From IMG/VR virus record IMGVR_UViG_3300020050_011573: a stretch of DNA of 64,000 bases. One strand, given 5' to 3'. Below, one piece after another: positions 1 through 64,000 of the stretch. Source of the DNA: an uncultured virus (IMG/VR IMGVR_UViG_3300020050_011573). Its lineage: Duplodnaviria > Heunggongvirae > Uroviricota > Caudoviricetes. The notes below the pieces were generated by a model, which did no database searches, was not told where the DNA came from, and worked only from the letters and a program-made list of their open reading frames with translations. The translations under genes and the position numbers were made by a program. Within the stretch, counting starts at the first letter, position 1. Every line of letters starts with the position of its first letter.

Positions 1-225
1 GACCACGGCAAGCCGATTCTGGCACCTGAATTCTTCCAGGTCAGTGAACTCGTAAACGCTGATTTCCTTTGGAACGGAAACGAATGGACTCCGCTCAGCC
101 AGGCGCAAACAACCATCTGGAATAGCGATCCGCAGTTCAAGGAAATTCGCGCAAACCAGATCCCCGAAGATGAGAAACAAGCAATTCAGACTGAAATCAA
201 CCGCCGAATCTATGGAGGCCGATAA
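1..225 (+). CDS. Partial hypothetical protein (5' truncated by window edge)
   Basis: Frame 1 is open from base 1 to TAA at 223-225, immediately before the next ATG at 227. Confidence 0.55.
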   Translation, partial: DHGKPILAPEFFQVSELVNADFLWNGNEWTPLSQAQTTIWNSDPQFKEIRANQIPEDEKQAIQTEINRRIYGGR

Positions 226-226
226 A

Positions 227-712
227 ATGCGTAAATCATTGAAAGCGTTGAGCGTAAAGCTGCCTTGGGCTTGGCTGATGTTTCCTGATTTAGTAAACCA
301 CTTCAACATGTCCAATGATCGAATTTACTGGATAAATCCAAAGGACATTGAGAACCGGTCTTATGACACAAATTGGCGCGGAACAATTGCCATCCAATGC
401 AGCAAACGGATTGAGCGTGAAGACATTTATCAGGCCGAAATGCTGATAAAAGAGCGAAATTTGAAGATTGCAATTCCAACATTGCAGCAACTGCAAATCT
501 TCGCTGGAAAGATCATCGGCACAGTGGACTTTGTGGATTGCGTCGAAGATTCAGATTCACCTTGGTTTGTTGGGCGCTATGGTTGGGTACTGAAAAACCC
601 AATCTCATTGCCTGAGCCGATCCCGCACCGTGGTTCAATCTCGCCAATTCTTTGGGACGTTCAGCCGGACGCCCTTGCGCAGATCAACAAACAGATTGGA
701 GGCAAACTATGA
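227..712 (+). CDS. ASCH-domain protein
   Basis: Motifs KALSVKLPWAWLM...KDIENRS..TNWRGTIAI and GWVLKNP..LPEPIP match phage ASCH proteins; GGAGG precedes ATG 227. Confidence 0.8.
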   Translation: MRKSLKALSVKLPWAWLMFPDLVNHFNMSNDRIYWINPKDIENRSYDTNWRGTIAIQCSKRIEREDIYQAEMLIKERNLKIAIPTLQQLQIFAGKIIGTVDFVDCVEDSDSPWFVGRYGWVLKNPISLPEPIPHRGSISPILWDVQPDALAQINKQIGGKL

Positions 713-839
713 CGCCAAAATTATCGAAATGGGGAAATGGAAATCTTTTGTGGGAAGCTGGCCACAGGAAGCTGTCACTACAACGGCAAGCGGATGGATT
801 TCTGTTCGGAGCATCACGATTATGGCAATTTCTTTGCAG

Positions 840-1061
840 ATGAGCCTGCTACCACAGACACGAAATCAATTGATGAACCAACGCCGAGCAGCGTTTGACC
901 GTTGGGAGTTTGTCCGGACCAAGCAATATCAGCTTTTGCGCCGCGTTGCTGGTAGGGAGTTGCTTCAAATCTCATTGAGCAAAGCGACTCTCTGCCAGTT
1001 GACAGAGCGCGGATTATTCCAACCGTACTGGCGCAATGCTGGCCAATGGAGAGATGAGTGA
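840..1061 (+). CDS. Hypothetical protein
   Basis: Distal part of ORF 630..1061; tightly coupled to neighbours; start uncertain. Confidence 0.35.
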   Translation: MSLLPQTRNQLMNQRRAAFDRWEFVRTKQYQLLRRVAGRELLQISLSKATLCQLTERGLFQPYWRNAGQWRDE

Positions 1062-1375
1062 TGACCAGATTTGAGGCATTGGGAGTGTTACCAGATAAAC
1101 CAGAATTGACAGCTTTTCGGTGGGAAAAAGAAAAAGTGCGTTATATCAAGATTGGACGTTTCCCGATGGAAGCAGTGGTTGACATGCTTCATCCAGATGG
1201 CAGCTATAAGCTACAAACAGGTTCATATCAAAAGAAGCTTTTGTTTGTAGTCAAGGTTTCGGTATCCCTTCCAGGTGGTGGCATTGGCAAATTATGGCTC
1301 AAGGCTGATAACCGAAAAGTCCGCCGCAACAAAAAACGTTTTGGCTGGAAATTCAAAAGCGACAAAACACAATGA
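1058..1375 (+). CDS. Hypothetical protein
   Basis: 105-aa ORF with ATGA overlap into the methyltransferase gene. Confidence 0.55.
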   Translation: MMTRFEALGVLPDKPELTAFRWEKEKVRYIKIGRFPMEAVVDMLHPDGSYKLQTGSYQKKLLFVVKVSVSLPGGGIGKLWLKADNRKVRRNKKRFGWKFKSDKTQ

Positions 1376-2385
1376 CTGCCTACTACAACGAACACGATCC
1401 GAAAACAGCCGCGTGGCTGCGCGAGTTGATCAAGGCGGACTTGATTGCCCCCGGCGACGTGGACGAAAGGAGTATTGAAGATGTTTTACCAAGCGAGCTT
1501 GCTGGATATACCCAGTGTCATTTCTTCGCCGGCATTGGCGTCTGGTCTTACGCCCTGCGCTGCGCAGGCTGGCCCGACAGCCGCCCGGTCTGGACTGGCT
1601 CCTGCCCCTGTCAACCTTTCAGCGCGGCAGGCAAAAGAGGCGGGACTTCTGACGAGCGGCACTTATGGCCAGCGTTCCACTGGCTCATCAGCCAGCGAAG
1701 ACCTAATGTTGTCTTTGGTGAACAGGTTGAAAGCAAGGACGGACGTGCTTGGCTCGACACTGTTCAAGCTGACCTGGAAGCAGCTTCATATGCATTCGGG
1801 GCGGTCGGTCTGTGTGCTGCGGGCGTCGGCGCGCCGCACATCCGGGGAAGGCTTTTCTTCGTGGCCGACGCCTTGCCAACAGGCCGGGCCGAACGGCGGG
1901 CCGAATCAGGGGGCGGACAGGTTGCCGGGAACAGCGTTATTGGCGGGCTGGCAATCGCCAACAGTCACAGCCATCGGGCGAACGGATCAGGAAGCGAAAG
2001 AGAAGCGGGCGGAGTTTCGGAAGCGAATTGGGCGGAAGAGTCTTGCGCCGGGGAACCTGGAAGAGCAGGTGATTCTTTATGCGCCGTGGGCAACGCCAGC
2101 AGCCAGGGACTTCAAAAGCGAATCAGCCACCGACGAATTCAATCAACAGAGGTGGGATCATCCAAGGGGCAAGCCGCTGTCAGCCGAAGTGCTACTAACG
2201 GATTCTGGGCAAACGTCGAATGGCTGCATTGCCAAGACGGAAAATTCCGGCCAACTCAACCCGGCCTTTTCCCGCTGGCTAATGGGGCTGCCGCCCGCGT
2301 GGGACGACTGCGCGGTTATGGCAATGCCATCGTCGCGCCGGTTGCGGAAGAATTCATAAGAGCTTATTTGGAAGTCACACAATGA
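1372..2385 (+). CDS. DNA (cytosine-5) methyltransferase, large (alpha) polypeptide
   Basis: Motif I FFAGIG, IV GSCPCQPFS, VI EQV, VIII PHIRGRLFF, X LRGYGNAIV; no obvious motif IX in this frame. Confidence 0.88.
   Translation: MTAYYNEHDPKTAAWLRELIKADLIAPGDVDERSIEDVLPSELAGYTQCHFFAGIGVWSYALRCAGWPDSRPVWTGSCPCQPFSAAGKRGGTSDERHLWPAFHWLISQRRPNVVFGEQVESKDGRAWLDTVQADLEAASYAFGAVGLCAAGVGAPHIRGRLFFVADALPTGRAERRAESGGGQVAGNSVIGGLAIANSHSHRANGSGSEREAGGVSEANWAEESCAGEPGRAGDSLCAVGNASSQGLQKRISHRRIQSTEVGSSKGQAAVSRSATNGFWANVEWLHCQDGKFRPTQPGLFPLANGAAARVGRLRGYGNAIVAPVAEEFIRAYLEVTQ
1445..2359 (+). CDS. Overlapping alternative-frame C5 methyltransferase beta polypeptide (motif IX donor)
   Basis: 304-aa +1-frame ORF fully nested in the MTase gene, with repeated WPTP/WQSP/WATP units and C-terminal GQLNPAFSRWLMGLPPAW (motif IX-like); start uncertain. 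Confidence 0.7.
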   Translation: MPPATWTKGVLKMFYQASLLDIPSVISSPALASGLTPCAAQAGPTAARSGLAPAPVNLSARQAKEAGLLTSGTYGQRSTGSSASEDLMLSLVNRLKARTDVLGSTLFKLTWKQLHMHSGRSVCVLRASARRTSGEGFSSWPTPCQQAGPNGGPNQGADRLPGTALLAGWQSPTVTAIGRTDQEAKEKRAEFRKRIGRKSLAPGNLEEQVILYAPWATPAARDFKSESATDEFNQQRWDHPRGKPLSAEVLLTDSGQTSNGCIAKTENSGQLNPAFSRWLMGLPPAWDDCAVMAMPSSRRLRKNS

Positions 2386-4304
2386 ACCACACAGACAAAG
2401 AGAACAGGCCGAAGGCAACGCCCCCCAGGTTTGAGAACTGCCCCCAGGAATTGCGCGCTTTGCCCCAGTGGGTAATGTGGCGCTTCATCTACAAAGGCAC
2501 GGCATGGGCAAAAGTTCCGTTGACGGTGACAGGTGATTCAGCTAGCTCCACGAACCCGGAAACCTGGTCTTCATATCAGGACGTCATCTTTGCCTACAAT
2601 CAGAAACAAGGCTTCTATGATGGCATCGGCCTTGTCTTTACCCGTGAGTCTGGAATTGTCGGTGTTGACGTTGACGAGTGCGTAACGTGGGCAGAAGAAC
2701 CCATCAAATGGACAGAAGAGAAAACAGTTCGCCCCAAGTTTGATCCGTGGGCAACCAGGCTCTTACTCAGGCTTGGCGAGGTTTACAGCGAATTCTCTCC
2801 ATCACGCACAGGGTTGCATTTCTATGTAAAGGCCAACCCAGAGGCAGCCTGTAAACACAGTGAATCCGGTATCGAGATTTACGCCGAGGCTCGTTACTTC
2901 ACTTTCACGGGCGATGTTCTCAACGATGGACCCATCGAAGACCGCACAGTCGAAGTGAATGAAATCATTGTCGGCCTTCAGCGTTTGCGCGAAAAGGGAA
3001 AAGAGCAAGCCGCGACGGACCGACCAGCACCAGCAAATAAGCCCAAAAGCACACATCACGGCATTGATGAGCTTCTCAAAATTGCTGGGAACGCTTCCAA
3101 CGGCGAGGCAATCAAAAAGCTGATGGATGGTGAGTTTGAAAGCTACGGTAGCCGCAGCGAGGCAGATATGGCCTTGGCTCGTTATCTGGCGTTCTACAGC
3201 GGCGGACATCGGCTCGTGCTAAATGAACTAATGCGCCGGTCAAAACTTGTCCGCGACAAATGGGAAAAGGTTTCTGATTCAAAAACTGGCCGCACCTACC
3301 TTGAACTGCTGATTGATAAAGTCATCGAGTCAGAGAGCGACTTTTTCAAACCAGCAAAAACCCTATTCAATTTCTCCGAAGCAAAGCCCCAGCATCGAGA
3401 CAGCGGCGAGAGACGCTCCAGACGGTACAAACTCCAGGAGCTTGGCGAACAGGCTTTGAAATATCGCACTGATCCGCAGGCACGAGGCTTGGAGTGTGGC
3501 GGAAACTTCGATGAGCTTGACCAGCTTTACCGGCCCCGAAGAAAACTCAACACGGTTGTTGTGGGAGCGCCGGCAGCAGGCAAGACCACATTCGTTTTGA
3601 ATTACCTCTATCACTTTTGCAAGAAGAACCAGTTACGAGCAGGCTTGGCAAGCTTCGAGAACGATCCGGTAGACCTGACGCACACACTGGTTCAATGCCA
3701 CCTTGGAAAGCCGACTTTTCCCGAAATGGCCAACTGCTGCACCGATGAGGAATTCCGGCAGGCACTGGACGAGATTGGCGGAATGTTTGAAGTGTACGCG
3801 CCAAGCTGGGACGAGAAGAACATTACCGCACTCTCCGAATTCTGGGATGACTCGATTGCTGAGACTGGCTTGGACTGCATTTACCTTGATCCGTTTACGG
3901 AGCTTCAGCCACCCGAAAAGCTTATCGGCAAATACACCGATTTTGCGAGCGGAGAGTTATCCCGATTTACGCACTTCACCCAGGCACGAGCGGTAATGAG
4001 TTGGTTGGTTTGCCACCCAACAAAGAATTTCGACCGTCAGGGAGGCTTGCGATTGTGGAACATCAACGGAAGCGGCGATTTCGAGCGTAAGGCTGATTTT
4101 GGCATTGTGCTGACCAGGCCAGAGCGCCAGTTGGCAGTAGATGTGCAAAAGGTCAGGCATCCCCGCACAGGTTGCCCAGGCATCGTTGCGTTTGAGTATC
4201 GGCAGCAGAAAGCGTTTTACGAGCCAACTAATTACATCATCCCAGAGGCAGCAGCGAAAAAGCCATATCGCCAAAAAGCTTTTTATGCGAAAAAACCATT
4301 TTAG
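2382..4304 (+). CDS. Primase-polymerase (NrS-1-like PrimPol) fused to SF4 DnaB-like helicase
   Basis: N-terminal PQWVMWR, KVP, GIGLVF, GVDVD, SPSRTGLH, EIY..RYFTFTG; helical SRSEADMAL domain; C-terminal GAPAAGKTT, SFEN, LDP, VCHP, NGSGDF, KVRH. Confidence 0.85.
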   Translation: MNHTDKENRPKATPPRFENCPQELRALPQWVMWRFIYKGTAWAKVPLTVTGDSASSTNPETWSSYQDVIFAYNQKQGFYDGIGLVFTRESGIVGVDVDECVTWAEEPIKWTEEKTVRPKFDPWATRLLLRLGEVYSEFSPSRTGLHFYVKANPEAACKHSESGIEIYAEARYFTFTGDVLNDGPIEDRTVEVNEIIVGLQRLREKGKEQAATDRPAPANKPKSTHHGIDELLKIAGNASNGEAIKKLMDGEFESYGSRSEADMALARYLAFYSGGHRLVLNELMRRSKLVRDKWEKVSDSKTGRTYLELLIDKVIESESDFFKPAKTLFNFSEAKPQHRDSGERRSRRYKLQELGEQALKYRTDPQARGLECGGNFDELDQLYRPRRKLNTVVVGAPAAGKTTFVLNYLYHFCKKNQLRAGLASFENDPVDLTHTLVQCHLGKPTFPEMANCCTDEEFRQALDEIGGMFEVYAPSWDEKNITALSEFWDDSIAETGLDCIYLDPFTELQPPEKLIGKYTDFASGELSRFTHFTQARAVMSWLVCHPTKNFDRQGGLRLWNINGSGDFERKADFGIVLTRPERQLAVDVQKVRHPRTGCPGIVAFEYRQQKAFYEPTNYIIPEAAAKKPYRQKAFYAKKPF

Positions 4305-4307
4305 GGC

Positions 4308-4346
4308 TTGCGCCTAGAAACCATTAAGCGTATAAAGAACTCGCCC
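4308..4346 (+). promoter_or_regulatory. Sigma70-like promoter, copy 1 of a conserved phage promoter
   Basis: TTGCGC-N17-TATAAA followed by GAACTCGCCC; near-identical element at 63959. Confidence 0.7.
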
Positions 4347-4361
4347 CAGAAAGGAAAGAAA

Positions 4362-4544
4362 ATGTTTGAATTGAGAATCTTGCAAATTGATGCTGAATTT
4401 CCAGCTTGCCCGCGATGTGAAATGAACGAGTTATCAAGCGACGATGTTGTCTGTGTTGCTTGTCGCGCTGAATTGGACGCTGAAACCGCGCCAGCAAAAA
4501 CCTTTGTCGGCGCTGGCCCAGACGAAGATGGAGAGATTCTTTGA
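4362..4544 (+). CDS. Small Zn-finger protein
   Basis: CPRC...CVAC; AAGGA SD before ATG 4362. Confidence 0.6.
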   Translation: MFELRILQIDAEFPACPRCEMNELSSDDVVCVACRAELDAETAPAKTFVGAGPDEDGEIL

Positions 4545-4759
4545 TTATCAAAGCAATTCAAGTTGTTTACGGTCGAACAGTACAACTTGCTCCATTCCAA
4601 TCATATCACGGGGAAGTAACTATCACCGCTGATCTTGAAGAGATGGAGCAACCCAGCACAGCAATTAAGCAATTAACCGAGACTGCAAAAGCCGCAGTCA
4701 GAAAAGAAGCGATAAGCTTGCAGGAGCAATATCGCGCAAAACAACAGAACGGAGAATAA
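4541..4759 (+). CDS. Hypothetical protein
   Basis: 72-aa ORF packed between neighbours. Confidence 0.6.
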   Translation: MIIKAIQVVYGRTVQLAPFQSYHGEVTITADLEEMEQPSTAIKQLTETAKAAVRKEAISLQEQYRAKQQNGE

Positions 4760-4760
4760 A

Positions 4761-6302
4761 ATGGCCTTTGTACCAAGCAAATATCAGGAAGAGATTTTCA
4801 AATGGATGCGCGATCCGCAAGGCAGTCTATCTGTAGACGCCAAAGCAGGCGCAGCCAAAACCACCACCGCAGTAATGGGAATGAGCATGTTGCCCGGTAA
4901 GCTGTATAACAAGCTGTTTGCCGCGTTCAACAAGTCCATCGTGGACGAACTCAAAAAGAAGCTGCCTCAGTCTGTTACCTGCCAGACGATGCACAGCTTG
5001 GGATACGCGGCCCTTCGTGCCGGAGTCTCAGGCGTTCGCAAATGGGACTTGGAGAACGGCAACACCAAGTACCGCTACATGGCGCGTGATATTCGCGTTG
5101 AACCTCAGTACGGCGACAAAAAGGCGGTTCAAGATGCGCTGCTTTCCCTGCTCAATTTCGCACAGTTGACAATGACCCCGCTCGACGTGGACTCATTGGT
5201 TGAAATGGCCGAGCGGTTCAACGTCGAACTCCCTTCCACGATGCCACTGGATCAAGCCTGCGAGATTGTGAAGGGAATGCTCGAACACGGACGATCCCAG
5301 GCCGAAGAAGGCTTAATCAGTTTCAGCGATATGATTTACATGCCGTTGCTGATGGAGTTGAACATTCCCAAATATGATTTCATTGCGCTGGACGAATGCC
5401 AGGACTTGAACAAAGCCCAAATGACGTTGATGGCTCGCGCAATGGCCAAAGGCGGCAATATGCTGGCCGTTGGCGATCCGAACCAGGCAATCTATGGATT
5501 TGCTGGCGCCGAGGCTGATAGCTTCTTCCAGGTGCGCGACCATTTCAAAGCGGCATCACTTCCGCTCAATTTCTGCTACCGCTGCCCGGAGAGTGTCATC
5601 AAAGAAGCGCAGAAGATTGTCCCGGGCATCGAAGCGCCGCCGAACACTCGTGTTGGCATCGTGGACACCATCACCGAGGAAACTTTCAAGCAGCAGCTTC
5701 GTCGTGGTGATATGGTCCTTTGTCGCACAACGGCCCCGCTTATCAAGCTGTGTTTTGAGCTTATCAGTCGCCGCATTCAGGCTAAGGTCAAAGGCAGGGA
5801 CATCGGCGCAAGTATGGCGAACACGATTCGCACGATCATGAAACGTCAATATGATGTGAAACAGTTCCCCGGTCTGGCTCAAGAATATCTGATTTCTCAG
5901 CTTGCAGCACTCAGGCAACGGCTTGGCTCAGAGAGCGCGCAGGAAAGTGTTACCGATCGTGTGGAGTGCCTGCAAATCTGCTACACGAGCTTTGAGCCGC
6001 GCAGTGTTGAAGATTTTACACGCCAGGTATCAGACCTGTTCGCCGATGATGGCAAATCGCCGATTACGCTTTGTACCGTCCATCGTGCAAAAGGACTGGA
6101 GAATCCGCGAGTTTTCATCATCAAGCCGGAAAAGCTGCCGCTCATCTGGAAAAACCAGTCGCCGACGCAAATGCAGCAGGAGATGAACCTTCGATACGTT
6201 GCGATCACGCGGGCGCAAGAAGAATTGTACTTCGTGGAGTCGGCCCCCGAAGGCGATGGAATGACAATGAGCAACCCCGGAATTCCCGGAATATCGGTTT
6301 AA
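4761..6302 (+). CDS. UvrD/Rep-like SF1 helicase
   Basis: Walker A-like AGAAKTT, AFN, TMHSLG, LDECQDL, VGDPNQAIYGFAGA, YRCP, TVHRAKGLE, YVAITRA. Confidence 0.9.
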   Translation: MAFVPSKYQEEIFKWMRDPQGSLSVDAKAGAAKTTTAVMGMSMLPGKLYNKLFAAFNKSIVDELKKKLPQSVTCQTMHSLGYAALRAGVSGVRKWDLENGNTKYRYMARDIRVEPQYGDKKAVQDALLSLLNFAQLTMTPLDVDSLVEMAERFNVELPSTMPLDQACEIVKGMLEHGRSQAEEGLISFSDMIYMPLLMELNIPKYDFIALDECQDLNKAQMTLMARAMAKGGNMLAVGDPNQAIYGFAGAEADSFFQVRDHFKAASLPLNFCYRCPESVIKEAQKIVPGIEAPPNTRVGIVDTITEETFKQQLRRGDMVLCRTTAPLIKLCFELISRRIQAKVKGRDIGASMANTIRTIMKRQYDVKQFPGLAQEYLISQLAALRQRLGSESAQESVTDRVECLQICYTSFEPRSVEDFTRQVSDLFADDGKSPITLCTVHRAKGLENPRVFIIKPEKLPLIWKNQSPTQMQQEMNLRYVAITRAQEELYFVESAPEGDGMTMSNPGIPGISV

Positions 6303-6304
6303 CA

Positions 6305-6724
6305 ATGACTGAGAAATCACGCAAAAAAATTGTCATCTTCCTGACCGATGAGGAACATCTTCGAGTGGGAGAAATGGCTGAATTGGTTGGAGCAACCGCC
6401 CCGAACATGATCCGCCGCTTGCTCCATTCACAAAACAAGCGGCTTGGTGACAACTACGACCCCAGATTGTTTCAGGACCAGGCGAACCCAGGAACACCCG
6501 GGAAGCTGCCATCTTGGAACAGGCTGGCCACGATCCTTAAACGCGAACCGTCAGTGACAGAGGCAGTTCGCACAATTGCTCAGAAATTCAAATGCAGTGA
6601 AAACCGAGTCTGGATAAGGCTCAGAAAGGAAAAAAATGAAAATGGACACGACTACAAATCAATTGTCGGAATCAACCGACGACCTGACAACGACGGCGAT
6701 CATTCGAGATTATCCACTATTTGA
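6305..6724 (+). CDS. Putative DNA-binding protein (ribbon-helix-helix-like N-terminus)
   Basis: KKIVIFLTDEEH...MIRRLL pattern; ATG 6305 follows the helicase stop. Confidence 0.45.
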   Translation: MTEKSRKKIVIFLTDEEHLRVGEMAELVGATAPNMIRRLLHSQNKRLGDNYDPRLFQDQANPGTPGKLPSWNRLATILKREPSVTEAVRTIAQKFKCSENRVWIRLRKEKNENGHDYKSIVGINRRPDNDGDHSRLSTI

Positions 6725-7079
6725 GGAAATCGAGAACTCCGAAGCCAAGCGCATCATCGCGGAGGCTTTTGACTCAACCACAGGTATGCGCGCTGAGTTT
6801 TTGAAATGGGCATTTGCCGCAAATGTCGCCAAGGTGCAGGGAGAGAAGGGCGGGCTCGCCTATGAACTGCCCAACGGTGTGAGCCTTCGACCGGAAGCAA
6901 TGGACATGCTGGAAGAGGATTTAATTGCTCGTGCTTATGCCTTACCAGCAGATGCGCCGGTTGTTCCAATGCCAGGAGTTTTCAAGACCTCATTGGAAGG
7001 CTATGCAAACTTCTACAAAAATCGTTTCGCTGAATATCTGGAAACCCTGAAAACCCAACTTCTTTTTGCTCAACTGTAA
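6636..7079 (+). CDS. Hypothetical protein
   Basis: 147-aa ORF with normal composition. Confidence 0.6.
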   Translation: MKMDTTTNQLSESTDDLTTTAIIRDYPLFEEIENSEAKRIIAEAFDSTTGMRAEFLKWAFAANVAKVQGEKGGLAYELPNGVSLRPEAMDMLEEDLIARAYALPADAPVVPMPGVFKTSLEGYANFYKNRFAEYLETLKTQLLFAQL

Positions 7080-7139
7080 TTATCTGGCTTTATCGCCAGC
7101 AACCCGAAATAGCCCGAATAACCCAAAAAGGAAAATACA

Positions 7140-7904
7140 ATGCAATTCGTAAAATCAACATCAACGTTTGAACTGCCGCCCGAAGGAAATCAGCCCGCCG
7201 TTATTGCGGAAGTCGGTTTTGCAATGATCGAAAATCGCTTCAGCAAACGGAAGGAAAAAGAAAAGGAACTGAAACTTGTTCTGTCCTTCGAGTTGGCAGC
7301 AGAGAACAAAAAGGGAGAGCGATTCATCAAGGACATTGAGCTGTTTCCCCAGATCACCACAAAGAACATGCCCGGTAAATTGCTGGCTTCGCTCGCCGGC
7401 TATAACGAGAAAACGCTTCTCAGCCAGGAAAAGCTTAACGCTTGGGTTTATTGGCTGTTAGGCGATTACGTCCAACGCAATGACGAGGGCGAGTTGATCC
7501 TGGACGAAGAAGGCCGATTTCAGACAAAGGAATTCGAGGAAGGCTCAACTGAAGAAGATTTGATTCGCTGGTTCAACAAGATGACCGAGCCGCCGTGTGT
7601 GGGCAAGACGTGCTTCGTGCAGATCGTCTACAACGAAAACGAGACGAGCGGAAAGACTTACGCCAACATCAAAAATCTGTACGCCAACGCGAAGTTGAAC
7701 GACAACAGAGAAGTGATGCGCGATCCGGAGACGAAGAAGATGATTCCGGCTTTTCAACTGCAGTTGTCCGGTAAGTACGTGCCTTACGCAAAACGTATGA
7801 AGGAAATGCAGGACCGGATGAATAGCCGCTCAAACGGCGATAGCAAACCCGCCGCAACCAAGTCGAAGAAAACGGAAGTTGAGGAAGGCGACATTCCGTT
7901 TTAG
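7140..7904 (+). CDS. Phage single-stranded DNA-binding-like protein
   Basis: FELPPEG start, VGKTCFVQIV..TYANIK, acidic C-terminal tail EEGDIPF typical of SSBs. Confidence 0.65.
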   Translation: MQFVKSTSTFELPPEGNQPAVIAEVGFAMIENRFSKRKEKEKELKLVLSFELAAENKKGERFIKDIELFPQITTKNMPGKLLASLAGYNEKTLLSQEKLNAWVYWLLGDYVQRNDEGELILDEEGRFQTKEFEEGSTEEDLIRWFNKMTEPPCVGKTCFVQIVYNENETSGKTYANIKNLYANAKLNDNREVMRDPETKKMIPAFQLQLSGKYVPYAKRMKEMQDRMNSRSNGDSKPAATKSKKTEVEEGDIPF

Positions 7905-8007
7905 TCAGCGAGCCGTGTCCCGGTAGTTGACTAATGGCCAGCGGAAGAGGGAGCCAACCGCAAACCTTCCGCTGGCGCTTTTATTCATTCAGGAGGCAAA
8001 CAATCGT

Positions 8008-8649
8008 ATGAAGGCGGAAATGCTGCATGCACTGCTGGAAACAGTAATGGATCGTCTCGATAACCCGCTGATCGAGTTTCAGCCGATCGAGGTGGAACTG
8101 AAAGACCCTTTGGCCAGCGAACGAATGTTGAAGAAAATCGGCATTCTCCGCACAATGAAATGTGACATTCAGCCCGAGCTTTACGACTGGCTGAAGATCC
8201 TGCCAGAGAACGCAATCCTTCGCGGAATCATCTGGCTGGAAGAAGCGGACGAAGCCGAGCAGGGAAGCGAAAAGCCGGTCAGCATCCTGAAACGCAAGAA
8301 AGGGGAAAAGCCGCCAGTGGGACCGTATGCCAAATTCTGGGAAGAACTCTTTCTTGAAGGCATCATCAGCAATCCCCTGATGATGGAGCTATTCCTGATC
8401 GAGCCAGGCTTAGCCGATTGGGAATCAAAGGTTGTCAAGCCGTGGCAATCCCAGGGCGCAAATTTGGTATCTGACGTGGCGCCAGAGCTATTGTTGACAT
8501 TGATCCGGGATTACTATTTGGGGGTAGCAGAGCCATTAGACGAAACAGGGAAAAAAGCGATTGAACTTATTGCCGAAATCCGGCTGATCGAAGAGAAGAT
8601 CAAACCGGCTTACGCTCCAAACCAGTACATTGACCCGACCGAACTTTAA
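8008..8649 (+). CDS. Hypothetical protein
   Basis: AGGAGG SD before ATG 8008. Confidence 0.6.
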   Translation: MKAEMLHALLETVMDRLDNPLIEFQPIEVELKDPLASERMLKKIGILRTMKCDIQPELYDWLKILPENAILRGIIWLEEADEAEQGSEKPVSILKRKKGEKPPVGPYAKFWEELFLEGIISNPLMMELFLIEPGLADWESKVVKPWQSQGANLVSDVAPELLLTLIRDYYLGVAEPLDETGKKAIELIAEIRLIEEKIKPAYAPNQYIDPTEL

Positions 8650-8660
8650 GGAGAATTATT

Positions 8661-8786
8661 GTGGAAAGTTACCTTCTGACGGTGGACACCAAGAAATTCG
8701 GCAAATTGCTGGAAGCCATCGAAAAGCCTCAGTTTGTTGTGATCGTTCCCAAGGTGACTGCCAAGATTAACCCGGTAAAGAAATGA
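8661..8786 (+). CDS. Small hypothetical protein (41 aa, not in ORF track)
   Basis: AAGGAG SD, GTG start, ATGA overlap with the next gene. Confidence 0.5.
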   Translation: MESYLLTVDTKKFGKLLEAIEKPQFVVIVPKVTAKINPVKK

Positions 8787-9187
8787 GCAAGGGAACCGAA
8801 TACATTACCCGTGAGCAGTTGACCGACTGGCAAGGGCAAATTGGCAAGAAGAAGGTTGTCCACGAAAAGCCCAAGACCGATTACAAGGCGATCTTCCTTC
8901 AACAGCTTAAACTTGCCGGTTTGCCCGCGCCAGAACTCGAATTGAAGTTTCACCCAACTCGAAAATGGCGCTTTGACTTTGCATGGCCGGAAATCAAGTT
9001 GGCAGTTGAATACCATGGCATTTTTGGCAAAGTGAAAATGGGACACCAGCAAATTCAAAGCCTGCTCAGAGATTACGAAAAATCTTCTGAGGCTGCATTG
9101 CTTGGCTGGCGACTCATTACGATTACCAGCAAAACCGTGGAAAATGGTCAGGCACTCGCATGGGTAGAACGAGCCTGGAAATCGTGA
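8783..9187 (+). CDS. PD-(D/E)XK family phage endonuclease
   Basis: FHPTRKWRFDFAWPEIKLAVEYHG...DYEK...AALLGWRLI. Confidence 0.8.
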   Translation: MSKGTEYITREQLTDWQGQIGKKKVVHEKPKTDYKAIFLQQLKLAGLPAPELELKFHPTRKWRFDFAWPEIKLAVEYHGIFGKVKMGHQQIQSLLRDYEKSSEAALLGWRLITITSKTVENGQALAWVERAWKS

Positions 9188-9249
9188 AGGATTGACGCAT
9201 CTGCTACAATCTCACCGGAGGCATAACAACCTTTGGGAGATTGATCTTT

Positions 9250-9519
9250 ATGAACACTGAAACTTGGAGCAACATCATCGGCTCAGTTGTCCGTTTTGCT
9301 TTAGGTGGACTGGCTGGCACACTCGCCAGCAAAGGCGTTATCACCGCCAGCCAGGGAGATTTCATCATTCTGGAAATTTCCGCCATCGCAGTCACTGCCG
9401 TTGGCCTGATTTGGGCTTACATCAAAAACAAAACTCAGACGCAACTCGTTCAGGCCGCGCTTGCTGCTCCAGCGGGAACCCGTCTCGAAGTTGTCAAAGA
9501 CCGCATCGAAAACCAGTAG
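9250..9519 (+). CDS. Putative holin
   Basis: 89 aa, two hydrophobic segments (VRFALGGLAGTLA; ILEISAIAVTAVGLIWAYI), charged C-terminus. Confidence 0.65.
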   Translation: MNTETWSNIIGSVVRFALGGLAGTLASKGVITASQGDFIILEISAIAVTAVGLIWAYIKNKTQTQLVQAALAAPAGTRLEVVKDRIENQ

Positions 9520-9566
9520 GGAAGGGAAGCATCCACCCTCAACAATCAACCCTTAACAGGAGGCTT

Positions 9567-10298
9567 ATGCTTATCCAAACGAAAAGACACTATCGCGCTG
9601 GCGCTTTGCTCGCACTGACTCTTTTTTTCTCTCTCCTTGCGTCCGCTTGTGGCGACAAGGACACCAACCGGAAAATCGCGCTGGCCGTTGATCGAGTCGC
9701 CCAGGCTGTGGGCGATGCCGGCGAGACTCGTGAACTGCTCGTTCAGCAAGGCTTGATGGACCGAGCCAACGCATACAAGTTCACGCAGGGACTGGAAAAG
9801 GTCAACAACGCGAACAAGGCATTCAAAGTTCGCGCCGAGGCTTATGCGAAAGACTCGAACGCCGATCCGAACGCCGTCAAAGCCGATTTGAAAAGGTTAG
9901 TTGACGACATCACCAGTGGCGCCGATGAACTGGTAGCCAATGGAACGTTCGGCATCAAGGACCAAAAGAAACAGCAACAGATTCTGGCCGTTACCGCGTC
10001 CATCAGGGAGGTTGTTGCAGCGCTTGCGACGACCATTGACAACATCAAACCCAAAAAGCCCCCGGCGCAACAGGGAAATGCGGCTTTGCTGGCCATCGTT
10101 CCGCTACTCCTACTCTCATTCCGAAAAGCAATGGAATGGGTAAACCGGGAACGAGAGCGAACCGGACAAACAACAGAGGAAATCTTTGTTTCGGCTGGCG
10201 TTCAGATTGACAAGAACGATTTGGACATCGCAAATGCACTCGCCAGATATGGGCCGACCCAAGGTGATCCGGTTCCGACCAACCCTTTGAAGCTTTAA
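9567..10298 (+). CDS. Lipoprotein, possible spanin
   Basis: AGGAGG SD; signal peptide with lipobox LASA-C; helical body; second hydrophobic stretch AALLAIVPLLLLSF. Confidence 0.65.
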   Translation: MLIQTKRHYRAGALLALTLFFSLLASACGDKDTNRKIALAVDRVAQAVGDAGETRELLVQQGLMDRANAYKFTQGLEKVNNANKAFKVRAEAYAKDSNADPNAVKADLKRLVDDITSGADELVANGTFGIKDQKKQQQILAVTASIREVVAALATTIDNIKPKKPPAQQGNAALLAIVPLLLLSFRKAMEWVNRERERTGQTTEEIFVSAGVQIDKNDLDIANALARYGPTQGDPVPTNPLKL

Positions 10299-10319
10299 CC
10301 GGGAGGTGATCCACAATCT

Positions 10320-10363
10320 AGCGCGGCGAACGGCTTTTCACCACTCGCCGCGCTTTTGTTTTT
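10320..10363 (+). terminator. Rho-independent terminator
   Basis: AGCGCGGCGA...TCGCCGCGCT stem followed by a T tract. Confidence 0.7.
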
Positions 10364-10386
10364 TGGAGGCATTGGGAAAGGTAAGC

Positions 10387-10833
10387 ATGGATTGGAATGA
10401 TAGCAATTATGAAAGCTTTCGACTTGGCGGGATTCGCCCTTGGCAGCGTCCACAGATTGAGCGTAAAGCACCCCCCAACCGTGCGCCAGAACTGTTTACG
10501 CAGGCTGGAATCGCCCAGGGAGTCTGGTATCACGCACCCACGGGACAGGTAGGCATCTTGCCATTCAAATCGGCATGGCCCGGATCACAGGTCGTCGTGA
10601 AAGGACGGGGCGTTGTTGGCAGGTTCTGCTTGGTCCGATTGTCCTTTTCCTACTTTTCCGATTTTGGAGAAGTGATTTACCTGATCCCCAGAATCGAAAA
10701 AGACATTTTCCCCGCCGAGTGGGAATCAGTTGGTTTTGATTTGCCGCCCTTCATTCTTTCAGGTCTAGTTCAGGTCGAAGTGATGGCAAATGGCCAGTGG
10801 TCAAACAAGGTCAGATTCAACATCGGCTTGTGA
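10387..10833 (+). CDS. Hypothetical protein
   Basis: ORF after terminator with upstream GGAGGCATTGGG. Confidence 0.5.
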   Translation: MDWNDSNYESFRLGGIRPWQRPQIERKAPPNRAPELFTQAGIAQGVWYHAPTGQVGILPFKSAWPGSQVVVKGRGVVGRFCLVRLSFSYFSDFGEVIYLIPRIEKDIFPAEWESVGFDLPPFILSGLVQVEVMANGQWSNKVRFNIGL

Positions 10834-10918
10834 TATAATGTCCCAGCAACGACGCGAGCCAGAAAGATGCAGCAAACATCAATCTGGCTCATTCCAATCA
10901 ACCTGTTACGGAGGTTTC

Positions 10919-11488
10919 ATGCCGTCAATCTATTCTATTCCAAAGTCCGGCAAGGACAATCCCTACGTTGAAATTCTGAGTGCTGATTATCTGATCAATG
11001 CAGATGGCCAAGAGGTAAAGCGCACAAAAGCCCACCCCTTTCGACCAGCAATCATTCGCTTTCTCGAAAAGATCACTGTCAGCGAGATTCGCTTTTATGA
11101 AGCCTCTCCTTGCTGGGAGTGGCAAGGCTGTAAATCGAAGACCACAGGCTACGGCCAGTTCAAGATTGACGGTCGGAGAGGCGCAAAGCTCAGTTCCCCG
11201 CACATCTTTAGTCATCTCTACTTCATCGGCGAATATCCCGAAGGGTACGAGATTGATCATTTGTGCGAGAACCGAGGTTGTGCCAACCCTTTGCACCTGG
11301 AAGCCGTTACGACCGCTGAAAACCATCGAAGACGCATTCTCAAAAACACTCATTGCAAAAATCGCCATGAGTTTACCCCTGAGAACACTCGCATCGGTAA
11401 AAAAGGTCAGCGTATATGTAAGACCTGTAACCGGGACAGAGTAAGGGCGTTTTATGAGCACCAGTTGGCTAAACTGCCTAACATTTAA
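10919..11488 (+). CDS. Free-standing HNH endonuclease
   Basis: CWEWQG..GYGQF..H...IDHLCENRGCANPLHLEAVT.AEN plus C-terminal THCKNRHEF..RICKTC; GGAGG SD before ATG 10919; TGATATAAT extended -10 at 10831-10839. Confidence 0.88.
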   Translation: MPSIYSIPKSGKDNPYVEILSADYLINADGQEVKRTKAHPFRPAIIRFLEKITVSEIRFYEASPCWEWQGCKSKTTGYGQFKIDGRRGAKLSSPHIFSHLYFIGEYPEGYEIDHLCENRGCANPLHLEAVTTAENHRRRILKNTHCKNRHEFTPENTRIGKKGQRICKTCNRDRVRAFYEHQLAKLPNI

Positions 11489-11530
11489 CGAAAACGCAAC
11501 ATTCCGCAAGTTATCAGACCCAAACGGTAT

Positions 11531-11764
11531 ATGGATTCACAACAACGAAACGCTCCCCTAATCTGGCGCTACACCAAAAAGGCTTATCTTCGCACAGGCT
11601 GGGACCGAATAAATGATAATTGGCACTTCATTTATCGAGGTCGAAAAACATCATTTGTTTTCGCTGGAGATAAGCCGCCAGACATTGCCCGCCTTGGATT
11701 GATTGCCTTGAACCTGATCCTTCTTGGCGGGCTTATTGCCGTAATTTTTGATCTTAAGTTTTGA
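11531..11764 (+). CDS. Hypothetical membrane protein
   Basis: C-terminal hydrophobic helix. Confidence 0.5.
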   Translation: MDSQQRNAPLIWRYTKKAYLRTGWDRINDNWHFIYRGRKTSFVFAGDKPPDIARLGLIALNLILLGGLIAVIFDLKF

Positions 11765-11774
11765 GGTAATAACT

Positions 11775-11957
11775 ATGGAATTCCCTTACACAAGAGAAAC
11801 TTGCCCAGATAAAAAACAACACACTTCCTGCCCGAATGGCTACGTCGCCTGGTTTGAGTGGAGTTATCAAATGAGCAAAACCCACAAACAGATTCGCTGT
11901 AAAACTTGCAATCTTTTTACCATTTGGGTGAAAAAGAAAAAAGCGAAGGAATCATAA
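11775..11957 (+). CDS. Small Cys-rich hypothetical protein
   Basis: CP...HTSCP.GY.AW.EW...THKQIRCKTC; GAGG SD. Confidence 0.6.
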   Translation: MEFPYTRETCPDKKQHTSCPNGYVAWFEWSYQMSKTHKQIRCKTCNLFTIWVKKKKAKES

Positions 11958-11958
11958 G

Positions 11959-12004
11959 ACAAAAGAGCCAGAGAGTTTTTATGCTCCCCGGCTCTTTTGT
12001 TTTT
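11959..12004. terminator. Bidirectional terminator at the convergence of the two genome arms
   Basis: ACAAAAGAGCC...GGCTCTTTTGT inverted repeat with A and T tracts on either side. Confidence 0.75.
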
Positions 12005-12043
12005 CAGGATTCACCTTACAGCTACAACGGCATTCTACTCTAC

Positions 12044-12313
12044 CTATTCGTCCGTGTCTCCCTTCTTTTTGGCCTCAAACGCAAGCACGGTATCCAGTTT
12101 CCTTTCCATCCGTTCAAGCCGTCGTTGAAGTTCATCCATCCGCCAATTGTCGCGCCGAGCGTCTAAATGCTTTTCAGTATCCGCAATGTGTGGATCAACC
12201 TTTTTTTCTCGCCACAAGCCAAGTTCCGTAACGGTCACGTACATCTTTACCAAAATTGCAAAGTTTCCGAGTGCCGCCATTGCGAGCATGATCCAGGGAA
12301 TCATCTTTTCCAA
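12044..12313 (-). CDS. Small membrane-anchored coiled-coil protein (possible lysis accessory)
   Basis: N-terminal hydrophobic helix then DELQRRLERMERKLD coiled coil. Confidence 0.55.
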   Translation of the reverse strand: MEKMIPWIMLAMAALGNFAILVKMYVTVTELGLWREKKVDPHIADTEKHLDARRDNWRMDELQRRLERMERKLDTVLAFEAKKKGDTDE

Positions 12314-12347
12314 ATCTTTCTCCTTGAGGCACCAAGGTTGTTAACAA

Positions 12348-12713
12348 TTAAAAACTTCCACGCCGACCATTGATCTTTGCCGTGATCGTTCCCCCGCCAA
12401 CAATGTTGACCGAACAGCGGATACGAACAAAACCACCAATTGGTCGGCCAGCGACGTACTTTCCATAAAACTTGTTTGTCAGCACGACCGAAGCAACGTC
12501 AATCTCTTCGACCACAAACCAACCATTTGTATCAGCCGGATTGTCGTTGACTTCGACCACGAATTTGCCCGTCGTGAACGTGCCAACGCCCCGCAGCGAG
12601 TATTCCCAGCCGTCCACATCGCCGAGTGCAGCAACCACACCTGGCGCATTTACTGTTGTTGGAGCAGCGACCCCATCAATTGATTTGAATCCATCAGTTC
12701 CAAAAATCCACAT
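12348..12713 (-). CDS. Putative virion/tail-associated beta-rich protein
   Basis: 121 aa, GTFTTGKFVVEV..W...RIR..GGGTITAK pattern; follows the tail fibre gene. Confidence 0.55.
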   Translation of the reverse strand: MWIFGTDGFKSIDGVAAPTTVNAPGVVAALGDVDGWEYSLRGVGTFTTGKFVVEVNDNPADTNGWFVVEEIDVASVVLTNKFYGKYVAGRPIGGFVRIRCSVNIVGGGTITAKINGRRGSF

Positions 12714-12727
12714 AGTTCCCTTCCCTT

Positions 12728-15700
12728 TTAATGAATGATCCAGTTTGTGCCATCGCTGATGACCAATACTTTGTTTGAGCCACCACCCGCGACGGTTGTG
12801 TAGGTTGTCGTGCTGGTCGCGTCAGTCACGAACGCCATTGCGCCCTGCATGCCGCTTGCTGAAGCGCTGGGAAGCGTTGCGACAGTGTAATTGGTCAAAA
12901 CCGCTGTGCCAGCATTGATTACAAGCCCAGTTGCGTAGGTGTGCGCCCCTGTGCCGCTGGAAGTAGCAACAGAAGATCGAAGCGTCAGAGTCGAGGCGGC
13001 AGCGTTACCTGTACCCAGACCTGACTGATATGTCACACTTGAGCCGACCAGGTTAGAGTCTGTACCCGCTCGGGCGCTTGTGGCAGTTACGACTTGAGCA
13101 GAAGGTGTGGTAGCGTTTGCCACACCTGTTAAGGTCTGGCCTATTTGTAAGGTTGCCGCAGCGCCCCCACGACACATAAACGTGTCTGCCGCACCGCTGC
13201 CAACACTTGTGGAGTTGTTGGAGAACCGATAACAATTTCCGGAGAGAACGGTAACTTGCCCATAAAGCGCAATCTGGCCAGTGGTCGCTCCGTTTGGTAC
13301 TCGCAGACCCAAAATCGAGCCACCACTTTCCCATAATCCCGCCACCACAGGAGTTGCTATAGTTCCATAATTTTGACCAATTGTAAGCCCAGCCCAACCA
13401 GCCTCGCCGGCATTAGGCAGTATCTGCACATAGTGTGTGCTGCCATTCGACACGCCAAAAACAACTCGCTCAGAATAACCACCACCGTTTACCTGTGGCG
13501 AAAACACAAGCCGGTTATCCGGACTGGCTGCGTTTTCTACGGGCCGTAAATCCATGCGCCAGTCTACGACTTGACTTGCCGCTGTTGAAGTCGTGCGCCA
13601 GCCGCGGGCAGAAAACCTGACAGAAGGTGAATTTTGTTGCGCGCCAGCACCGGCGGCAGTTGTGTTTGTAAATACTAAGCCTTCGCTTGGAGTAGTGCCA
13701 ATTGAGGTGATGGTTTGCGTAAACGTTGGCGAAGCAAAAGCTAAATTGGTGTCCGCGAAGGTCCCAGCATTGTTGTATGGAACGATTGTGCTTGTCGGAT
13801 TGGTCGAACCCCCGCCGCCACCTGCCGCCAATGGCCCAACTTCTGTGCCGTCATCCCCCTTGTAATAGAGCTTCGACACACCAGAACCGTTGTCTTTGGC
13901 GTAAACGTAAACGCTGTTTGCCGCAGGCGTTGCTGCACTTGAAATCTCAGGCAATCGAATGCCGTTGTGATCCAGCCCCATCCGTTCGCCAAACACTTGA
14001 GAAGCGTCAACGGTATTGAAAAACATCCTGCTGACACGGCTTGCGTGAGTCGCGGTCACCCACTGCACACCAAAGCCACCAGCAAGAGTTGTTGGCGTTG
14101 TCGAAGTCTGAAGGTAAAAGTTATTTGCCGCGCCGATATTGTTCGCTGCTGTGCCGCTGGAATTGCGAACCATTGAGAAAACAGTATCGGTTGTATTGGT
14201 CGAACTGTCCGAATAGAGAACCCGCACATCTTCGGCGCCCTTGCTTTGCAGGCTGAGCCGAATATTTGAATCCGTGCCGATGGCGCTCAAGACTGGTCCA
14301 AAACCTGTTGCTCCATTTGAAATGTTCAGGTAATTGACCGCGCTCCCGTTAGGGCTAAACGTAGTCAAATTGTTGCCAGAACCGTCCTTGATACTTCCCA
14401 CCAAATACAAACTGGCAAAACGCTTCGCCGAACTTCCTAAATCAATTGTGTTATCCGATGCGGGCAAAAGGCTTGTATTGATTGCCACACTTGCCAGATT
14501 AGAGAGCGCGGTATCAGCACCGCCCCCGCCCCCGCCGCCGACACCTTCACAGGCATGCACACGCCAGCGCGAATCTGTCCCGTCATAGATTGCATCTGCA
14601 CATTGCCCCGGCGTCAGTGTCAGGTTATTACCATCACTGGTTTTGAACCGATTCGCCGCCGTTGAACCCGTTCCACTGGTCTCATTGACAAGAACAATGT
14701 CCTCTGCGCCAACATTGACAATCTTGTGAACCTGTCCAGACACTTGGGTAACAGCAAAAGTAAGTCCGGTAATTTGCCGAGATGCGTCTGTTGACCAGCG
14801 TTGAAAATAGCTGGGAATCGAAGGATTGTAGTTGTTTGTGGTTGCGGTGATTGTAGCTGGCGTATTTGGAATTGCGCGCCAGGTTGCGCCGTTCGGATGT
14901 GTGTCATCTGGCGTGGTCGGTGGTCCGATCAATCCGACTACAAACCGGCTGGCCTTATTAAATCCGACTGCCGTACAAGGCGGGCAATCTTCAGCAGCAG
15001 AGTTTGTGTCATGCCACACAAACCGCGCATCACCAGACATGTTAATCAGGCCGGACACATCCTCTCTCGTGCCCAGTTTCAGGTTCTGGCCGTAAACGCT
15101 CAGGTAAGAGCCGCCCGCCTTCACTCCAATGCCGTATTGCGACAGATAACCAAAGGTTGAATCCCAAAACGAAATTGCCGGACGATCGTAACGCCCGGAC
15201 ACATTGAAATAGACCTGCCCCATGTTGGGATAGGTGTCTGTTTTGGTTTTGATGTGAAGAGAGACATTTGAGTCACTCCCCATCATTTCAAGGATATTTA
15301 ATGGCTTGGTTGCTGTTGCGCTATTGGTCAGGTTGAAATAGTTGACCGAACTTGCCGTGGCCGTAAAGCCGACCATCCGATTGCCAGCAGAATCATCAAG
15401 TCCCGTTGTGATCCAAGGCGAAGTTGCCTTCAGGATTCCATCGCCGTAAGTTTTGATGCCGGTAACAGTCTGAGCCGCCCCCAGCATTTCAAAAGTGTCA
15501 GTTCCGCCCGGAATGGTGTGGGTATTGAGCGTTCCCACACCAGCCATATTGCCGGAAGTGTCGGCGATTGTGACGACGCTGTTTTGAATCAGTTTGCCCG
15601 TTGTGGTGTCAAACCGCGCAACCGCATTATCCGTTGCAGATCCAGGCCCAACAACATCACCAGACCCACCGCCCCCACCGCCATTTGCGATCCAACTGAG

Positions 15701-17320
15701 GACCACGTTACCACCAGAAGGAGCCGCAGCGCTCAATACCTGTCCCGCCGTTGGATCAAGCACAGGCCAGATAAAGTTGAGCGTTGAAGCCGCGTTTCCC
15801 GCTGAAATGCTCGTAATGGTTGAGCCAGCAGCATTCGCCATTGACAGTTTTCCTGTCACTGTCGAAACGAGTCCTGCAACAAATTCGCCCGTGCTGAGAA
15901 GGCGAAACCGATTTGATCCGCCCACTTGAAGCTTCAAAATATCAGTTGTGGATCCTGAAGCATTGTTCCCAACGATAGAAACATCGGTATTTGCAATAGC
16001 GTTAACCATCACTGTGCCGGTTGCTGGCACAATAGACCCGAATACCGTCCCCCCCGTCGCTTCAACGTTTACGCGCTGAATGCCGTTGGTCATCAGGCTA
16101 AAATCATGGTTGCTGCTGGTTCCGAACTGCCCAAAGCTGGAAGGAATCTGCATCTGAATGCGAGCGGTTCCAGCCCCCGTTTCGCGCCATTGCTGTGCGA
16201 GCGCTGATCCGTTTGCCACCACATCAAGAGGTAGGCCAGGCGAGGTTGTTCCAATTCCAAGCCGCTTGTTGGTGTTATCCCAAACCAAGGCATTATCGGA
16301 GAGAATGTCTTTCGATCCAGTAAAGAAGGAAATCCGGTCAGCAGTCCCGCCCGTGCTGTACACAGTGTCGGCATGCTGCCTCGTTTTTGCGAGTGTGCCG
16401 GTCCAAGCCAGGGTAAGGGCTTGCGCAGAGATTGAACCTGTTACATTGGTGTCATTTACGACGGATTGAACAACGTTTGAATTGAGCCGACCCGCTGCAA
16501 GCGTTCCCGCCCAGGTAATCGTGTGGACGTTGGATGCCGAAACCACCGTAACATTCGTATCGTTGCCGAAAGTTTGTGTCCCGCCAGTCTGAGAATTGAG
16601 CGAGGTAATGCCCGATCCACCCCCGCTCGTCTGATCCACGCCGCAGGTAAACGTTCGAGTCGTGTTGTCGTAAAGAAGTTTTGAGGTTGTCGCGTTCGAG
16701 CAAGACGGAATCACCGACGCAGCCCAGACACTGCCATCACCGACAATCACACCGTTGTTTGTGGGAGTGGATAGGCCAGTTCCCCCACGGGAGGCCGCAA
16801 GCGTTCCTGTCCATCCTGCTGTGATCGAAACGGCCCGTAAAAGCGAGGTTGCCGGATTGCCCCCCAGTGTCAGAGTAACGTTTGTGTCATTGACGTTGGT
16901 TAAGGCCCCGGCATTTGTGTAAGACGGAGCGCCCGTTGAACCCGTCGAATTGCCGAAATAGGTATTCGCCCCGGCATTCGACAAAGCAAACGCAATGGCC
17001 GGCGTTGTCGTCGGGTTGGTGACCCCCGCGGTAAACAACGGAGAGAGGTTTCCAATTGAAACCGTTGTTACTGTTCCCGATCCACCCCCGCCGCCACTGC
17101 TGACCAGCGTAACGACGCCAGTGCAATCTACGAGCGCCATTTGGCTCGATAGATTCATAAACATTCGACTGTAGGGACAAGGCGGCGTTGCTGGCGTTGC
17201 TGTTGGCCGAAACTGGTTGGCTGTAGTTGGCGTTCCGGTTGCTCCCCCAGGTTGCTGAGCAAACGATGCGCTGGTAAGAAACAGAGCGACTAAAAGAGCA
17301 ACAAAAAGATTTCGTTTCAT
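12728..17320 (-). CDS. Long tail fibre-like protein with N-terminal Sec-type signal peptide
   Basis: G/T/S/N-rich; fibre motifs GTLAASRGGTG, WDNTNKRLGIGTTSP, GDVVGPGSATDNAVARFD, ADTALSNLASVAINTSLLP, YTVATLPSA; likely start MKRNLFVALLVALFLTSASFA at 17320. Confidence 0.8.
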   Translation of the reverse strand: MKRNLFVALLVALFLTSASFAQQPGGATGTPTTANQFRPTATPATPPCPYSRMFMNLSSQMALVDCTGVVTLVSSGGGGGSGTVTTVSIGNLSPLFTAGVTNPTTTPAIAFALSNAGANTYFGNSTGSTGAPSYTNAGALTNVNDTNVTLTLGGNPATSLLRAVSITAGWTGTLAASRGGTGLSTPTNNGVIVGDGSVWAASVIPSCSNATTSKLLYDNTTRTFTCGVDQTSGGGSGITSLNSQTGGTQTFGNDTNVTVVSASNVHTITWAGTLAAGRLNSNVVQSVVNDTNVTGSISAQALTLAWTGTLAKTRQHADTVYSTGGTADRISFFTGSKDILSDNALVWDNTNKRLGIGTTSPGLPLDVVANGSALAQQWRETGAGTARIQMQIPSSFGQFGTSSNHDFSLMTNGIQRVNVEATGGTVFGSIVPATGTVMVNAIANTDVSIVGNNASGSTTDILKLQVGGSNRFRLLSTGEFVAGLVSTVTGKLSMANAAGSTITSISAGNAASTLNFIWPVLDPTAGQVLSAAAPSGGNVVLSWIANGGGGGGSGDVVGPGSATDNAVARFDTTTGKLIQNSVVTIADTSGNMAGVGTLNTHTIPGGTDTFEMLGAAQTVTGIKTYGDGILKATSPWITTGLDDSAGNRMVGFTATASSVNYFNLTNSATATKPLNILEMMGSDSNVSLHIKTKTDTYPNMGQVYFNVSGRYDRPAISFWDSTFGYLSQYGIGVKAGGSYLSVYGQNLKLGTREDVSGLINMSGDARFVWHDTNSAAEDCPPCTAVGFNKASRFVVGLIGPPTTPDDTHPNGATWRAIPNTPATITATTNNYNPSIPSYFQRWSTDASRQITGLTFAVTQVSGQVHKIVNVGAEDIVLVNETSGTGSTAANRFKTSDGNNLTLTPGQCADAIYDGTDSRWRVHACEGVGGGGGGGADTALSNLASVAINTSLLPASDNTIDLGSSAKRFASLYLVGSIKDGSGNNLTTFSPNGSAVNYLNISNGATGFGPVLSAIGTDSNIRLSLQSKGAEDVRVLYSDSSTNTTDTVFSMVRNSSGTAANNIGAANNFYLQTSTTPTTLAGGFGVQWVTATHASRVSRMFFNTVDASQVFGERMGLDHNGIRLPEISSAATPAANSVYVYAKDNGSGVSKLYYKGDDGTEVGPLAAGGGGGSTNPTSTIVPYNNAGTFADTNLAFASPTFTQTITSIGTTPSEGLVFTNTTAAGAGAQQNSPSVRFSARGWRTTSTAASQVVDWRMDLRPVENAASPDNRLVFSPQVNGGGYSERVVFGVSNGSTHYVQILPNAGEAGWAGLTIGQNYGTIATPVVAGLWESGGSILGLRVPNGATTGQIALYGQVTVLSGNCYRFSNNSTSVGSGAADTFMCRGGAAATLQIGQTLTGVANATTPSAQVVTATSARAGTDSNLVGSSVTYQSGLGTGNAAASTLTLRSSVATSSGTGAHTYATGLVINAGTAVLTNYTVATLPSASASGMQGAMAFVTDATSTTTYTTVAGGGSNKVLVISDGTNWIIH

Positions 17321-17332
17321 GGCGTTTCCAAA

Positions 17333-17372
17333 TAAAAAAAATGGAGGAAGGGCATAAACCCCGCCTCCATTG
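17333..17372 (-). terminator. Rho-independent terminator just upstream of the tail fibre gene
   Basis: AATGGAGG...CCTCCATT stem followed by a long T run on the - strand. Confidence 0.7.
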
Positions 17373-17412
17373 AATTTTTGTACCAAACAAAAGGTGATCG
17401 TCAGGAAAGAAC

Positions 17413-17889
17413 TTATTGACCGGCTTTATCCGGCTTTGTAGGAGCGTCACCGCCCGACTTTACGGGAGCGTCCTCTTTTTTTTGAGTCGGCGGACAGGAA
17501 AACACCCACGCGCCATTTTGATTCTTCAAAGCTGTGCAGTTCTCCGCTTCGGCTTCTTTCATCTGAAGCTTGAACGCGACTTGAAATAAGATCGTTTGAG
17601 ATTTGGCCCTCGCCGCTTCGAGCCTGGCCGAATGAACGGCGATTTCCTGAACCGTCGTTTCATAATCGGCGCTTTGCTGTGGCGGGAATGCCCGAAGGAT
17701 TGGTTGATCCGCAGGCGCCGGTTTTGCTGGCAGTTGCGGCGTTTGCTGGATCATTCCAGTTGCCGCAGCCGTGGGAAAAGTGAAAAGAGGTTTTGAAGAT
17801 GAGCTTAAAGTAAGAGCAAAAGCGACCAAGGCGATAATGCTCAAAAACGCGCCAAAAATACTATTTCGTTTCAAGGTGTTTGCCTCCAT
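17413..17889 (-). CDS. Secreted or membrane-anchored coiled-coil protein
   Basis: N-terminal KRN plus hydrophobic helix, helical core, Cys pair NC...FSC. Confidence 0.6.
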   Translation of the reverse strand: MEANTLKRNSIFGAFLSIIALVAFALTLSSSSKPLFTFPTAAATGMIQQTPQLPAKPAPADQPILRAFPPQQSADYETTVQEIAVHSARLEAARAKSQTILFQVAFKLQMKEAEAENCTALKNQNGAWVFSCPPTQKKEDAPVKSGGDAPTKPDKAGQ

Positions 17890-17897
17890 TTATCGTT

Positions 17898-17927
17898 AAA
17901 AAGCGGGGCAAGTAGTCAACTCGCCCC
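17898..17927 (-). terminator. Rho-independent terminator
   Basis: GGGGCGAGT-loop-ACTTGCCCC followed by GCTTTTT on the - strand. Confidence 0.65.
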
Positions 17928-17968
17928 TAAAATGCACAAATTACACACGGTAAGAATATACCCGAATG

Positions 17969-20788
17969 TTAATCACAACGCCAAACTGAATTTAGCCGCT
18001 GTGCAATTGCTCCAGTTCCGGCCCCAGCGCAAGGATTGCCACCCTTTACGCAGTCAGAACAGTAATAAATCACGCCGTTTGCTGGCGTTCCCAGTGTGGA
18101 AAAGGTCTTTGGTGTTGGCTGGCCATGCTGAACCCAGCCACTGTTGCTCGTTCCGGATTCTTTTACCCAAAGTGTCGTTCCCTGCCCTCCATTGAGTTGC
18201 CGATACGTCGAACCAATCCCCGCCGTTACCGATCCTTCCGGAGAGTTGTTTCCAGCCAGATCAAAAACTGTTTCTGCAATATCCCAGGTAAGACGATTGC
18301 CAAGAAGCGCCAGCCCATTTCCCTGAAGTCGAAGCTTTTCCCCGCCATTTGAGGCAAAACCCATCTTTCCATCGGCTGATTTGTAGAACCCCGTATCAAG
18401 GTCAGAGGAAAAAGCGAACGTTGGAGCGCCAGCAGAAGTATCCGCACCCCAGAAACGACCCGGAGAAGTAAAGACTGAACTGCCAGCATCCCAGCCCAAG
18501 CCCGAAATTGTTGTTTGGTTAACCGTATCCGTCCACACCGGAATTCGGGTTGCCACGCCTGGATAACTCTTGCTGATGACTCGATAATCCAACGCAGTGG
18601 CGTCCGGCATCAAGGTAACTGATTGATACTTTTCGGTCATCGTGTAGCCATTGGGCGTGTTGACCGACCCTCCCCCATTCGCTGCAAGCGTGACGACAAT
18701 ACCGGAGTTTGAAAGATTTTTGACAATGATTTGTTCGCCGCCCGGTGCGTACCAGCCAGGCCAGGGCAAAGTAAAAGGACAATCGGACGCACAAGTGACT
18801 TCAAAGTATTTCGCCCCCGGATAAGGGAAAGATGTAGTTGCTGTAACCGCAACCGTGGGGGAATATGCATCCGAACGATAAAGTTGCTGCGCTGTGCCGG
18901 TAGTCGTATTGCGAAACGTGCTGATAGCGTTTCCGCCCGCGACTTTTGGCCCCTGCCCGTCAATCGTTAATGGTGGCAATGCGTTGGCGTGAATCGGTTG
19001 CGAATTCGTGTAAAAACTGACCGGAGAATTCGCAAACACGACCGAATCATTGATCGTACCCTTGGCAAAAAAAGGCGGAAAAATTGCCGTATCAATCTCA
19101 TATCGCATTGCGATGTAGCTTCCACTCGAAGCCGAATCACCGGCAAATTGATTATGACCGCTGAACGTCGAAACCGAATTATAACGATGATCAATGCCCC
19201 CGGCTTTTGCACTCTCAAAGTTTGTGTTTTGCCACTGCGCAAAGGCGGAAACATTTGCAGCATCACCCTGCGCGATACTTTGCCCCAGAATTGCGTTCCA
19301 GCTTCCTGCCGCACTCTGATTTATCCCGTTGCAGGAGATACAGATAAAATTGCCCGCCATGATCCGAAAACCCGCGTTCGCGCTTGCGTTGGTCCCTTGT
19401 GCGTACAGGCTCTCATAATGATTCGATGGCATATTGGCCGAATTGATCACAAACGGGTAGCCGGCATTGTCATCGGAGTAAATGTTGATGGCCCGATGCG
19501 AAAACGTGTTTCCGGCATAAAAGCCATGTGACCCTGCCTGATAAATTTGGATGTTTTCAAACAAAGCCTGTGCGTAATAAAGGTCTGGACCAACAATATC
19601 ATCAGCCTTTAGCCCAATCTGTGATCCGCCCGCCGTCTTACTTCCTTGAATCATCAAGTTTCTGATTGTTGGTCCTGTAAACTGATAAAAGCCTGACCCT
19701 TCCACGGCATTGACGATAATCCCATTTGTCACACTGGAGATGATGGTTTTTCGCATTCCATCGCCTTCGAGCGTGACACCACCAGGAACCGTAATACCCG
19801 TTACTCGATAATTACCTGCTGGAAGTTGAACTTTTTTCCCGGTCGAAGCCAGTCCCGCAGCAATCGCATTTGTTAAGCAAGATGTGTCATCGGTCGAACC
19901 GTTGGCCACACATCCAAAATCTGTTTTTGCGTTAATTGCCTGCTGGAGTCCGCTCGCCGTTGGAAACGTGACATTGAGCGTCCCCCCGCCGATGGACAGG
20001 CCCGCACCCAGCCCCAGACCCTGAACCGTTGTGCCATTGATGCTGTAATAGGCCAGTTGATTGGTCGTGCCGGCTGAAACCGTTCCGGAACCGCTACCAG
20101 CACCCAGACAGGTAAAAGAAACCCCATCGGTCGAAGATTGCCAGCACCCAGCCCCTGACGAATATCTGACCGTTGGCACGTTGTTTCCACTGCCTGCACG
20201 AATATCGAAGTTCCCAGCCGCTGGCGAGGTTGCCGCACCAATCGTAAACGCCGTCGAATTGGTGTATCCGCCAATGGAATTCAGCAACGAGCGAGTTTCA
20301 TCCCGCGAATAAGCAACGTTATCACCCAAGACCGGAGGCCCGCCGTTCTGATTTGAGAGCGCCACCGCTCCCCAAGTCGTTGTTGTCGGCGTCGAAGCCA
20401 ACGCAAACGATTCATAGCCGCCCCATGCTTTGATGACGGTATTTGTTCCGGTTCGATAGAAACGCGCCGTGTAGCGAGCCGTGCGGCCAACCAGCGCATC
20501 CCTCGTTGCCGGAATTACAATCGTTGGAATGATGAGAATGTATTGAGTGACACCGTTGACCGTCTCACTCGCCACCGTGCAGGCGACTTTGACTACGACC
20601 GCATTGGCTGGAAAAGTTTGCTGCTGTGGCGTGACGATGGACTGATCGAGGTTTAGGCGTAATTCAACGCCAGAGGTAGGCCCATCCCAATATCTGATTT
20701 GGGTTGATGAAATCGTAACGTCTGTAGCGAACGCAGGGACAGACAGACAAAGAAAAAAAACGGCGAGGATGGTAATCTTTCGCAACAT
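17969..20788 (-). CDS. Tailspike-like protein (beta-helix) with N-terminal Sec-type signal peptide
   Basis: Starts MLRKITILAVFFLCLSVPAFA-TD; pectate-lyase-3-like cap INAKTDFGCVANGSTDDT...LPAGNYRV; GSPEGSVTA.IGS.Y...LWVKESG motif; Cys-rich C-terminus. Confidence 0.8.
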   Translation of the reverse strand: MLRKITILAVFFLCLSVPAFATDVTISSTQIRYWDGPTSGVELRLNLDQSIVTPQQQTFPANAVVVKVACTVASETVNGVTQYILIIPTIVIPATRDALVGRTARYTARFYRTGTNTVIKAWGGYESFALASTPTTTTWGAVALSNQNGGPPVLGDNVAYSRDETRSLLNSIGGYTNSTAFTIGAATSPAAGNFDIRAGSGNNVPTVRYSSGAGCWQSSTDGVSFTCLGAGSGSGTVSAGTTNQLAYYSINGTTVQGLGLGAGLSIGGGTLNVTFPTASGLQQAINAKTDFGCVANGSTDDTSCLTNAIAAGLASTGKKVQLPAGNYRVTGITVPGGVTLEGDGMRKTIISSVTNGIIVNAVEGSGFYQFTGPTIRNLMIQGSKTAGGSQIGLKADDIVGPDLYYAQALFENIQIYQAGSHGFYAGNTFSHRAINIYSDDNAGYPFVINSANMPSNHYESLYAQGTNASANAGFRIMAGNFICISCNGINQSAAGSWNAILGQSIAQGDAANVSAFAQWQNTNFESAKAGGIDHRYNSVSTFSGHNQFAGDSASSGSYIAMRYEIDTAIFPPFFAKGTINDSVVFANSPVSFYTNSQPIHANALPPLTIDGQGPKVAGGNAISTFRNTTTGTAQQLYRSDAYSPTVAVTATTSFPYPGAKYFEVTCASDCPFTLPWPGWYAPGGEQIIVKNLSNSGIVVTLAANGGGSVNTPNGYTMTEKYQSVTLMPDATALDYRVISKSYPGVATRIPVWTDTVNQTTISGLGWDAGSSVFTSPGRFWGADTSAGAPTFAFSSDLDTGFYKSADGKMGFASNGGEKLRLQGNGLALLGNRLTWDIAETVFDLAGNNSPEGSVTAGIGSTYRQLNGGQGTTLWVKESGTSNSGWVQHGQPTPKTFSTLGTPANGVIYYCSDCVKGGNPCAGAGTGAIAQRLNSVWRCD

Positions 20789-20823
20789 TCAGCATCTCGA
20801 ATTCCCCAATGCCTCCAAGATGA

Positions 20824-21246
20824 TTATCGGCTCAAACCTTCCACGTTGACGAGAACACCGTTGGTGTCATAAAGCGGCCCAAGATTCTCATCGAGCCAGG
20901 TCACGTAAACCAGGTCCCCAGCAGTTCCCTTCACAAACCATTGGCTCATGATGTGCCGGAAGTTGTTTTCCTGATACCAACTTCGACGCCGCTCGAAGCG
21001 ATCATCCTGCTGACCGCTGTTGTATTGCTGGCCTTGACCGGCAAGAAGCGTATCCAGCGCATTCCCGGCAGTAAGGGTTTGCATAACACCATTTACACCG
21101 GTATCGAAGATATTCCCGACATAAACCGGGTTGATGTTGCTGGCATCCGCCTGCACGACAATCTGAGGTGTTCCAATCCCTTTGAGAGTTAGCGGTTGAT
21201 TGTCACCGTTGAGCGTAAGAATGAATTGTCTTTTTTCGTATGGCAT
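20824..21246 (-). CDS. Putative virion-associated protein
   Basis: IVVQADASNINPVYVG...GTAGDLVYV; position in the tail cluster. Confidence 0.55.
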   Translation of the reverse strand: MPYEKRQFILTLNGDNQPLTLKGIGTPQIVVQADASNINPVYVGNIFDTGVNGVMQTLTAGNALDTLLAGQGQQYNSGQQDDRFERRRSWYQENNFRHIMSQWFVKGTAGDLVYVTWLDENLGPLYDTNGVLVNVEGLSR

Positions 21247-21929
21247 TATCCGTATCCTCCATCACCGCCAGCAGGAGGCTTACCAGCAGGCCCAACCGTG
21301 CTTTGATTGGTAAACATCCCCAACGGTGCGCCGATTCCCGACGCAATTCCGACGATATTTCCGACCACCCCAATGCCTTCTTTGAACTTATCCCAGAAGG
21401 ATTTCTTTTTGACGAATTGCTGATTTTGCTGACGCATGTCGACCGCATTGGCAAACGCATTCTGGTAATTGTTCATCCCCTGCATTTTCCTGTCACGATC
21501 TTTATTGCCCTGATCCGCCCAGCCAGCCGCAGCGTCCATGTAACCAGGCAAATTCCCAACAATCTGCGATGTCGTTTGATTGTTGATGTCATTTGTCTGT
21601 TTCTGGAGCATCCGGTCATAGATCGTGGTTGCCGCCCCGGAACCCGGAGAGCTACCGCTTCGAGCCATTGCCGCAGCACCAAGCCCTTGGCTTTCCTTTG
21701 CTGCCCGAATGTTGCGCGCTCCCTGCGTTCTGGCTGCTCCCGCAAGCATTGTCCCGCCGATGTTCCCACCAGCAATCTTGCCAATTTCGCCATAGCCAAA
21801 CTGTTCCAAAGGCTCATTGATTTTGTAGGAATCGGTCAGCCCTTTATACTTTTCGACTTCATCGAAGTTGGCCACAATCTTGGGATTTAGCCATGGGTCT
21901 AAAATGTGCTGATCGTACTTCTGTCCCAT
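21246..21929 (-). CDS. Putative ejection/pilot-type virion protein
   Basis: A/G/Q/N-rich helical protein with a C-terminal glycine-zipper (GIGVVGNIVGIASGIG). Confidence 0.5.
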   Translation of the reverse strand: MGQKYDQHILDPWLNPKIVANFDEVEKYKGLTDSYKINEPLEQFGYGEIGKIAGGNIGGTMLAGAARTQGARNIRAAKESQGLGAAAMARSGSSPGSGAATTIYDRMLQKQTNDINNQTTSQIVGNLPGYMDAAAGWADQGNKDRDRKMQGMNNYQNAFANAVDMRQQNQQFVKKKSFWDKFKEGIGVVGNIVGIASGIGAPLGMFTNQSTVGPAGKPPAGGDGGYG

Positions 21930-21931
21930 AA

Positions 21932-22134
21932 TTACCCCTCAATTCTTTCTGACGGTTTCCCCTTCAGTACCTGATGAACAAACTTTCCAGCCGATGGTGA
22001 TCGAAGCATCCTGTCGAAAAGTTCCTGCGAACAATCGTCATAGCCGTAAAGCTTGCCATCTTTGAACCTGACAAAAATGGTTTCACCCGCAAATCCGATT
22101 GAAACGTCACATTCTGCAAATCTTCTCTATTCAA
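21932..22134 (-). pseudogene. KTSC-domain gene, apparently frameshifted
   Basis: Frame ending TAA 21932-21934 encodes SIGFAGETIFVRFKDGKLYGYDDCSQELFDRMLRSPSAGKFVHQVLKG (KTSC-like) without an in-frame start; the SD-led TTG at 22134 is in another frame. Confidence 0.55.
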
Positions 22135-23338
22135 GTCTCTCTCCTAAATTGTATCTGCCCAAATCCCAGAAGCCGTAACCCTGGCCGCTATAATCAATCC
22201 CAACGCCCGATTGTTCTCCGTCCCCTGTCGGCGTAATGATCGTGTCTGACGCAGCAAGCCGATCTTCCGGCGATGGCGCCCACAATCCTGCTGATAGAGA
22301 CAGCCCAAAACGATCAACCTGCACAACTGATGATGACGTTCCACGAAGCCCAATCCGCAGCCATTGCTTGTCACTCCCGGTCAGGCTGAAGTTGTAATTT
22401 CGCGGGACTCTGATCGTTGCTCGCACAGTCTGCCAGACGGGAGTAAGCCGCAAGCCAAACTCATTGACCAGTATCCGCGCTTGAGCCACCGTTGGCGACG
22501 GGATAGGCGCATTTGCCTGCATCAGCACCCCCGTATCGTTGAATGAGGTTGCTCCCGATTCGACAATGCCTACAAGTCCCGGATTCGGCGAGACTCGATA
22601 AATCCGGTAAGAAAGAATGCCGCTCGTCAACGTCCAGTTCAGTTGGTTGTAATCGGTCGAATTGAGCGCCGCAGCCCCCAGCACCGTAACCGGCGAGGAA
22701 ACAATCGTTTCATTCCGGTCAGTCTGTGCAACCAGGGCATACGTGTAATTTGTCGTGGCTGCTCCCGGTCCCACTTTGACGACCGTGATTGTCGCAATTC
22801 CAGGACCGCCAGAAAGTGAAGCGCCAATCCAACTATCAATTCCTGTGGTTGAGTCCCAAATACCAGCTTCCAGGCCGATCCCAGAACCGGCAGCACCATC
22901 TTTTGTGCGAGCATTGAACATCAAAAACAGGGACTGGCCAGGCCGAACAAGCCGTTTTCCGAAAGCATAAGAAAGATCATCGGCATCGGTTGTCACACTC
23001 CAATCAAGCCAGCCTTCGGCAAGATTCCATAATGGATTTGTCGCTGCTGACTTCACTGGATTTGCTGGATTCACACCCCGAAACCATTTGTAGGCCTCAT
23101 CGTTTGCACCAGCCCCGGTATAACTCAATACCGAATGATCAAAGTCGGCGTTGATCAACCAATTATCAATGCCGGTCGGGGGAAGTGTAGGCAATTGCCT
23201 CTGCGTTCCATCAAGCGCATCAACACGGGCTTTGAGCGAGGCAATGGTTTGAGCATCCACGCCGCTCTTACTGGCCAGCGCAATCGCTTCCAATTCTCGC
23301 TTCACATACCCCAGCCTATTTCCGATAGGTCCGCTCAT
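22127..23338 (-). CDS. Tail/virion structural protein
   Basis: N-terminal coiled coil, NWLINADF carbohydrate-binding-like start, YTYALVA...LNW...YRIYR...SFNDTG Ig-like insert. Confidence 0.65.
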   Translation of the reverse strand: MSGPIGNRLGYVKRELEAIALASKSGVDAQTIASLKARVDALDGTQRQLPTLPPTGIDNWLINADFDHSVLSYTGAGANDEAYKWFRGVNPANPVKSAATNPLWNLAEGWLDWSVTTDADDLSYAFGKRLVRPGQSLFLMFNARTKDGAAGSGIGLEAGIWDSTTGIDSWIGASLSGGPGIATITVVKVGPGAATTNYTYALVAQTDRNETIVSSPVTVLGAAALNSTDYNQLNWTLTSGILSYRIYRVSPNPGLVGIVESGATSFNDTGVLMQANAPIPSPTVAQARILVNEFGLRLTPVWQTVRATIRVPRNYNFSLTGSDKQWLRIGLRGTSSSVVQVDRFGLSLSAGLWAPSPEDRLAASDTIITPTGDGEQSGVGIDYSGQGYGFWDLGRYNLGERLE

Positions 23339-23584
23339 TTATTCGTCTTCATCCGGCGTGATAACGTGAATCTCGATTTCCGACTCCAGCAGTTCAGGGA
23401 TGGTGTTCAATTTGTATTTTCCCGGCTTCCCAGTTTTGACGTATGTGCCAGCAATTTCAACGTAATCATCGTTATGAAGATTACCGTACTTGAGTTCGAC
23501 GGATTCAACTTTTAGCTCAAGACGCTTCTCCATCTTGATGCGCTTTCCAACGAGAAATTGACGAATCGGCAAAAGTAAATTCAT
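23339..23584 (-). CDS. Small hypothetical protein
   Basis: Fills the gap exactly, overlapping the upstream stop codon. Confidence 0.5.
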   Translation of the reverse strand: MNLLLPIRQFLVGKRIKMEKRLELKVESVELKYGNLHNDDYVEIAGTYVKTGKPGKYKLNTIPELLESEIEIHVITPDEDE

Positions 23585-26500
23585 TGTGTCACCAAGTTTT
23601 CGTGTGAATCGCCCGGAATGTGTCCGCCAAGATAAACCACCGAAGGCTCTTGATCCGAACAGCTTCCGAACACTTCACAGTTGTACAAAACAATGTTCGT
23701 CTTATTTGGCTTTGCCCATCGGTAATGGGTTGGTCCACTCTCAGTGTACGTTTTCTCGTAAATGTTCGCCAAACCCTTTTTGTCACCGAAGTTCTTATAG
23801 AATCGAAACCCACCAGTTTGATTGATTCGAGAAACGTTTCCCATATCCAACTTGCCTGTTGGTCCCACAATCTGAGCCTTGATTCCATACCACGAAGACC
23901 ATGCAAAGCCGGCATATCCAAAATTATGCGCCGCTCCAACCTGCGTACCATTTCTAATCAAATAACCAAACACGCCGGCATTGTTTGCCGTAACATCAAT
24001 CCTGATAACGTCACCCTCTTGCACGACGCCTTTGACAATGCCAGGTCCGCCCCCTGTCCACCATTCCAGCACTCCCGGCGCTGTAATTCGCCAAGCCAGG
24101 ATTGCCCCCGTGTTGTAATCCGCATTGGGAAGGCTCGGAGTAACGCCAAACTTATTCAATTGCTGGTTGTTGCAGAAAGCTACCCACACTTCCTGATCAA
24201 TCGGCGCTTTCACTGTCCACTCAAACCGGATATTTCCGGTTTCCATCAGGACACCAGGAACAACCAGCGTTGAGACAGCATATCCGCCGATAACCGACGA
24301 ATCAGGAATTAAAGCGTCATCTTCCTGATGAGTTCCAGATTCCCGCCACCAATCAAGTTCTTGAGAAGATGATAAGTCAGCCACCAGGCGCACACGGCGC
24401 AAGGTCTTCATTTGCCCCGGCGCCCCCCCGTGACGAGCGACCGAACGCAAAAACCAATTTCCACCAAGACCGACATCCAAAACAAAAATTTCAAAATACT
24501 GAAGTTCATCCGCCCCCTGCTGCAAAACAAAGTGCATGCGGTTGTCAATTGTCAGGGACGAGACGATTCGGGCATCCGTGCTTATGGGCGCAGAGGTAAA
24601 TTCACCGACTGGTTGCCAAAGATCGAGTTTGAGCAGCGACGACCACGCGCCCAGCGTTTCAAAATAAAGGTAGATTTCTTTTCCGTGACAGTAAGCCACC
24701 ACTTCCAAAGTAGGATCAAAGCCCACTACCGTATTTTCCGGGCGCCAATGTGACGTTTGCGTTGCAATTGGGTCAGCAAAGCCCGTATCCGGTTCAAGAT
24801 TTCCCCGGTAACGAGCCAGCGTCTTTCGACCAGTCATGCAATAAACACCAGTTCGAGTACAGCAAGCCGCATTTTCCCCTGCAATCCCGGTTGTTCCCCA
24901 CAAAGTTCTTAACTGAATTGGCGTAATGGAATCGCCGCTGTAAAACGCAGTCTGTAAGCTATTTCGAGTGAAGATGAAGGTTGATCCGTCGTAAGGACTG
25001 GTTTCGAGTCTTACAATTTGTTCAGCCGGATTGAGAAAAGATGTCTCGGTTAAATCGTACTGTTCAGGTTGGTTCGGCTTACTTGGTGAAAATCCTGTCC
25101 CGTCAAGTGTCCCGGCAATGACCACCACAGGCCCCGCAGGAAAGCCATGCGTTCCCGCTGGAGGCGGCTCAATCCCTCTTGGTGCTTCAATATCGAGCAG
25201 ATCATCATCAGCGTAATCAATGTCCAGGAAGCGCAGCAATAAATCAGTGTCTGTGATTTGGGACAATGGAGCATTCGGCGTGTAATCGGCAACCGGACCA
25301 TCTGAGGTAAACCAGAGCGTGACAAGCTGTGTTGCTGTTGGCGCTCCCAACGGTAACGCCGCGGCATTGTGCGCAGTTTGCCCAACCTCATAATCAGAAT
25401 TTGCTTGCACTGTTGGCGTGGTCGAATCAACGTCTTTCCAGGCTACGGCCAGGGCATTCATTTGACTGTTTGCTGAAGTCGTCCATTCGTAAAATTCACC
25501 CACTGACGGTGACAGCAGTTGGCCAAAAACTCCGATCCCAATATTACGTTCCGGATTGTTTTGCCACTCTATTGGAGATGGAGCCCAGCCAGCAGGCGCA
25601 ACCAGGCTGAACAGATCAATCGTGAAATGATTGTTCACTTCCAAAGCACTCGTTGCCGTATCTGTCCAACGAATGCCGAAACCCGACGCGCCCAAAATTG
25701 TCGTTGTCGTCGTCAATGGCAATGAAGCGGAATAAATAGCATCGCTTCGCAGCTTCCACTTGAACGTTGTTTGACTGTCCTGAAGGATGTCAATCTTTTC
25801 GCCATTAGCATTGAGCGGGTCAGGTCCCCCCATCCAGACACCAGTAAATGCAGCAATGGTGTCTGTGCCCTTGTTTGTGCCGTCCGGCGTGATCGTATGA
25901 CTTGCCTTGAACGTAATCATCACCGTCAGGTATTGACCGTCAAGCGCTCCGTCCGGACGCTGCACACGGATTGACTGTGTTCCGCCAGGAGTCACAGCAA
26001 ACGAGGATCCAACATAAGAGGGAAGTGTTGCCGCTGCTGGCCGCAGGACGATGGCCGCGATCCGAGAATTCGTCGCCGCAACCGTTGTTCCCCCGTAAAC
26101 CGTTGTCACGCCATCGCCAGCACCAGCGGAAACGTTCGCATAAGCAAAAGGCGCAATCTCAGCTTCTTGAATCTTCCGATACAACAGATGCGGCCCGACG
26201 CCACCCAGCCCTTGTCTTGAAAGGTAAAGCCCCCACTGATCTTGGCCTTGGCTTGTAATCGCTGCCGGAAATGCAACCCGGATTCGCCCAGCGGTCACAC
26301 TGACCACGTTTGAAGTGTCCGAAGCTTCGCTTTCCGCGCCCGTCACTGTCCTGATGCGCGTAACCTGTGCAGAGACGTTCCCCGTTACTTGTCCGGCAAC
26401 CGCCTGTCCCAACGCATCCACAGCAAGAGTCAGTTCCGGAGAAGACGGCTTTGGCAGGCCGCCTTGAAAGACATCATTTCCAATCAGGACTTGAAGCTGA

Positions 26501-26826
26501 GAAGTTGAGACACCGATTGGAGTGGTGAAATCATCAACAAAAGTGTTTCCGCGACCGATGAAAAAGGTTGCGTTGCCAAACTGCCGCCAGATATTTCCCG
26601 ATTCGTGGCCAGCGATCTTTCCATCAACGATGTGCAGGCGTTTCGCTCCCAAGGAATTGATTGGAGAAAACCCCCGCCAGGAGCGGACAGCGCCATAACG
26701 CGAAAACAAGACATTTTCACCCGCAATTGCACCATCACCCACGGCTGGCTGTGTCACGAGCGGCACATCAGGATAGTAGCCGCGTGAATACCTGATTTCA
26801 TCCTTAAATGGAGTCGTTTCAGCCAT
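23581..26826 (-). CDS. Tail nozzle / DNA-stabilisation-like protein
   Basis: 1081 aa; ENVLF..GAVR N-terminus, beta-propeller-like segments, C-terminal KTLRRVRL; position downstream of adaptor-like genes. Confidence 0.55.
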   Translation of the reverse strand: MAETTPFKDEIRYSRGYYPDVPLVTQPAVGDGAIAGENVLFSRYGAVRSWRGFSPINSLGAKRLHIVDGKIAGHESGNIWRQFGNATFFIGRGNTFVDDFTTPIGVSTSQLQVLIGNDVFQGGLPKPSSPELTLAVDALGQAVAGQVTGNVSAQVTRIRTVTGAESEASDTSNVVSVTAGRIRVAFPAAITSQGQDQWGLYLSRQGLGGVGPHLLYRKIQEAEIAPFAYANVSAGAGDGVTTVYGGTTVAATNSRIAAIVLRPAAATLPSYVGSSFAVTPGGTQSIRVQRPDGALDGQYLTVMITFKASHTITPDGTNKGTDTIAAFTGVWMGGPDPLNANGEKIDILQDSQTTFKWKLRSDAIYSASLPLTTTTTILGASGFGIRWTDTATSALEVNNHFTIDLFSLVAPAGWAPSPIEWQNNPERNIGIGVFGQLLSPSVGEFYEWTTSANSQMNALAVAWKDVDSTTPTVQANSDYEVGQTAHNAAALPLGAPTATQLVTLWFTSDGPVADYTPNAPLSQITDTDLLLRFLDIDYADDDLLDIEAPRGIEPPPAGTHGFPAGPVVVIAGTLDGTGFSPSKPNQPEQYDLTETSFLNPAEQIVRLETSPYDGSTFIFTRNSLQTAFYSGDSITPIQLRTLWGTTGIAGENAACCTRTGVYCMTGRKTLARYRGNLEPDTGFADPIATQTSHWRPENTVVGFDPTLEVVAYCHGKEIYLYFETLGAWSSLLKLDLWQPVGEFTSAPISTDARIVSSLTIDNRMHFVLQQGADELQYFEIFVLDVGLGGNWFLRSVARHGGAPGQMKTLRRVRLVADLSSSQELDWWRESGTHQEDDALIPDSSVIGGYAVSTLVVPGVLMETGNIRFEWTVKAPIDQEVWVAFCNNQQLNKFGVTPSLPNADYNTGAILAWRITAPGVLEWWTGGGPGIVKGVVQEGDVIRIDVTANNAGVFGYLIRNGTQVGAAHNFGYAGFAWSSWYGIKAQIVGPTGKLDMGNVSRINQTGGFRFYKNFGDKKGLANIYEKTYTESGPTHYRWAKPNKTNIVLYNCEVFGSCSDQEPSVVYLGGHIPGDSHENLVTQ

Positions 26827-27015
26827 TTACTTCTTTTCGTTACAGTCCACAACTATTGCACCAGAGCCGGCATAGTTTCCGGTTTTATCAAAAAAGTAAT
26901 CTCGTCCATCAGCGCAATGAACTGAATCCAGATTTTCGCCTTCAAAGATTTTGATTGGTCCTACAACATCAATTGTGCTGATATTTTCTTCTTCCGAAAT
27001 AACCCTAATCTTCAT
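26827..27015 (-). CDS. Small hypothetical protein
   Basis: AGGAG SD, abuts the next gene. Confidence 0.5.
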   Translation of the reverse strand: MKIRVISEEENISTIDVVGPIKIFEGENLDSVHCADGRDYFFDKTGNYAGSGAIVVDCNEKK

Positions 27016-27206
27016 AAAGTCTCCTATTTCTTTGTCACTTGCATCAATGAAACTGTTTCAGCCATTTACCCCCAGCTTAACTTGCCAAAGATGGCAAAAT
27101 GCTTGATTTTCAAGACTGATAAATCTTTCGATGTTGCCCTTTTGCCTCACTTCAGGGTAATCGTTTCGGTTCAAACCTGAATATCCGGAATTCTCAAAAA
27201 AGTAGT

Positions 27207-28313
27207 TCATTTCTTCGCCATCTGCATCATTGCTGTTCGTTGACGCGCTTTTTCAACCAGTAAATCAACCGCTCGTTGATGCCACTCAAAAGGAAGCTCT
27301 GACGCAGTTGGAATAATGTTTCCAGTTAACAACACATTCTCCGCTGGCAGTTCTGGTGTTTCTTCTGGGTTGCCCCACCAAAACAGGATTGTTTCACCTT
27401 CAAACGTCCAATACCAGGTGTCACACCGCAGGGGCATCGAGCGGTAAGAAATGTTCGGCAAGTAGGAAAGCAATTTCCCATTTGTGAACCGAATTGCCCC
27501 GGTATTGGGTAGAGAACTACTCAGAAACTGATACTGAGTCAGATCACTGATTTCATACGCGCCACTTGGCCCAGGAGTAAAGACAGTGTTACCCATCTGT
27601 CCCTCGCCGATTTGACCACCATCAGCACCAAAATAGACGCCAGGAACTGACGATGCTGTAATCTCGCCACTGACCACAGCGTAGGACATTTTGAAAACAC
27701 GCTGATCCGACAATTGATTGATCGTCAAATCTCCATTGCTGTCCCAGTCGAACTGGAAGATGTCACCACGTTCAATCGCTGGAAAGACGCCAGGGTAAGA
27801 GATTCCATTCGCAAACACACTTCCCGCTGTCGGTCCCGTTCCGGATGTTCTCAGCAGTACATCCCAAGCTGACAGGTTGATAGGATCAAAACTTTCAATA
27901 AATGGACTAATCACCCCAAAACCGCTCGTTTTGGCTGGAAGAATACATTGCCACTCGGTGAAGTAATCCCGCACTCGAAGCGGAGAACCGGAGAGAGGAA
28001 GACGGGCGGCAGAAAGGGCATAAGTTCCCCCGTCCCCTTTGACAATGCCGTTATCAACTACGGGGATTTTACCGTCAATATTTTGACCAAAAACAGCATA
28101 CTGAATTGTCGCCGAGGACTTTACCGGTAACTGAACGGTTCGTTGAAGAAGCGCAAAGCTTTTCGATGCAGCAACTTCCCGTGCAACCATCGTCATTGCA
28201 TCATCAATCCACGCTTCCAGTTCAAAACGATAAAGATTCTTCATCGCCGAGGACTGGCCCGGAAAAGCCTTTATAAATGCGTATTCAACAAGTTGTTCGT
28301 TAGTTAAGCCCAT
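27207..28313 (-). CDS. Head-tail adaptor-like protein with inserted beta domain
   Basis: Helical N-terminus (WIDDAMTMVAREV) and C-terminal SELPFEWHQRAVDLLVEKA typical of adaptor folds. Confidence 0.5.
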   Translation of the reverse strand: MGLTNEQLVEYAFIKAFPGQSSAMKNLYRFELEAWIDDAMTMVAREVAASKSFALLQRTVQLPVKSSATIQYAVFGQNIDGKIPVVDNGIVKGDGGTYALSAARLPLSGSPLRVRDYFTEWQCILPAKTSGFGVISPFIESFDPINLSAWDVLLRTSGTGPTAGSVFANGISYPGVFPAIERGDIFQFDWDSNGDLTINQLSDQRVFKMSYAVVSGEITASSVPGVYFGADGGQIGEGQMGNTVFTPGPSGAYEISDLTQYQFLSSSLPNTGAIRFTNGKLLSYLPNISYRSMPLRCDTWYWTFEGETILFWWGNPEETPELPAENVLLTGNIIPTASELPFEWHQRAVDLLVEKARQRTAMMQMAKK

Positions 28314-28594
28314 TCAATTTTTACTTCTTGTCCAATAAAAAGGACATTTCGACGGTCTGTTACATCAAGATCGAAGCTTCCACATCTTTCTCCGTCCTGG
28401 TTGTAAACGGCGACTTCTGCTCTCAACTTCATTGGAATAGGATGTTTGGCTATTATTCGCTCATAATCTTCTTTTTTATGTGGAGGCTTTTGCTTTAAGA
28501 TTTCCGCTTCAATAATTGAATCTCTTGCTTGCCAATCTTCCTCTTCCCGTAGCGCTATAACCCTAACCTTAAAACCATTTGCAAACATTCCCAA
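28304..28594 (-). CDS. Small hypothetical protein
   Basis: GGAGG SD; fills the gap. Confidence 0.5.
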   Translation of the reverse strand: MGMFANGFKVRVIALREEEDWQARDSIIEAEILKQKPPHKKEDYERIIAKHPIPMKLRAEVAVYNQDGERCGSFDLDVTDRRNVLFIGQEVKIEWA

Positions 28595-28599
28595 ACCTC

Positions 28600-29304
28600 C
28601 TATTGTCCGACCGACTGAGCATCACGAGAGACAGGCCGAAGCTTATGCTCCCCTGCAATCTCATTCAGCACCATATTTGCGCGATTCTGATAAAAGCCCG
28701 CCGCTCCTATCAACGCGCCTTCTTTCGGCATCACTGCCGCCGTTGCCAGGTCTGTCCAGCACTGAACATATTCGTGTGGCACTGGCGAATCTGAAGCCTT
28801 AAACGCTGCCAAGTCTGCCAAAGCTGGAATTTGCCACTGAAACAGATAAACCTGACCGATTGGCAATCCCGTTCCAACGTCCAGCGTCTGCCCCGTCAAA
28901 AATATTCGGTTATCCTCCAAGCCGTAAAGACCGTTCGCCATTTTCAGGCCCAAGGGATTCTTTCCGACCAAACGAGCGACCGTACTTGTCGCACATGCTT
29001 CTCCCGGATACCCATCAATCTTTACGCCGATCACTGGCCCAATATGACGAGGAATCAACTCGCCACTGATCACATCTACCGTTTTGATAAGGTCCGTTAA
29101 GCCGGCTTCATTGGTTCGGTTGCCGTTATAGAAGCTGACTGCAATCTTTTGCAAAAGAAACGCTTCCTGCACAAGAACCGCGTCCATTACCGCCCGATCT
29201 TCATAAGCCTCATCTTCAGAAAGCGCAGCCAGGTAACCCCCCGCCGAAGCGTTGAGATTCCCAAGCACAATCCGAAATGGCACGTCTCTCTTGATTCCCG
29301 GCAT
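28600..29304 (-). CDS. Head-tail adaptor-like protein
   Basis: C-terminal SPVPHEYVQCWTDLATAAV; position after the capsid gene. Confidence 0.5.
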   Translation of the reverse strand: MPGIKRDVPFRIVLGNLNASAGGYLAALSEDEAYEDRAVMDAVLVQEAFLLQKIAVSFYNGNRTNEAGLTDLIKTVDVISGELIPRHIGPVIGVKIDGYPGEACATSTVARLVGKNPLGLKMANGLYGLEDNRIFLTGQTLDVGTGLPIGQVYLFQWQIPALADLAAFKASDSPVPHEYVQCWTDLATAAVMPKEGALIGAAGFYQNRANMVLNEIAGEHKLRPVSRDAQSVGQ

Positions 29305-29525
29305 TATTTATCCTCGTAACGCCAAACAACCTTACGTTGATCACAATCGAAAATGTACGGCTTGGCGGATAAACGGCTTTTTGCAATTACAATTGCCGCT
29401 TCCAGAATATCAAAATCTCTGTGCATATCAGCCAAACCGCCTTGCGGATTCTCTTCGACAATGAATAAAAGAAAGCGTCTGAGAGCGTCTTTGTCTTTTT
29501 GCTTATTCTCGGTCTTCTTTTTCAT
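29304..29525 (-). CDS. Small hypothetical protein
   Basis: Fills the gap exactly. Confidence 0.5.
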   Translation of the reverse strand: MKKKTENKQKDKDALRRFLLFIVEENPQGGLADMHRDFDILEAAIVIAKSRLSAKPYIFDCDQRKVVWRYEDK

Positions 29526-30314
29526 TTATCGGACGCTCCTGTAGCCACCAACACGATTTCGACCGTACCCCGGATAACGCCCACTTTGCTCGGTGTGATT
29601 GTTTCTCAGCCACTGATCAAGCACAGGCTCGCGCTTCAGCAGCATCTTCTCAAGTCGTGTTTCCAGCCGCTGATAGGTCGGTTCTTCGATCATTGAGTGT
29701 GGAAGAAAAGCGAGCGCGCAATCAACCTGAAGGATGCCCACGAAGTTCGGCACCCAATCAATCAGCGTGTCCTCCATTACTTCAGCGACACCCCCCGGTT
29801 CATAGAAAAACCGGTAAGTCGTATCTATGCCAGGAAGAAGACCGCCAAACTCAAAAAACAGTTTGATTGTGACGCCTTCCCGATACCACGCCACAGCCTG
29901 AGCGAACCCCAGCACCTGATTACCGCCAGAAGTTGTCAGCCCACTACCGATACCAGCCGTTGGCGTCGTTGTTTGCCGGTATTGATCCATGTGCTGGATG
30001 CCGATCAAATCAATATCCCGTCTTGGCAGGATTGTCCCCGGTAAAAGTGTCAACGGATCCAGGTCACAGAGGACAGGGCGCCCCCAGCTTGGTTCCTCAA
30101 ATTGAATTTCGAGAGACTGAGCCGGAAGCGTTACCCGTCGCATTTTCAGCAAAAAATTACCGTCGTGAATATTGAGCAGGTTCTGATAGTTCTCCAAAAC
30201 AGTCCCCATAATGTCGTACAGATCCCCGCTTTTTGCGATCAAAGCAGGCGGACGTCCCAGCAACGCCAGAGCGCCATTCAGTACGGATTGTGGAGTCAGT
30301 GTTTTGCAGGACAT
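29526..30314 (-). CDS. Head-tail adaptor-like protein
   Basis: N-terminal VLNGALALLG; C-terminal DTLIDWVPNFVGILQVDCAL. Confidence 0.5.
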   Translation of the reverse strand: MSCKTLTPQSVLNGALALLGRPPALIAKSGDLYDIMGTVLENYQNLLNIHDGNFLLKMRRVTLPAQSLEIQFEEPSWGRPVLCDLDPLTLLPGTILPRRDIDLIGIQHMDQYRQTTTPTAGIGSGLTTSGGNQVLGFAQAVAWYREGVTIKLFFEFGGLLPGIDTTYRFFYEPGGVAEVMEDTLIDWVPNFVGILQVDCALAFLPHSMIEEPTYQRLETRLEKMLLKREPVLDQWLRNNHTEQSGRYPGYGRNRVGGYRSVR

Positions 30315-30319
30315 CGTTT

Positions 30320-30694
30320 TTACCTGTTCCCGTCACGAAGCGTTTCATTGAAGAGAAATTGCTTGCAATGAAATTCCGGTTCTACCTGTTGTGGAGTCGG
30401 GTAAGCCGAACACTCTCCCTTTGTCGCCCACATTGCGCCCCGTGGATCGTCACCCTTCAAATATTTGCACAACCGACACTGGGCGCCGGAAAACTTGGGT
30501 TTTGGTGGAGCATTCGGATCAAGAACCGGTTCGGGCTTCGGTGGACGGAATAACTCAATCCCGCCCACCGAAAGGATCACATCAGACGCTTGGTTGCTGC
30601 CCGGTCCTGCCGGATTTGCCAACGGCTGGGATGGATTTGGGCTTGTTTCCTTCTTCGCCGCCTTCTTTGGTACTGACTGTTTCGTTGACTTCAT
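30320..30694 (-). CDS. Small protein with C-terminal Cys cluster
   Basis: CRLCKY...GECSAYP...FHCKQF; AAGGGGG SD before ATG 30694. Confidence 0.55.
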   Translation of the reverse strand: MKSTKQSVPKKAAKKETSPNPSQPLANPAGPGSNQASDVILSVGGIELFRPPKPEPVLDPNAPPKPKFSGAQCRLCKYLKGDDPRGAMWATKGECSAYPTPQQVEPEFHCKQFLFNETLRDGNR

Positions 30695-31472
30695 TGGTTG
30701 CCCCCTTCGTTGCCAGCAGTTTTTCGCCAAAGTTGTTCAGCGCAGCCGCCAAAGTTTCAGCAAAGGCCACATTGTTCTGTTCAAGTCGCTGTTCGACTTC
30801 GGCCATTCCAACGCCCGCTTGTGGCATCGGTGACGTCAGCGTTTGCGGAATCTCCAGACCGATTTCCGTGGCATAGGCATACTCTTCACGGGTCAGAGTC
30901 GCCCGGCCCGGTTTGCCTTCCCGCGCGCGTTGGGCTTCGCCGATCCAGTCATCAACCTTCGACATTCGATATTCGATGGCTGTGCCGATTCCCTGCTGAA
31001 GTCTGGTAATCGCTTCCGCTTCGCCCTGATTGCTCGGCGTGATCTTGCCCAGCAAAGCCAACAAACCATCAAGGCGCGGCTCGGTAAACCAGCCCACATT
31101 TGCCAACTTTCGCTCGAACGAAAGAACAGCGGCTTCCGAAACATCCATCAGGCTGTCCAGAATGACCACACCCCGCGCTCCGTATGAAATATTGATTTCC
31201 AGCGCGCAGGCGTAAGCCGTTTTGACGTGTCGCACAAGGCTACGCTCAACACTCAAATCCGATGAAAAGAACGCTTCTGACGTGTCACGTTCCACCGTCA
31301 CCTGATCGTGCAGTTGGATAAACTCCCGCGCTGGCACAATCTGAATTCCCACCTGTTTGTGAGCCAAAACGAGTTTTTCCGGCGACCAGATCACCACCGT
31401 ATGCCCCGGTGTAATTGCCAAATTCTCAGTTGGTGTTAAAACTTTTGCTTCTCTGTATGCTGTCTGCATCAA
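30582..31472 (-). CDS. Hypothetical protein
   Basis: 296-aa ORF with AGGAGG SD. Confidence 0.65.
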   Translation of the reverse strand: MMQTAYREAKVLTPTENLAITPGHTVVIWSPEKLVLAHKQVGIQIVPAREFIQLHDQVTVERDTSEAFFSSDLSVERSLVRHVKTAYACALEINISYGARGVVILDSLMDVSEAAVLSFERKLANVGWFTEPRLDGLLALLGKITPSNQGEAEAITRLQQGIGTAIEYRMSKVDDWIGEAQRAREGKPGRATLTREEYAYATEIGLEIPQTLTSPMPQAGVGMAEVEQRLEQNNVAFAETLAAALNNFGEKLLATKGATNEVNETVSTKEGGEEGNKPKSIPAVGKSGRTGQQPSV

Positions 31473-31478
31473 TGCCTC

Positions 31479-32246
31479 CTAAATTACAGCCACACGCGGA
31501 CGCATCATCCGAAGTCGTGTTGCAACAGTATCTTCCAAGAACTCATCGAGTTCTTGGTCCAGTTCTAATTCTTCCTTTGATCGAGCAGCAGAAATGTGCG
31601 CCATCATCCCTTTGACCTTTTCCGGGTCCTGGATACGTCGCCAGCCCTCTGCTGCACCTTGAGCCTCGCGGAGCTTCATCGCTAGTTCAATTGTTTCAAT
31701 CAAGCGATGATCATCAATTCCCAGCGGCGTAGGCGGCTCTTGCCCATCGTCGCAATACATCACAAAGCGAAATTGCCCCCGAATCGGCATTTCACCGAGC
31801 ATGTCAACTTTTTCGCCTGTGTGCGGATGTGTGATGTACCGATTGGATTCCCAGTCAATACAGACGACTTCCGGAGGCCACCATTCTTGTAACACCCAGC
31901 CCTTGTATCCAACGTCCACACGCTCAAACACTGGCGCGATAATTACCCCAGGTGTAGGCGCAGGCTGAATACTGGCAGGGTAATTTTCTTTTTCCCCCGT
32001 GATCGAATTGATGACGTTCCAGGCGACCAGCTTTTTGATGTTCCGCCGCACTGGATATTTTATTCGCCACTTGCCGGCGCTGAACCATTTCTCTTCCTCG
32101 CCCCAGACAAGTTGAAGCTTTGGCTCACCATAATCATTGGTCCCGCCGATTCGGAGCAGATCCTTCAAAACGTTGGTCGGCACTGTTGGAAAAGAAACTG
32201 CGCCTTCGTTTTCAGGTTGTAGTGCTGTTTGAATCAGGGAACTCAT
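31479..32246 (-). CDS. Hypothetical protein
   Basis: 255-aa ORF (GGTNDYGEPKLQLVWG...WVLQEWWPPE). Confidence 0.65.
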   Translation of the reverse strand: MSSLIQTALQPENEGAVSFPTVPTNVLKDLLRIGGTNDYGEPKLQLVWGEEEKWFSAGKWRIKYPVRRNIKKLVAWNVINSITGEKENYPASIQPAPTPGVIIAPVFERVDVGYKGWVLQEWWPPEVVCIDWESNRYITHPHTGEKVDMLGEMPIRGQFRFVMYCDDGQEPPTPLGIDDHRLIETIELAMKLREAQGAAEGWRRIQDPEKVKGMMAHISAARSKEELELDQELDEFLEDTVATRLRMMRPRVAVI

Positions 32247-32467
32247 AAATAATTTTCAACCTCGCTGGCAATAAAGTCCAATTCGGTTTTGGTCAATTCC
32301 CGCCCTTTTGCTTGTTTTCCCAGCCGAATTCCTTCTCTCATTAACTCTCTGCGCAACTTTGCCTTGTCGCGTTTCTTCTTTCGTTCAACTTGCCGGGATG
32401 ATCCACCATCGAGCGATTGTTTCAACTCGGGATTATCCGGTAATTGATTGGTAAATCCGTTGTCCAT
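32243..32467 (-). CDS. Small basic hypothetical protein
   Basis: GGAGG SD before ATG 32467. Confidence 0.55.
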   Translation of the reverse strand: MDNGFTNQLPDNPELKQSLDGGSSRQVERKKKRDKAKLRRELMREGIRLGKQAKGRELTKTELDFIASEVENYL

Positions 32468-32483
32468 TCCCAATACCTCCAGT

Positions 32484-32526
32484 AAAAATTGAGTGGGGCG
32501 GCAGGGATGAACCAATCACCCCACTC
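32484..32526 (-). terminator. Terminator after the major capsid gene
   Basis: GAGTGGGG...CCCCACTC stem followed by AATTTTT on the - strand. Confidence 0.65.
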
Positions 32527-32558
32527 TCAAATTAAGCATCTAGCAACTGCCCACCCGT

Positions 32559-33893
32559 TTAGCTGTAGGCAGAACGTTTGTTCGGCAATCCGGTTGTCGC
32601 CAAGTTGATGATGGCGCCGTTGCTGAACGGACTCACGCACCCCAGGTCCATACGATAGCCCATATAGAACCCTGTGCGGTCGAAATAGCCGCCCGAGCCG
32701 TTGGCGTCGAAATACGGGACCTCGCGCCAATATCCGCCCTTCATTTCATTGATGAAGCCAGGCGTTCCACCCGGAGCGGTGAACTTCTTGATTGTGGACA
32801 TCTTCAAAGCATCAATCCGATCATCGGAATGGTCAGTATCCACTTCGAATTTGTGACGATGTTGGATGCCCTTGCCATTGAGCTTGTAACCCAGGTTGAG
32901 CGTTTCAACTTGCGCCGTTTTAATCACGCGATGGAGCGGATCGCCCAACCGGATGTAAGCATGCTCTTGGCAGGGACTTTCCCAGAACTGCCAATCATCG
33001 GTGTTTTCGGCGTCGTCGTCGGCACCGTGAATGTACATCGTCTGGCCTTCCAAGCGATCCAGGAGAGCGGTTGACAGCGGCTGAGCGATTCCGCCAACGG
33101 CAGCATCAATCACGGTTGCACGCAGATTTTCATACAGCGCACGGCTTTGTCCCTGATACAACCCAGTGTCGTTGTTGACATGATGCGGGACGCCGTGGAG
33201 CGCTCCCTTCCACGTGTCCTCAAACACCAGGTAATCACCCGCCGCCGCATCTGATGGAACGGTGTCAAAAGTCACCGTCTGTGTGGACGAAACTTTTCCC
33301 GTTGCCGTCGAGACGAATGCCGTACCGCCGCCGTTCTTTCTGGAGTCGCCCGTTGCCGGATTGATCCAGTTGTAGCGACCACGAATCAGGATATGATACG
33401 CGCCGGAATCGTAGGCGAAGGCAGCCGTTCCATTCGCGCCCGTCGTTGGAGCAACCGCACCCACACGAGCAAGAACGCCGTCACCATTCTGCCAGCACTG
33501 CCAATTGATGATCTTACGCAGATCATTCGTTTCACGTTTTACGTCACGGGTTAAGCCGCGAACAATGGACGTTTCCGAACTCATCAGCGCTTCAACTTCG
33601 TCACGGGAATAGCCACGCGCTTTGGACCAGCGAGTCCAATAGACGCGCATGTTGATGTCACGCGGGAACGAGAACGCCGCGTAACGTCCGCCTTCCGGAA
33701 AGCCCCGGTTTGACGGGTTTGCTTCGACTTCCGCAATGATGCGGACACCGCGAGAGTTTGTTTCCATTCCCTCGCCTTCTTCGATCCGGCCATAGAATTT
33801 GGCGGAACGGTTGACGTATGAATAGAGGCCACGGGCGATCAATTCCTTGAATAACGCCTCGGCTACCTCAATACCAGCATAATCTGTTGCCAT
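32559..33893 (-). CDS. Major capsid protein
   Basis: 444 aa after portal and scaffold, followed by a terminator; DLRKIINWQCWQNGDGVLA and DLGCVSPFSNGAIINL motifs. Confidence 0.75.
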   Translation of the reverse strand: MATDYAGIEVAEALFKELIARGLYSYVNRSAKFYGRIEEGEGMETNSRGVRIIAEVEANPSNRGFPEGGRYAAFSFPRDINMRVYWTRWSKARGYSRDEVEALMSSETSIVRGLTRDVKRETNDLRKIINWQCWQNGDGVLARVGAVAPTTGANGTAAFAYDSGAYHILIRGRYNWINPATGDSRKNGGGTAFVSTATGKVSSTQTVTFDTVPSDAAAGDYLVFEDTWKGALHGVPHHVNNDTGLYQGQSRALYENLRATVIDAAVGGIAQPLSTALLDRLEGQTMYIHGADDDAENTDDWQFWESPCQEHAYIRLGDPLHRVIKTAQVETLNLGYKLNGKGIQHRHKFEVDTDHSDDRIDALKMSTIKKFTAPGGTPGFINEMKGGYWREVPYFDANGSGGYFDRTGFYMGYRMDLGCVSPFSNGAIINLATTGLPNKRSAYS

Positions 33894-33926
33894 TACAGAA
33901 AACCTCTGCGGCAGATTGAATTCTTG

Positions 33927-35003
33927 TTATCTCGCAGCTTGTCTCGCCTGAAGTCGGTTACGAACCGCACTCAACAAGTCGTTCGGGTTCACCTTAAACG
34001 GATTTCCCTCTGCTCCTGTTGCTGGCGTTTTCGTATCAATTCCCGGCGCTGTGGAAGCAATTTCTTTGCGAGTCGGCGGGATTGGTGTTTTCGATTCTGA
34101 TGTCTGAGTACGGCCCGCTCCCACCGTTTTGATTGACGCACTCAGATAATTTGCAAATGCTGTTTTGGCTGTCACTTGAAAGCCGGCCAGCATCTTGTTT
34201 CCAGTTGCCTGATACCGGACAGTCTTTTGATAGGCTTCGACCGCCTTTGTGTCACGATTGAACTTGGCCATTGCCAGATCGTAGGCTTCCCGCGCCTCAT
34301 CATCTGACCAGCCCAATTCAGCAAAACTCTTGTTGACCACTTCCCCGAAAACTGTGGCGTTCGCCTTTTGCACAACGCTTTGTTGCCGACTTGCTTCTTC
34401 AGCCGCCTGTTTTTGGGCCGCCGTCTGTTGCTCTTTCCCGGTAAGCTCTTGAAGCTGTTCGCGTAATTGCTTCACTTCAAGTTCAAGCTTTGACGGTTTA
34501 TCGTCGGCGTAAGGATCATCATCATCCTGATCGTCATCAGGAGCGGATTCTCCCGCTTTGACAAATCCCTGCTCTTTCAGGAAGTTCGGGTTTTCGGCCA
34601 AGTACTGCTCTGTGAAAATCTGCCCATATTTGCCAAAGTTGTCCCAGAGAAGAGATGCCCATTGCGCATCATCAAGGACTTCTCTGATTCCTTTGGCCAA
34701 TAACTCCCCGGCTTCCTGTTGATTTTCTGGGTCCGCCTGTTGAATTGCTCGCACAAGAGGCAACAACTGCCGCGCTGCGTCCTCGCCACCCAGGTCATCC
34801 ACAAGCTGCGTAACCTTGAGCGGTATGTCTGCGGTATCTTCAACTGCCGGCGTCTCCGTCTTTTCAGGAAGTTCGGTCGGAGTCTCAACGGGCGTTTCCG
34901 CCGCTTTTGCTATCTCTTCCGGTGTGGGCGTTTCCGTCTCAGCCGGTGTTTCTTCCACCGCTGGAGTACCCAACCACGCAAAATCTGCATCTTCAAAGGC
35001 CAT
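33927..35003 (-). CDS. Capsid scaffolding protein
   Basis: Acidic P/E/T-rich N-terminus and coiled coil; lies between portal and capsid genes. Confidence 0.7.
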   Translation of the reverse strand: MAFEDADFAWLGTPAVEETPAETETPTPEEIAKAAETPVETPTELPEKTETPAVEDTADIPLKVTQLVDDLGGEDAARQLLPLVRAIQQADPENQQEAGELLAKGIREVLDDAQWASLLWDNFGKYGQIFTEQYLAENPNFLKEQGFVKAGESAPDDDQDDDDPYADDKPSKLELEVKQLREQLQELTGKEQQTAAQKQAAEEASRQQSVVQKANATVFGEVVNKSFAELGWSDDEAREAYDLAMAKFNRDTKAVEAYQKTVRYQATGNKMLAGFQVTAKTAFANYLSASIKTVGAGRTQTSESKTPIPPTRKEIASTAPGIDTKTPATGAEGNPFKVNPNDLLSAVRNRLQARQAAR

Positions 35004-35054
35004 GATCTATCTCCTTGCTGTCGCTTTTTTCTCCGGTGGCGACCGGCCCAGCTA

Positions 35055-37541
35055 TCAAACGGCATTCGTATCCCCGCGAGCGTCTATGTCGTCGGGTTGT
35101 GCCGTGCCTTGCATTCCACCCTGTTGCTGTCCGCCGCCTGAACCAAGCTGTTGTTGGTTCATCATTCCCATCATTGGTGGGACATTTGGCGGCGCTCCCG
35201 GCTGGCCAGGTGGCGGACCAGTCGGAGTCATCGGATTCATCATCATTGGGTTGCTCATATCCTCCATCATCTTCATCACCGCGCCTTGTTTGTGGCGGGT
35301 AATGAGATCGTTCAGGAGCAATTCACCGATTGGTGAAAGGTGGCGCCCAACATCAGTTTTCATAAAATCAATAATGGTATCGTTGGCAATTTGATGGTCA
35401 TCAATTCGATACCTGACTGGGGCAATGTCAGCGGCAAGCAACAACGCTTCTTCCGGGGACGAAACCAGCCCTTCGGCCATTTCTGCAAATTCCAATAGAT
35501 TCCAGATATTCAAGAGCGTATTCCGCTCGTCCGCTGCCATTAATTCGGCTTCCCACGGAAGATTGAATAACTCGGTTCCAATTCGGCGCAGTTGACGAGG
35601 AACCATTGGATTGAAAATTCCCATGGGCATTCCGCCGAACATTGCCGCCGCTTCAAAATCATCACGTTTTTGCAATTCGCTTTTCGGAACACCCGAACCC
35701 GGCCTGTCCTTGATTTCAAGGTCAATATCAATGTCGCACTCTTCAAATAGCTTCAGTTCCAGTTCGGAGAAATCAGAAAGATGGTCGTAATAAAGGGCAG
35801 CAAGATTGTGTTTTTTGACGATACGAAGCTGTTGTTTCCCCTGCCTGACATCGGCTTCAGCCTTACGGTTGAGTCGTGAAACGTGCAGCATCAACGCCTG
35901 ATCACGTTGAATCGCCATTCCTCGCGCTGTGTCTGTATGCACATCCGGAAGGCCAGAAGCTGAAGAGAACGCGCCGCCAGCGAGCATGGGCATATCGCCC
36001 TTCAACATTTCGAGAAAACCAACGACGTCACCGCCCAATGGCCTTGGCTGTGTCTGCTGGAAAGCCTGACCAACTCCCCCCGTTGGAGCGCCCTTTTTCA
36101 ACACAGCGACAAATCCCGGCTTGTTCGACCAGTCCGCACGGCTGAGATAGTTGGGATCAATGACGGTCGGTGGCGTCGTGTTGTGCATCAAATGTTCGTA
36201 AGCCAATGACATCAATTCGTTCGTCATTTCCTGCGCTTCGATGATGTGATCAACGCCTTGTCCCCAGATTGCGTTCGGAACCACTTCCCAACGGTTATGC
36301 GTCCAGTAATCGGCTTTGTCCTCATCTGCTGTATCCAGCACGGTTGATCCAGACTTGGCGATGTAAAGACCGTGCGGAAAGAGGGAAATCGCCCGCGTGT
36401 TTGCCGGAATTACTTCTCCATTGGCCATCGTCTCAGGCGTCGTAAAGATGTATTCGGCGTACTCTTCCGGTCGGAACCAATACTGACGGAACCTGACAAG
36501 TTCATTGTCCAGCGGAGAGTTATTGAATCCGGTGATGTGGCCACCCATATTCCCGGGACTTTGCTGGATTTCAGACTGTGCAAGCAGAGGACTTTCGCCC
36601 GTTGTGATCGTTGCTGAATCAACCAGTTGCGCCCACTGGTAGGCGTTTTCCAGTTTAGCGCGATCAACAAAACGTTCCCGGCGCAACCAGGCCGCAAAAT
36701 CAATATCGTCCGCATTGAGCGGCAACTTCATTTCAAATGGATCAACAACTCCGGATTGCACATCTGGCGAGCGATTTGTGTCATATCCGACAATCTGATC
36801 GTACTCAGCAGATACGCCTTGCGCGATTTCCATACTCGGTTGCTGGCATTCCGGGCAAACCTGCTGGCCAACACCCATTCCCTGTTGCACACCATCCGGC
36901 ATGTTCGGCAGATCACTGACCGCGCCGCATTCTGGATTTGTGCAGATTCCTGATGAACCAACCAGGTTGATGTAAGCCTTCTGTGTAACCGGTTCCTTCC
37001 TGTATGGCCCAGCCCCAGCAGCACAAACGGTATAGCGAAAGGTGTTACCAAGAATGACGCAGAATTTGCCATCGCGTTCAATCGCCGTTGGAGTGTTTTG
37101 CTTCTGCTGAACGATCTTTAACAACTCTGATCCAACACGGGCAGCGAGGCGCGCAGTCATCTTTCCGCCCCGGGCAGACACATCAAGAATCGCCTGACTC
37201 CGGACGTAATCTTTCATAATGGCTGACACAAAGTATTGGAGCAGATTCACGACGTAGATAGGGTCCCCAGGGTCCCGCGTGATTTGCTGCCAATCTCCCG
37301 CTTGGTTGATGTATCCCAACTGCTGGCCCATATAGAACCGCATGTTGGTTAGCCATTTTCGGTGGCGGGCGATGTTAGCCATGGTGTCGGCCCGGTCCAC
37401 CTTATCTGTCAAAGACGTAAGTTTTGTGTTCCATGATTGATGAGAGTGACGGGCAAACGAGGACGACTTACCAGAGACTGATTCAGCCGGTACAAAACGC
37501 CCTATTCCTGCCGTCTCTGCGACACTCTGAACGTCAATCAT
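35055..37541 (-). CDS. Portal protein
   Basis: RFYMGQQ, YVVNLL, VVDPFE, WGQGVDHIIEAQ, TARGMAIQ, DDH motifs; P/Q/M/G-rich tail; CxxxxC..CxxC insert. Confidence 0.8.
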   Translation of the reverse strand: MIDVQSVAETAGIGRFVPAESVSGKSSSFARHSHQSWNTKLTSLTDKVDRADTMANIARHRKWLTNMRFYMGQQLGYINQAGDWQQITRDPGDPIYVVNLLQYFVSAIMKDYVRSQAILDVSARGGKMTARLAARVGSELLKIVQQKQNTPTAIERDGKFCVILGNTFRYTVCAAGAGPYRKEPVTQKAYINLVGSSGICTNPECGAVSDLPNMPDGVQQGMGVGQQVCPECQQPSMEIAQGVSAEYDQIVGYDTNRSPDVQSGVVDPFEMKLPLNADDIDFAAWLRRERFVDRAKLENAYQWAQLVDSATITTGESPLLAQSEIQQSPGNMGGHITGFNNSPLDNELVRFRQYWFRPEEYAEYIFTTPETMANGEVIPANTRAISLFPHGLYIAKSGSTVLDTADEDKADYWTHNRWEVVPNAIWGQGVDHIIEAQEMTNELMSLAYEHLMHNTTPPTVIDPNYLSRADWSNKPGFVAVLKKGAPTGGVGQAFQQTQPRPLGGDVVGFLEMLKGDMPMLAGGAFSSASGLPDVHTDTARGMAIQRDQALMLHVSRLNRKAEADVRQGKQQLRIVKKHNLAALYYDHLSDFSELELKLFEECDIDIDLEIKDRPGSGVPKSELQKRDDFEAAAMFGGMPMGIFNPMVPRQLRRIGTELFNLPWEAELMAADERNTLLNIWNLLEFAEMAEGLVSSPEEALLLAADIAPVRYRIDDHQIANDTIIDFMKTDVGRHLSPIGELLLNDLITRHKQGAVMKMMEDMSNPMMMNPMTPTGPPPGQPGAPPNVPPMMGMMNQQQLGSGGGQQQGGMQGTAQPDDIDARGDTNAV

Positions 37542-37939
37542 TGAATGGAGGTTGGCAAATTATCCCAGCGAGAACCTTCTGGCGTCTTTAGATATTCTTC
37601 TAAAGCTACGTCAACAATCTCTTCTGGTATGTCATTTGATAGCTGAGTCTGAAATTCGTGGATTTTGCGAGCAATTGGGCTTGTTTCGACGGCAGGGAAA
37701 GAAGGCAAATTCGTTTCCCTGCCGTCTCCTGATTCGGGGGGAGGCATTGGGTTTGCTCCCCGAATCATTCTCAATAACTCCGCTTCTCGCCGTCTACTTT
37801 CTGTCCGTTCCGCTTCCAAATTCGAGGCAAACTGATTTAAGACCAGTTCAAGCGAGGCTTCGGCACGTTCAGCGCGTTCACGCTGCCGCGTTACCTCGGC
37901 GAAAACGCCAGGCAGAAAATAGAGAATCCAATGAATCAT
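37538..37939 (-). CDS. Hypothetical coiled-coil protein
   Basis: Overlaps the portal start (ATGA). Confidence 0.55.
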   Translation of the reverse strand: MIHWILYFLPGVFAEVTRQRERAERAEASLELVLNQFASNLEAERTESRRREAELLRMIRGANPMPPPESGDGRETNLPSFPAVETSPIARKIHEFQTQLSNDIPEEIVDVALEEYLKTPEGSRWDNLPTSIQ

Positions 37940-37947
37940 GTGACTCT

Positions 37948-39081
37948 CTAAAATCTGCCGCCGTTGGACAGATTTGTTCCGGTAAAGCCCGGAGTGTAAT
38001 CCTGTTGAATGGTTACCAAAGAGGCTCGCAAAGCTTGTTCAGCGGGGTCAGAGGAAGCTTTTGCCGCGGCGTACAATGCGTCTGTGAGGATCACATCCGT
38101 ACCCATCGAGCCTTGCAAATTGGCCTGGACCGTTCGGGGCGATCCTGTCATGCCTGCTGATGTGACAGTGATTGTCATCTGTCCGTCAAGCACGACTGAG
38201 CCAACAATGGTTTGGGTTTCGACTTGCTGAACCGGAGCAACACCAGCGGTTGTATCCGCCGAAGTCGCAGCCGTGGTGATACCGGAAGCCGTCCCGGTCG
38301 CCAGGGCGATATTGAGAGTGCCGTCATTCGCAGCCGGCGTAATTCTCGTAAGGACGATTGCCGTTGTTGAGCCACCAACGGAATAAAGCGCAGAAATTGC
38401 GGCGTTTGCAGCAATCGCAGCACGAACTTTTGCGGCCCATACCGTGGGAGTATCCCCATTGAGGACGGCGACGGCCAGCGTAATCGGCGATCCAGTAATC
38501 CCGGCACCAGTGATAACAACCGCTGCATTTCCATCACCAGAAACCGAGCCTGCCGCAGTTGCCGTTTCAACCTGCGCTACGCCGAGAACGCCGGAAGTCG
38601 TATCCACCGAACTTGAGTCATCGGTCAATCCTGAACCCGGATAAGAGGCGTAAGCAATGTTGAGCGTGGCGTCATTTGCGGCGCCGTTTGTGTCGCGCAG
38701 GGTCAGTGTGACGTTTGCACCTGTCCCCCCCACAATGAACTTGGCAACGATCACCGCATCATTATTGAGCGCCGTGCGAACTCGGGCAGCAACCGCAGTT
38801 GCATCATCCCCACCTTCGACGCCAGAAACGGCGGAAATGGGTTCGAGTTCTTTGATGAGATTCCGAATGTGGAAAAAATCGCTCGTATGGAGTCCGCTTG
38901 CGTAAACGTTCTGGGTGTCAACCAGAGTACGCAAGGCAGCCAGCACAGTTCGCGCGTTGGCAGGAGAAGCGTTTTCAATGGAATTTCGGACTCCAAGAAC
39001 GCCGTTTAGAACTTGAAGGCCAGCGATTACCGGACGAAGGCGGAATTCGGCAACGCCACGATGCGCAGTGATGATACCCAT
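37948..39081 (-). CDS. Virion decoration-like protein with repeated beta domain
   Basis: Repeated QVET.T..GSV..G...T.AG.TGSP and AANDxTLNIA units. Confidence 0.6.
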   Translation of the reverse strand: MGIITAHRGVAEFRLRPVIAGLQVLNGVLGVRNSIENASPANARTVLAALRTLVDTQNVYASGLHTSDFFHIRNLIKELEPISAVSGVEGGDDATAVAARVRTALNNDAVIVAKFIVGGTGANVTLTLRDTNGAANDATLNIAYASYPGSGLTDDSSSVDTTSGVLGVAQVETATAAGSVSGDGNAAVVITGAGITGSPITLAVAVLNGDTPTVWAAKVRAAIAANAAISALYSVGGSTTAIVLTRITPAANDGTLNIALATGTASGITTAATSADTTAGVAPVQQVETQTIVGSVVLDGQMTITVTSAGMTGSPRTVQANLQGSMGTDVILTDALYAAAKASSDPAEQALRASLVTIQQDYTPGFTGTNLSNGGRF

Positions 39082-39184
39082 AATAGTTTCCCATTTCCCC
39101 CAATACCTCCAAGTTGTTAATAGCACAAGGAATAGTTGCCGTGCAAATTATTCCCTAGATTTTTGCATTTTGCGAAAAGTGTCT

Positions 39185-42100
39185 CTAATTGTTTCGGTTC
39201 AAGCTTTTGAAAATTTGATCTTCCAAAACTTCATTATCAACCACATCCGGAGGCTGATAATCCCGCTTCGAACTTTCAACTTGAGCGCGGAAACGGTTCA
39301 TTCGACCGTAATACGATGAAATTGCCTTTTCCTGCTCGTATTCGCTCAATTGCTGAAACTGAGCATTCCCTTTGAGTCGTTCAAGTCCAACCTGAATCCA
39401 GGCGCGAACCATGCGATCATCCTGCACATCCTCATCAGGAATTCGGGAAAGCCGTTCGATTCCATCTTTGCTGATTTCCTGCTTCAGCAAAGCTTTTAGC
39501 CGCTCTTTCGGTTGGCCCGCCATGTTTGGATCGTCCGAAAACCTATTGATTGCCCGTTCCTGATTGGAGATATGATCTTTTACCCGGCGTTGATAAACCC
39601 GTTCGTCCTCATCTGGCTTACGGTCTGGGAACCCAGGGTCAAGATCAAACTCAGCCAATTTCTGACGGGTCGGCTTTGAATATTCAGGCCGATCGTAATC
39701 TTGGACACCCAAACCCAAAAACTCAAAAGGAACGATCTGACCGGTTTTTATCAACCCCTTCAAATGGTCGGCCTCATCGTCCAGCAACGTGCCACCCTTA
39801 TAGCCTTTGATGTACGCTTCCACTGTGTTCGACCACATCAGAGGAAGCGCCAGCGAAAACACAGGGTCTTGCACCAGTTCAGCCGCAGACAAAGCATATT
39901 CACCCTCTTTGGCCTTACCCCAGAATTCTCCCGGCTTATGCGTTTCGCCAGTGACCTTTTTCCAGTTATTAAGCCAGTCCACAAAGAAACCAGGCACAGG
40001 CGCCAGCTTGGTTCGAGCAAAGCGCAATGCCTCTTTCGTTGTTTCCGTGCTGAGCTTATTCAGCTTCTTTTCATCCTCTTCGGCCCCACGAGATTTGATC
40101 CATTTGCCAATCTGAATGGCCAGCCGTGCAACTTGCTGAACGCCAGCCAGAACGTCATAGCGAGTTGTGCCAAAGCGCAATTTGAGGAAGTCGGCATCAT
40201 CGTCATCAAATGAGATTGTCGCTCCAGCCGCCTTTGCCAGCGCACCGGTAGCCATCAGCGCAGCCGCTACCGTAAACATTTCTGACATCTGCCGCACAAA
40301 GACGGCTCGCCGCGCTGGAGTCTTTAAGTTTTTGGCATACGTCATCGGATTGATTATCTGAAAACGACTGTAAACATAACGAGGCGACCAACCGAAAACA
40401 TTCAAAAAGGGAATCGCTTTGTCCTTCATGAATGTGCCGTATTTTCCGTTGCCAAAATGCGCTCGGCCAGACGTTTTATTGATCCACTCCGCTGCCGCCT
40501 GCATACTTTCAAAGCGTTCACGAGGGTCTTTGAAGTTTTTCAATGCGCTTCTGCGATAAATATCAAAAATCTCAATTCTCATTGAATCAAGGAGTGTTGC
40601 AAAAGCACGTTCCGCCATCCGAATGCCAGGAATCTTCCCGGCGAGACGAGTCCCAAAGTTCTCTTCGTCAATGTTTAATGGATCATCACCACTAAACTCC
40701 AGTCCAGTAGCTTTCGCATCCCGATAAGCTGGATGCCGTTTCAGCCATTTTACGAATTTTTCAAACTCGGATTTTTTCAGGGACTTCAGTTGCCGTACAA
40801 ATGATTTGCCGCCCTTCACCGGATGTGGGACAGACATATAAAACCCTTGTCGCAGCGTTGCAGAAAGGTCAAATGTTGCCCGCAATGCCTTTGGAACGTT
40901 GATAATGTCACTGGCATTATCCCAGTAAAATTTCCATCCTCTTTTGGGTTTACCATCTTTCCCAAAGAGGCTTTCCTGTTCAGGATCACGCGCAAACTCT
41001 CCCGGCTCGTTCGGTTCCGGTCCTTCTCTGCCATCAAATAAACGCTGAGGACCGCGTGGAGGCTTCCCGCCACCCGCTATGTCAGCTTCGGGCGAGGGCG
41101 CGGCCTCACCGGGATCTCTGACGTTTTCACGGTTGAGTCCCCCAGGGAGGACTTGTTGCGGCCCGCTGATTTTCTCGCTCCCTTCAAACGGCGCGTCAAT
41201 ATCCGCCCGCTGAACTTGTTCTTTGCTGTCTTCTTGTCCTTTTTCATCAGGCCGGCGTACTCTTTTGCCGCTTTCGCCAGGGGCGCGAGGTCCGTTGGTT
41301 CCGGCTTCTTTGGCTTCACGTTCTTGTCGAATTCTTTCTGCAAGGCGTTCTTTAGCATTTAACTTTGCCTCCTTTGCTGGTTGTAGTAATCGGTCAAATT
41401 TGTTGAGTGCATCAATCCCGTGCTTTTCAGCAACCTTTTCAAAATAACTGGCCAGCCATTCCGCAGCCTGTTGATGGTCGGCTTCCGTCCTGATACCCAG
41501 GTCATCATACTTGCCCGCTGCAATCTTTGTCGCCGCTTCCGCTGCAATGGTTTCTGGATCATCCCGATAGCCCTTTTGCACAAGAGCCTTACGGTATTTT
41601 CCGTACCCTTTTGAGGACTGCGCCCATGATGCTCCCACAAGGGCGACGGATTGTCCGTCAACTTCAATCTGTGACCAGTGAAAACCTTCTTCACGAATGT
41701 CGGCCTTGAAGCCTTCAACGGCATCTCGCCGATCACTGGGAATCTCCGCCTGATGACGTTCTTCAAATGGTGTGACGTCCACAACGCTAAAACTTTTCTG
41801 AGTCTTATTCTTCAGAAGTTCACGAAGCGCACCGGACAAGGCTTTCAAGCCTACTTGATATTCGGGCGTTGCCCCGGGAATCTCTTTCTCCAAATAACTC
41901 GCCAGCGCATTGACTTCAGCCCGACTCAAATTCAATCCCGTCAATTGACTGTAATCAGATTGATAAAGTTCGGTGAGAGCAGCACCAAAGATCACCCGCG
42001 CATGGTCGTTGATGAACATTCGAGCGCCACGGCTTCCACGATCCTTGATGATCGTCTGTTGATAAAGCAGGGTATCCATCAAGTTTGCCAGATCACGCAC

Positions 42101-45100
42101 TTTCGGTTGACGCAATGATGCGGCTGGATAGGTTGCATACTGATCCCGTACTTCATCCGACAAGCTGATAGCATTGTAAATCTGCTTGCCATCGGTCACA
42201 TACGCCGCTTTTTCTTCCGTTGTCAGGCTCGACGGATGATCATGCGCAAACAGCGTAACACTCCCTTTTTCGGCCTCACTCAAAATAAAAGCGTCAAATT
42301 GTGCTTTATCGGAGAATTGATCTTTCAATGCTTCTCGCACTCTTGCTGTGGACGTTATCACTGAATGACGCGAAGAAGGAGGATTGGCAATCTCAACCAT
42401 TGTGCGCGCCAACATAGTTGATTTGTTGTCCCCCAGGGAAGCCGCTGGCCCTTTCTTTGCTAACCGTCCCGGTTCACTGCTCTGCTGACCAATTACACGA
42501 GCATCAGCAATCCGTTTCCGGCCAGGAGTTGGCCCAGTAAAAAATTGCGTGTACGAATGGTCAGGAAGTCGCTTCTCAACAAACAACTTTTGCCGAGTTT
42601 CTTCTTCCAGCTTGGCAACCATCACATTAGCTTCGGCACGGCTGAGATTATCCGCAAGGACGACATCAACCCCGTCTTTTGTCCGACCATAAACCGTTGT
42701 TCTGCCCAGTGCCGCCGCAGGTCCCATCGAACGCTGTTTTTCAAGAATTGCCTTTGCTTGATCTTTCTGTTTACCAGAAACCTGAAGCGTAACGCCCTTC
42801 TCTTTCAAATGATCAAAGACCGCCGGCAAGTCTGACCGATCAAAAGTAGCTTTCATCAAGCCAGAACCTTTGACAAACTGGCCCGTCAGTTTGATCAAGT
42901 CCTTATCGAGGAAATACTTGCCGCCCAGTGCTTTCGAGGATGGAACAGTGATATTTACTCCAAAGCCGCGAGGATCAAGCTGTAAAGTCAATTCCTGCTT
43001 TGCGTCCTGCACTCTCCCCCTGTGGACTTCATCAAGGAAAGTTGTGACTTGAGCCGCGGTCAACAAATCCACTGGCATTTCCGCCATCACTTGAGCTGCG
43101 TCAAAGTTGGTTGGAAGCAAAACGCCTTGTTTGACGTTACCATCAGCATCTGTGTAATTGAGGATTTGCCCCTTTGGAAGCTTTGCGAAACCTGAGACGA
43201 TGTTTCCCGTGACCATGTAACGGGTTTGCTTCTTGGTCCCTTGTGAAGCGTCAAATTCTGGCAGCATCGGGCGATATTCGAACATTCCCGTTTCTGGATT
43301 GAGTCTCGACACGTCGGGCGATTGGCCAGCCTTTAACGCGCCTTCTTTGCTGATCAAATCATTGAACCCGATCCGCAATTCCCGGCCATCCAGCACAGCG
43401 AGACGAATCACCCAACTGCTCAACGAGTATGGGTTTTTGGGCTTCCCACGCTTCTGCATATCCAGCACAACGCCTGAGACTGCGCCGGAGTCCGTGTTGA
43501 CCGTGATCATTGCGCCAGGCTGAGCCGCACGAGCAACCGCTCCCCAATGATTTGCCGTGGTGATAGCTTTCTGAATTTGCCCACTGACCGCAGCTTGTGT
43601 TTTTGCATCAGCTTGCGCGACATCGGTAGGAGTTAAAGACTTCTTGTAAACATCGTAAGCTTCCCGATTCTCATTGATGAACCGTGACACCTTAGCCCCA
43701 GCCGCCTGACGCACATCGGCCTCGCTCGCACTCTCTGACAGTCCAAGATTCTCCCGAACCATCGTTTTGACTTCAGCTGAGGTGTAAGCCTTCACCGTGC
43801 GACGTATCTTGACCTTCTCAATGTACGCTGGCTCGCTGAACGGGCTTCCCGGTATGCCTTCCGTCAAAATCTCTTTGCTGAGTGTTTCGGCTTTGAAATC
43901 TTCCGTTTTTGCTTCGAGCGGGTTTTCGCCCATCGCCTCTTTCTGAGCAAGAAAATCGGCATACTCGTTTTCGATTCGATCATACAAATCAGCCTGCTCA
44001 GCCAATGTCAGCAACGGAATCCGGCCCGACACTTTACGAGCAGCACCCTCCTTACTCAGTTCGTCACCATCCCAAACAAGAGGATCACCAAGCTTTTCAC
44101 TCAATTCAGCATCCTGACTCAGAATTCGAGCGATCACGACATCGCCCAATTCGTTCATAAAGTCACTGACACCTTCTGTCTGAACCGCTGATTTTCGGCT
44201 TGCTGTCGTGTTTGCTGACAGGCTGGCCATCTTCTTGAGCAAGACAGCCGCTGGCCTTTTCGACGCCGGCACATCCGCAATCATTTGAATATACCGCGGC
44301 AAAACTTCCTGTCCGGTTCGATTGATTCGCCCCAGCATCTGCATGTGGGTGTCAATATTCTTCTCAGCCTGCCAGATGATCATTAATCGCGGGCGAATAT
44401 CTTTTCCTTCATCTTTGGAAGCATGCAGAGAGATTCCCGTTGATCCTGCCTGATTGAGAATCATTGCGTCCAATCGGCCATTGTTGAAATCACCGATCAC
44501 CCGGCGACGGCCAGCAACCTTTGTATCCTGCGCTGATCTTGCCCGCAGAATTGGGACTGGCCCGCTCAAATCAACCTTTGTTGTTCGGCCCGTAATTTCA
44601 TCAACCTTGTAACCTGCCTTTTCGATCAATCGCCGAACCCGATCAATCGGTGAAATCGGAATTTCTGCAAACTCAGCCTCATTTACAAAATCTTCAACTG
44701 CCTCATAAGCCTCAACGCCCCTGAATCCAAGTTCGTCATCGGTCAATAGCCGACGAATCCGCTTTCCATTTCGATCTTTGATCACGACATCACGCGACCG
44801 GCGAACGTAACGCATCAACACGTCTTTGAAAGTCAGATCAACGGCATCACCAGGGGAAAGGCCAGCATCCTGTAGGAAGCTCTCCATCGTGTTTGAAACA
44901 GTCAGAACAGGTTTTTCACCCCGCTCAATCGCCTCAATCGCCTTCGCCGCCGCTTGATCCGCAGCCAGACCGAGTAGCATCTGATCTACAACGTTGTGCA
45001 TCAGGCTTGTGAAGTTGCTCGAATCAACCCCAGCCTGACCAATCGAGCCATCCTCACTGACCAAAGACGCAGTTTCTTTTGCCTCTTTCTTTAATTCCGC

Positions 45101-48100
45101 AACGGCTCTAGCTTTTGCCTTGTCGAACGCCACAATCAGACGCATTGCCGTACTGATGTTTTCGGCTTGACTCTTATCCACTTCCACGATTTCAGGATCA
45201 TATTTGATGCCGTCAAAAGTGCGTTCCCGGCGCATATACTGACCAGCTTCAGCCAATTTCGAAGCAACCACCTGTTGTAAGGCCACGCCCCCACGCTGGA
45301 ACAACTCCACAAGAGCATTGCCTGTCGTCCCAAGCTGGCCCAGGTCGGTTTTGCTGTACAGGTCCATAATGTCGGAACGCTTGGCATACGTTGCGCTCGA
45401 ATAGAAGACCGATCCAGCAGCTTTGACCAGTTCACGAAAGAACTTTGCGCGGCTTGGCTTCGGCTTGCTCCCACGTCCGCCGACAGCTTCACCACCGGCT
45501 GTGTGGGATTCATCCATAATCAGGACTCCGCCGCGAATCGCCGAACTTACCGCTCTGTGCCGTTCTTTGTTAAACAGTCCCTCAGAAGGATTCATCTGAT
45601 CATAAGTTGTGAAAACAGCGTCATAGCCCTTCAACTTGCCGGACATTCCAACCTGCTCAAGCACACCAATATGATCCGTGGGCGCTCGAAATACCTGCGC
45701 CTCTTTGGGCATTCCAGGGACTTTTTGGCCTTTCGCTTTCGCGTCCGCAGCTTCGTGCATCCACTCCGTTGCCGCAGCGTTAAGCGGAATCGTTTCCCCT
45801 GAATTGGTGATAAGCGGTCGAAACTCACTCAGTCCGATGTTTTTCAAGTCCCTGATCATGTCCGCGTACAAAGCGGGCTTTTGCGTCACAAAAACCGGCG
45901 TTTTACCGTTTTTGATGGCATATCGAATTACGGCCGCATTGATTCTTCCCTTGCCGATGCCTGTGTTGTGGTGAATCAGACCTTCTGCAACATAGTTCTC
46001 ATGTCCAGGCACCCACAAATCGTAAAAGTCGTTTCGGCCAATAAATTCAATTGATTCAATGCGCCGCCATCCAGTATAATCACCCAATGAAGATGACGCC
46101 TGAACGCTATCAAAAACTTGTTGCTGCAAATCAATCCCGGTCTGTTTCTGTGGACTTGGAAGAGTTGAAACAGATAATTGATGAAGCCAAACTTTCAATT
46201 CAGGAAACTGCTGAGCACTTTGGCGTGTCTGTTCCAACAATAACTCGCCGTATGCGAAAGCTTGGACTGAAATCGAAGAAAGGTCACGGCTCCCCAATGG
46301 AGAAAAACTATTTCTGGAATGGTGGTCGAATGACTGATGCTGATGGTTACATTCTTCTGAAACAGCCGGATCATCCATTTGCAACAAAGGCAGGTTATGT
46401 TCGGGAACATCGGCTTGTGATGGAAGAAAAGCTTGGCCGATACCTTCTTCCGACTGAAGTTGTCCATCATATTGATGCCCAGCACGACAATAACCATCCA
46501 GACAATCTTGAGGTTTTTTCGTCAAACGCTGAGCATCTTCGACATGAGTTAACGGGGAAAACTCCAAATTACACGCCGGACGGCCTTCGGCGGATGCGAG
46601 AAAATGCCCTGCGTGTAAACCAGCGCCGATACTCGACCATCCATCAGGAGTCAAAAACCGATGATGAGCCGTCACCGTGATTTTCCGGCCATCATCAAGA
46701 ACAACTTTGAATAAATCAGCCTCACCCTTCTTAAAAGGCGCAGACGCAAACACAGGCAATAAACCCGTCTTGGTCAACGCCAAAACCACAATCGGTAAAT
46801 TCCGTTCAGCCAAAATCTCAATCGGCGTATGCGTATTGGTCAGAGGATCATAAATTTTCGTTCCTGCCGCCACGCACTGATCCCCTATGACGAAGCCCTT
46901 TCCACGCTCAATGTTATCAACCGCCAGGGCAATCGCATCAACCTGTTCCGCTGAGAAATATTTGCTGACTTCATCAGGTTTGTAACCCAGCTTTTCAGCA
47001 ACATATTCATCCGGCGAGCCATGACGTTCCTCAAAGTTGGCCAACGCAGTTTTGACGGCGCCAGCCATATTGCGCGGCGTCATCACATTGAAAGACTTGG
47101 ACTTTGAAAGCGGCTCATAAGGAGAATGGGTATCACTTTCTTTTGGTTTGACAGGTTTTTGCTCAACTTTTGCCGATTCTTTCAATTCAAGATCGTAATC
47201 ATCTATCAAATTCCGATCTTTCATCTTCCGCCAGAACGGTTCTGATTCTGGCAAAACATCTCTTGCACTTACTGTTTTATAACGACTATTTAGCCATTCA
47301 ATCGCCTTTGTACCTAACCCACCTTTAGGGTTAAATACTCTGAAATCCTCAACTGTAAAAGTGCTACCATTTCTCTCTCCAATGATAGATATTCCCGGCC
47401 ACTCATAAACAGTTCTACTTTGACTGTTATAAATCGCTTCCCGCTGTTTTGGTTCGCCAATTCCTTTTGCCCGATCTTCGACAAAGCGAAGAATGTACGG
47501 CTTGCTTCGATCAATCGCGGCCAAGGCAGCATCGCCATATTCTTGTTTGAGATATTGAAGCAATGCCCGGATTGCCCCACGATCATCTAAGCCTTGAAAT
47601 TCACCAACAATTGATTCAAACAGAGGCTTGGCTTTTGCGTAAGTCGCTTCATCGAATTTCGGAGATGCAAGGGAAGCCGCTGGCCCAGGCTTTACCGGCT
47701 TATCGCCAAACAAGTCCATGAAGGCATCAGCTTTTTGTTTCAAACCTTGTTTTGCTGACTGCGTTTCTGTTTTAGGTTTTGTTGATGCAGGCGACTTAAC
47801 GCGAGGCTCTTTTACACTTGGCTTACTTTCTTTCCCTTGTCCCAAATCACGGGCAATGTTCTCCCGCTCTTCAGCGAAAATAGATTCCAGGTCATTAGTT
47901 TTTGGTTGTAATTCTTGAGCAATATTCTCGCGTTCTTCCGCGAAAATATCCTCTAACTCAGATGTTCGTCCATCCCCTGCGTCAGTTCGTCCACCCACTG
48001 TATCAGGCTGATCTTGTTGTAAATCTGAGCTAAATAGGTCTGGTTCAGCTTTTGTTTTGGCTGGCCTTCCTTCTTTCCGGGAACTCTTCCGGCCCGTTGG

Positions 48101-51100
48101 TGTATCAGCGTCCTCAATTGCGGATCCTCGAACCACTCCGCTACCTGAAACGTCGCCGGTATCCCCGCGCTCTGAAGTCGGCTGATTGCGTCGTCCATCG
48201 CCTGGCGTTTGTTTTGTTCCCGTTTGAGCAATTCCATCACCCGACTTTTCATCAGATTCAAATAATCGCCCTGATCCACTGGATTGCCCTTCACTACTGA
48301 CAGTGCCGGATTGCCCCCGTTCGGTGGAATCCAATATCTGACCTTGTTCGAGCTTTGTACCAAGTTCATCGTAAGACCTCACAACGGGCGGAACTTGCGC
48401 GGCTGGATACTTTCTTGCCGACTTACCCCGACCGTCAATAACAATGACATCCACAGGCCAAGCCGCGCCTTGTTTCGCGTACATCTGGCCATCAATTGTG
48501 AAATGATCAACTACATTGTAGGTGTCATAAAGATTTGCATAAAACTTTCGTTTCGCCGCCTGATTATATCCATCTGAGCGAGCTTCCTCAGTTTTCGCCA
48601 TCCGATTGACACCGCCAACAATCAAGACAGCCCGACCATCCGGCAACATTTCTTCTAATGCTTGAAATGCAATTGCGTGGTCTATTTCAGATGTAAGACC
48701 AAACGAAGTTTCAAATTTAATTGACTCAATTAAGCCTTGCAAAAACCCTGGTTTTTTCTTTGTTTCCTTGACCGAACCAAACGGAGGGTTAGCGATTACA
48801 ACATCAACAGCCTTCGACAATCTGACTTTTGTGGCATCAGCAACATTAGCATCAAATCCTTGCGCTCGAAGGTTCTCAACCCGTTTCGGATTCAGATCGT
48901 TCGCTATGACATTTTTAGGATTGGCTGCGATCACCAATGCCCCATTGCCCGCTGTTGGCTCGTACACACTCGTTTTCTTGGTGATTCCGGCAAGCTGAGA
49001 CGCAACATAAGCAATCGGCAATGGCGTCGAATACGCCTGATCCTGCACACTCTGCGATGTGCGCGTTCCCAACGTTGGCATCCGATGATGCAGATCCAGC
49101 AACTTTGCGTAAGTTTCCTGTGGAGAAAGCCCTTCAGCCACAATCTTACGAGCGACGATCACCCCGGCAAGCTCTGCGTCCTCTTCCAAGGCTTTCATTT
49201 CTTCAGTGCCAGATTTGACTCCGAATGTTCGGCCCAACTGACCGTAAAGAATTTCCCCATCCAAAAGAAGATCAACAATCTTGTTTACGCGGGGAGATGC
49301 AGTCACTTTCGGTGTACTTCCTGCATCTCCCTCCTGACGACGAGCATCCCCGAGCAAACCGACATCCCCCGATACCGATTCACTGTTGTTCGCCGCAGTC
49401 TCTTTGTATGCTACCGGCTTTGTGTTGTCCTCAGTTTTGAGCCAGTTCTTGAACTCAAAATCTGACATACTGGTAACAGCGCCACGACGAGTAGGCCCGC
49501 TATTATCGCTGAAGTGAGCATCATAAAGAGCTTCAGCCTCTTCCTTCGTCACGACACCAACAACTACTTTATGTTCATCAAACTTACCAGTTTTTGGGTC
49601 AATCTGATCAAACACAAATACCCGCGCCGCATAAGGATTATCCCCCACATACACATCAACCTGTTCACCGTCCGCGCCTTCTGTCCGGCGAATGTAGCCG
49701 TAATGGGCGGACATCTTCACCGACCATTCTTTACCGTTCTGATCTTTGCCAGAGCGCGTTGAACCCTTTGGATTTTCGATTGTGACATCCAGCCCGTGGG
49801 TTTTGATGTGTCCCTTTTTATAATTTCCGGCTTCAATTTGAGCTTCCGTTGGCTCAGGAAGATCATTTGTCGGTGAAGTCGCCGCTTCGTTGGCTTGCTG
49901 ATCAATAGATACCAAGCGTTGTTCCTTGATTACACTATCAACGACAGGTTGAAAGGATGGATCATAGAAAGTCAGCTTTTCTACTGCACTAACACCATGC
50001 AACCGCGCTACCTCTGAAAGATAATCCTTCACAAAAGCGGTAAGACGGGGATCATTCTTTTTATAACCAAGCAGTTCTCCATCTCCAGACAAAATAAAAG
50101 CCAGTGCTTCACGTTCATAGGTATCAAGGTCCGCCCCCTTGTAAGCCTTAGAATACCGAAGAAGTGCAGCAGCAATTTTTGAGAATTCTGGATGACGTTT
50201 AAGCCAGTCTTTACCGACCAACAACCCCTTAGCAATACTAGACTGCCATCCATGTACCCCGATTTCATGCCATCTCAATCGCGCAACACGTTCATCGCTG
50301 AAAGAATTATCCGTTGACAGAACTTGTACGGACTTTTGCCCCGCAGCCTCTGCCTTGGTAATTGCTGTCTGTAAATCTTGCGCAAGACGAAGCAGGCTAT
50401 TAGCAGCATTTGGAGCGCGTTCTTGCTGTGACAATGCCAAATTATTCAAAACTTCGACAACTTGCTTTGCTGCGTTTAATGGTAAACTTGCCCCACCAAA
50501 TTCTCGAATTACAGAATTTGCAACACCTTCTCTAACAGCAATCGCTACCCATAAAGTCCGAAGACCATCATTGTTTGTCTCTACATAAGCAATTTGCCCA
50601 TGTCCAGTTTCCACATTGACAGCTTTTGATCTAGCTTTTGTAAAAGTGTCTTCCCGTGACTGTGATGCGTTTAACGGTGCAGATTCTACTTCCCATCTAC
50701 CATTTTGCGTTTCTTTTGCAGGCTCAGGAAGATCATTCTTCGGCGAGGTTGCCGCTTCGTTGGCTTGTGCTGCTATCTCAGCTTCCCTTTCCTTCCGCTC
50801 CCGATCCTGCTGCACCATTCGCTCGCCAATCTCTTTTTTGGTGAGTTTTGGTGCTGCCGGCTTCACTGACGGATTCAACGCTTTCAATCGCTTCGCTTTG
50901 ACTCGTTTCGCTCGTTCCTTGCGCGTTTCGATCAACTTGGTTCTAACGGCATTCATTTCTGGCGTATTGGCCTCTAACCCGCCAAATTCACCAGAAGCAG
51001 CTGCCTGTGCTTGAACCTCCTGCAAAGCCTCTAAATAAGAATCAAAATCTTCATCAGATACAGACGACAACTCGGCACCAAGAAGTTGACGCTGTTGGTT

Positions 51101-54100
51101 TGTAAAACCTTTACTCGCTGGCTGAGGGGCTTTCGCATCGTTCACGTCGTTGCGAGGGCTTGAGGGCTGAGCTTTTTTCGGTGTCCAGTCATACACCGAA
51201 ATTATTTGATCTCTACGAAATGGTAACGCAATGACTTTCCCATCTTCATCACGACGCATAATGCCATCATATCCAGCCTCTTCAATCTCCCGCATCCGGT
51301 CAGGATCGTTAACAAGTTCCACTTGCTCCAAACGATCTTTCACTATGTAAGGGTTACGCAAATCCAACCACGCTGAATAAACTCGCGCCGGCCCTTCCGT
51401 TCCACCTAAATGCGCCCCTTCCGCGTACTGCGAACCAAACTCTGCATCGCTGGTAAACCAACTTGCCTCTTTAGGAGAATCAAACGCCGTTGAACTGGAC
51501 GTTCCGTGATACATCGGCGCCGGATTACCCGCATTGTCTGTCACCGCTGTTCCACGAATCTTTTCAGGAAAACGACGTATTGACAGCGGAGCTTTAGATA
51601 AATCCGACTCTTCCTTTCCTTTTGCCTTTGATATTCCCGGCACTCCATATTTCTTTTGCCAGTTTGCAATGTCTGAAATGTGAGCGTCAACGTGATGCTG
51701 GCCCAGGTTGTTGGCGCGAGCGTAATCACGCAAGACTTTGATTCCGGCTTTCCCTTCGTCCGAGTTGAGATTCACATCATAAAGACGCTTCACAAGGTCT
51801 TTATTCGCCCCTTCGATAATCTTGTAGGGCGACATTGAGACGCCAGGTTTGGCAGGTTTCGTTACTGGCCTGTCAGCTTCTGCCAACCCAGGCGAAGTAG
51901 TAAGCCGACCACCAGTAAGACCATCATCAACATTTTGAGTCTCCTTTTCAGCTAAACCGCGTCTCTGTTGAGCTTCGGCAAGCGTTGTTTCGATCCATTC
52001 CGCCGACATGCCAGCCTGGTCAGCCTGCTCAACAAAATCACGCGCCAGTTTTTTCGTGTAGATTGTCCGCGGATTGTCCAGCGCACGATAGACACGGGTA
52101 AATTCACTGGTTTGGTCGGCTAAAAGAGAATCTAGCCTATCTGCTTCGGCTTGTTGTTCTGACGTCATCTGCTCACGCTGATAATCACCAAAACTTTCCG
52201 TTTCCCTGTCTCCCTGTCTTCTTGTCTCTTGTTCAACCTCACGGATGAATTCTTGCGGCGTTTCCGCCCTGGTTAAGCCTTCGCTGGCCATTCGTTCGCG
52301 CATCTGGTCCGGCGACTCCCCGCCTTTGCGCGAAATCAACCCAGTTGTCCCGGACTCTTTTGGCCCCAGGCGATCCAACTCGCCCTTTTCAACTGCTCCT
52401 TCCGGCGCTGCAATCCCGCCCGCACGACGAATCTCAGTCAACAAATTGCCCTGAACATCATCCCCAGCATCACCAATTGTCTCAGTTTGCGGCTGTACAC
52501 CCGTCGCTTTTGCTAAATTCTTGAAGAATGGCGAAACATTCTTCTGAATATCCTGCACAAGAGCCTGTTCTTGCTGCTGTGCTTGGACAAGCTGTTGCTC
52601 AACAATCACACCGGCCTGTGCGTTCTGCTGTTCGATTGGCGAGGGAACTTGTCCCATCATCTGCTTTGCCTGTGCGGATTGCTGGGACGGAAGTAATTCT
52701 TGTTGCTGAGTCTGTAATTGCTGAATCTGTTCCTGAATCTGTGTGATTGCCTCTAACGGCTTGGCCAATTTGTCCAGTGTCGCATCATCGGCCAGGGCAA
52801 CGGTCTGAGGATCAATTCCCGATTTCACCAAGGTTTGAACAATCGGATGGTCAGGTTGAGTCTGAAGTGTTTGCTCAATGGCTTCAACCATCGGCAAATG
52901 TGGGGAATTGCGCTGAGCCAGTTTTTCAAGCGCAACTTGTGATGCTCCGCCACCAGCACCCAAAAACAATGCAGGCACAGCGTTATGCGCCGCATTGCTG
53001 AGCATCTGTCCGGCTGTCAAATTTGGCTTATGACCAGAATAATACTTTGCTCCAACATCAGAAATTCCAGACTGTAAACCTTCTTGTCCGCCTTCTTGAG
53101 CCGACTCTTTCAGAATATGGCCAACAACCTTTTTCCCAGTTTTGGCTCCCGTTCCCATCAAAGAGCCAGCCCCCAGGGATTCAACGCCACCTGAAATCGT
53201 TTGTGTCGCTGTCAAACGCCGAAGCTGATCCGGCGTAGCCCCAGCATCACGCGCCTGATGGTATTCTTCCGGCACTTCCATTGCAGCACCGACCGCACCA
53301 GCAACCAACCGAGGCGAGACACCCAATGCGCGACCAGCCCCACCAGCCGCTATGAATGGAACCATTGATCCGCCAGCTTCCGGCATTGTAGCTGTCCAAA
53401 AGTCAGGGTTTAATGGGTTTATTGTCGGCTGGCGAGTCTCATCAACGGGATATAAGCCTTTTGCCGCACGTTCGCCAAGCCGTGTAATTCCTTCAAGTCT
53501 GTCTCCAAGCGAGGCTTGGCGGTTTTGATGATCAATTTGAGCAGCAATCTTCGCTTTTTCTTCTGGTGGCAAAGCGCGTAATTTAGGATCACTTTCAACG
53601 ACATCATTTCCCGTAACTGTAAACGATTCATCAACCAATCGGCTAAGTCCTTCAGGGATTGAAAAAATTCCCTTGGTTGCGGAACCCATAAAGCGATTTA
53701 CCGCTTCTTCGCCTCTCCCAACCGGCGCATTGATGAATTCCTCTTCCGGTTTCAATCCTCCCGCTGCTGTGGTCAAAACTCGACGACTGAACCGTGTAAA
53801 TGGATTTTCAGACTCAACCTGCCGGCGCATTCGGCGCAATTCCGCTGCGCGTTCCATCTCTTTTGGATCAAACTTTGTTTGACCAGTATCTACCCCTTCA
53901 AGCCGGCGTTGAGTTTGTTTGGGATTCTCTTTTGCGTAAGCCCATTTTCGAGAAGATGCAGAATCAGCATCTTTCCCAAATCCAATTTCAATAAAATCAC
54001 TCAAACCAGGTACTTTTAAGGCTTTTTCAGCTAACTGGTTGGCTTCAGCCAATTCGCGTTCAGCATCAGCCAGCGAATGACGACGCGCATTTTCATCTGT

Positions 54101-54652
54101 GTAGGTTCCTGTAGACCGAAATAGTTCTGTTGCGCGAGCTTTCTTTCGATTGATTTCATTCAGAATCGCTTGAGCATCTTTTTCTGTAACCGTTGATCGA
54201 GCAGCAACCGAACCAGGCTGTGTACCAGTCTTTTTTTGCTTTTGCGGTTCACTCAACCACTTGTTGTAATCCTTGACATCCTTGAAATCGCGGTCTGGTT
54301 CTCTTGTTTCCGTCACTTTACGGATTTTTAGCCAGGTGGATAACTCTTTTGCACTTTCAAAGCCTTGCTTCGGCTTCCAATTCTTGACATCAGATTGCGA
54401 CTCAAATGCCAAATCTCCTGGCAATTTTCCTTTTTTCTGCGGCTGTGGCTTTGACTCCGGAATATTCAATTCTTCAATCGGCGCTTCGATTGCCCATGAA
54501 GTCTTTCGACCAAATATCTTTTCCGCAGGCGTCTGGCTGGAAACATCATCCACCGCAATCTGAGACGGTAGGGAGACTTCTTCAACCGAAATCGGCTGGA
54601 TTGGCCGAACTGGTTGCTGTTGCTGGAAATCGTCAAAGTAGTTGCGCGGCAT
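39185..54652 (-). CDS. Giant polyvalent (DarB-like) virion protein, 5155 aa, intein-containing
   Basis: ART-like (MYHGT...WFT...GYDGI, ~51200-51530); HExxH-like (WHEIGVH, ~50260); pyrophosphatase-like (GNYKKGH..ENPKG..YGY..GADGEQVD..DEHK, ~49440-49860); N6 MTase (YSTP, EPTAGNG, NPPF, ~48400-49060); GNAT-like (~47200-47420); strawberry-notch SF2 helicase (GDQ/TGIGKGR, DESH, SATYA, QMLGRINRTGQ). Confidence 0.88.
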   Translation of the reverse strand: MPRNYFDDFQQQQPVRPIQPISVEEVSLPSQIAVDDVSSQTPAEKIFGRKTSWAIEAPIEELNIPESKPQPQKKGKLPGDLAFESQSDVKNWKPKQGFESAKELSTWLKIRKVTETREPDRDFKDVKDYNKWLSEPQKQKKTGTQPGSVAARSTVTEKDAQAILNEINRKKARATELFRSTGTYTDENARRHSLADAERELAEANQLAEKALKVPGLSDFIEIGFGKDADSASSRKWAYAKENPKQTQRRLEGVDTGQTKFDPKEMERAAELRRMRRQVESENPFTRFSRRVLTTAAGGLKPEEEFINAPVGRGEEAVNRFMGSATKGIFSIPEGLSRLVDESFTVTGNDVVESDPKLRALPPEEKAKIAAQIDHQNRQASLGDRLEGITRLGERAAKGLYPVDETRQPTINPLNPDFWTATMPEAGGSMVPFIAAGGAGRALGVSPRLVAGAVGAAMEVPEEYHQARDAGATPDQLRRLTATQTISGGVESLGAGSLMGTGAKTGKKVVGHILKESAQEGGQEGLQSGISDVGAKYYSGHKPNLTAGQMLSNAAHNAVPALFLGAGGGASQVALEKLAQRNSPHLPMVEAIEQTLQTQPDHPIVQTLVKSGIDPQTVALADDATLDKLAKPLEAITQIQEQIQQLQTQQQELLPSQQSAQAKQMMGQVPSPIEQQNAQAGVIVEQQLVQAQQQEQALVQDIQKNVSPFFKNLAKATGVQPQTETIGDAGDDVQGNLLTEIRRAGGIAAPEGAVEKGELDRLGPKESGTTGLISRKGGESPDQMRERMASEGLTRAETPQEFIREVEQETRRQGDRETESFGDYQREQMTSEQQAEADRLDSLLADQTSEFTRVYRALDNPRTIYTKKLARDFVEQADQAGMSAEWIETTLAEAQQRRGLAEKETQNVDDGLTGGRLTTSPGLAEADRPVTKPAKPGVSMSPYKIIEGANKDLVKRLYDVNLNSDEGKAGIKVLRDYARANNLGQHHVDAHISDIANWQKKYGVPGISKAKGKEESDLSKAPLSIRRFPEKIRGTAVTDNAGNPAPMYHGTSSSTAFDSPKEASWFTSDAEFGSQYAEGAHLGGTEGPARVYSAWLDLRNPYIVKDRLEQVELVNDPDRMREIEEAGYDGIMRRDEDGKVIALPFRRDQIISVYDWTPKKAQPSSPRNDVNDAKAPQPASKGFTNQQRQLLGAELSSVSDEDFDSYLEALQEVQAQAAASGEFGGLEANTPEMNAVRTKLIETRKERAKRVKAKRLKALNPSVKPAAPKLTKKEIGERMVQQDRERKEREAEIAAQANEAATSPKNDLPEPAKETQNGRWEVESAPLNASQSREDTFTKARSKAVNVETGHGQIAYVETNNDGLRTLWVAIAVREGVANSVIREFGGASLPLNAAKQVVEVLNNLALSQQERAPNAANSLLRLAQDLQTAITKAEAAGQKSVQVLSTDNSFSDERVARLRWHEIGVHGWQSSIAKGLLVGKDWLKRHPEFSKIAAALLRYSKAYKGADLDTYEREALAFILSGDGELLGYKKNDPRLTAFVKDYLSEVARLHGVSAVEKLTFYDPSFQPVVDSVIKEQRLVSIDQQANEAATSPTNDLPEPTEAQIEAGNYKKGHIKTHGLDVTIENPKGSTRSGKDQNGKEWSVKMSAHYGYIRRTEGADGEQVDVYVGDNPYAARVFVFDQIDPKTGKFDEHKVVVGVVTKEEAEALYDAHFSDNSGPTRRGAVTSMSDFEFKNWLKTEDNTKPVAYKETAANNSESVSGDVGLLGDARRQEGDAGSTPKVTASPRVNKIVDLLLDGEILYGQLGRTFGVKSGTEEMKALEEDAELAGVIVARKIVAEGLSPQETYAKLLDLHHRMPTLGTRTSQSVQDQAYSTPLPIAYVASQLAGITKKTSVYEPTAGNGALVIAANPKNVIANDLNPKRVENLRAQGFDANVADATKVRLSKAVDVVIANPPFGSVKETKKKPGFLQGLIESIKFETSFGLTSEIDHAIAFQALEEMLPDGRAVLIVGGVNRMAKTEEARSDGYNQAAKRKFYANLYDTYNVVDHFTIDGQMYAKQGAAWPVDVIVIDGRGKSARKYPAAQVPPVVRSYDELGTKLEQGQILDSTERGQSGTVSSEGQSSGSGRLFESDEKSGDGIAQTGTKQTPGDGRRNQPTSERGDTGDVSGSGVVRGSAIEDADTPTGRKSSRKEGRPAKTKAEPDLFSSDLQQDQPDTVGGRTDAGDGRTSELEDIFAEERENIAQELQPKTNDLESIFAEERENIARDLGQGKESKPSVKEPRVKSPASTKPKTETQSAKQGLKQKADAFMDLFGDKPVKPGPAASLASPKFDEATYAKAKPLFESIVGEFQGLDDRGAIRALLQYLKQEYGDAALAAIDRSKPYILRFVEDRAKGIGEPKQREAIYNSQSRTVYEWPGISIIGERNGSTFTVEDFRVFNPKGGLGTKAIEWLNSRYKTVSARDVLPESEPFWRKMKDRNLIDDYDLELKESAKVEQKPVKPKESDTHSPYEPLSKSKSFNVMTPRNMAGAVKTALANFEERHGSPDEYVAEKLGYKPDEVSKYFSAEQVDAIALAVDNIERGKGFVIGDQCVAAGTKIYDPLTNTHTPIEILAERNLPIVVLALTKTGLLPVFASAPFKKGEADLFKVVLDDGRKITVTAHHRFLTPDGWSSIGAGLHAGHFLASAEGRPACNLEFSPLTHVEDAQRLTKKPQDCLDGYCRAGHQYDGQLQSEEGIGQAFLPSQADVPEHNLPLLQMDDPAVSEECNHQHQSFDHHSRNSFSPLGSRDLSSISVQAFAYGELLLEQTRQSAQQFPELKVWLHQLSVSTLPSPQKQTGIDLQQQVFDSVQASSSLGDYTGWRRIESIEFIGRNDFYDLWVPGHENYVAEGLIHHNTGIGKGRINAAVIRYAIKNGKTPVFVTQKPALYADMIRDLKNIGLSEFRPLITNSGETIPLNAAATEWMHEAADAKAKGQKVPGMPKEAQVFRAPTDHIGVLEQVGMSGKLKGYDAVFTTYDQMNPSEGLFNKERHRAVSSAIRGGVLIMDESHTAGGEAVGGRGSKPKPSRAKFFRELVKAAGSVFYSSATYAKRSDIMDLYSKTDLGQLGTTGNALVELFQRGGVALQQVVASKLAEAGQYMRRERTFDGIKYDPEIVEVDKSQAENISTAMRLIVAFDKAKARAVAELKKEAKETASLVSEDGSIGQAGVDSSNFTSLMHNVVDQMLLGLAADQAAAKAIEAIERGEKPVLTVSNTMESFLQDAGLSPGDAVDLTFKDVLMRYVRRSRDVVIKDRNGKRIRRLLTDDELGFRGVEAYEAVEDFVNEAEFAEIPISPIDRVRRLIEKAGYKVDEITGRTTKVDLSGPVPILRARSAQDTKVAGRRRVIGDFNNGRLDAMILNQAGSTGISLHASKDEGKDIRPRLMIIWQAEKNIDTHMQMLGRINRTGQEVLPRYIQMIADVPASKRPAAVLLKKMASLSANTTASRKSAVQTEGVSDFMNELGDVVIARILSQDAELSEKLGDPLVWDGDELSKEGAARKVSGRIPLLTLAEQADLYDRIENEYADFLAQKEAMGENPLEAKTEDFKAETLSKEILTEGIPGSPFSEPAYIEKVKIRRTVKAYTSAEVKTMVRENLGLSESASEADVRQAAGAKVSRFINENREAYDVYKKSLTPTDVAQADAKTQAAVSGQIQKAITTANHWGAVARAAQPGAMITVNTDSGAVSGVVLDMQKRGKPKNPYSLSSWVIRLAVLDGRELRIGFNDLISKEGALKAGQSPDVSRLNPETGMFEYRPMLPEFDASQGTKKQTRYMVTGNIVSGFAKLPKGQILNYTDADGNVKQGVLLPTNFDAAQVMAEMPVDLLTAAQVTTFLDEVHRGRVQDAKQELTLQLDPRGFGVNITVPSSKALGGKYFLDKDLIKLTGQFVKGSGLMKATFDRSDLPAVFDHLKEKGVTLQVSGKQKDQAKAILEKQRSMGPAAALGRTTVYGRTKDGVDVVLADNLSRAEANVMVAKLEEETRQKLFVEKRLPDHSYTQFFTGPTPGRKRIADARVIGQQSSEPGRLAKKGPAASLGDNKSTMLARTMVEIANPPSSRHSVITSTARVREALKDQFSDKAQFDAFILSEAEKGSVTLFAHDHPSSLTTEEKAAYVTDGKQIYNAISLSDEVRDQYATYPAASLRQPKVRDLANLMDTLLYQQTIIKDRGSRGARMFINDHARVIFGAALTELYQSDYSQLTGLNLSRAEVNALASYLEKEIPGATPEYQVGLKALSGALRELLKNKTQKSFSVVDVTPFEERHQAEIPSDRRDAVEGFKADIREEGFHWSQIEVDGQSVALVGASWAQSSKGYGKYRKALVQKGYRDDPETIAAEAATKIAAGKYDDLGIRTEADHQQAAEWLASYFEKVAEKHGIDALNKFDRLLQPAKEAKLNAKERLAERIRQEREAKEAGTNGPRAPGESGKRVRRPDEKGQEDSKEQVQRADIDAPFEGSEKISGPQQVLPGGLNRENVRDPGEAAPSPEADIAGGGKPPRGPQRLFDGREGPEPNEPGEFARDPEQESLFGKDGKPKRGWKFYWDNASDIINVPKALRATFDLSATLRQGFYMSVPHPVKGGKSFVRQLKSLKKSEFEKFVKWLKRHPAYRDAKATGLEFSGDDPLNIDEENFGTRLAGKIPGIRMAERAFATLLDSMRIEIFDIYRRSALKNFKDPRERFESMQAAAEWINKTSGRAHFGNGKYGTFMKDKAIPFLNVFGWSPRYVYSRFQIINPMTYAKNLKTPARRAVFVRQMSEMFTVAAALMATGALAKAAGATISFDDDDADFLKLRFGTTRYDVLAGVQQVARLAIQIGKWIKSRGAEEDEKKLNKLSTETTKEALRFARTKLAPVPGFFVDWLNNWKKVTGETHKPGEFWGKAKEGEYALSAAELVQDPVFSLALPLMWSNTVEAYIKGYKGGTLLDDEADHLKGLIKTGQIVPFEFLGLGVQDYDRPEYSKPTRQKLAEFDLDPGFPDRKPDEDERVYQRRVKDHISNQERAINRFSDDPNMAGQPKERLKALLKQEISKDGIERLSRIPDEDVQDDRMVRAWIQVGLERLKGNAQFQQLSEYEQEKAISSYYGRMNRFRAQVESSKRDYQPPDVVDNEVLEDQIFKSLNRNN
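41077..41358 (-). CDS. Candidate nested +1-frame gene inside the giant protein
   Basis: AAGGAGG 9 nt before ATG; 93-aa basic ORF; host frame is low-complexity here. Confidence 0.4.
   Translation of the reverse strand: MLKNALQKEFDKNVKPKKPEPTDLAPLAKAAKEYAGLMKKDKKTAKNKFSGRILTRRLKGARKSAGRNKSSLGDSTVKTSEIPVRPRPRPKLT
46051..46080 (+). promoter_or_regulatory. Sigma70-like promoter embedded antisense in the intein
   Basis: TTGATT (46051-46056)-N18-TATAAT (46075-46080); ATG at 46087. Confidence 0.65.
46087..46680 (+). CDS. HTH-HNH homing endonuclease encoded antisense within the intein
   Basis: HTH SIQETAEHFGVSVPTITRRMRKLG; WNGGR..DGYILL..PDHPFA..GYVREHRLVMEEKLGRYLLPTEVVHHID...NNHPDNLEV..NAEH. Confidence 0.88.
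   Translation: MKMTPERYQKLVAANQSRSVSVDLEELKQIIDEAKLSIQETAEHFGVSVPTITRRMRKLGLKSKKGHGSPMEKNYFWNGGRMTDADGYILLKQPDHPFATKAGYVREHRLVMEEKLGRYLLPTEVVHHIDAQHDNNHPDNLEVFSSNAEHLRHELTGKTPNYTPDGLRRMRENALRVNQRRYSTIHQESKTDDEPSP
47953..48369 (-). CDS. Candidate nested +1-frame gene inside the giant protein
   Basis: GAGGT 6 nt before ATG; 138-aa globular-looking ORF over a S/G/D/E/R-rich linker of the host frame. Confidence 0.5.
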   Translation of the reverse strand: MNLVQSSNKVRYWIPPNGGNPALSVVKGNPVDQGDYLNLMKSRVMELLKREQNKRQAMDDAISRLQSAGIPATFQVAEWFEDPQLRTLIHQRAGRVPGKKEGQPKQKLNQTYLAQIYNKISLIQWVDELTQGMDEHLS

Positions 54653-54655
54653 CGT

Positions 54656-55900
54656 TTAATTCCCCGTTCCCGACGTTGGCGGCAACTGTTTTCGTTTCCC
54701 GCCGGTTGTGCCACTGGTTGGCGGAAAACCCGTTCCAAACTCAAATGAGCTTTCTTTTGGAAGAGACTGGAAAACGTTGGACGCCCGCTCGGGCTTATCC
54801 TCTCCATCTGTTTTTCGCTTACGTCCCCCAATTCGCTCCAACCGCTCTTTCTGCCGGCGATCCTGCCCAGCCTGAGATGATGATGAGCGGCTATTCTGCT
54901 GGCCTTGTTTGTACTTTTCCAGTTCCGACCGATGGCGGGATTTTACATCTTCCATCTCTTTATCGTGTTCATACTTCATCCGCGCTTTTTCAAATTCAGC
55001 CTTCTTTTTTTCAACGTCTCGCTCCAAATCCGCCATGATCTTCTTACGAGCAATATCTTCCGCCGTCTCTGTCCGCATCTCCGTATTGGTCACGCTGGCG
55101 TTTCGCATCGGCTGGCCATCCGGCCCTTTGACCAACACCTGATCACGCGCATCTTTCTTGTTGTAGAGAAAAGGATTCTCACCACCCGCACCCGACGCAT
55201 ATTCTGGCGCTGTAGCATCATTCAGTTTTGCAACTGCTGTCCGACCTGCAATCTCCGTCTGAAACGCTTTCTGACGTGATTCATTGCGCCGCATGACCTG
55301 ATCCTGTTCTTGTCTGGCCATCGGAAGCGTTGTTGTCTCGAAGCCCAACCGCTCAGCCGCCCCAGGGTTAAAGATTCCACCCAGCAAGCCCCCAATGTTC
55401 GCGTAAGGGTTGTTGGGCATCTTCTGCTGTGCCGCGTAAGCCCCGGTCAACGCTGCTCGCACACGATCAAGGAAGCCGTGCTTGTCGTGTCCCTGAAAAG
55501 TTGGGTCTGCTGGTATCGCTTCCATCTTTGGAGCAAGGTCTTCATATCGAACTTGGTTGGCCACGTTTTGGCGCAGGCTGTCCATCAATTCACTGCCACC
55601 CACACGCCCCGTTGTTGGGTCCGGCCCGGTCCCGCTCGCAGGCTGTCCACTGGGAAGAATCTCGCCCATCGGGTTCATTCCTTCGGTGGAAAGCTGGCCT
55701 TGATATGGCTCAACGTTTTCCGGTCCCAATCTGCCCACTCCCGGCGCCCTTGTCGGTTCTGGTTGTTCACCCATAGGGTTAACGAGGTTGCGCGGACGGG
55801 GAATGCCGCCGTTGATTTTCATCTTGGTATCAGCGGCCCGGCGCATAATTGGATCGTTCATTTCTTGGAGTCGGCGCGAGAAGTCTGGGAATGTCGGCAT
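54656..55900 (-). CDS. Putative ejection (internal virion) protein
   Basis: AAGGA SD before ATG 55900; P/G-rich N-terminus, glycine-rich hydrophobic patch, coiled coil; directly precedes the giant protein. Confidence 0.6.
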   Translation of the reverse strand: MPTFPDFSRRLQEMNDPIMRRAADTKMKINGGIPRPRNLVNPMGEQPEPTRAPGVGRLGPENVEPYQGQLSTEGMNPMGEILPSGQPASGTGPDPTTGRVGGSELMDSLRQNVANQVRYEDLAPKMEAIPADPTFQGHDKHGFLDRVRAALTGAYAAQQKMPNNPYANIGGLLGGIFNPGAAERLGFETTTLPMARQEQDQVMRRNESRQKAFQTEIAGRTAVAKLNDATAPEYASGAGGENPFLYNKKDARDQVLVKGPDGQPMRNASVTNTEMRTETAEDIARKKIMADLERDVEKKKAEFEKARMKYEHDKEMEDVKSRHRSELEKYKQGQQNSRSSSSQAGQDRRQKERLERIGGRKRKTDGEDKPERASNVFQSLPKESSFEFGTGFPPTSGTTGGKRKQLPPTSGTGN

Positions 55901-55936
55901 GATTTGTCCTTTGTGAGCTTCCCAATGCTTGTGCGT

Positions 55937-55965
55937 ATTGTAGTGAAAGGATTTCGCTTTGACAA
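55937..55965 (-). promoter_or_regulatory. Sigma70-like promoter for the ejection/giant-protein operon
   Basis: TTGTCA-N17-TACAAT on the - strand. Confidence 0.65.
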
Positions 55966-56002
55966 AAGAAAAACGGCGAGTCACCTTACTAACTCGCCGT
56001 TT
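55964..56002 (-). terminator. Terminator closing the inserted regulatory block
   Basis: AAACGGCGAGT...ACTCGCCGTTT followed by TTCTTTT on the - strand. Confidence 0.7.
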
Positions 56003-56074
56003 CGTTCCACCACTTTTAGGTCAAGTTTCCCTTCCCTATTCGGTAGTTTCTCACTTCTACCAATTGCGCGCAGG

Positions 56075-56842
56075 TTACACCAGGATTGTCGCTTCCGGCA
56101 AGAGTGTTTTGAGGTGTTCGGCGACCATCTTCTTTTGCTGATATTCCCAGTTTCGGTAATGCTGTTCAACCAACCGAATCGAAGCATTGTTGCCGTTCCG
56201 TTTGATTCGAATCATAAACGTTGAAGGATGAATCGCCACTTCGGGGAACGTTCGCACGGGATAAAGAACCACCTTGTCAATCGTCGCATCCCCACTTTTG
56301 CTATTCTTGGAACTGATCCGGCTGCGCACCGTGATTTCTCGGCTCAATCCTCCATCGCTTAATTCGGTCAAGTCTTCGATTTTGATTGTGCTGAACTCGT
56401 CAACCAACCGATCCACCATATCATCAGCAACAAAACACTCCCGAAGCTGAATCAACGCTTGTTCGATTTCAACGAAGCTCTGAATCATCGAGCAATTTGC
56501 ACTGCTCCCCGCTGAAGCCGAAACATGCAGCACCCTGTTTTTGTCATCGTGAACGTCCAACAGGTGAACCAGTGAAACGCTTTCCACTTTGAGAACGAAT
56601 GTGTGTTCGTCATCAGCCAAATTGACATAAAGCTTTTCAACGTATTCTTTCAGCGCTTCGAGTGTGGAAACCGCCACCTGCTCCACTCGTTTCTCTTTTT
56701 CTGGCTTTTCCACATGCACAATCTGCTTGCCGCCTTGCACGAGAACACGGCTGCCATCGGGCATGTCAAAAACTTCCGCCTTTGCTGCGTGTTGCACTGC
56801 CTGAAACAGATTGGTCAACTCACCGTTTTCTCCATAATTCAT
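56075..56842 (-). CDS. Conserved-type phage hypothetical protein
   Basis: VSTLEALKEYV...LYPVRTFPEV..PSTFMIRI; paired with the upstream small gene. Confidence 0.65.
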   Translation of the reverse strand: MNYGENGELTNLFQAVQHAAKAEVFDMPDGSRVLVQGGKQIVHVEKPEKEKRVEQVAVSTLEALKEYVEKLYVNLADDEHTFVLKVESVSLVHLLDVHDDKNRVLHVSASAGSSANCSMIQSFVEIEQALIQLRECFVADDMVDRLVDEFSTIKIEDLTELSDGGLSREITVRSRISSKNSKSGDATIDKVVLYPVRTFPEVAIHPSTFMIRIKRNGNNASIRLVEQHYRNWEYQQKKMVAEHLKTLLPEATILV

Positions 56843-56964
56843 AAAAGTCTCCGATTGATTAAGTTTTGTTTGGTGCCGTCCCCGGCTTTTCAACTCCCCA
56901 GTCTAAAACCACGCCGATGAAAAGTTATATGTCTCTTGAACGACTAGGGACGGCATAGATTGAA

Positions 56965-57327
56965 TCACTTGAAGCCCAGGCGCGGTTGCTCGGGATCACT
57001 CTCACTGACAATAATGGAATCGCCAGCCGGAACCAGGTACGCACGGCTGCGCTGTGGCACGCGATCCGGAAACTTCGTCTTCACGTTCACATCGAAATCC
57101 ACTACTGACCGATCCGCCGTTGGAATCAGCGCAATCTCGACAATGATGGTCCGCGGCTTGGCTGCCGGATAGCTCATATCCACGATATTTTTGACTGCCG
57201 CCTGAAATGCTTCGGGAAATCGCTTCCCCACTTCAGCGCGGCCAATCGTTTCAAGTTGGATGTTTGAATCCAGTTCGATTTGAACCCGGCTCGCCAGTTC
57301 CGTTCGCTCATCTTCTGCTGTTCTCAT
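56965..57327 (-). CDS. Conserved-type phage hypothetical protein
   Basis: KNIVD.SYPAAKPRTI.VEI.L.P..DR...VKTK pattern. Confidence 0.65.
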   Translation of the reverse strand: MRTAEDERTELASRVQIELDSNIQLETIGRAEVGKRFPEAFQAAVKNIVDMSYPAAKPRTIIVEIALIPTADRSVVDFDVNVKTKFPDRVPQRSRAYLVPAGDSIIVSESDPEQPRLGFK

Positions 57328-57812
57328 TGATTTACTCCAGTTTGGCCGATCCCCGGTAAGAGTTTCGGCATTTGGTTGTTCTCGTAGGCAGCGGCAATTT
57401 GCGGAATCACGTAATCGCCAACCGTCTGCCCGTTCGGTAAAACGATATGAGCCATAAACTCTTGTTCAAAAGTCGAAATCTTCGCTTCCACAGCTTCAAG
57501 CTTGGCCTTTACAACCAACGTCAAAGCCCGCCATCGCTGCCGTGTGGCTTGTTCCCAAGCTTCGCGCTGTTGTTGAGGGCTTCGCACTGTCCCACGCACT
57601 GGCGTTAGCTTAAAGTCCCTAAAAGCTGGCATTTTGAGCATAAATTGAACCCGCAGAGTTTTAACCCTGAATGCCAACACCGCAACAGGCGGGTTTATGT
57701 CTTCATCCCAGCCATAAGAGAACCCAGATGCACCATACCGGCGAAGGATTGATTCAATCTCCGCTCGTGATTTCTCTGCGCTAACTTCTGTATTTGCTGC
57801 AAATTTTGCCAT
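57324..57812 (-). CDS. Conserved-type phage hypothetical protein
   Basis: TEVSAEKSRAEIESILRRYGA...RWRALTLVVKAKLEAVE..FEQEFMAHIVLPNGQTV; SD before ATG 57812. Confidence 0.7.
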   Translation of the reverse strand: MAKFAANTEVSAEKSRAEIESILRRYGASGFSYGWDEDINPPVAVLAFRVKTLRVQFMLKMPAFRDFKLTPVRGTVRSPQQQREAWEQATRQRWRALTLVVKAKLEAVEAKISTFEQEFMAHIVLPNGQTVGDYVIPQIAAAYENNQMPKLLPGIGQTGVNQ

Positions 57813-57829
57813 CCCAATACCTCCCTCTA

Positions 57830-57898
57830 TTCCAGCGGCGGGACTCGAACCCGCATTCCCGGCTTGCGGCCAGAGTTTCACCGTTACCTCACGCTGGA
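57830..57898 (-). tRNA. Degenerate tRNA-like element (apparent GCA anticodon)
   Basis: Acceptor TCCAGCG/CGCTGGA, perfect T-arm GCGGG-TTCGAGT-CCCGC, D-loop GG; atypical anticodon arm, ~69 nt, no encoded CCA. Confidence 0.6.
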
Positions 57899-57928
57899 AC
57901 CAATGAGCCGACGATCCTCAGCGCCGAC

Positions 57929-58165
57929 TCAAACTTTGCTCTTTAGAGCTTGTTCTTCCCAGTACTTCTCAAGCAGCTTGTTAGACTGTGATTGAATCTC
58001 CCGCGCCCAGTCTTTCACGTTCACATCATCGCTGCACTGGAGAATCTTTCCTGCACAATTTCTAATCGTCGCCAATGGCGAGGCCGATCCTCGCGGCAAC
58101 GTCATTTCGTCCTTTGGTGTGCAACTCTGATTCAAGTCTATCTGCAATTGTTCTTCTGCGTTCAT
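57929..58165 (-). CDS. Hypothetical protein
   Basis: AAGGAG SD before ATG 58165; overlaps the end of ORF 58062. Confidence 0.4.
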   Translation of the reverse strand: MNAEEQLQIDLNQSCTPKDEMTLPRGSASPLATIRNCAGKILQCSDDVNVKDWAREIQSQSNKLLEKYWEEQALKSKV

Positions 58166-58886
58166 TTTCGGGTAACTCCTTCCAAGATTGAAATTCAAAT
58201 TTGCCCACTCGGGCGAAAACGTAAGAGAAAGGCGGTTCTCCATCACGCCAGCGAAGCTTGACTTGGAATCCCTTGTCATTCGCCGGACATTCCCACCAAG
58301 AGCCAGTTTCGGGAGTGGGCAAAAGCGGCTTTACGTCATTTTGCTCACTGGTGGGCAAATCCAATAACTCCCGCTTTTTCCGTGACTTAACTTTTGGTTG
58401 CTCACTGGTGGGCAAATCCGGTTTCTGTGTCGCTTTTAGTCCAGCATCAGCACTTTGCACACCAGCCGAACCAGCCAGGGAACCCACAACTCTTTTGTGA
58501 GCCACCCGCCGAGGGCCAATATGCACACCAGAAAGGCTCTTGCTAATATCTTCATCGGTTACTGGCTCCAAGTCAGCACCATGGACACCAGCGCCAGGAT
58601 CCCCAGGCCCACGGTGATGCAAAATAGCGTCTTTTTGCGCACTTCCTTTTTGAATTCGTGCATTTTTTACCTCTTCCCCGCTTCCCTGCCCCGAGTTTTC
58701 CACAAGTTGAGAATCCTTTGAAACTTCATCAAATCTGCGGCTAAACTCTTCTGCCGGCATCACTTCTTCAATTCGACGCCCGTCAGGGTGAGTAAAAATC
58801 GCTTTTCCGTTCGACCAATACCCACCCCAGCCTTCTTTTGCATGCCAGCCGTCACCACTCCATGACGACTGGCCTACACGTTTCCC
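58062..58886 (-). CDS. -1 frameshift extension of the upstream membrane protein
   Basis: Open -1 frame entered at slippery G GGA AAC (58880-58886); no convincing independent start. Confidence 0.55.
   Translation of the reverse strand, partial: GKRVGQSSWSGDGWHAKEGWGGYWSNGKAIFTHPDGRRIEEVMPAEEFSRRFDEVSKDSQLVENSGQGSGEEVKNARIQKGSAQKDAILHHRGPGDPGAGVHGADLEPVTDEDISKSLSGVHIGPRRVAHKRVVGSLAGSAGVQSADAGLKATQKPDLPTSEQPKVKSRKKRELLDLPTSEQNDVKPLLPTPETGSWWECPANDKGFQVKLRWRDGEPPFSYVFARVGKFEFQSWKELPENERRRTIADRLESELHTKGRNDVAARIGLAIGDD
58844..58886 (-). other. Programmed -1 ribosomal frameshift cassette
   Basis: G GGA AAC heptamer, 6-nt spacer GTGTAG, 11-bp stem GCCAGTCGTCA/TGACGGCTGGC. Confidence 0.7.
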
Positions 58887-59728
58887 GGTGATTGGTTCGA
58901 TTGGGCTGTAGCTCCTGCCGTTTGTCCGGAAGCGAAGCCTACCGGCTGCCTCAAAGGCGGTTCGCTGGGTTGAGCAAACTTGGAATTGCCGCTGGCAGAA
59001 TGCGCCGCCAATCCAAGGCAAATGACTGTCAGCAGTCCCAGGAAAAGCGGTACGACGGTCAGCCCGTAGCGCTCATACGTGTTGAGTTTGGCAATATCCA
59101 CTGCTGTGGGTGTGGCATCTGCTTCAGCCTCAGCAGAAGAGGGAGGCTTTGCCGCTGCCTTGCCGGACCGAATAAATTCACGCGCAAGCCGCTTGTCCTG
59201 CGCCGCAAGCTGGCCAGCCAACTCTGCCTGTTTTTCGATCAGTTTTCGCTGTTCTTCGGCAGCCTGGCGCTGTGCGACCAACTGATGCTCGGATGCTTTA
59301 CTTGCCATCGTTTCTTGCCAATCAAGATCGAGTGCAATGGATGCGTTGATGAGCAGGACAGCCGTTAAGACAATCTGACAGATCATTGCGACACCGGCAA
59401 TGCGCTGGCTTTCAGAAGTTGCCATCCAAGCGCAGATGATAGCCATCAGTTCAGCGCCAACTGTGCCGATGATGCCAATCTTGCCCATCCCAACCAGCCG
59501 CCCGGACAGGTGAGAACCAACAATGACGAGGGTGAAAACGGTAGACAGGACGGCCAACGCGACACCAACCCATTTCAGGATTGACAGTTCGCGGCTCATT
59601 GTCCCGGCGACCATCACAGTAGATGCGGCCAACAGGCTGAAAATCGCCAGCTTACCGGCAAAGTTGCCGTTTATCGGCAAGCTGTCCATAGCTCCAGAAA
59701 ACAATGCGATAAAAATTTTGTTGTACAT
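58874..59728 (-). CDS. Multi-pass membrane protein with coiled coil
   Basis: Four to five N-terminal hydrophobic helices, Q/E/A coiled coil, one further TM helix; GGAGG SD. Confidence 0.75.
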   Translation of the reverse strand: MYNKIFIALFSGAMDSLPINGNFAGKLAIFSLLAASTVMVAGTMSRELSILKWVGVALAVLSTVFTLVIVGSHLSGRLVGMGKIGIIGTVGAELMAIICAWMATSESQRIAGVAMICQIVLTAVLLINASIALDLDWQETMASKASEHQLVAQRQAAEEQRKLIEKQAELAGQLAAQDKRLAREFIRSGKAAAKPPSSAEAEADATPTAVDIAKLNTYERYGLTVVPLFLGLLTVICLGLAAHSASGNSKFAQPSEPPLRQPVGFASGQTAGATAQSNQSPGNV

Positions 59729-59862
59729 TTTCCAATGCCTCCAATTTGTTTGTTTTACGGGCGTTCAGCCCCCAAGCCAAACGCCCTACCACTAAGAGAA
59801 CTCGTTACCAAGTGATTAAGCTTCCATCGGCAAGCCCTCCTTTGTTGAAAAGGGAACGTTAG

Positions 59863-59971
59863 AATCAGAGTTGGCCTTACACGCCCAAAAGCAGACCATT
59901 TACCTTGATACTTTCATCTCAAGCCACCTTTCGGCTGGTTTCTGCCTGCCGTCCTGCCCGGCGCTCTGATT
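59863..59971 (-). ncRNA. Candidate structured RNA in a long 5' leader
   Basis: Nested helices AATCAGAG/CTCTGATT and GCAGA-ACCA/TGGTCTGC enclosing two GAAA-capped hairpins. Confidence 0.5.
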
Positions 59972-59994
59972 TTCAATCAGCTTCAACTACGCAT

Positions 59995-60040
59995 AAGATA
60001 CACGAACTGCATTGCAGATGCAATGCACTTTTGCTACTAT
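59995..60040. promoter_or_regulatory. Divergent promoters with shared palindromic operator
   Basis: + strand TTGCAG-N17-TACTAT (extended -10); - strand TTGCAT-N17-TATCTT; perfect IR TGCATTGCA-GA-TGCAATGCA (60008-60027) covers both -35 boxes. Confidence 0.7.
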
Positions 60041-60047
60041 CCGGCGT

Positions 60048-60257
60048 ATGGCAAAGAAAAAAGAAGGTGAACTTCCCAAAGAAAACATCACATTGCGAAT
60101 TGATCCGGCGATCATCCGCAAAGCTCATCAACTGGCCAACGAATCGAATCAATCTCTTGTCTGGTGGTTTGAAAACACCTTGGCCACAGCCTGGGGATTA
60201 CGAAGCTGGCCCAAGCCGCCCAAAGGACTCAAAAAAGCAAAGGAAATAAAACCGTAA
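60048..60257 (+). CDS. Ribbon-helix-helix-type transcriptional regulator (likely leaderless)
   Basis: KENITLRIDPAIIRKAHQLA...SL..W.E; ATG 7 nt after the -10 box. Confidence 0.7.
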   Translation: MAKKKEGELPKENITLRIDPAIIRKAHQLANESNQSLVWWFENTLATAWGLRSWPKPPKGLKKAKEIKP

Positions 60258-60535
60258 TGACGTTACTTGAGAAAATGCGCGCTAAAAAAGAAGCAATTGA
60301 CGCGATGCCGGCATTACCGCAACAACCCAGGCTGATCAAGCGACAGTCTCAATGCCGGCCCGTATTACTGCTACTCGCAAACAAGCAAAAACGTTTCTCA
60401 TCTCTCCAAATGGCTGCCAAATGGCTGACAACTGAACTAGATCAACCCTGTTCACCGTCTGGAATAGGGCAGGCTATCCGACGAAATAACCCCTACAAAG
60501 GATACAAATTTAAGTACGAGGAAGGCCGCAAATGA
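60257..60535 (+). CDS. NUMOD1-like DNA-binding protein
   Basis: RFSSLQMAAKWL...IGQAIRRN.PYKGYKFKY. Confidence 0.6.
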   Translation: MTLLEKMRAKKEAIDAMPALPQQPRLIKRQSQCRPVLLLLANKQKRFSSLQMAAKWLTTELDQPCSPSGIGQAIRRNNPYKGYKFKYEEGRK

Positions 60536-60714
60536 TCACAATTGAAAACCAAAACACTCACGATGCTGGCCGTTGCCAGGGATGCAGGGAAGATCACAAG
60601 AAGGTATGGGTAATCGAAGCCAATGCCTCAAACATCACGATCATTCAACTTCGTCTTTGCATTCAGTGCCTCGACCAACTGAGAGAGAAGATTGCGAGAA
60701 TCATCCCATTTTGA
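60532..60714 (+). CDS. Small Zn-finger protein
   Basis: GRCQGC...LRLCIQCLDQL. Confidence 0.6.
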   Translation: MITIENQNTHDAGRCQGCREDHKKVWVIEANASNITIIQLRLCIQCLDQLREKIARIIPF

Positions 60715-60725
60715 GGAAGGGGAAT

Positions 60726-60935
60726 ATGATCAAGATTACCAAAGAGCAATCCGGCACTTGCCGAAGCTGCGATGAACGTGTGAGCGAAATTCACGTCATC
60801 AAAATCTTGCACAAGGATGACTCCAACTACGTGCAAAAAGTTCGACTCTGTTCTACTTGCATTGGCAAACTTCGAGCAGTGCTACTATCAGATGCTTTCT
60901 CACGCGTTCAAGTTCACAACCGAATACACCGATAA
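60726..60935 (+). CDS. Small Zn-finger protein (paralog of the previous gene)
   Basis: GTCRSC...VRLCSTCIGKL; GAGGAAGGGG SD. Confidence 0.6.
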   Translation: MIKITKEQSGTCRSCDERVSEIHVIKILHKDDSNYVQKVRLCSTCIGKLRAVLLSDAFSRVQVHNRIHR

Positions 60936-63149
60936 TCACCGATCCCTGATCGTCCTGACCGTTCGACCTGAGTAGCTTTCCCGGCCCGTATATCGTTCGT
61001 CCTGAATGTCCTTCGCAATCTCGTGACGCGCTTCCTGATAAGCGTAATACGCCGTGTAACCCTCCTCTTTCATCGTCTCCAACGCCTGACCGTCTTTGAA
61101 AGACTTCTGCAACCGCTGCTGGAGTCTTTCCTCATCTGTCAACGCCACCATCGAGGGAAGAGCAGCACAGATTGCTCGCACAACGTCAAAAGCGTCATCG
61201 AACTTCTTGAAATGCCGCTGTGCTTTGACCGGCTTGCCTTCCTCGCTTTGTGGAATATGGATCCTCGGCAACTCTTCGCGTGTGCGCTTGAATCCGGTCA
61301 CGTCATTGAGTGCTGGCTTGACGGTCCACCGGCTTTTTGTGGCTGAAATCAACCGGCTGATTTGCTCTTTTCGCTCGATCAAGCTGGCAAGCTGACTGCT
61401 CACCATTTCAGGGTATTCAAGCGGGAAACCGTCAACGACCGGCATCAACTCGCCTTGCTTGTCCTCCACGATGATGAACGCCCTTGGATGCCCGTGTAGT
61501 TCTGGCCGGAATGGATGCTTGCCCGCGTAAGGCGTGAAATAGGCCTGTGTTTGTGGATAGCCCATCGTGTAACCGGCTTCGGTATCCCATTTTTGGAAGG
61601 GAAGCCCAAAGTGATCTTGATAAATCAACCGCTCTGATTCGGCTTCGTGCGAGATAAGCCAGTTCTCAATATCATCATCCCGAATGTACTTCTTGAGCGT
61701 GTCCTTAATGATTGGAGCCATGATCAACGGTTGCGCGCCTTCACCCATAAAAATTTGAACGTGAAAAAACAAATGCCGAGGAAGGACACTGTTTGCCGGG
61801 GCCATTGCAGCAGCGATCAACACGGTGGGATGATCGTCTGATGTGCCGCAGTCCATTGCAATCGTGTGGCGCCAGCCTTTGGGAATTCGGAACTGTCCAT
61901 CATCACCAATGGCTGTTTGCCCAAAGACGTTGATAAACTCAGCCTGTGTGATGACGTGATGCGGTTCGGAGAACATCCAGAGCAGACGACCAGCCACCGA
62001 ACCCTCATAGTCCAAATCCCACTCTTGCGCCAATTCCACCGCACTCAACCGGCGTGATGCAATCCTGTAGCTGTCTTCAGTCTTCCAAGGATGCTGTCTC
62101 CAGTGGAGAGAGAAGTGCGGAATATTCTTATCAGTCTTTAACTCGCCGAACTTATTGAATTTCCCTTGTGGAGTGGACACAGCCAACCGAGTACGAGTAC
62201 TTTCTGATGCAGCAGTCCAAGCAGCATATCCACCAGATGGCCAAGCCGCAGACTCATCGAAAACCACCATAGCCTGACGACCACCACGCGCAAACTGCTC
62301 ATTTGCGGACTCGCCTTTGAGCAATGAGCCAGTGACCGGATTCTTGATATTGAGAAATGGCGCATGCTTTGCGAACGTGAACCCTTTCGGCAACATCCAG
62401 CCAGGGACCAGGCGAAGCGCAATCCGGCCTTTTTCAAGCAAGGTGTCTGAGTCGCCCACCTTATCCACAAAAGCTTCTTTGCGGCTTCCATAGGTGGCTG
62501 TGAATGGCTGGCGTTCGGGGGCAAGCAACCACTCCATTGCACCGAAGACCATCACAATCCACGATGCCCCCAGATCGCGAGATTTATCAAGATGACCATC
62601 TTTGCGTTGGGTGTAGACGAGGTTGTAAATCCAGCCAATCAACTCATCTTGGCAATTGAAAGGCAGGAAGGGAATGTAGGTGAGTGGCGCATCGGTCCTT
62701 GGGTCACTTGTCCATGCCCAATGATGCCACCAGTGAATGCGCCCAGGTAACCCGGCTTTGCACTTGGCGATTTCAGCTTCCTGCTTCTCCGGCGAATCAA
62801 GCGCTTCCCAGTAGGCGAGACGGCGTTGGGCTTCTTCTGATGCTCGCACAAGCTTTTGCTCGACCAGCCAGCGGTAATATTTGGCTTCAAGGATTTCAAT
62901 CTCAACGGCTTCGATTTCATCAGGCGGAGCATCAGCCGCAATCAGGGCAGAGCGTTTATCTTCGTTCTCCCTGATGCCCTGGTCAATCTTGGCCTGTTCC
63001 GGCTCGATCAAGTCTTTGCCGTTGATGGCATCGTGGAGAGCTTGGAGTAATCGTTGGTCGTTTAGCTGACCTTCGGTGATACGAAACTCTGCTTTTGACA
63101 GCTTGGGAGCGCCAGACAAAACAGAGAACATTAGAGAGTCATCGGCCAT
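60936..63149 (-). CDS. terL: Terminase large subunit
   Basis: PFNCQ, Walker A KSRDLGASW, ARGGR, Walker B VVFDE, VSTPQG, AQEWD, nuclease AMDCG and DDAFD. Confidence 0.9.
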   Translation of the reverse strand: MADDSLMFSVLSGAPKLSKAEFRITEGQLNDQRLLQALHDAINGKDLIEPEQAKIDQGIRENEDKRSALIAADAPPDEIEAVEIEILEAKYYRWLVEQKLVRASEEAQRRLAYWEALDSPEKQEAEIAKCKAGLPGRIHWWHHWAWTSDPRTDAPLTYIPFLPFNCQDELIGWIYNLVYTQRKDGHLDKSRDLGASWIVMVFGAMEWLLAPERQPFTATYGSRKEAFVDKVGDSDTLLEKGRIALRLVPGWMLPKGFTFAKHAPFLNIKNPVTGSLLKGESANEQFARGGRQAMVVFDESAAWPSGGYAAWTAASESTRTRLAVSTPQGKFNKFGELKTDKNIPHFSLHWRQHPWKTEDSYRIASRRLSAVELAQEWDLDYEGSVAGRLLWMFSEPHHVITQAEFINVFGQTAIGDDGQFRIPKGWRHTIAMDCGTSDDHPTVLIAAAMAPANSVLPRHLFFHVQIFMGEGAQPLIMAPIIKDTLKKYIRDDDIENWLISHEAESERLIYQDHFGLPFQKWDTEAGYTMGYPQTQAYFTPYAGKHPFRPELHGHPRAFIIVEDKQGELMPVVDGFPLEYPEMVSSQLASLIERKEQISRLISATKSRWTVKPALNDVTGFKRTREELPRIHIPQSEEGKPVKAQRHFKKFDDAFDVVRAICAALPSMVALTDEERLQQRLQKSFKDGQALETMKEEGYTAYYAYQEARHEIAKDIQDERYTGRESYSGRTVRTIRDR

Positions 63150-63201
63150 ATCTAATCCAAATCAGTCTCAAGCCGTGTTTTCGACCATTTCAGGCCAGTT
63201 A

Positions 63202-63891
63202 TCAGTCAGATTCTTGTGAGTTTTCCTGCAAATCTATTACCGGCCCAACGCCCAACTCAGTTGTCACTCGCACACCACCTGCAAACTCTTCGCGCAGCCT
63301 TGGAGCAGCAGGGAAGTGTGGCGTGATCTTCAAGATCGCTTCTTCAGCCGACATATCAAACATTGCCATGGCTGTGCGAATTGCGGTCCTGGTGCGCTCC
63401 AACTCGTCATCCCGCGCTTCGATGCCCATCCACTTGCCCAGCGTCTGCGCGGCCTTCTGTGAGTCAACCATCTTGAGATGGATTACGCGATCAACAGTCT
63501 CCTCATCTTTCGATCCGCGCACACGCTTGACGGTCTCTGTGATCCTCAATTCCTTGATCAAATGAGAGACGCCGGCTTTTCGAGCAGCGATCACGACAGG
63601 CTCATCAGGGAGCAAATCAGCAATGTCCGCACGCAAGTGACTGGCCACAGTACCAATTACCTCTACAGCGGTAATATCGGCAGCAGCAGCGAGCAGTTCC
63701 TTCCGCCTGTGGAACTCAGCCACGAACGCGGGGTTTTTGAGCCAGGAGTTAACGGTTTGCTCCGGAATATTTTTTGCGCGACACGCAGCTTGGAAGTTCC
63801 AATTGAGAGCGCCGAGTGCAGCGATAAAGGAGCGTTGGACCGCGTTTACAGCGAGAGATTTGCGAGTTGTGCCTTTACGCTTGGTCTTCAT
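63202..63891 (-). CDS. terS: Terminase small subunit
   Basis: QRSFI..AAC...WLKNPAF HTH; ADIADL; KMVDSQKAAQTLGK; directly upstream of terL. Confidence 0.75.
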   Translation of the reverse strand: MKTKRKGTTRKSLAVNAVQRSFIAALGALNWNFQAACRAKNIPEQTVNSWLKNPAFVAEFHRRKELLAAAADITAVEVIGTVASHLRADIADLLPDEPVVIAARKAGVSHLIKELRITETVKRVRGSKDEETVDRVIHLKMVDSQKAAQTLGKWMGIEARDDELERTRTAIRTAMAMFDMSAEEAILKITPHFPAAPRLREEFAGGVRVTTELGVGPVIDLQENSQESD

Positions 63892-63900
63892 AACTCGTTG

Positions 63901-63928
63901 AGTATAGGGCAATTAGAGCAGTGATCAA
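63901..63928 (-). promoter_or_regulatory. Possible promoter for terminase genes
   Basis: TTGATC-N16-TATACT on the - strand with an AT-rich upstream tract. Confidence 0.45.
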
Positions 63929-63958
63929 AATAATCTCTGAAAATAATAAAATAAGTAC

Positions 63959-63997
63959 TTGCGCTTAGTGGTCAATGAGCATATAAAGAACTTGCCC
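63959..63997 (+). promoter_or_regulatory. Sigma70-like promoter, copy 2 of the conserved phage promoter
   Basis: TTGCGC-N17-TATAAA followed by GAACTTGCCC; matches the 4308 element. Confidence 0.7.
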
Positions 63998-64000
63998 GAT

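Follow-up and report, generated by a model that had tools for sequence, protein, structure and literature searches.

A gene for a putative membrane protein in an uncultured phage genome ends in what looks like a −1 frameshift signal, which raises the question of whether two proteins are made from it and, if so, what the longer one does. Phage −1 shifts are known outside tail-chaperone genes, with capsid, major tail and cro genes among the examples described (PMC5009743, PMC10885494), and it is the gene family and its appended part, rather than the non-tail location, that are new here. The family is real and conserved and, by searches of the open full-text literature (subscription journals not covered) that listed no paper about it, apparently undescribed; its layout is unusually dense, and gene callers split the gene and give its −1 part a false start, leaving both parts unannotated.

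The slip signal in the window

The DNA analysed (the window, 64,000 nucleotides) makes up the start of a virus record of 68,101 nt, whose completeness a tool put at 93%; the final 4 kb of the record were inspected by eye only. Proteins of the window match terminase, portal, major head, tail-spike, primase and helicase; on the minus strand, 39185–54652 encodes a 5,155-amino-acid protein with methyltransferase- and helicase-like motifs seen by eye. Among the 42–43 proteins scanned, none matched a tail tube, tape measure, tail chaperone or integrase, in agreement with the sequence-only reading, which had considered the phage to lack a tail chaperone (42 proteins against PHROGs). A G-T frameshift of the tail-chaperone kind was rejected on the same grounds, the gene encoding a membrane protein and lying in the early region. 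The elements of the signal are as follows.

59728→58874, minus strand: 0-frame open reading frame of 284 amino acids, ending CCG GGA AAC GTG TAG
58880–58886, minus strand: slippery heptamer G GGA AAC (GGGAAAC), from the sequence
58874–58879, minus strand: 6-nt spacer GTGTAG, from the sequence, including the 0-frame stop TAG
58844–58873, minus strand: putative stimulatory hairpin of 11–12 bp
58785–58828, minus strand: second hairpin, 15 nt beyond the first, folding in the window and in the related locus L003
58062–58880, minus strand: −1-frame extension of 272 amino acids by open-reading-frame reading, a hydrophilic linker followed by a C-terminal domain

The heptamer, 6-nt spacing and 11-bp hairpin that had been reported at the end of this gene are present as described, as is a −1 frame open for about 270 codons to 58062: it spans 272 codons, so that a shift would yield a fusion of 283 + 272 = 555 amino acids, and only 3 of 3,000 shuffles leave all 185 codons ahead of the C-terminal domain open. 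The hairpin comprises 11 bp including one G·U, or 12 bp counting a closing U·G; with its flanks it folds at −25.8 kcal/mol (z = −5.80; 0 of 200 shuffles equally stable) and is the strongest hairpin adjacent to any of the 321 X XXY YYZ heptamers in the window. No U-tract follows it, a terminator scan did not call it, and no second stem of an H-type pseudoknot was found in the window (p = 0.54), where it is a plain hairpin. Relative to L003, the cassette carries one change over 14 codons, in the hairpin loop. Contigs from three of four sequencing runs (three studies) bridge the slip site, which excludes an assembly error; none of the indels listed falls there, and those listed in the linker sum to 0 or +18.

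The same heptamer, G_GGA_AAC, is the proposed slip site of the halovirus HCTV-1 (PMC5009743). AAC is less tolerated than AAA or AAG after a shift in Escherichia coli (PMC4066793), and the window's site is therefore likely a low-rate version. Elsewhere, at about 10364 (minus, the non-coding strand), an A AAA AAC heptamer accompanies a −21.8 kcal/mol hairpin; the −1 frame there closes after 8 codons, so this pairing is probably due to chance.

The signal across the gene family

The window was compared with 36 related loci: 20 split, 15 in-frame long forms and one (L024) cut before its 3′ end. The split set (n = 21, the 20 loci plus the window) includes duplicates, for example L011/L032, L019/L033 and L027/L036. 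A slip site lies 0–6 codons before the stop in all 21 split loci and is canonical in 19, the sequences being G GGA AAA (14), G GGA AAC (2), C CCA AAA (3) and G GAA AAA (2), of which the last joined the slip-site rule only after being seen. A stem starts at +5 to +8 in all 20 split loci long enough to fold; z is −2 or lower in 9 of the 20, compared with 11 among 97 control windows. The 45-nt test window was too short for three stems of 10–12 bp with long loops. In the 19 complete split loci, open stretches measure 127–346 codons in the −1 frame and 3–62 in the +1 frame. Variation is lowered at the slip signal, and stem sequences differ between clades with both sides changing: in a 13-row stem alignment, 16 cells had both pair sides changed, a count inflated by related rows and reached in 1 of 500 shuffles. 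Clades other than the window's share the place of a possible 4–5-bp pseudoknot stem (86% of cells paired; single-locus p of 0.01–0.6). An upstream Shine–Dalgarno (SD) stimulator is not a consistent feature (5 of 21 split loci).

Natural variants point the same way. In-frame fusions occur in 15 of the 36 loci, 12 of them joined at the predicted junction; within the C CCA AAA clade, fused alleles continue as the shifted product would, having lost the heptamer, and the stem is weaker in 5 of the 8 folded. Among the 120 listed of 159 protein homologues, 96 are short and 24 are long in frame, and the motif [GPKL][KN] occurs in the last ten residues of 90 of the 96 short ones versus 14% of 531 background windows. 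A quick, unrooted core tree, in which tail swapping is likely, implies 10 changes between short and long states, with at least 6 forced by well-supported branches. Of two loci added by the genome sample of the class described below, L051 is a duplicate of L031, and L052, a counterexample, has neither cassette nor extension domain. The family shows every sequence hallmark of a heptamer-class −1 shift (heptamer, 3′ structure, conserved −1 frame and natural fusions), and the conservation of the signal, together with the natural fusions, argues that −1 frameshifting very probably operates at the slip site in vivo. The suggestion that two isoforms are made in this way is accordingly strengthened by the homologues in which its authors had proposed to look for the heptamer and stem.

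Several details of the signal were also recorded. The G GAA AAA heptamer, found in two loci that represent one element (L019/L033), directly precedes the stop (about 3092–3101 in L019), where a stem of 10 bp with a long loop follows and the −1 frame spans 190 codons; the matching EK footprint ends four proteins of the core tree. A possible 5-bp second stem lies just 3′ of the heptamer in L005, L006, L021, L026, L036 and L037.

The short membrane protein and its upstream region

The 284-amino-acid protein has hydrophobic segments at residues 23–41, 54–72, 81–99, 110–128 and 223–241, a long helix spanning residues 108 to 188 and a short tail. Its first hydrophobic segment sits in a 43-amino-acid N-terminal extension that L003 and most homologues do not have. 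Core identity among homologues is 57–97%, with no Pfam, PHROG, PDB-sequence or fold match to the 284-amino-acid protein. From charge, hydropathy and spacing, we infer that the long helix would lie outside and the C terminus in the cytoplasm. Around the gene are the following features.

59995–60027, minus strand: candidate promoter (−35-like 60023–60018, 17 nt, −10-like 60000–59995), kept in L003
60008–60027: 20-nt inverted repeat overlapping the candidate promoter, a possible operator, with spacing and repeat kept in L003
59759–59786, minus strand: leader hairpin of 12 bp upstream of the ribosome-binding site, −20 kcal/mol in the window and in L003
60048–60257, plus strand: divergent small gene with a weak DUF6364 match (E = 7.6 × 10−5, below the cut-off)
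57829–57899, minus strand: tRNA-Cys(GCA), just downstream of the frameshift gene and the sole tRNA in the window

The gene had been proposed as the first product of a regulated operon. This is plausible, the promoter-like pair and inverted repeat being kept in L003 and facing a divergent gene that is likely a ribbon–helix–helix (RHH) regulator; a consensus promoter scan did not call the 59995–60027 pair. LexA (SOS)-regulated membrane division inhibitors carry a LexA box upstream; in this family, a LexA box with one mismatch occurs in 14 of 30 upstream regions versus 7.4 ± 2.3 in shuffled sequence, with duplicate loci included among the matches. At the other end of the gene, the 3′ part of the tRNA overlaps the called start of the next open reading frame.

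The extension and its C-terminal domain

Across the family, the extension consists of a variable hydrophilic linker (about 60 to 270 amino acids) and a domain of about 80 amino acids.

58065–58319, minus strand: C-terminal domain of β-sheet and helices (AF2), predicted to bind DNA (MBD-like, Foldseek)
58356–58358, minus strand: possible internal TTG start in the −1 frame for a 98-amino-acid product, with GGGAG about 9 nt upstream, kept in L003

In the window, the extension has no hydrophobic segment and contains 8 Trp in 272 residues, in two clusters, so that an earlier description of it as a Trp-rich tail was overstated; it is a linker followed by a predicted DNA-binding domain. Its first 60 residues (58810–58880, −1 frame) hold four Trp and are conserved in L003, and L030 and L037 have a different module inserted at this place. 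Comparison of the extension with L003 reveals a synonymous bias in the −1 frame, and the indels seen keep that frame; within the domain, there are 21 synonymous and 21 non-synonymous changes in the −1 frame versus 5 and 39 in the 0 frame. The TTG codon could serve to make the terminal domain alone.

An AF2 model of the domain (pLDDT 59) has strands followed by helices. The top two Foldseek rows are MBD2–DNA, at a non-significant E of 0.28 (probability 0.69, TM 0.44–0.48), aligned over 72 columns with 17–18% identity; this match is a lead that agrees with an earlier guess from sequence patterns. The three-stranded-sheet-plus-helix DNA-binding fold is also found in AP2 and integrase arm-binding domains. 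The last 110 amino acids are basic in all 32 proteins checked (pI 8.8 in the window and 9.2–10.4 in the other 31), with the window's 85-residue domain alone at pI 5.9. The fold match and the basic C termini suggest that the added domain probably binds DNA; the non-significance of the match and the pI of the window's domain alone speak against it.

A domain profile finds 118 clusters, with the domain no more than 30 amino acids from the C terminus in 106 of the 116 examined. Pfam returned nothing for 18 aligned domain members and nothing relevant for 41 homologues scanned. The window's domain is divergent (hhalign E of 0.004–0.7 to other clades): a profile built without near relatives recovered P0122, P0124 and L003 at E values of 3 × 10−5 to 6 × 10−3 and the window at 0.13 (38-sequence set), with no match for the L014/L035-type domain. 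Three proteins (P0175, P0179 and P0237) appear by eye to carry two domains of the C-terminal type, one at each end, with the membrane part absent from the called sequence.

Genes and palindromes within the linker

Two small 0-frame genes and a repeated palindrome lie within the extension.

58559–58663, minus strand: nested gene 1, a 34-amino-acid hydrophobic peptide with its own SD
58436–58555, minus strand: nested gene 2, a 39-amino-acid hydrophobic peptide with its own SD, from the open reading frame
58398–58415: palindrome copy 1, 8-bp arms, 2-nt spacer and one mismatch, within an exact 22-nt direct repeat
58341–58358: palindrome copy 2, with a half-site at 58315–58322
58201–58218: palindrome copy 3, degenerate, three mismatches

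Nested gene 1 has 10 synonymous and 4 non-synonymous changes in the 0 frame (1 and 13 in the −1 frame) and is therefore likely a real gene, whereas the signal for nested gene 2 is ambiguous (7 and 13 in the 0 frame versus 8 and 15 in the −1 frame). Similar nested reading frames, two or three per phage allele, were found by rule in L001 (5829–6005), L003 (5257–5505) and L004 (from 4578) and by eye in L037; the peptides have no family match. That the −1 frame stays open through these 0-frame genes argues that ribosomes must read through it.

The 18-bp near-palindrome occurs in the extension as two exact copies and one degenerate copy, and no further site with three or fewer mismatches exists in the 68,101-nt record. 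Other alleles have repeated palindromes of their own (five in L001, three to four in L004, and others in L014/L015, L035, L021 and L019), which are clear in the window, L001, L004, L014/L015 and L035. The repeats differ by clade, and their peptide footprints can be recognized by eye in distant proteins whose domain belongs to that clade. A strict palindrome test was positive in 5 of 24 loci, with the window scoring 0; a relaxed test, chosen afterwards, was positive in 14 of 24 loci versus 41 of 227 controls, and also in 31 of 88 tiles of this genome. In 6 of 24 loci, the extension holds an 8-mer at least four times, as do 7 of 357 control windows. Duplicates were excluded from this 24-locus set, as were two cut loci (L005 and L028) and two that the pattern did not pick up (L022 and L023). 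No clear repeats were found in the L007/L026 and L008-type loci, which sit among housekeeping genes. On these patterns, we rate at about even odds the possibility that the domain targets the in-gene palindromes, which differ between domain clades.

A possible DNA-to-membrane tether

The reading that we favour, with a probability of roughly 0.45, is that the long form made by frameshifting tethers the element's DNA to the inner membrane. A minority of ribosomes would shift −1 at the conserved heptamer and hairpin, yielding mostly the short inner-membrane protein and some of the long form with its DNA-binding head, and the head would grip palindromes within its own gene, holding phage DNA at the host membrane. 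Short and long forms may co-assemble, in which case the shift rate would set the number of DNA-binding heads per membrane complex, and such a complex may serve the positioning or partition of extrachromosomal copies. A more detailed version, which we hold more tentatively, is a single-gene DNA-to-membrane tether of Acidobacterial phages and islands that combines a scaffold, a dosing frameshift, allele-specific sites in the linker and nested peptide genes, with head and sites co-diversifying so as to give per-element specificity. Scans of the phage proteins against Pfam and PHROGs turned up neither a ParA nor an FtsK partner.

The same anatomy could instead belong to a membrane-anchored transcription regulator, with the outside helix sensing the envelope and the head acting on an operator or roadblock within the gene. 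The frameshift gene is first in an apparent operon, with the tRNA and early genes downstream of its palindromes, and some homologues adjoin LexA, CI, AlpA or HTH_17 genes. We nevertheless consider this unlikely: the promoter region contains no full palindrome, nor does any other part of the 68-kb record outside the gene, linker length varies from about 60 to 270 amino acids and a regulator would seem to have no need for a large headless excess.

Superinfection exclusion or host takeover, which the sequence-only reading had put forward, gained no direct support; the extension has a predicted DNA-binding end, and the gene also occurs in chromosomal loci. The short form and nested peptides would here alter the membrane while the long form captures incoming DNA where it enters, consistent with the early-region position, with nested hydrophobic peptides in the phage-type alleles (window, L001, L003, L004 and L037) and with a family present in 7 of 401 sampled genomes of the class, several copies in some. 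However, no known family was matched in Pfam or PHROGs, the palindromes point towards self DNA and the core is very conserved (57–97% identity), which most exclusion proteins are not known to be, and we regard this explanation as quite unlikely.

In Spd-like spreading, the protein would form a membrane channel that has affinity for DNA and passes the element's DNA from one joined cell to the next, which would account for an inventory resembling SpdB2 and its small Spd partners; this is improbable in view of the missing sequence link (no Pfam match for either part) and of scanned phage proteins and neighbours among which there is no TraB/FtsK-type translocase. Least probable of all is that there is no functional frameshift, the C-terminal domain being a separate gene from TTG 58358 and the hairpin having another role: this SD-preceded TTG, kept in the window and L003, qualifies the earlier statement that the −1 frame has no good start, 7 of 19 split loci have an SD and start somewhere in that frame, and AAC shifts poorly in E. 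coli (PMC4066793), but 12 of 19 loci have none, existing starts share no common place between loci, the hairpin has no U-tract and was not called a terminator, and a separate gene leaves unexplained the heptamers, 176 open upstream codons, frame-keeping indels and in-frame fusions.

Relation to known systems

The tether reading draws on parts with separate precedents. Tandem-slippage −1 shifts (lambda G-T, HCTV-1, IS3-family, A2 and T3/T7 capsid) share with this gene the same kind of heptamer near the stop, a 3′ structure 5–8 nt away and a minor C-terminally extended product, and the replacement of the shift by an in-frame fusion in some relatives parallels phage Ig-like extensions (PMC5009743). 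What sets this gene apart is that its product is a non-structural membrane protein outside any known family, to which a linker and a predicted DNA-binding domain are appended; in addition, small genes overprint the −1 frame, and a consistent upstream SD stimulator is absent. The E. coli copA gene likewise yields two functional lengths of product through a −1 shift in a membrane-protein gene (PMC5009743), but that shift truncates to a small soluble chaperone, whereas the shift here extends the membrane protein.

For the proposed function, Streptomyces Spd proteins offer a parallel: SpdA2 binds a palindrome inside its own open reading frame and aids segregation (PMC4170104), and SpdB2 is a four-helix oligomeric membrane protein that binds double-stranded DNA and works with small Spd proteins (PMC4447253). 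The candidate palindromic targets inside the gene recall SpdA2/sps and the multi-helix membrane protein recalls SpdB2; there, however, the two functions are separate genes beside TraB, whereas here they would reside in one frameshift-joined gene. Phage phi29 has the membrane anchors p16.7 and p1, early proteins for which a role in bringing phage DNA to the membrane has been proposed (PMC4974454). The likeness lies in the early membrane protein and in DNA recruitment, with no homology found and no frameshift used by p16.7. The phi29 protein p16.7 is single-pass and sequence-nonspecific. The domain resembles the MBD fold in its predicted strands followed by helices, and differs in that the match is non-significant.

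In nearly every known case, a phage −1 frameshift adjusts the ratio of virion or assembly proteins, whereas here a DNA-binding head is apparently switched on or off. With its four slip sites, unrelated stems of several kinds, possible pseudoknots and repeated gain and loss of fusions, the family also provides a natural series, which could be used to ask why a shift is kept over a fusion and, for Acidobacteria, what differs between AAA and AAC sites. If the tether reading is correct, the gene would constitute a partition or positioning device without its own ATPase, in which one stretch of DNA is used three ways, as linker, nested genes and binding sites.

Distribution of the family

Named homologues come from Blastocatellia/Acidobacteria (the Acidobacteria survey found covers three such genomes; PMC3711429). 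Five of the seven genomes with the family in the class sample were already in the locus set, and one sampled genome has up to seven partial family matches. Neighbouring genes are mostly those of mobile elements (integrases, CI, AlpA, primases, an O-like initiator and capsid genes), with a ParA and RHH pair in one neighbourhood, and some homologues adjoin LexA or HTH_17 genes among housekeeping genes. In L007, L011, L026, L027 and L032, lexA precedes the gene by about 450–600 nt, in housekeeping surroundings. In L008, a 46-nt inverted-repeat element (4791–4836 and 6140–6185) flanks the fused gene on both sides, and a double HTH_17 gene comes next; the 46-nt element also occurs upstream in L009, L013, L016–L018, L020, L022, L023 and L034, and this module, found at different chromosomal places, is perhaps a small mobile or relic one.
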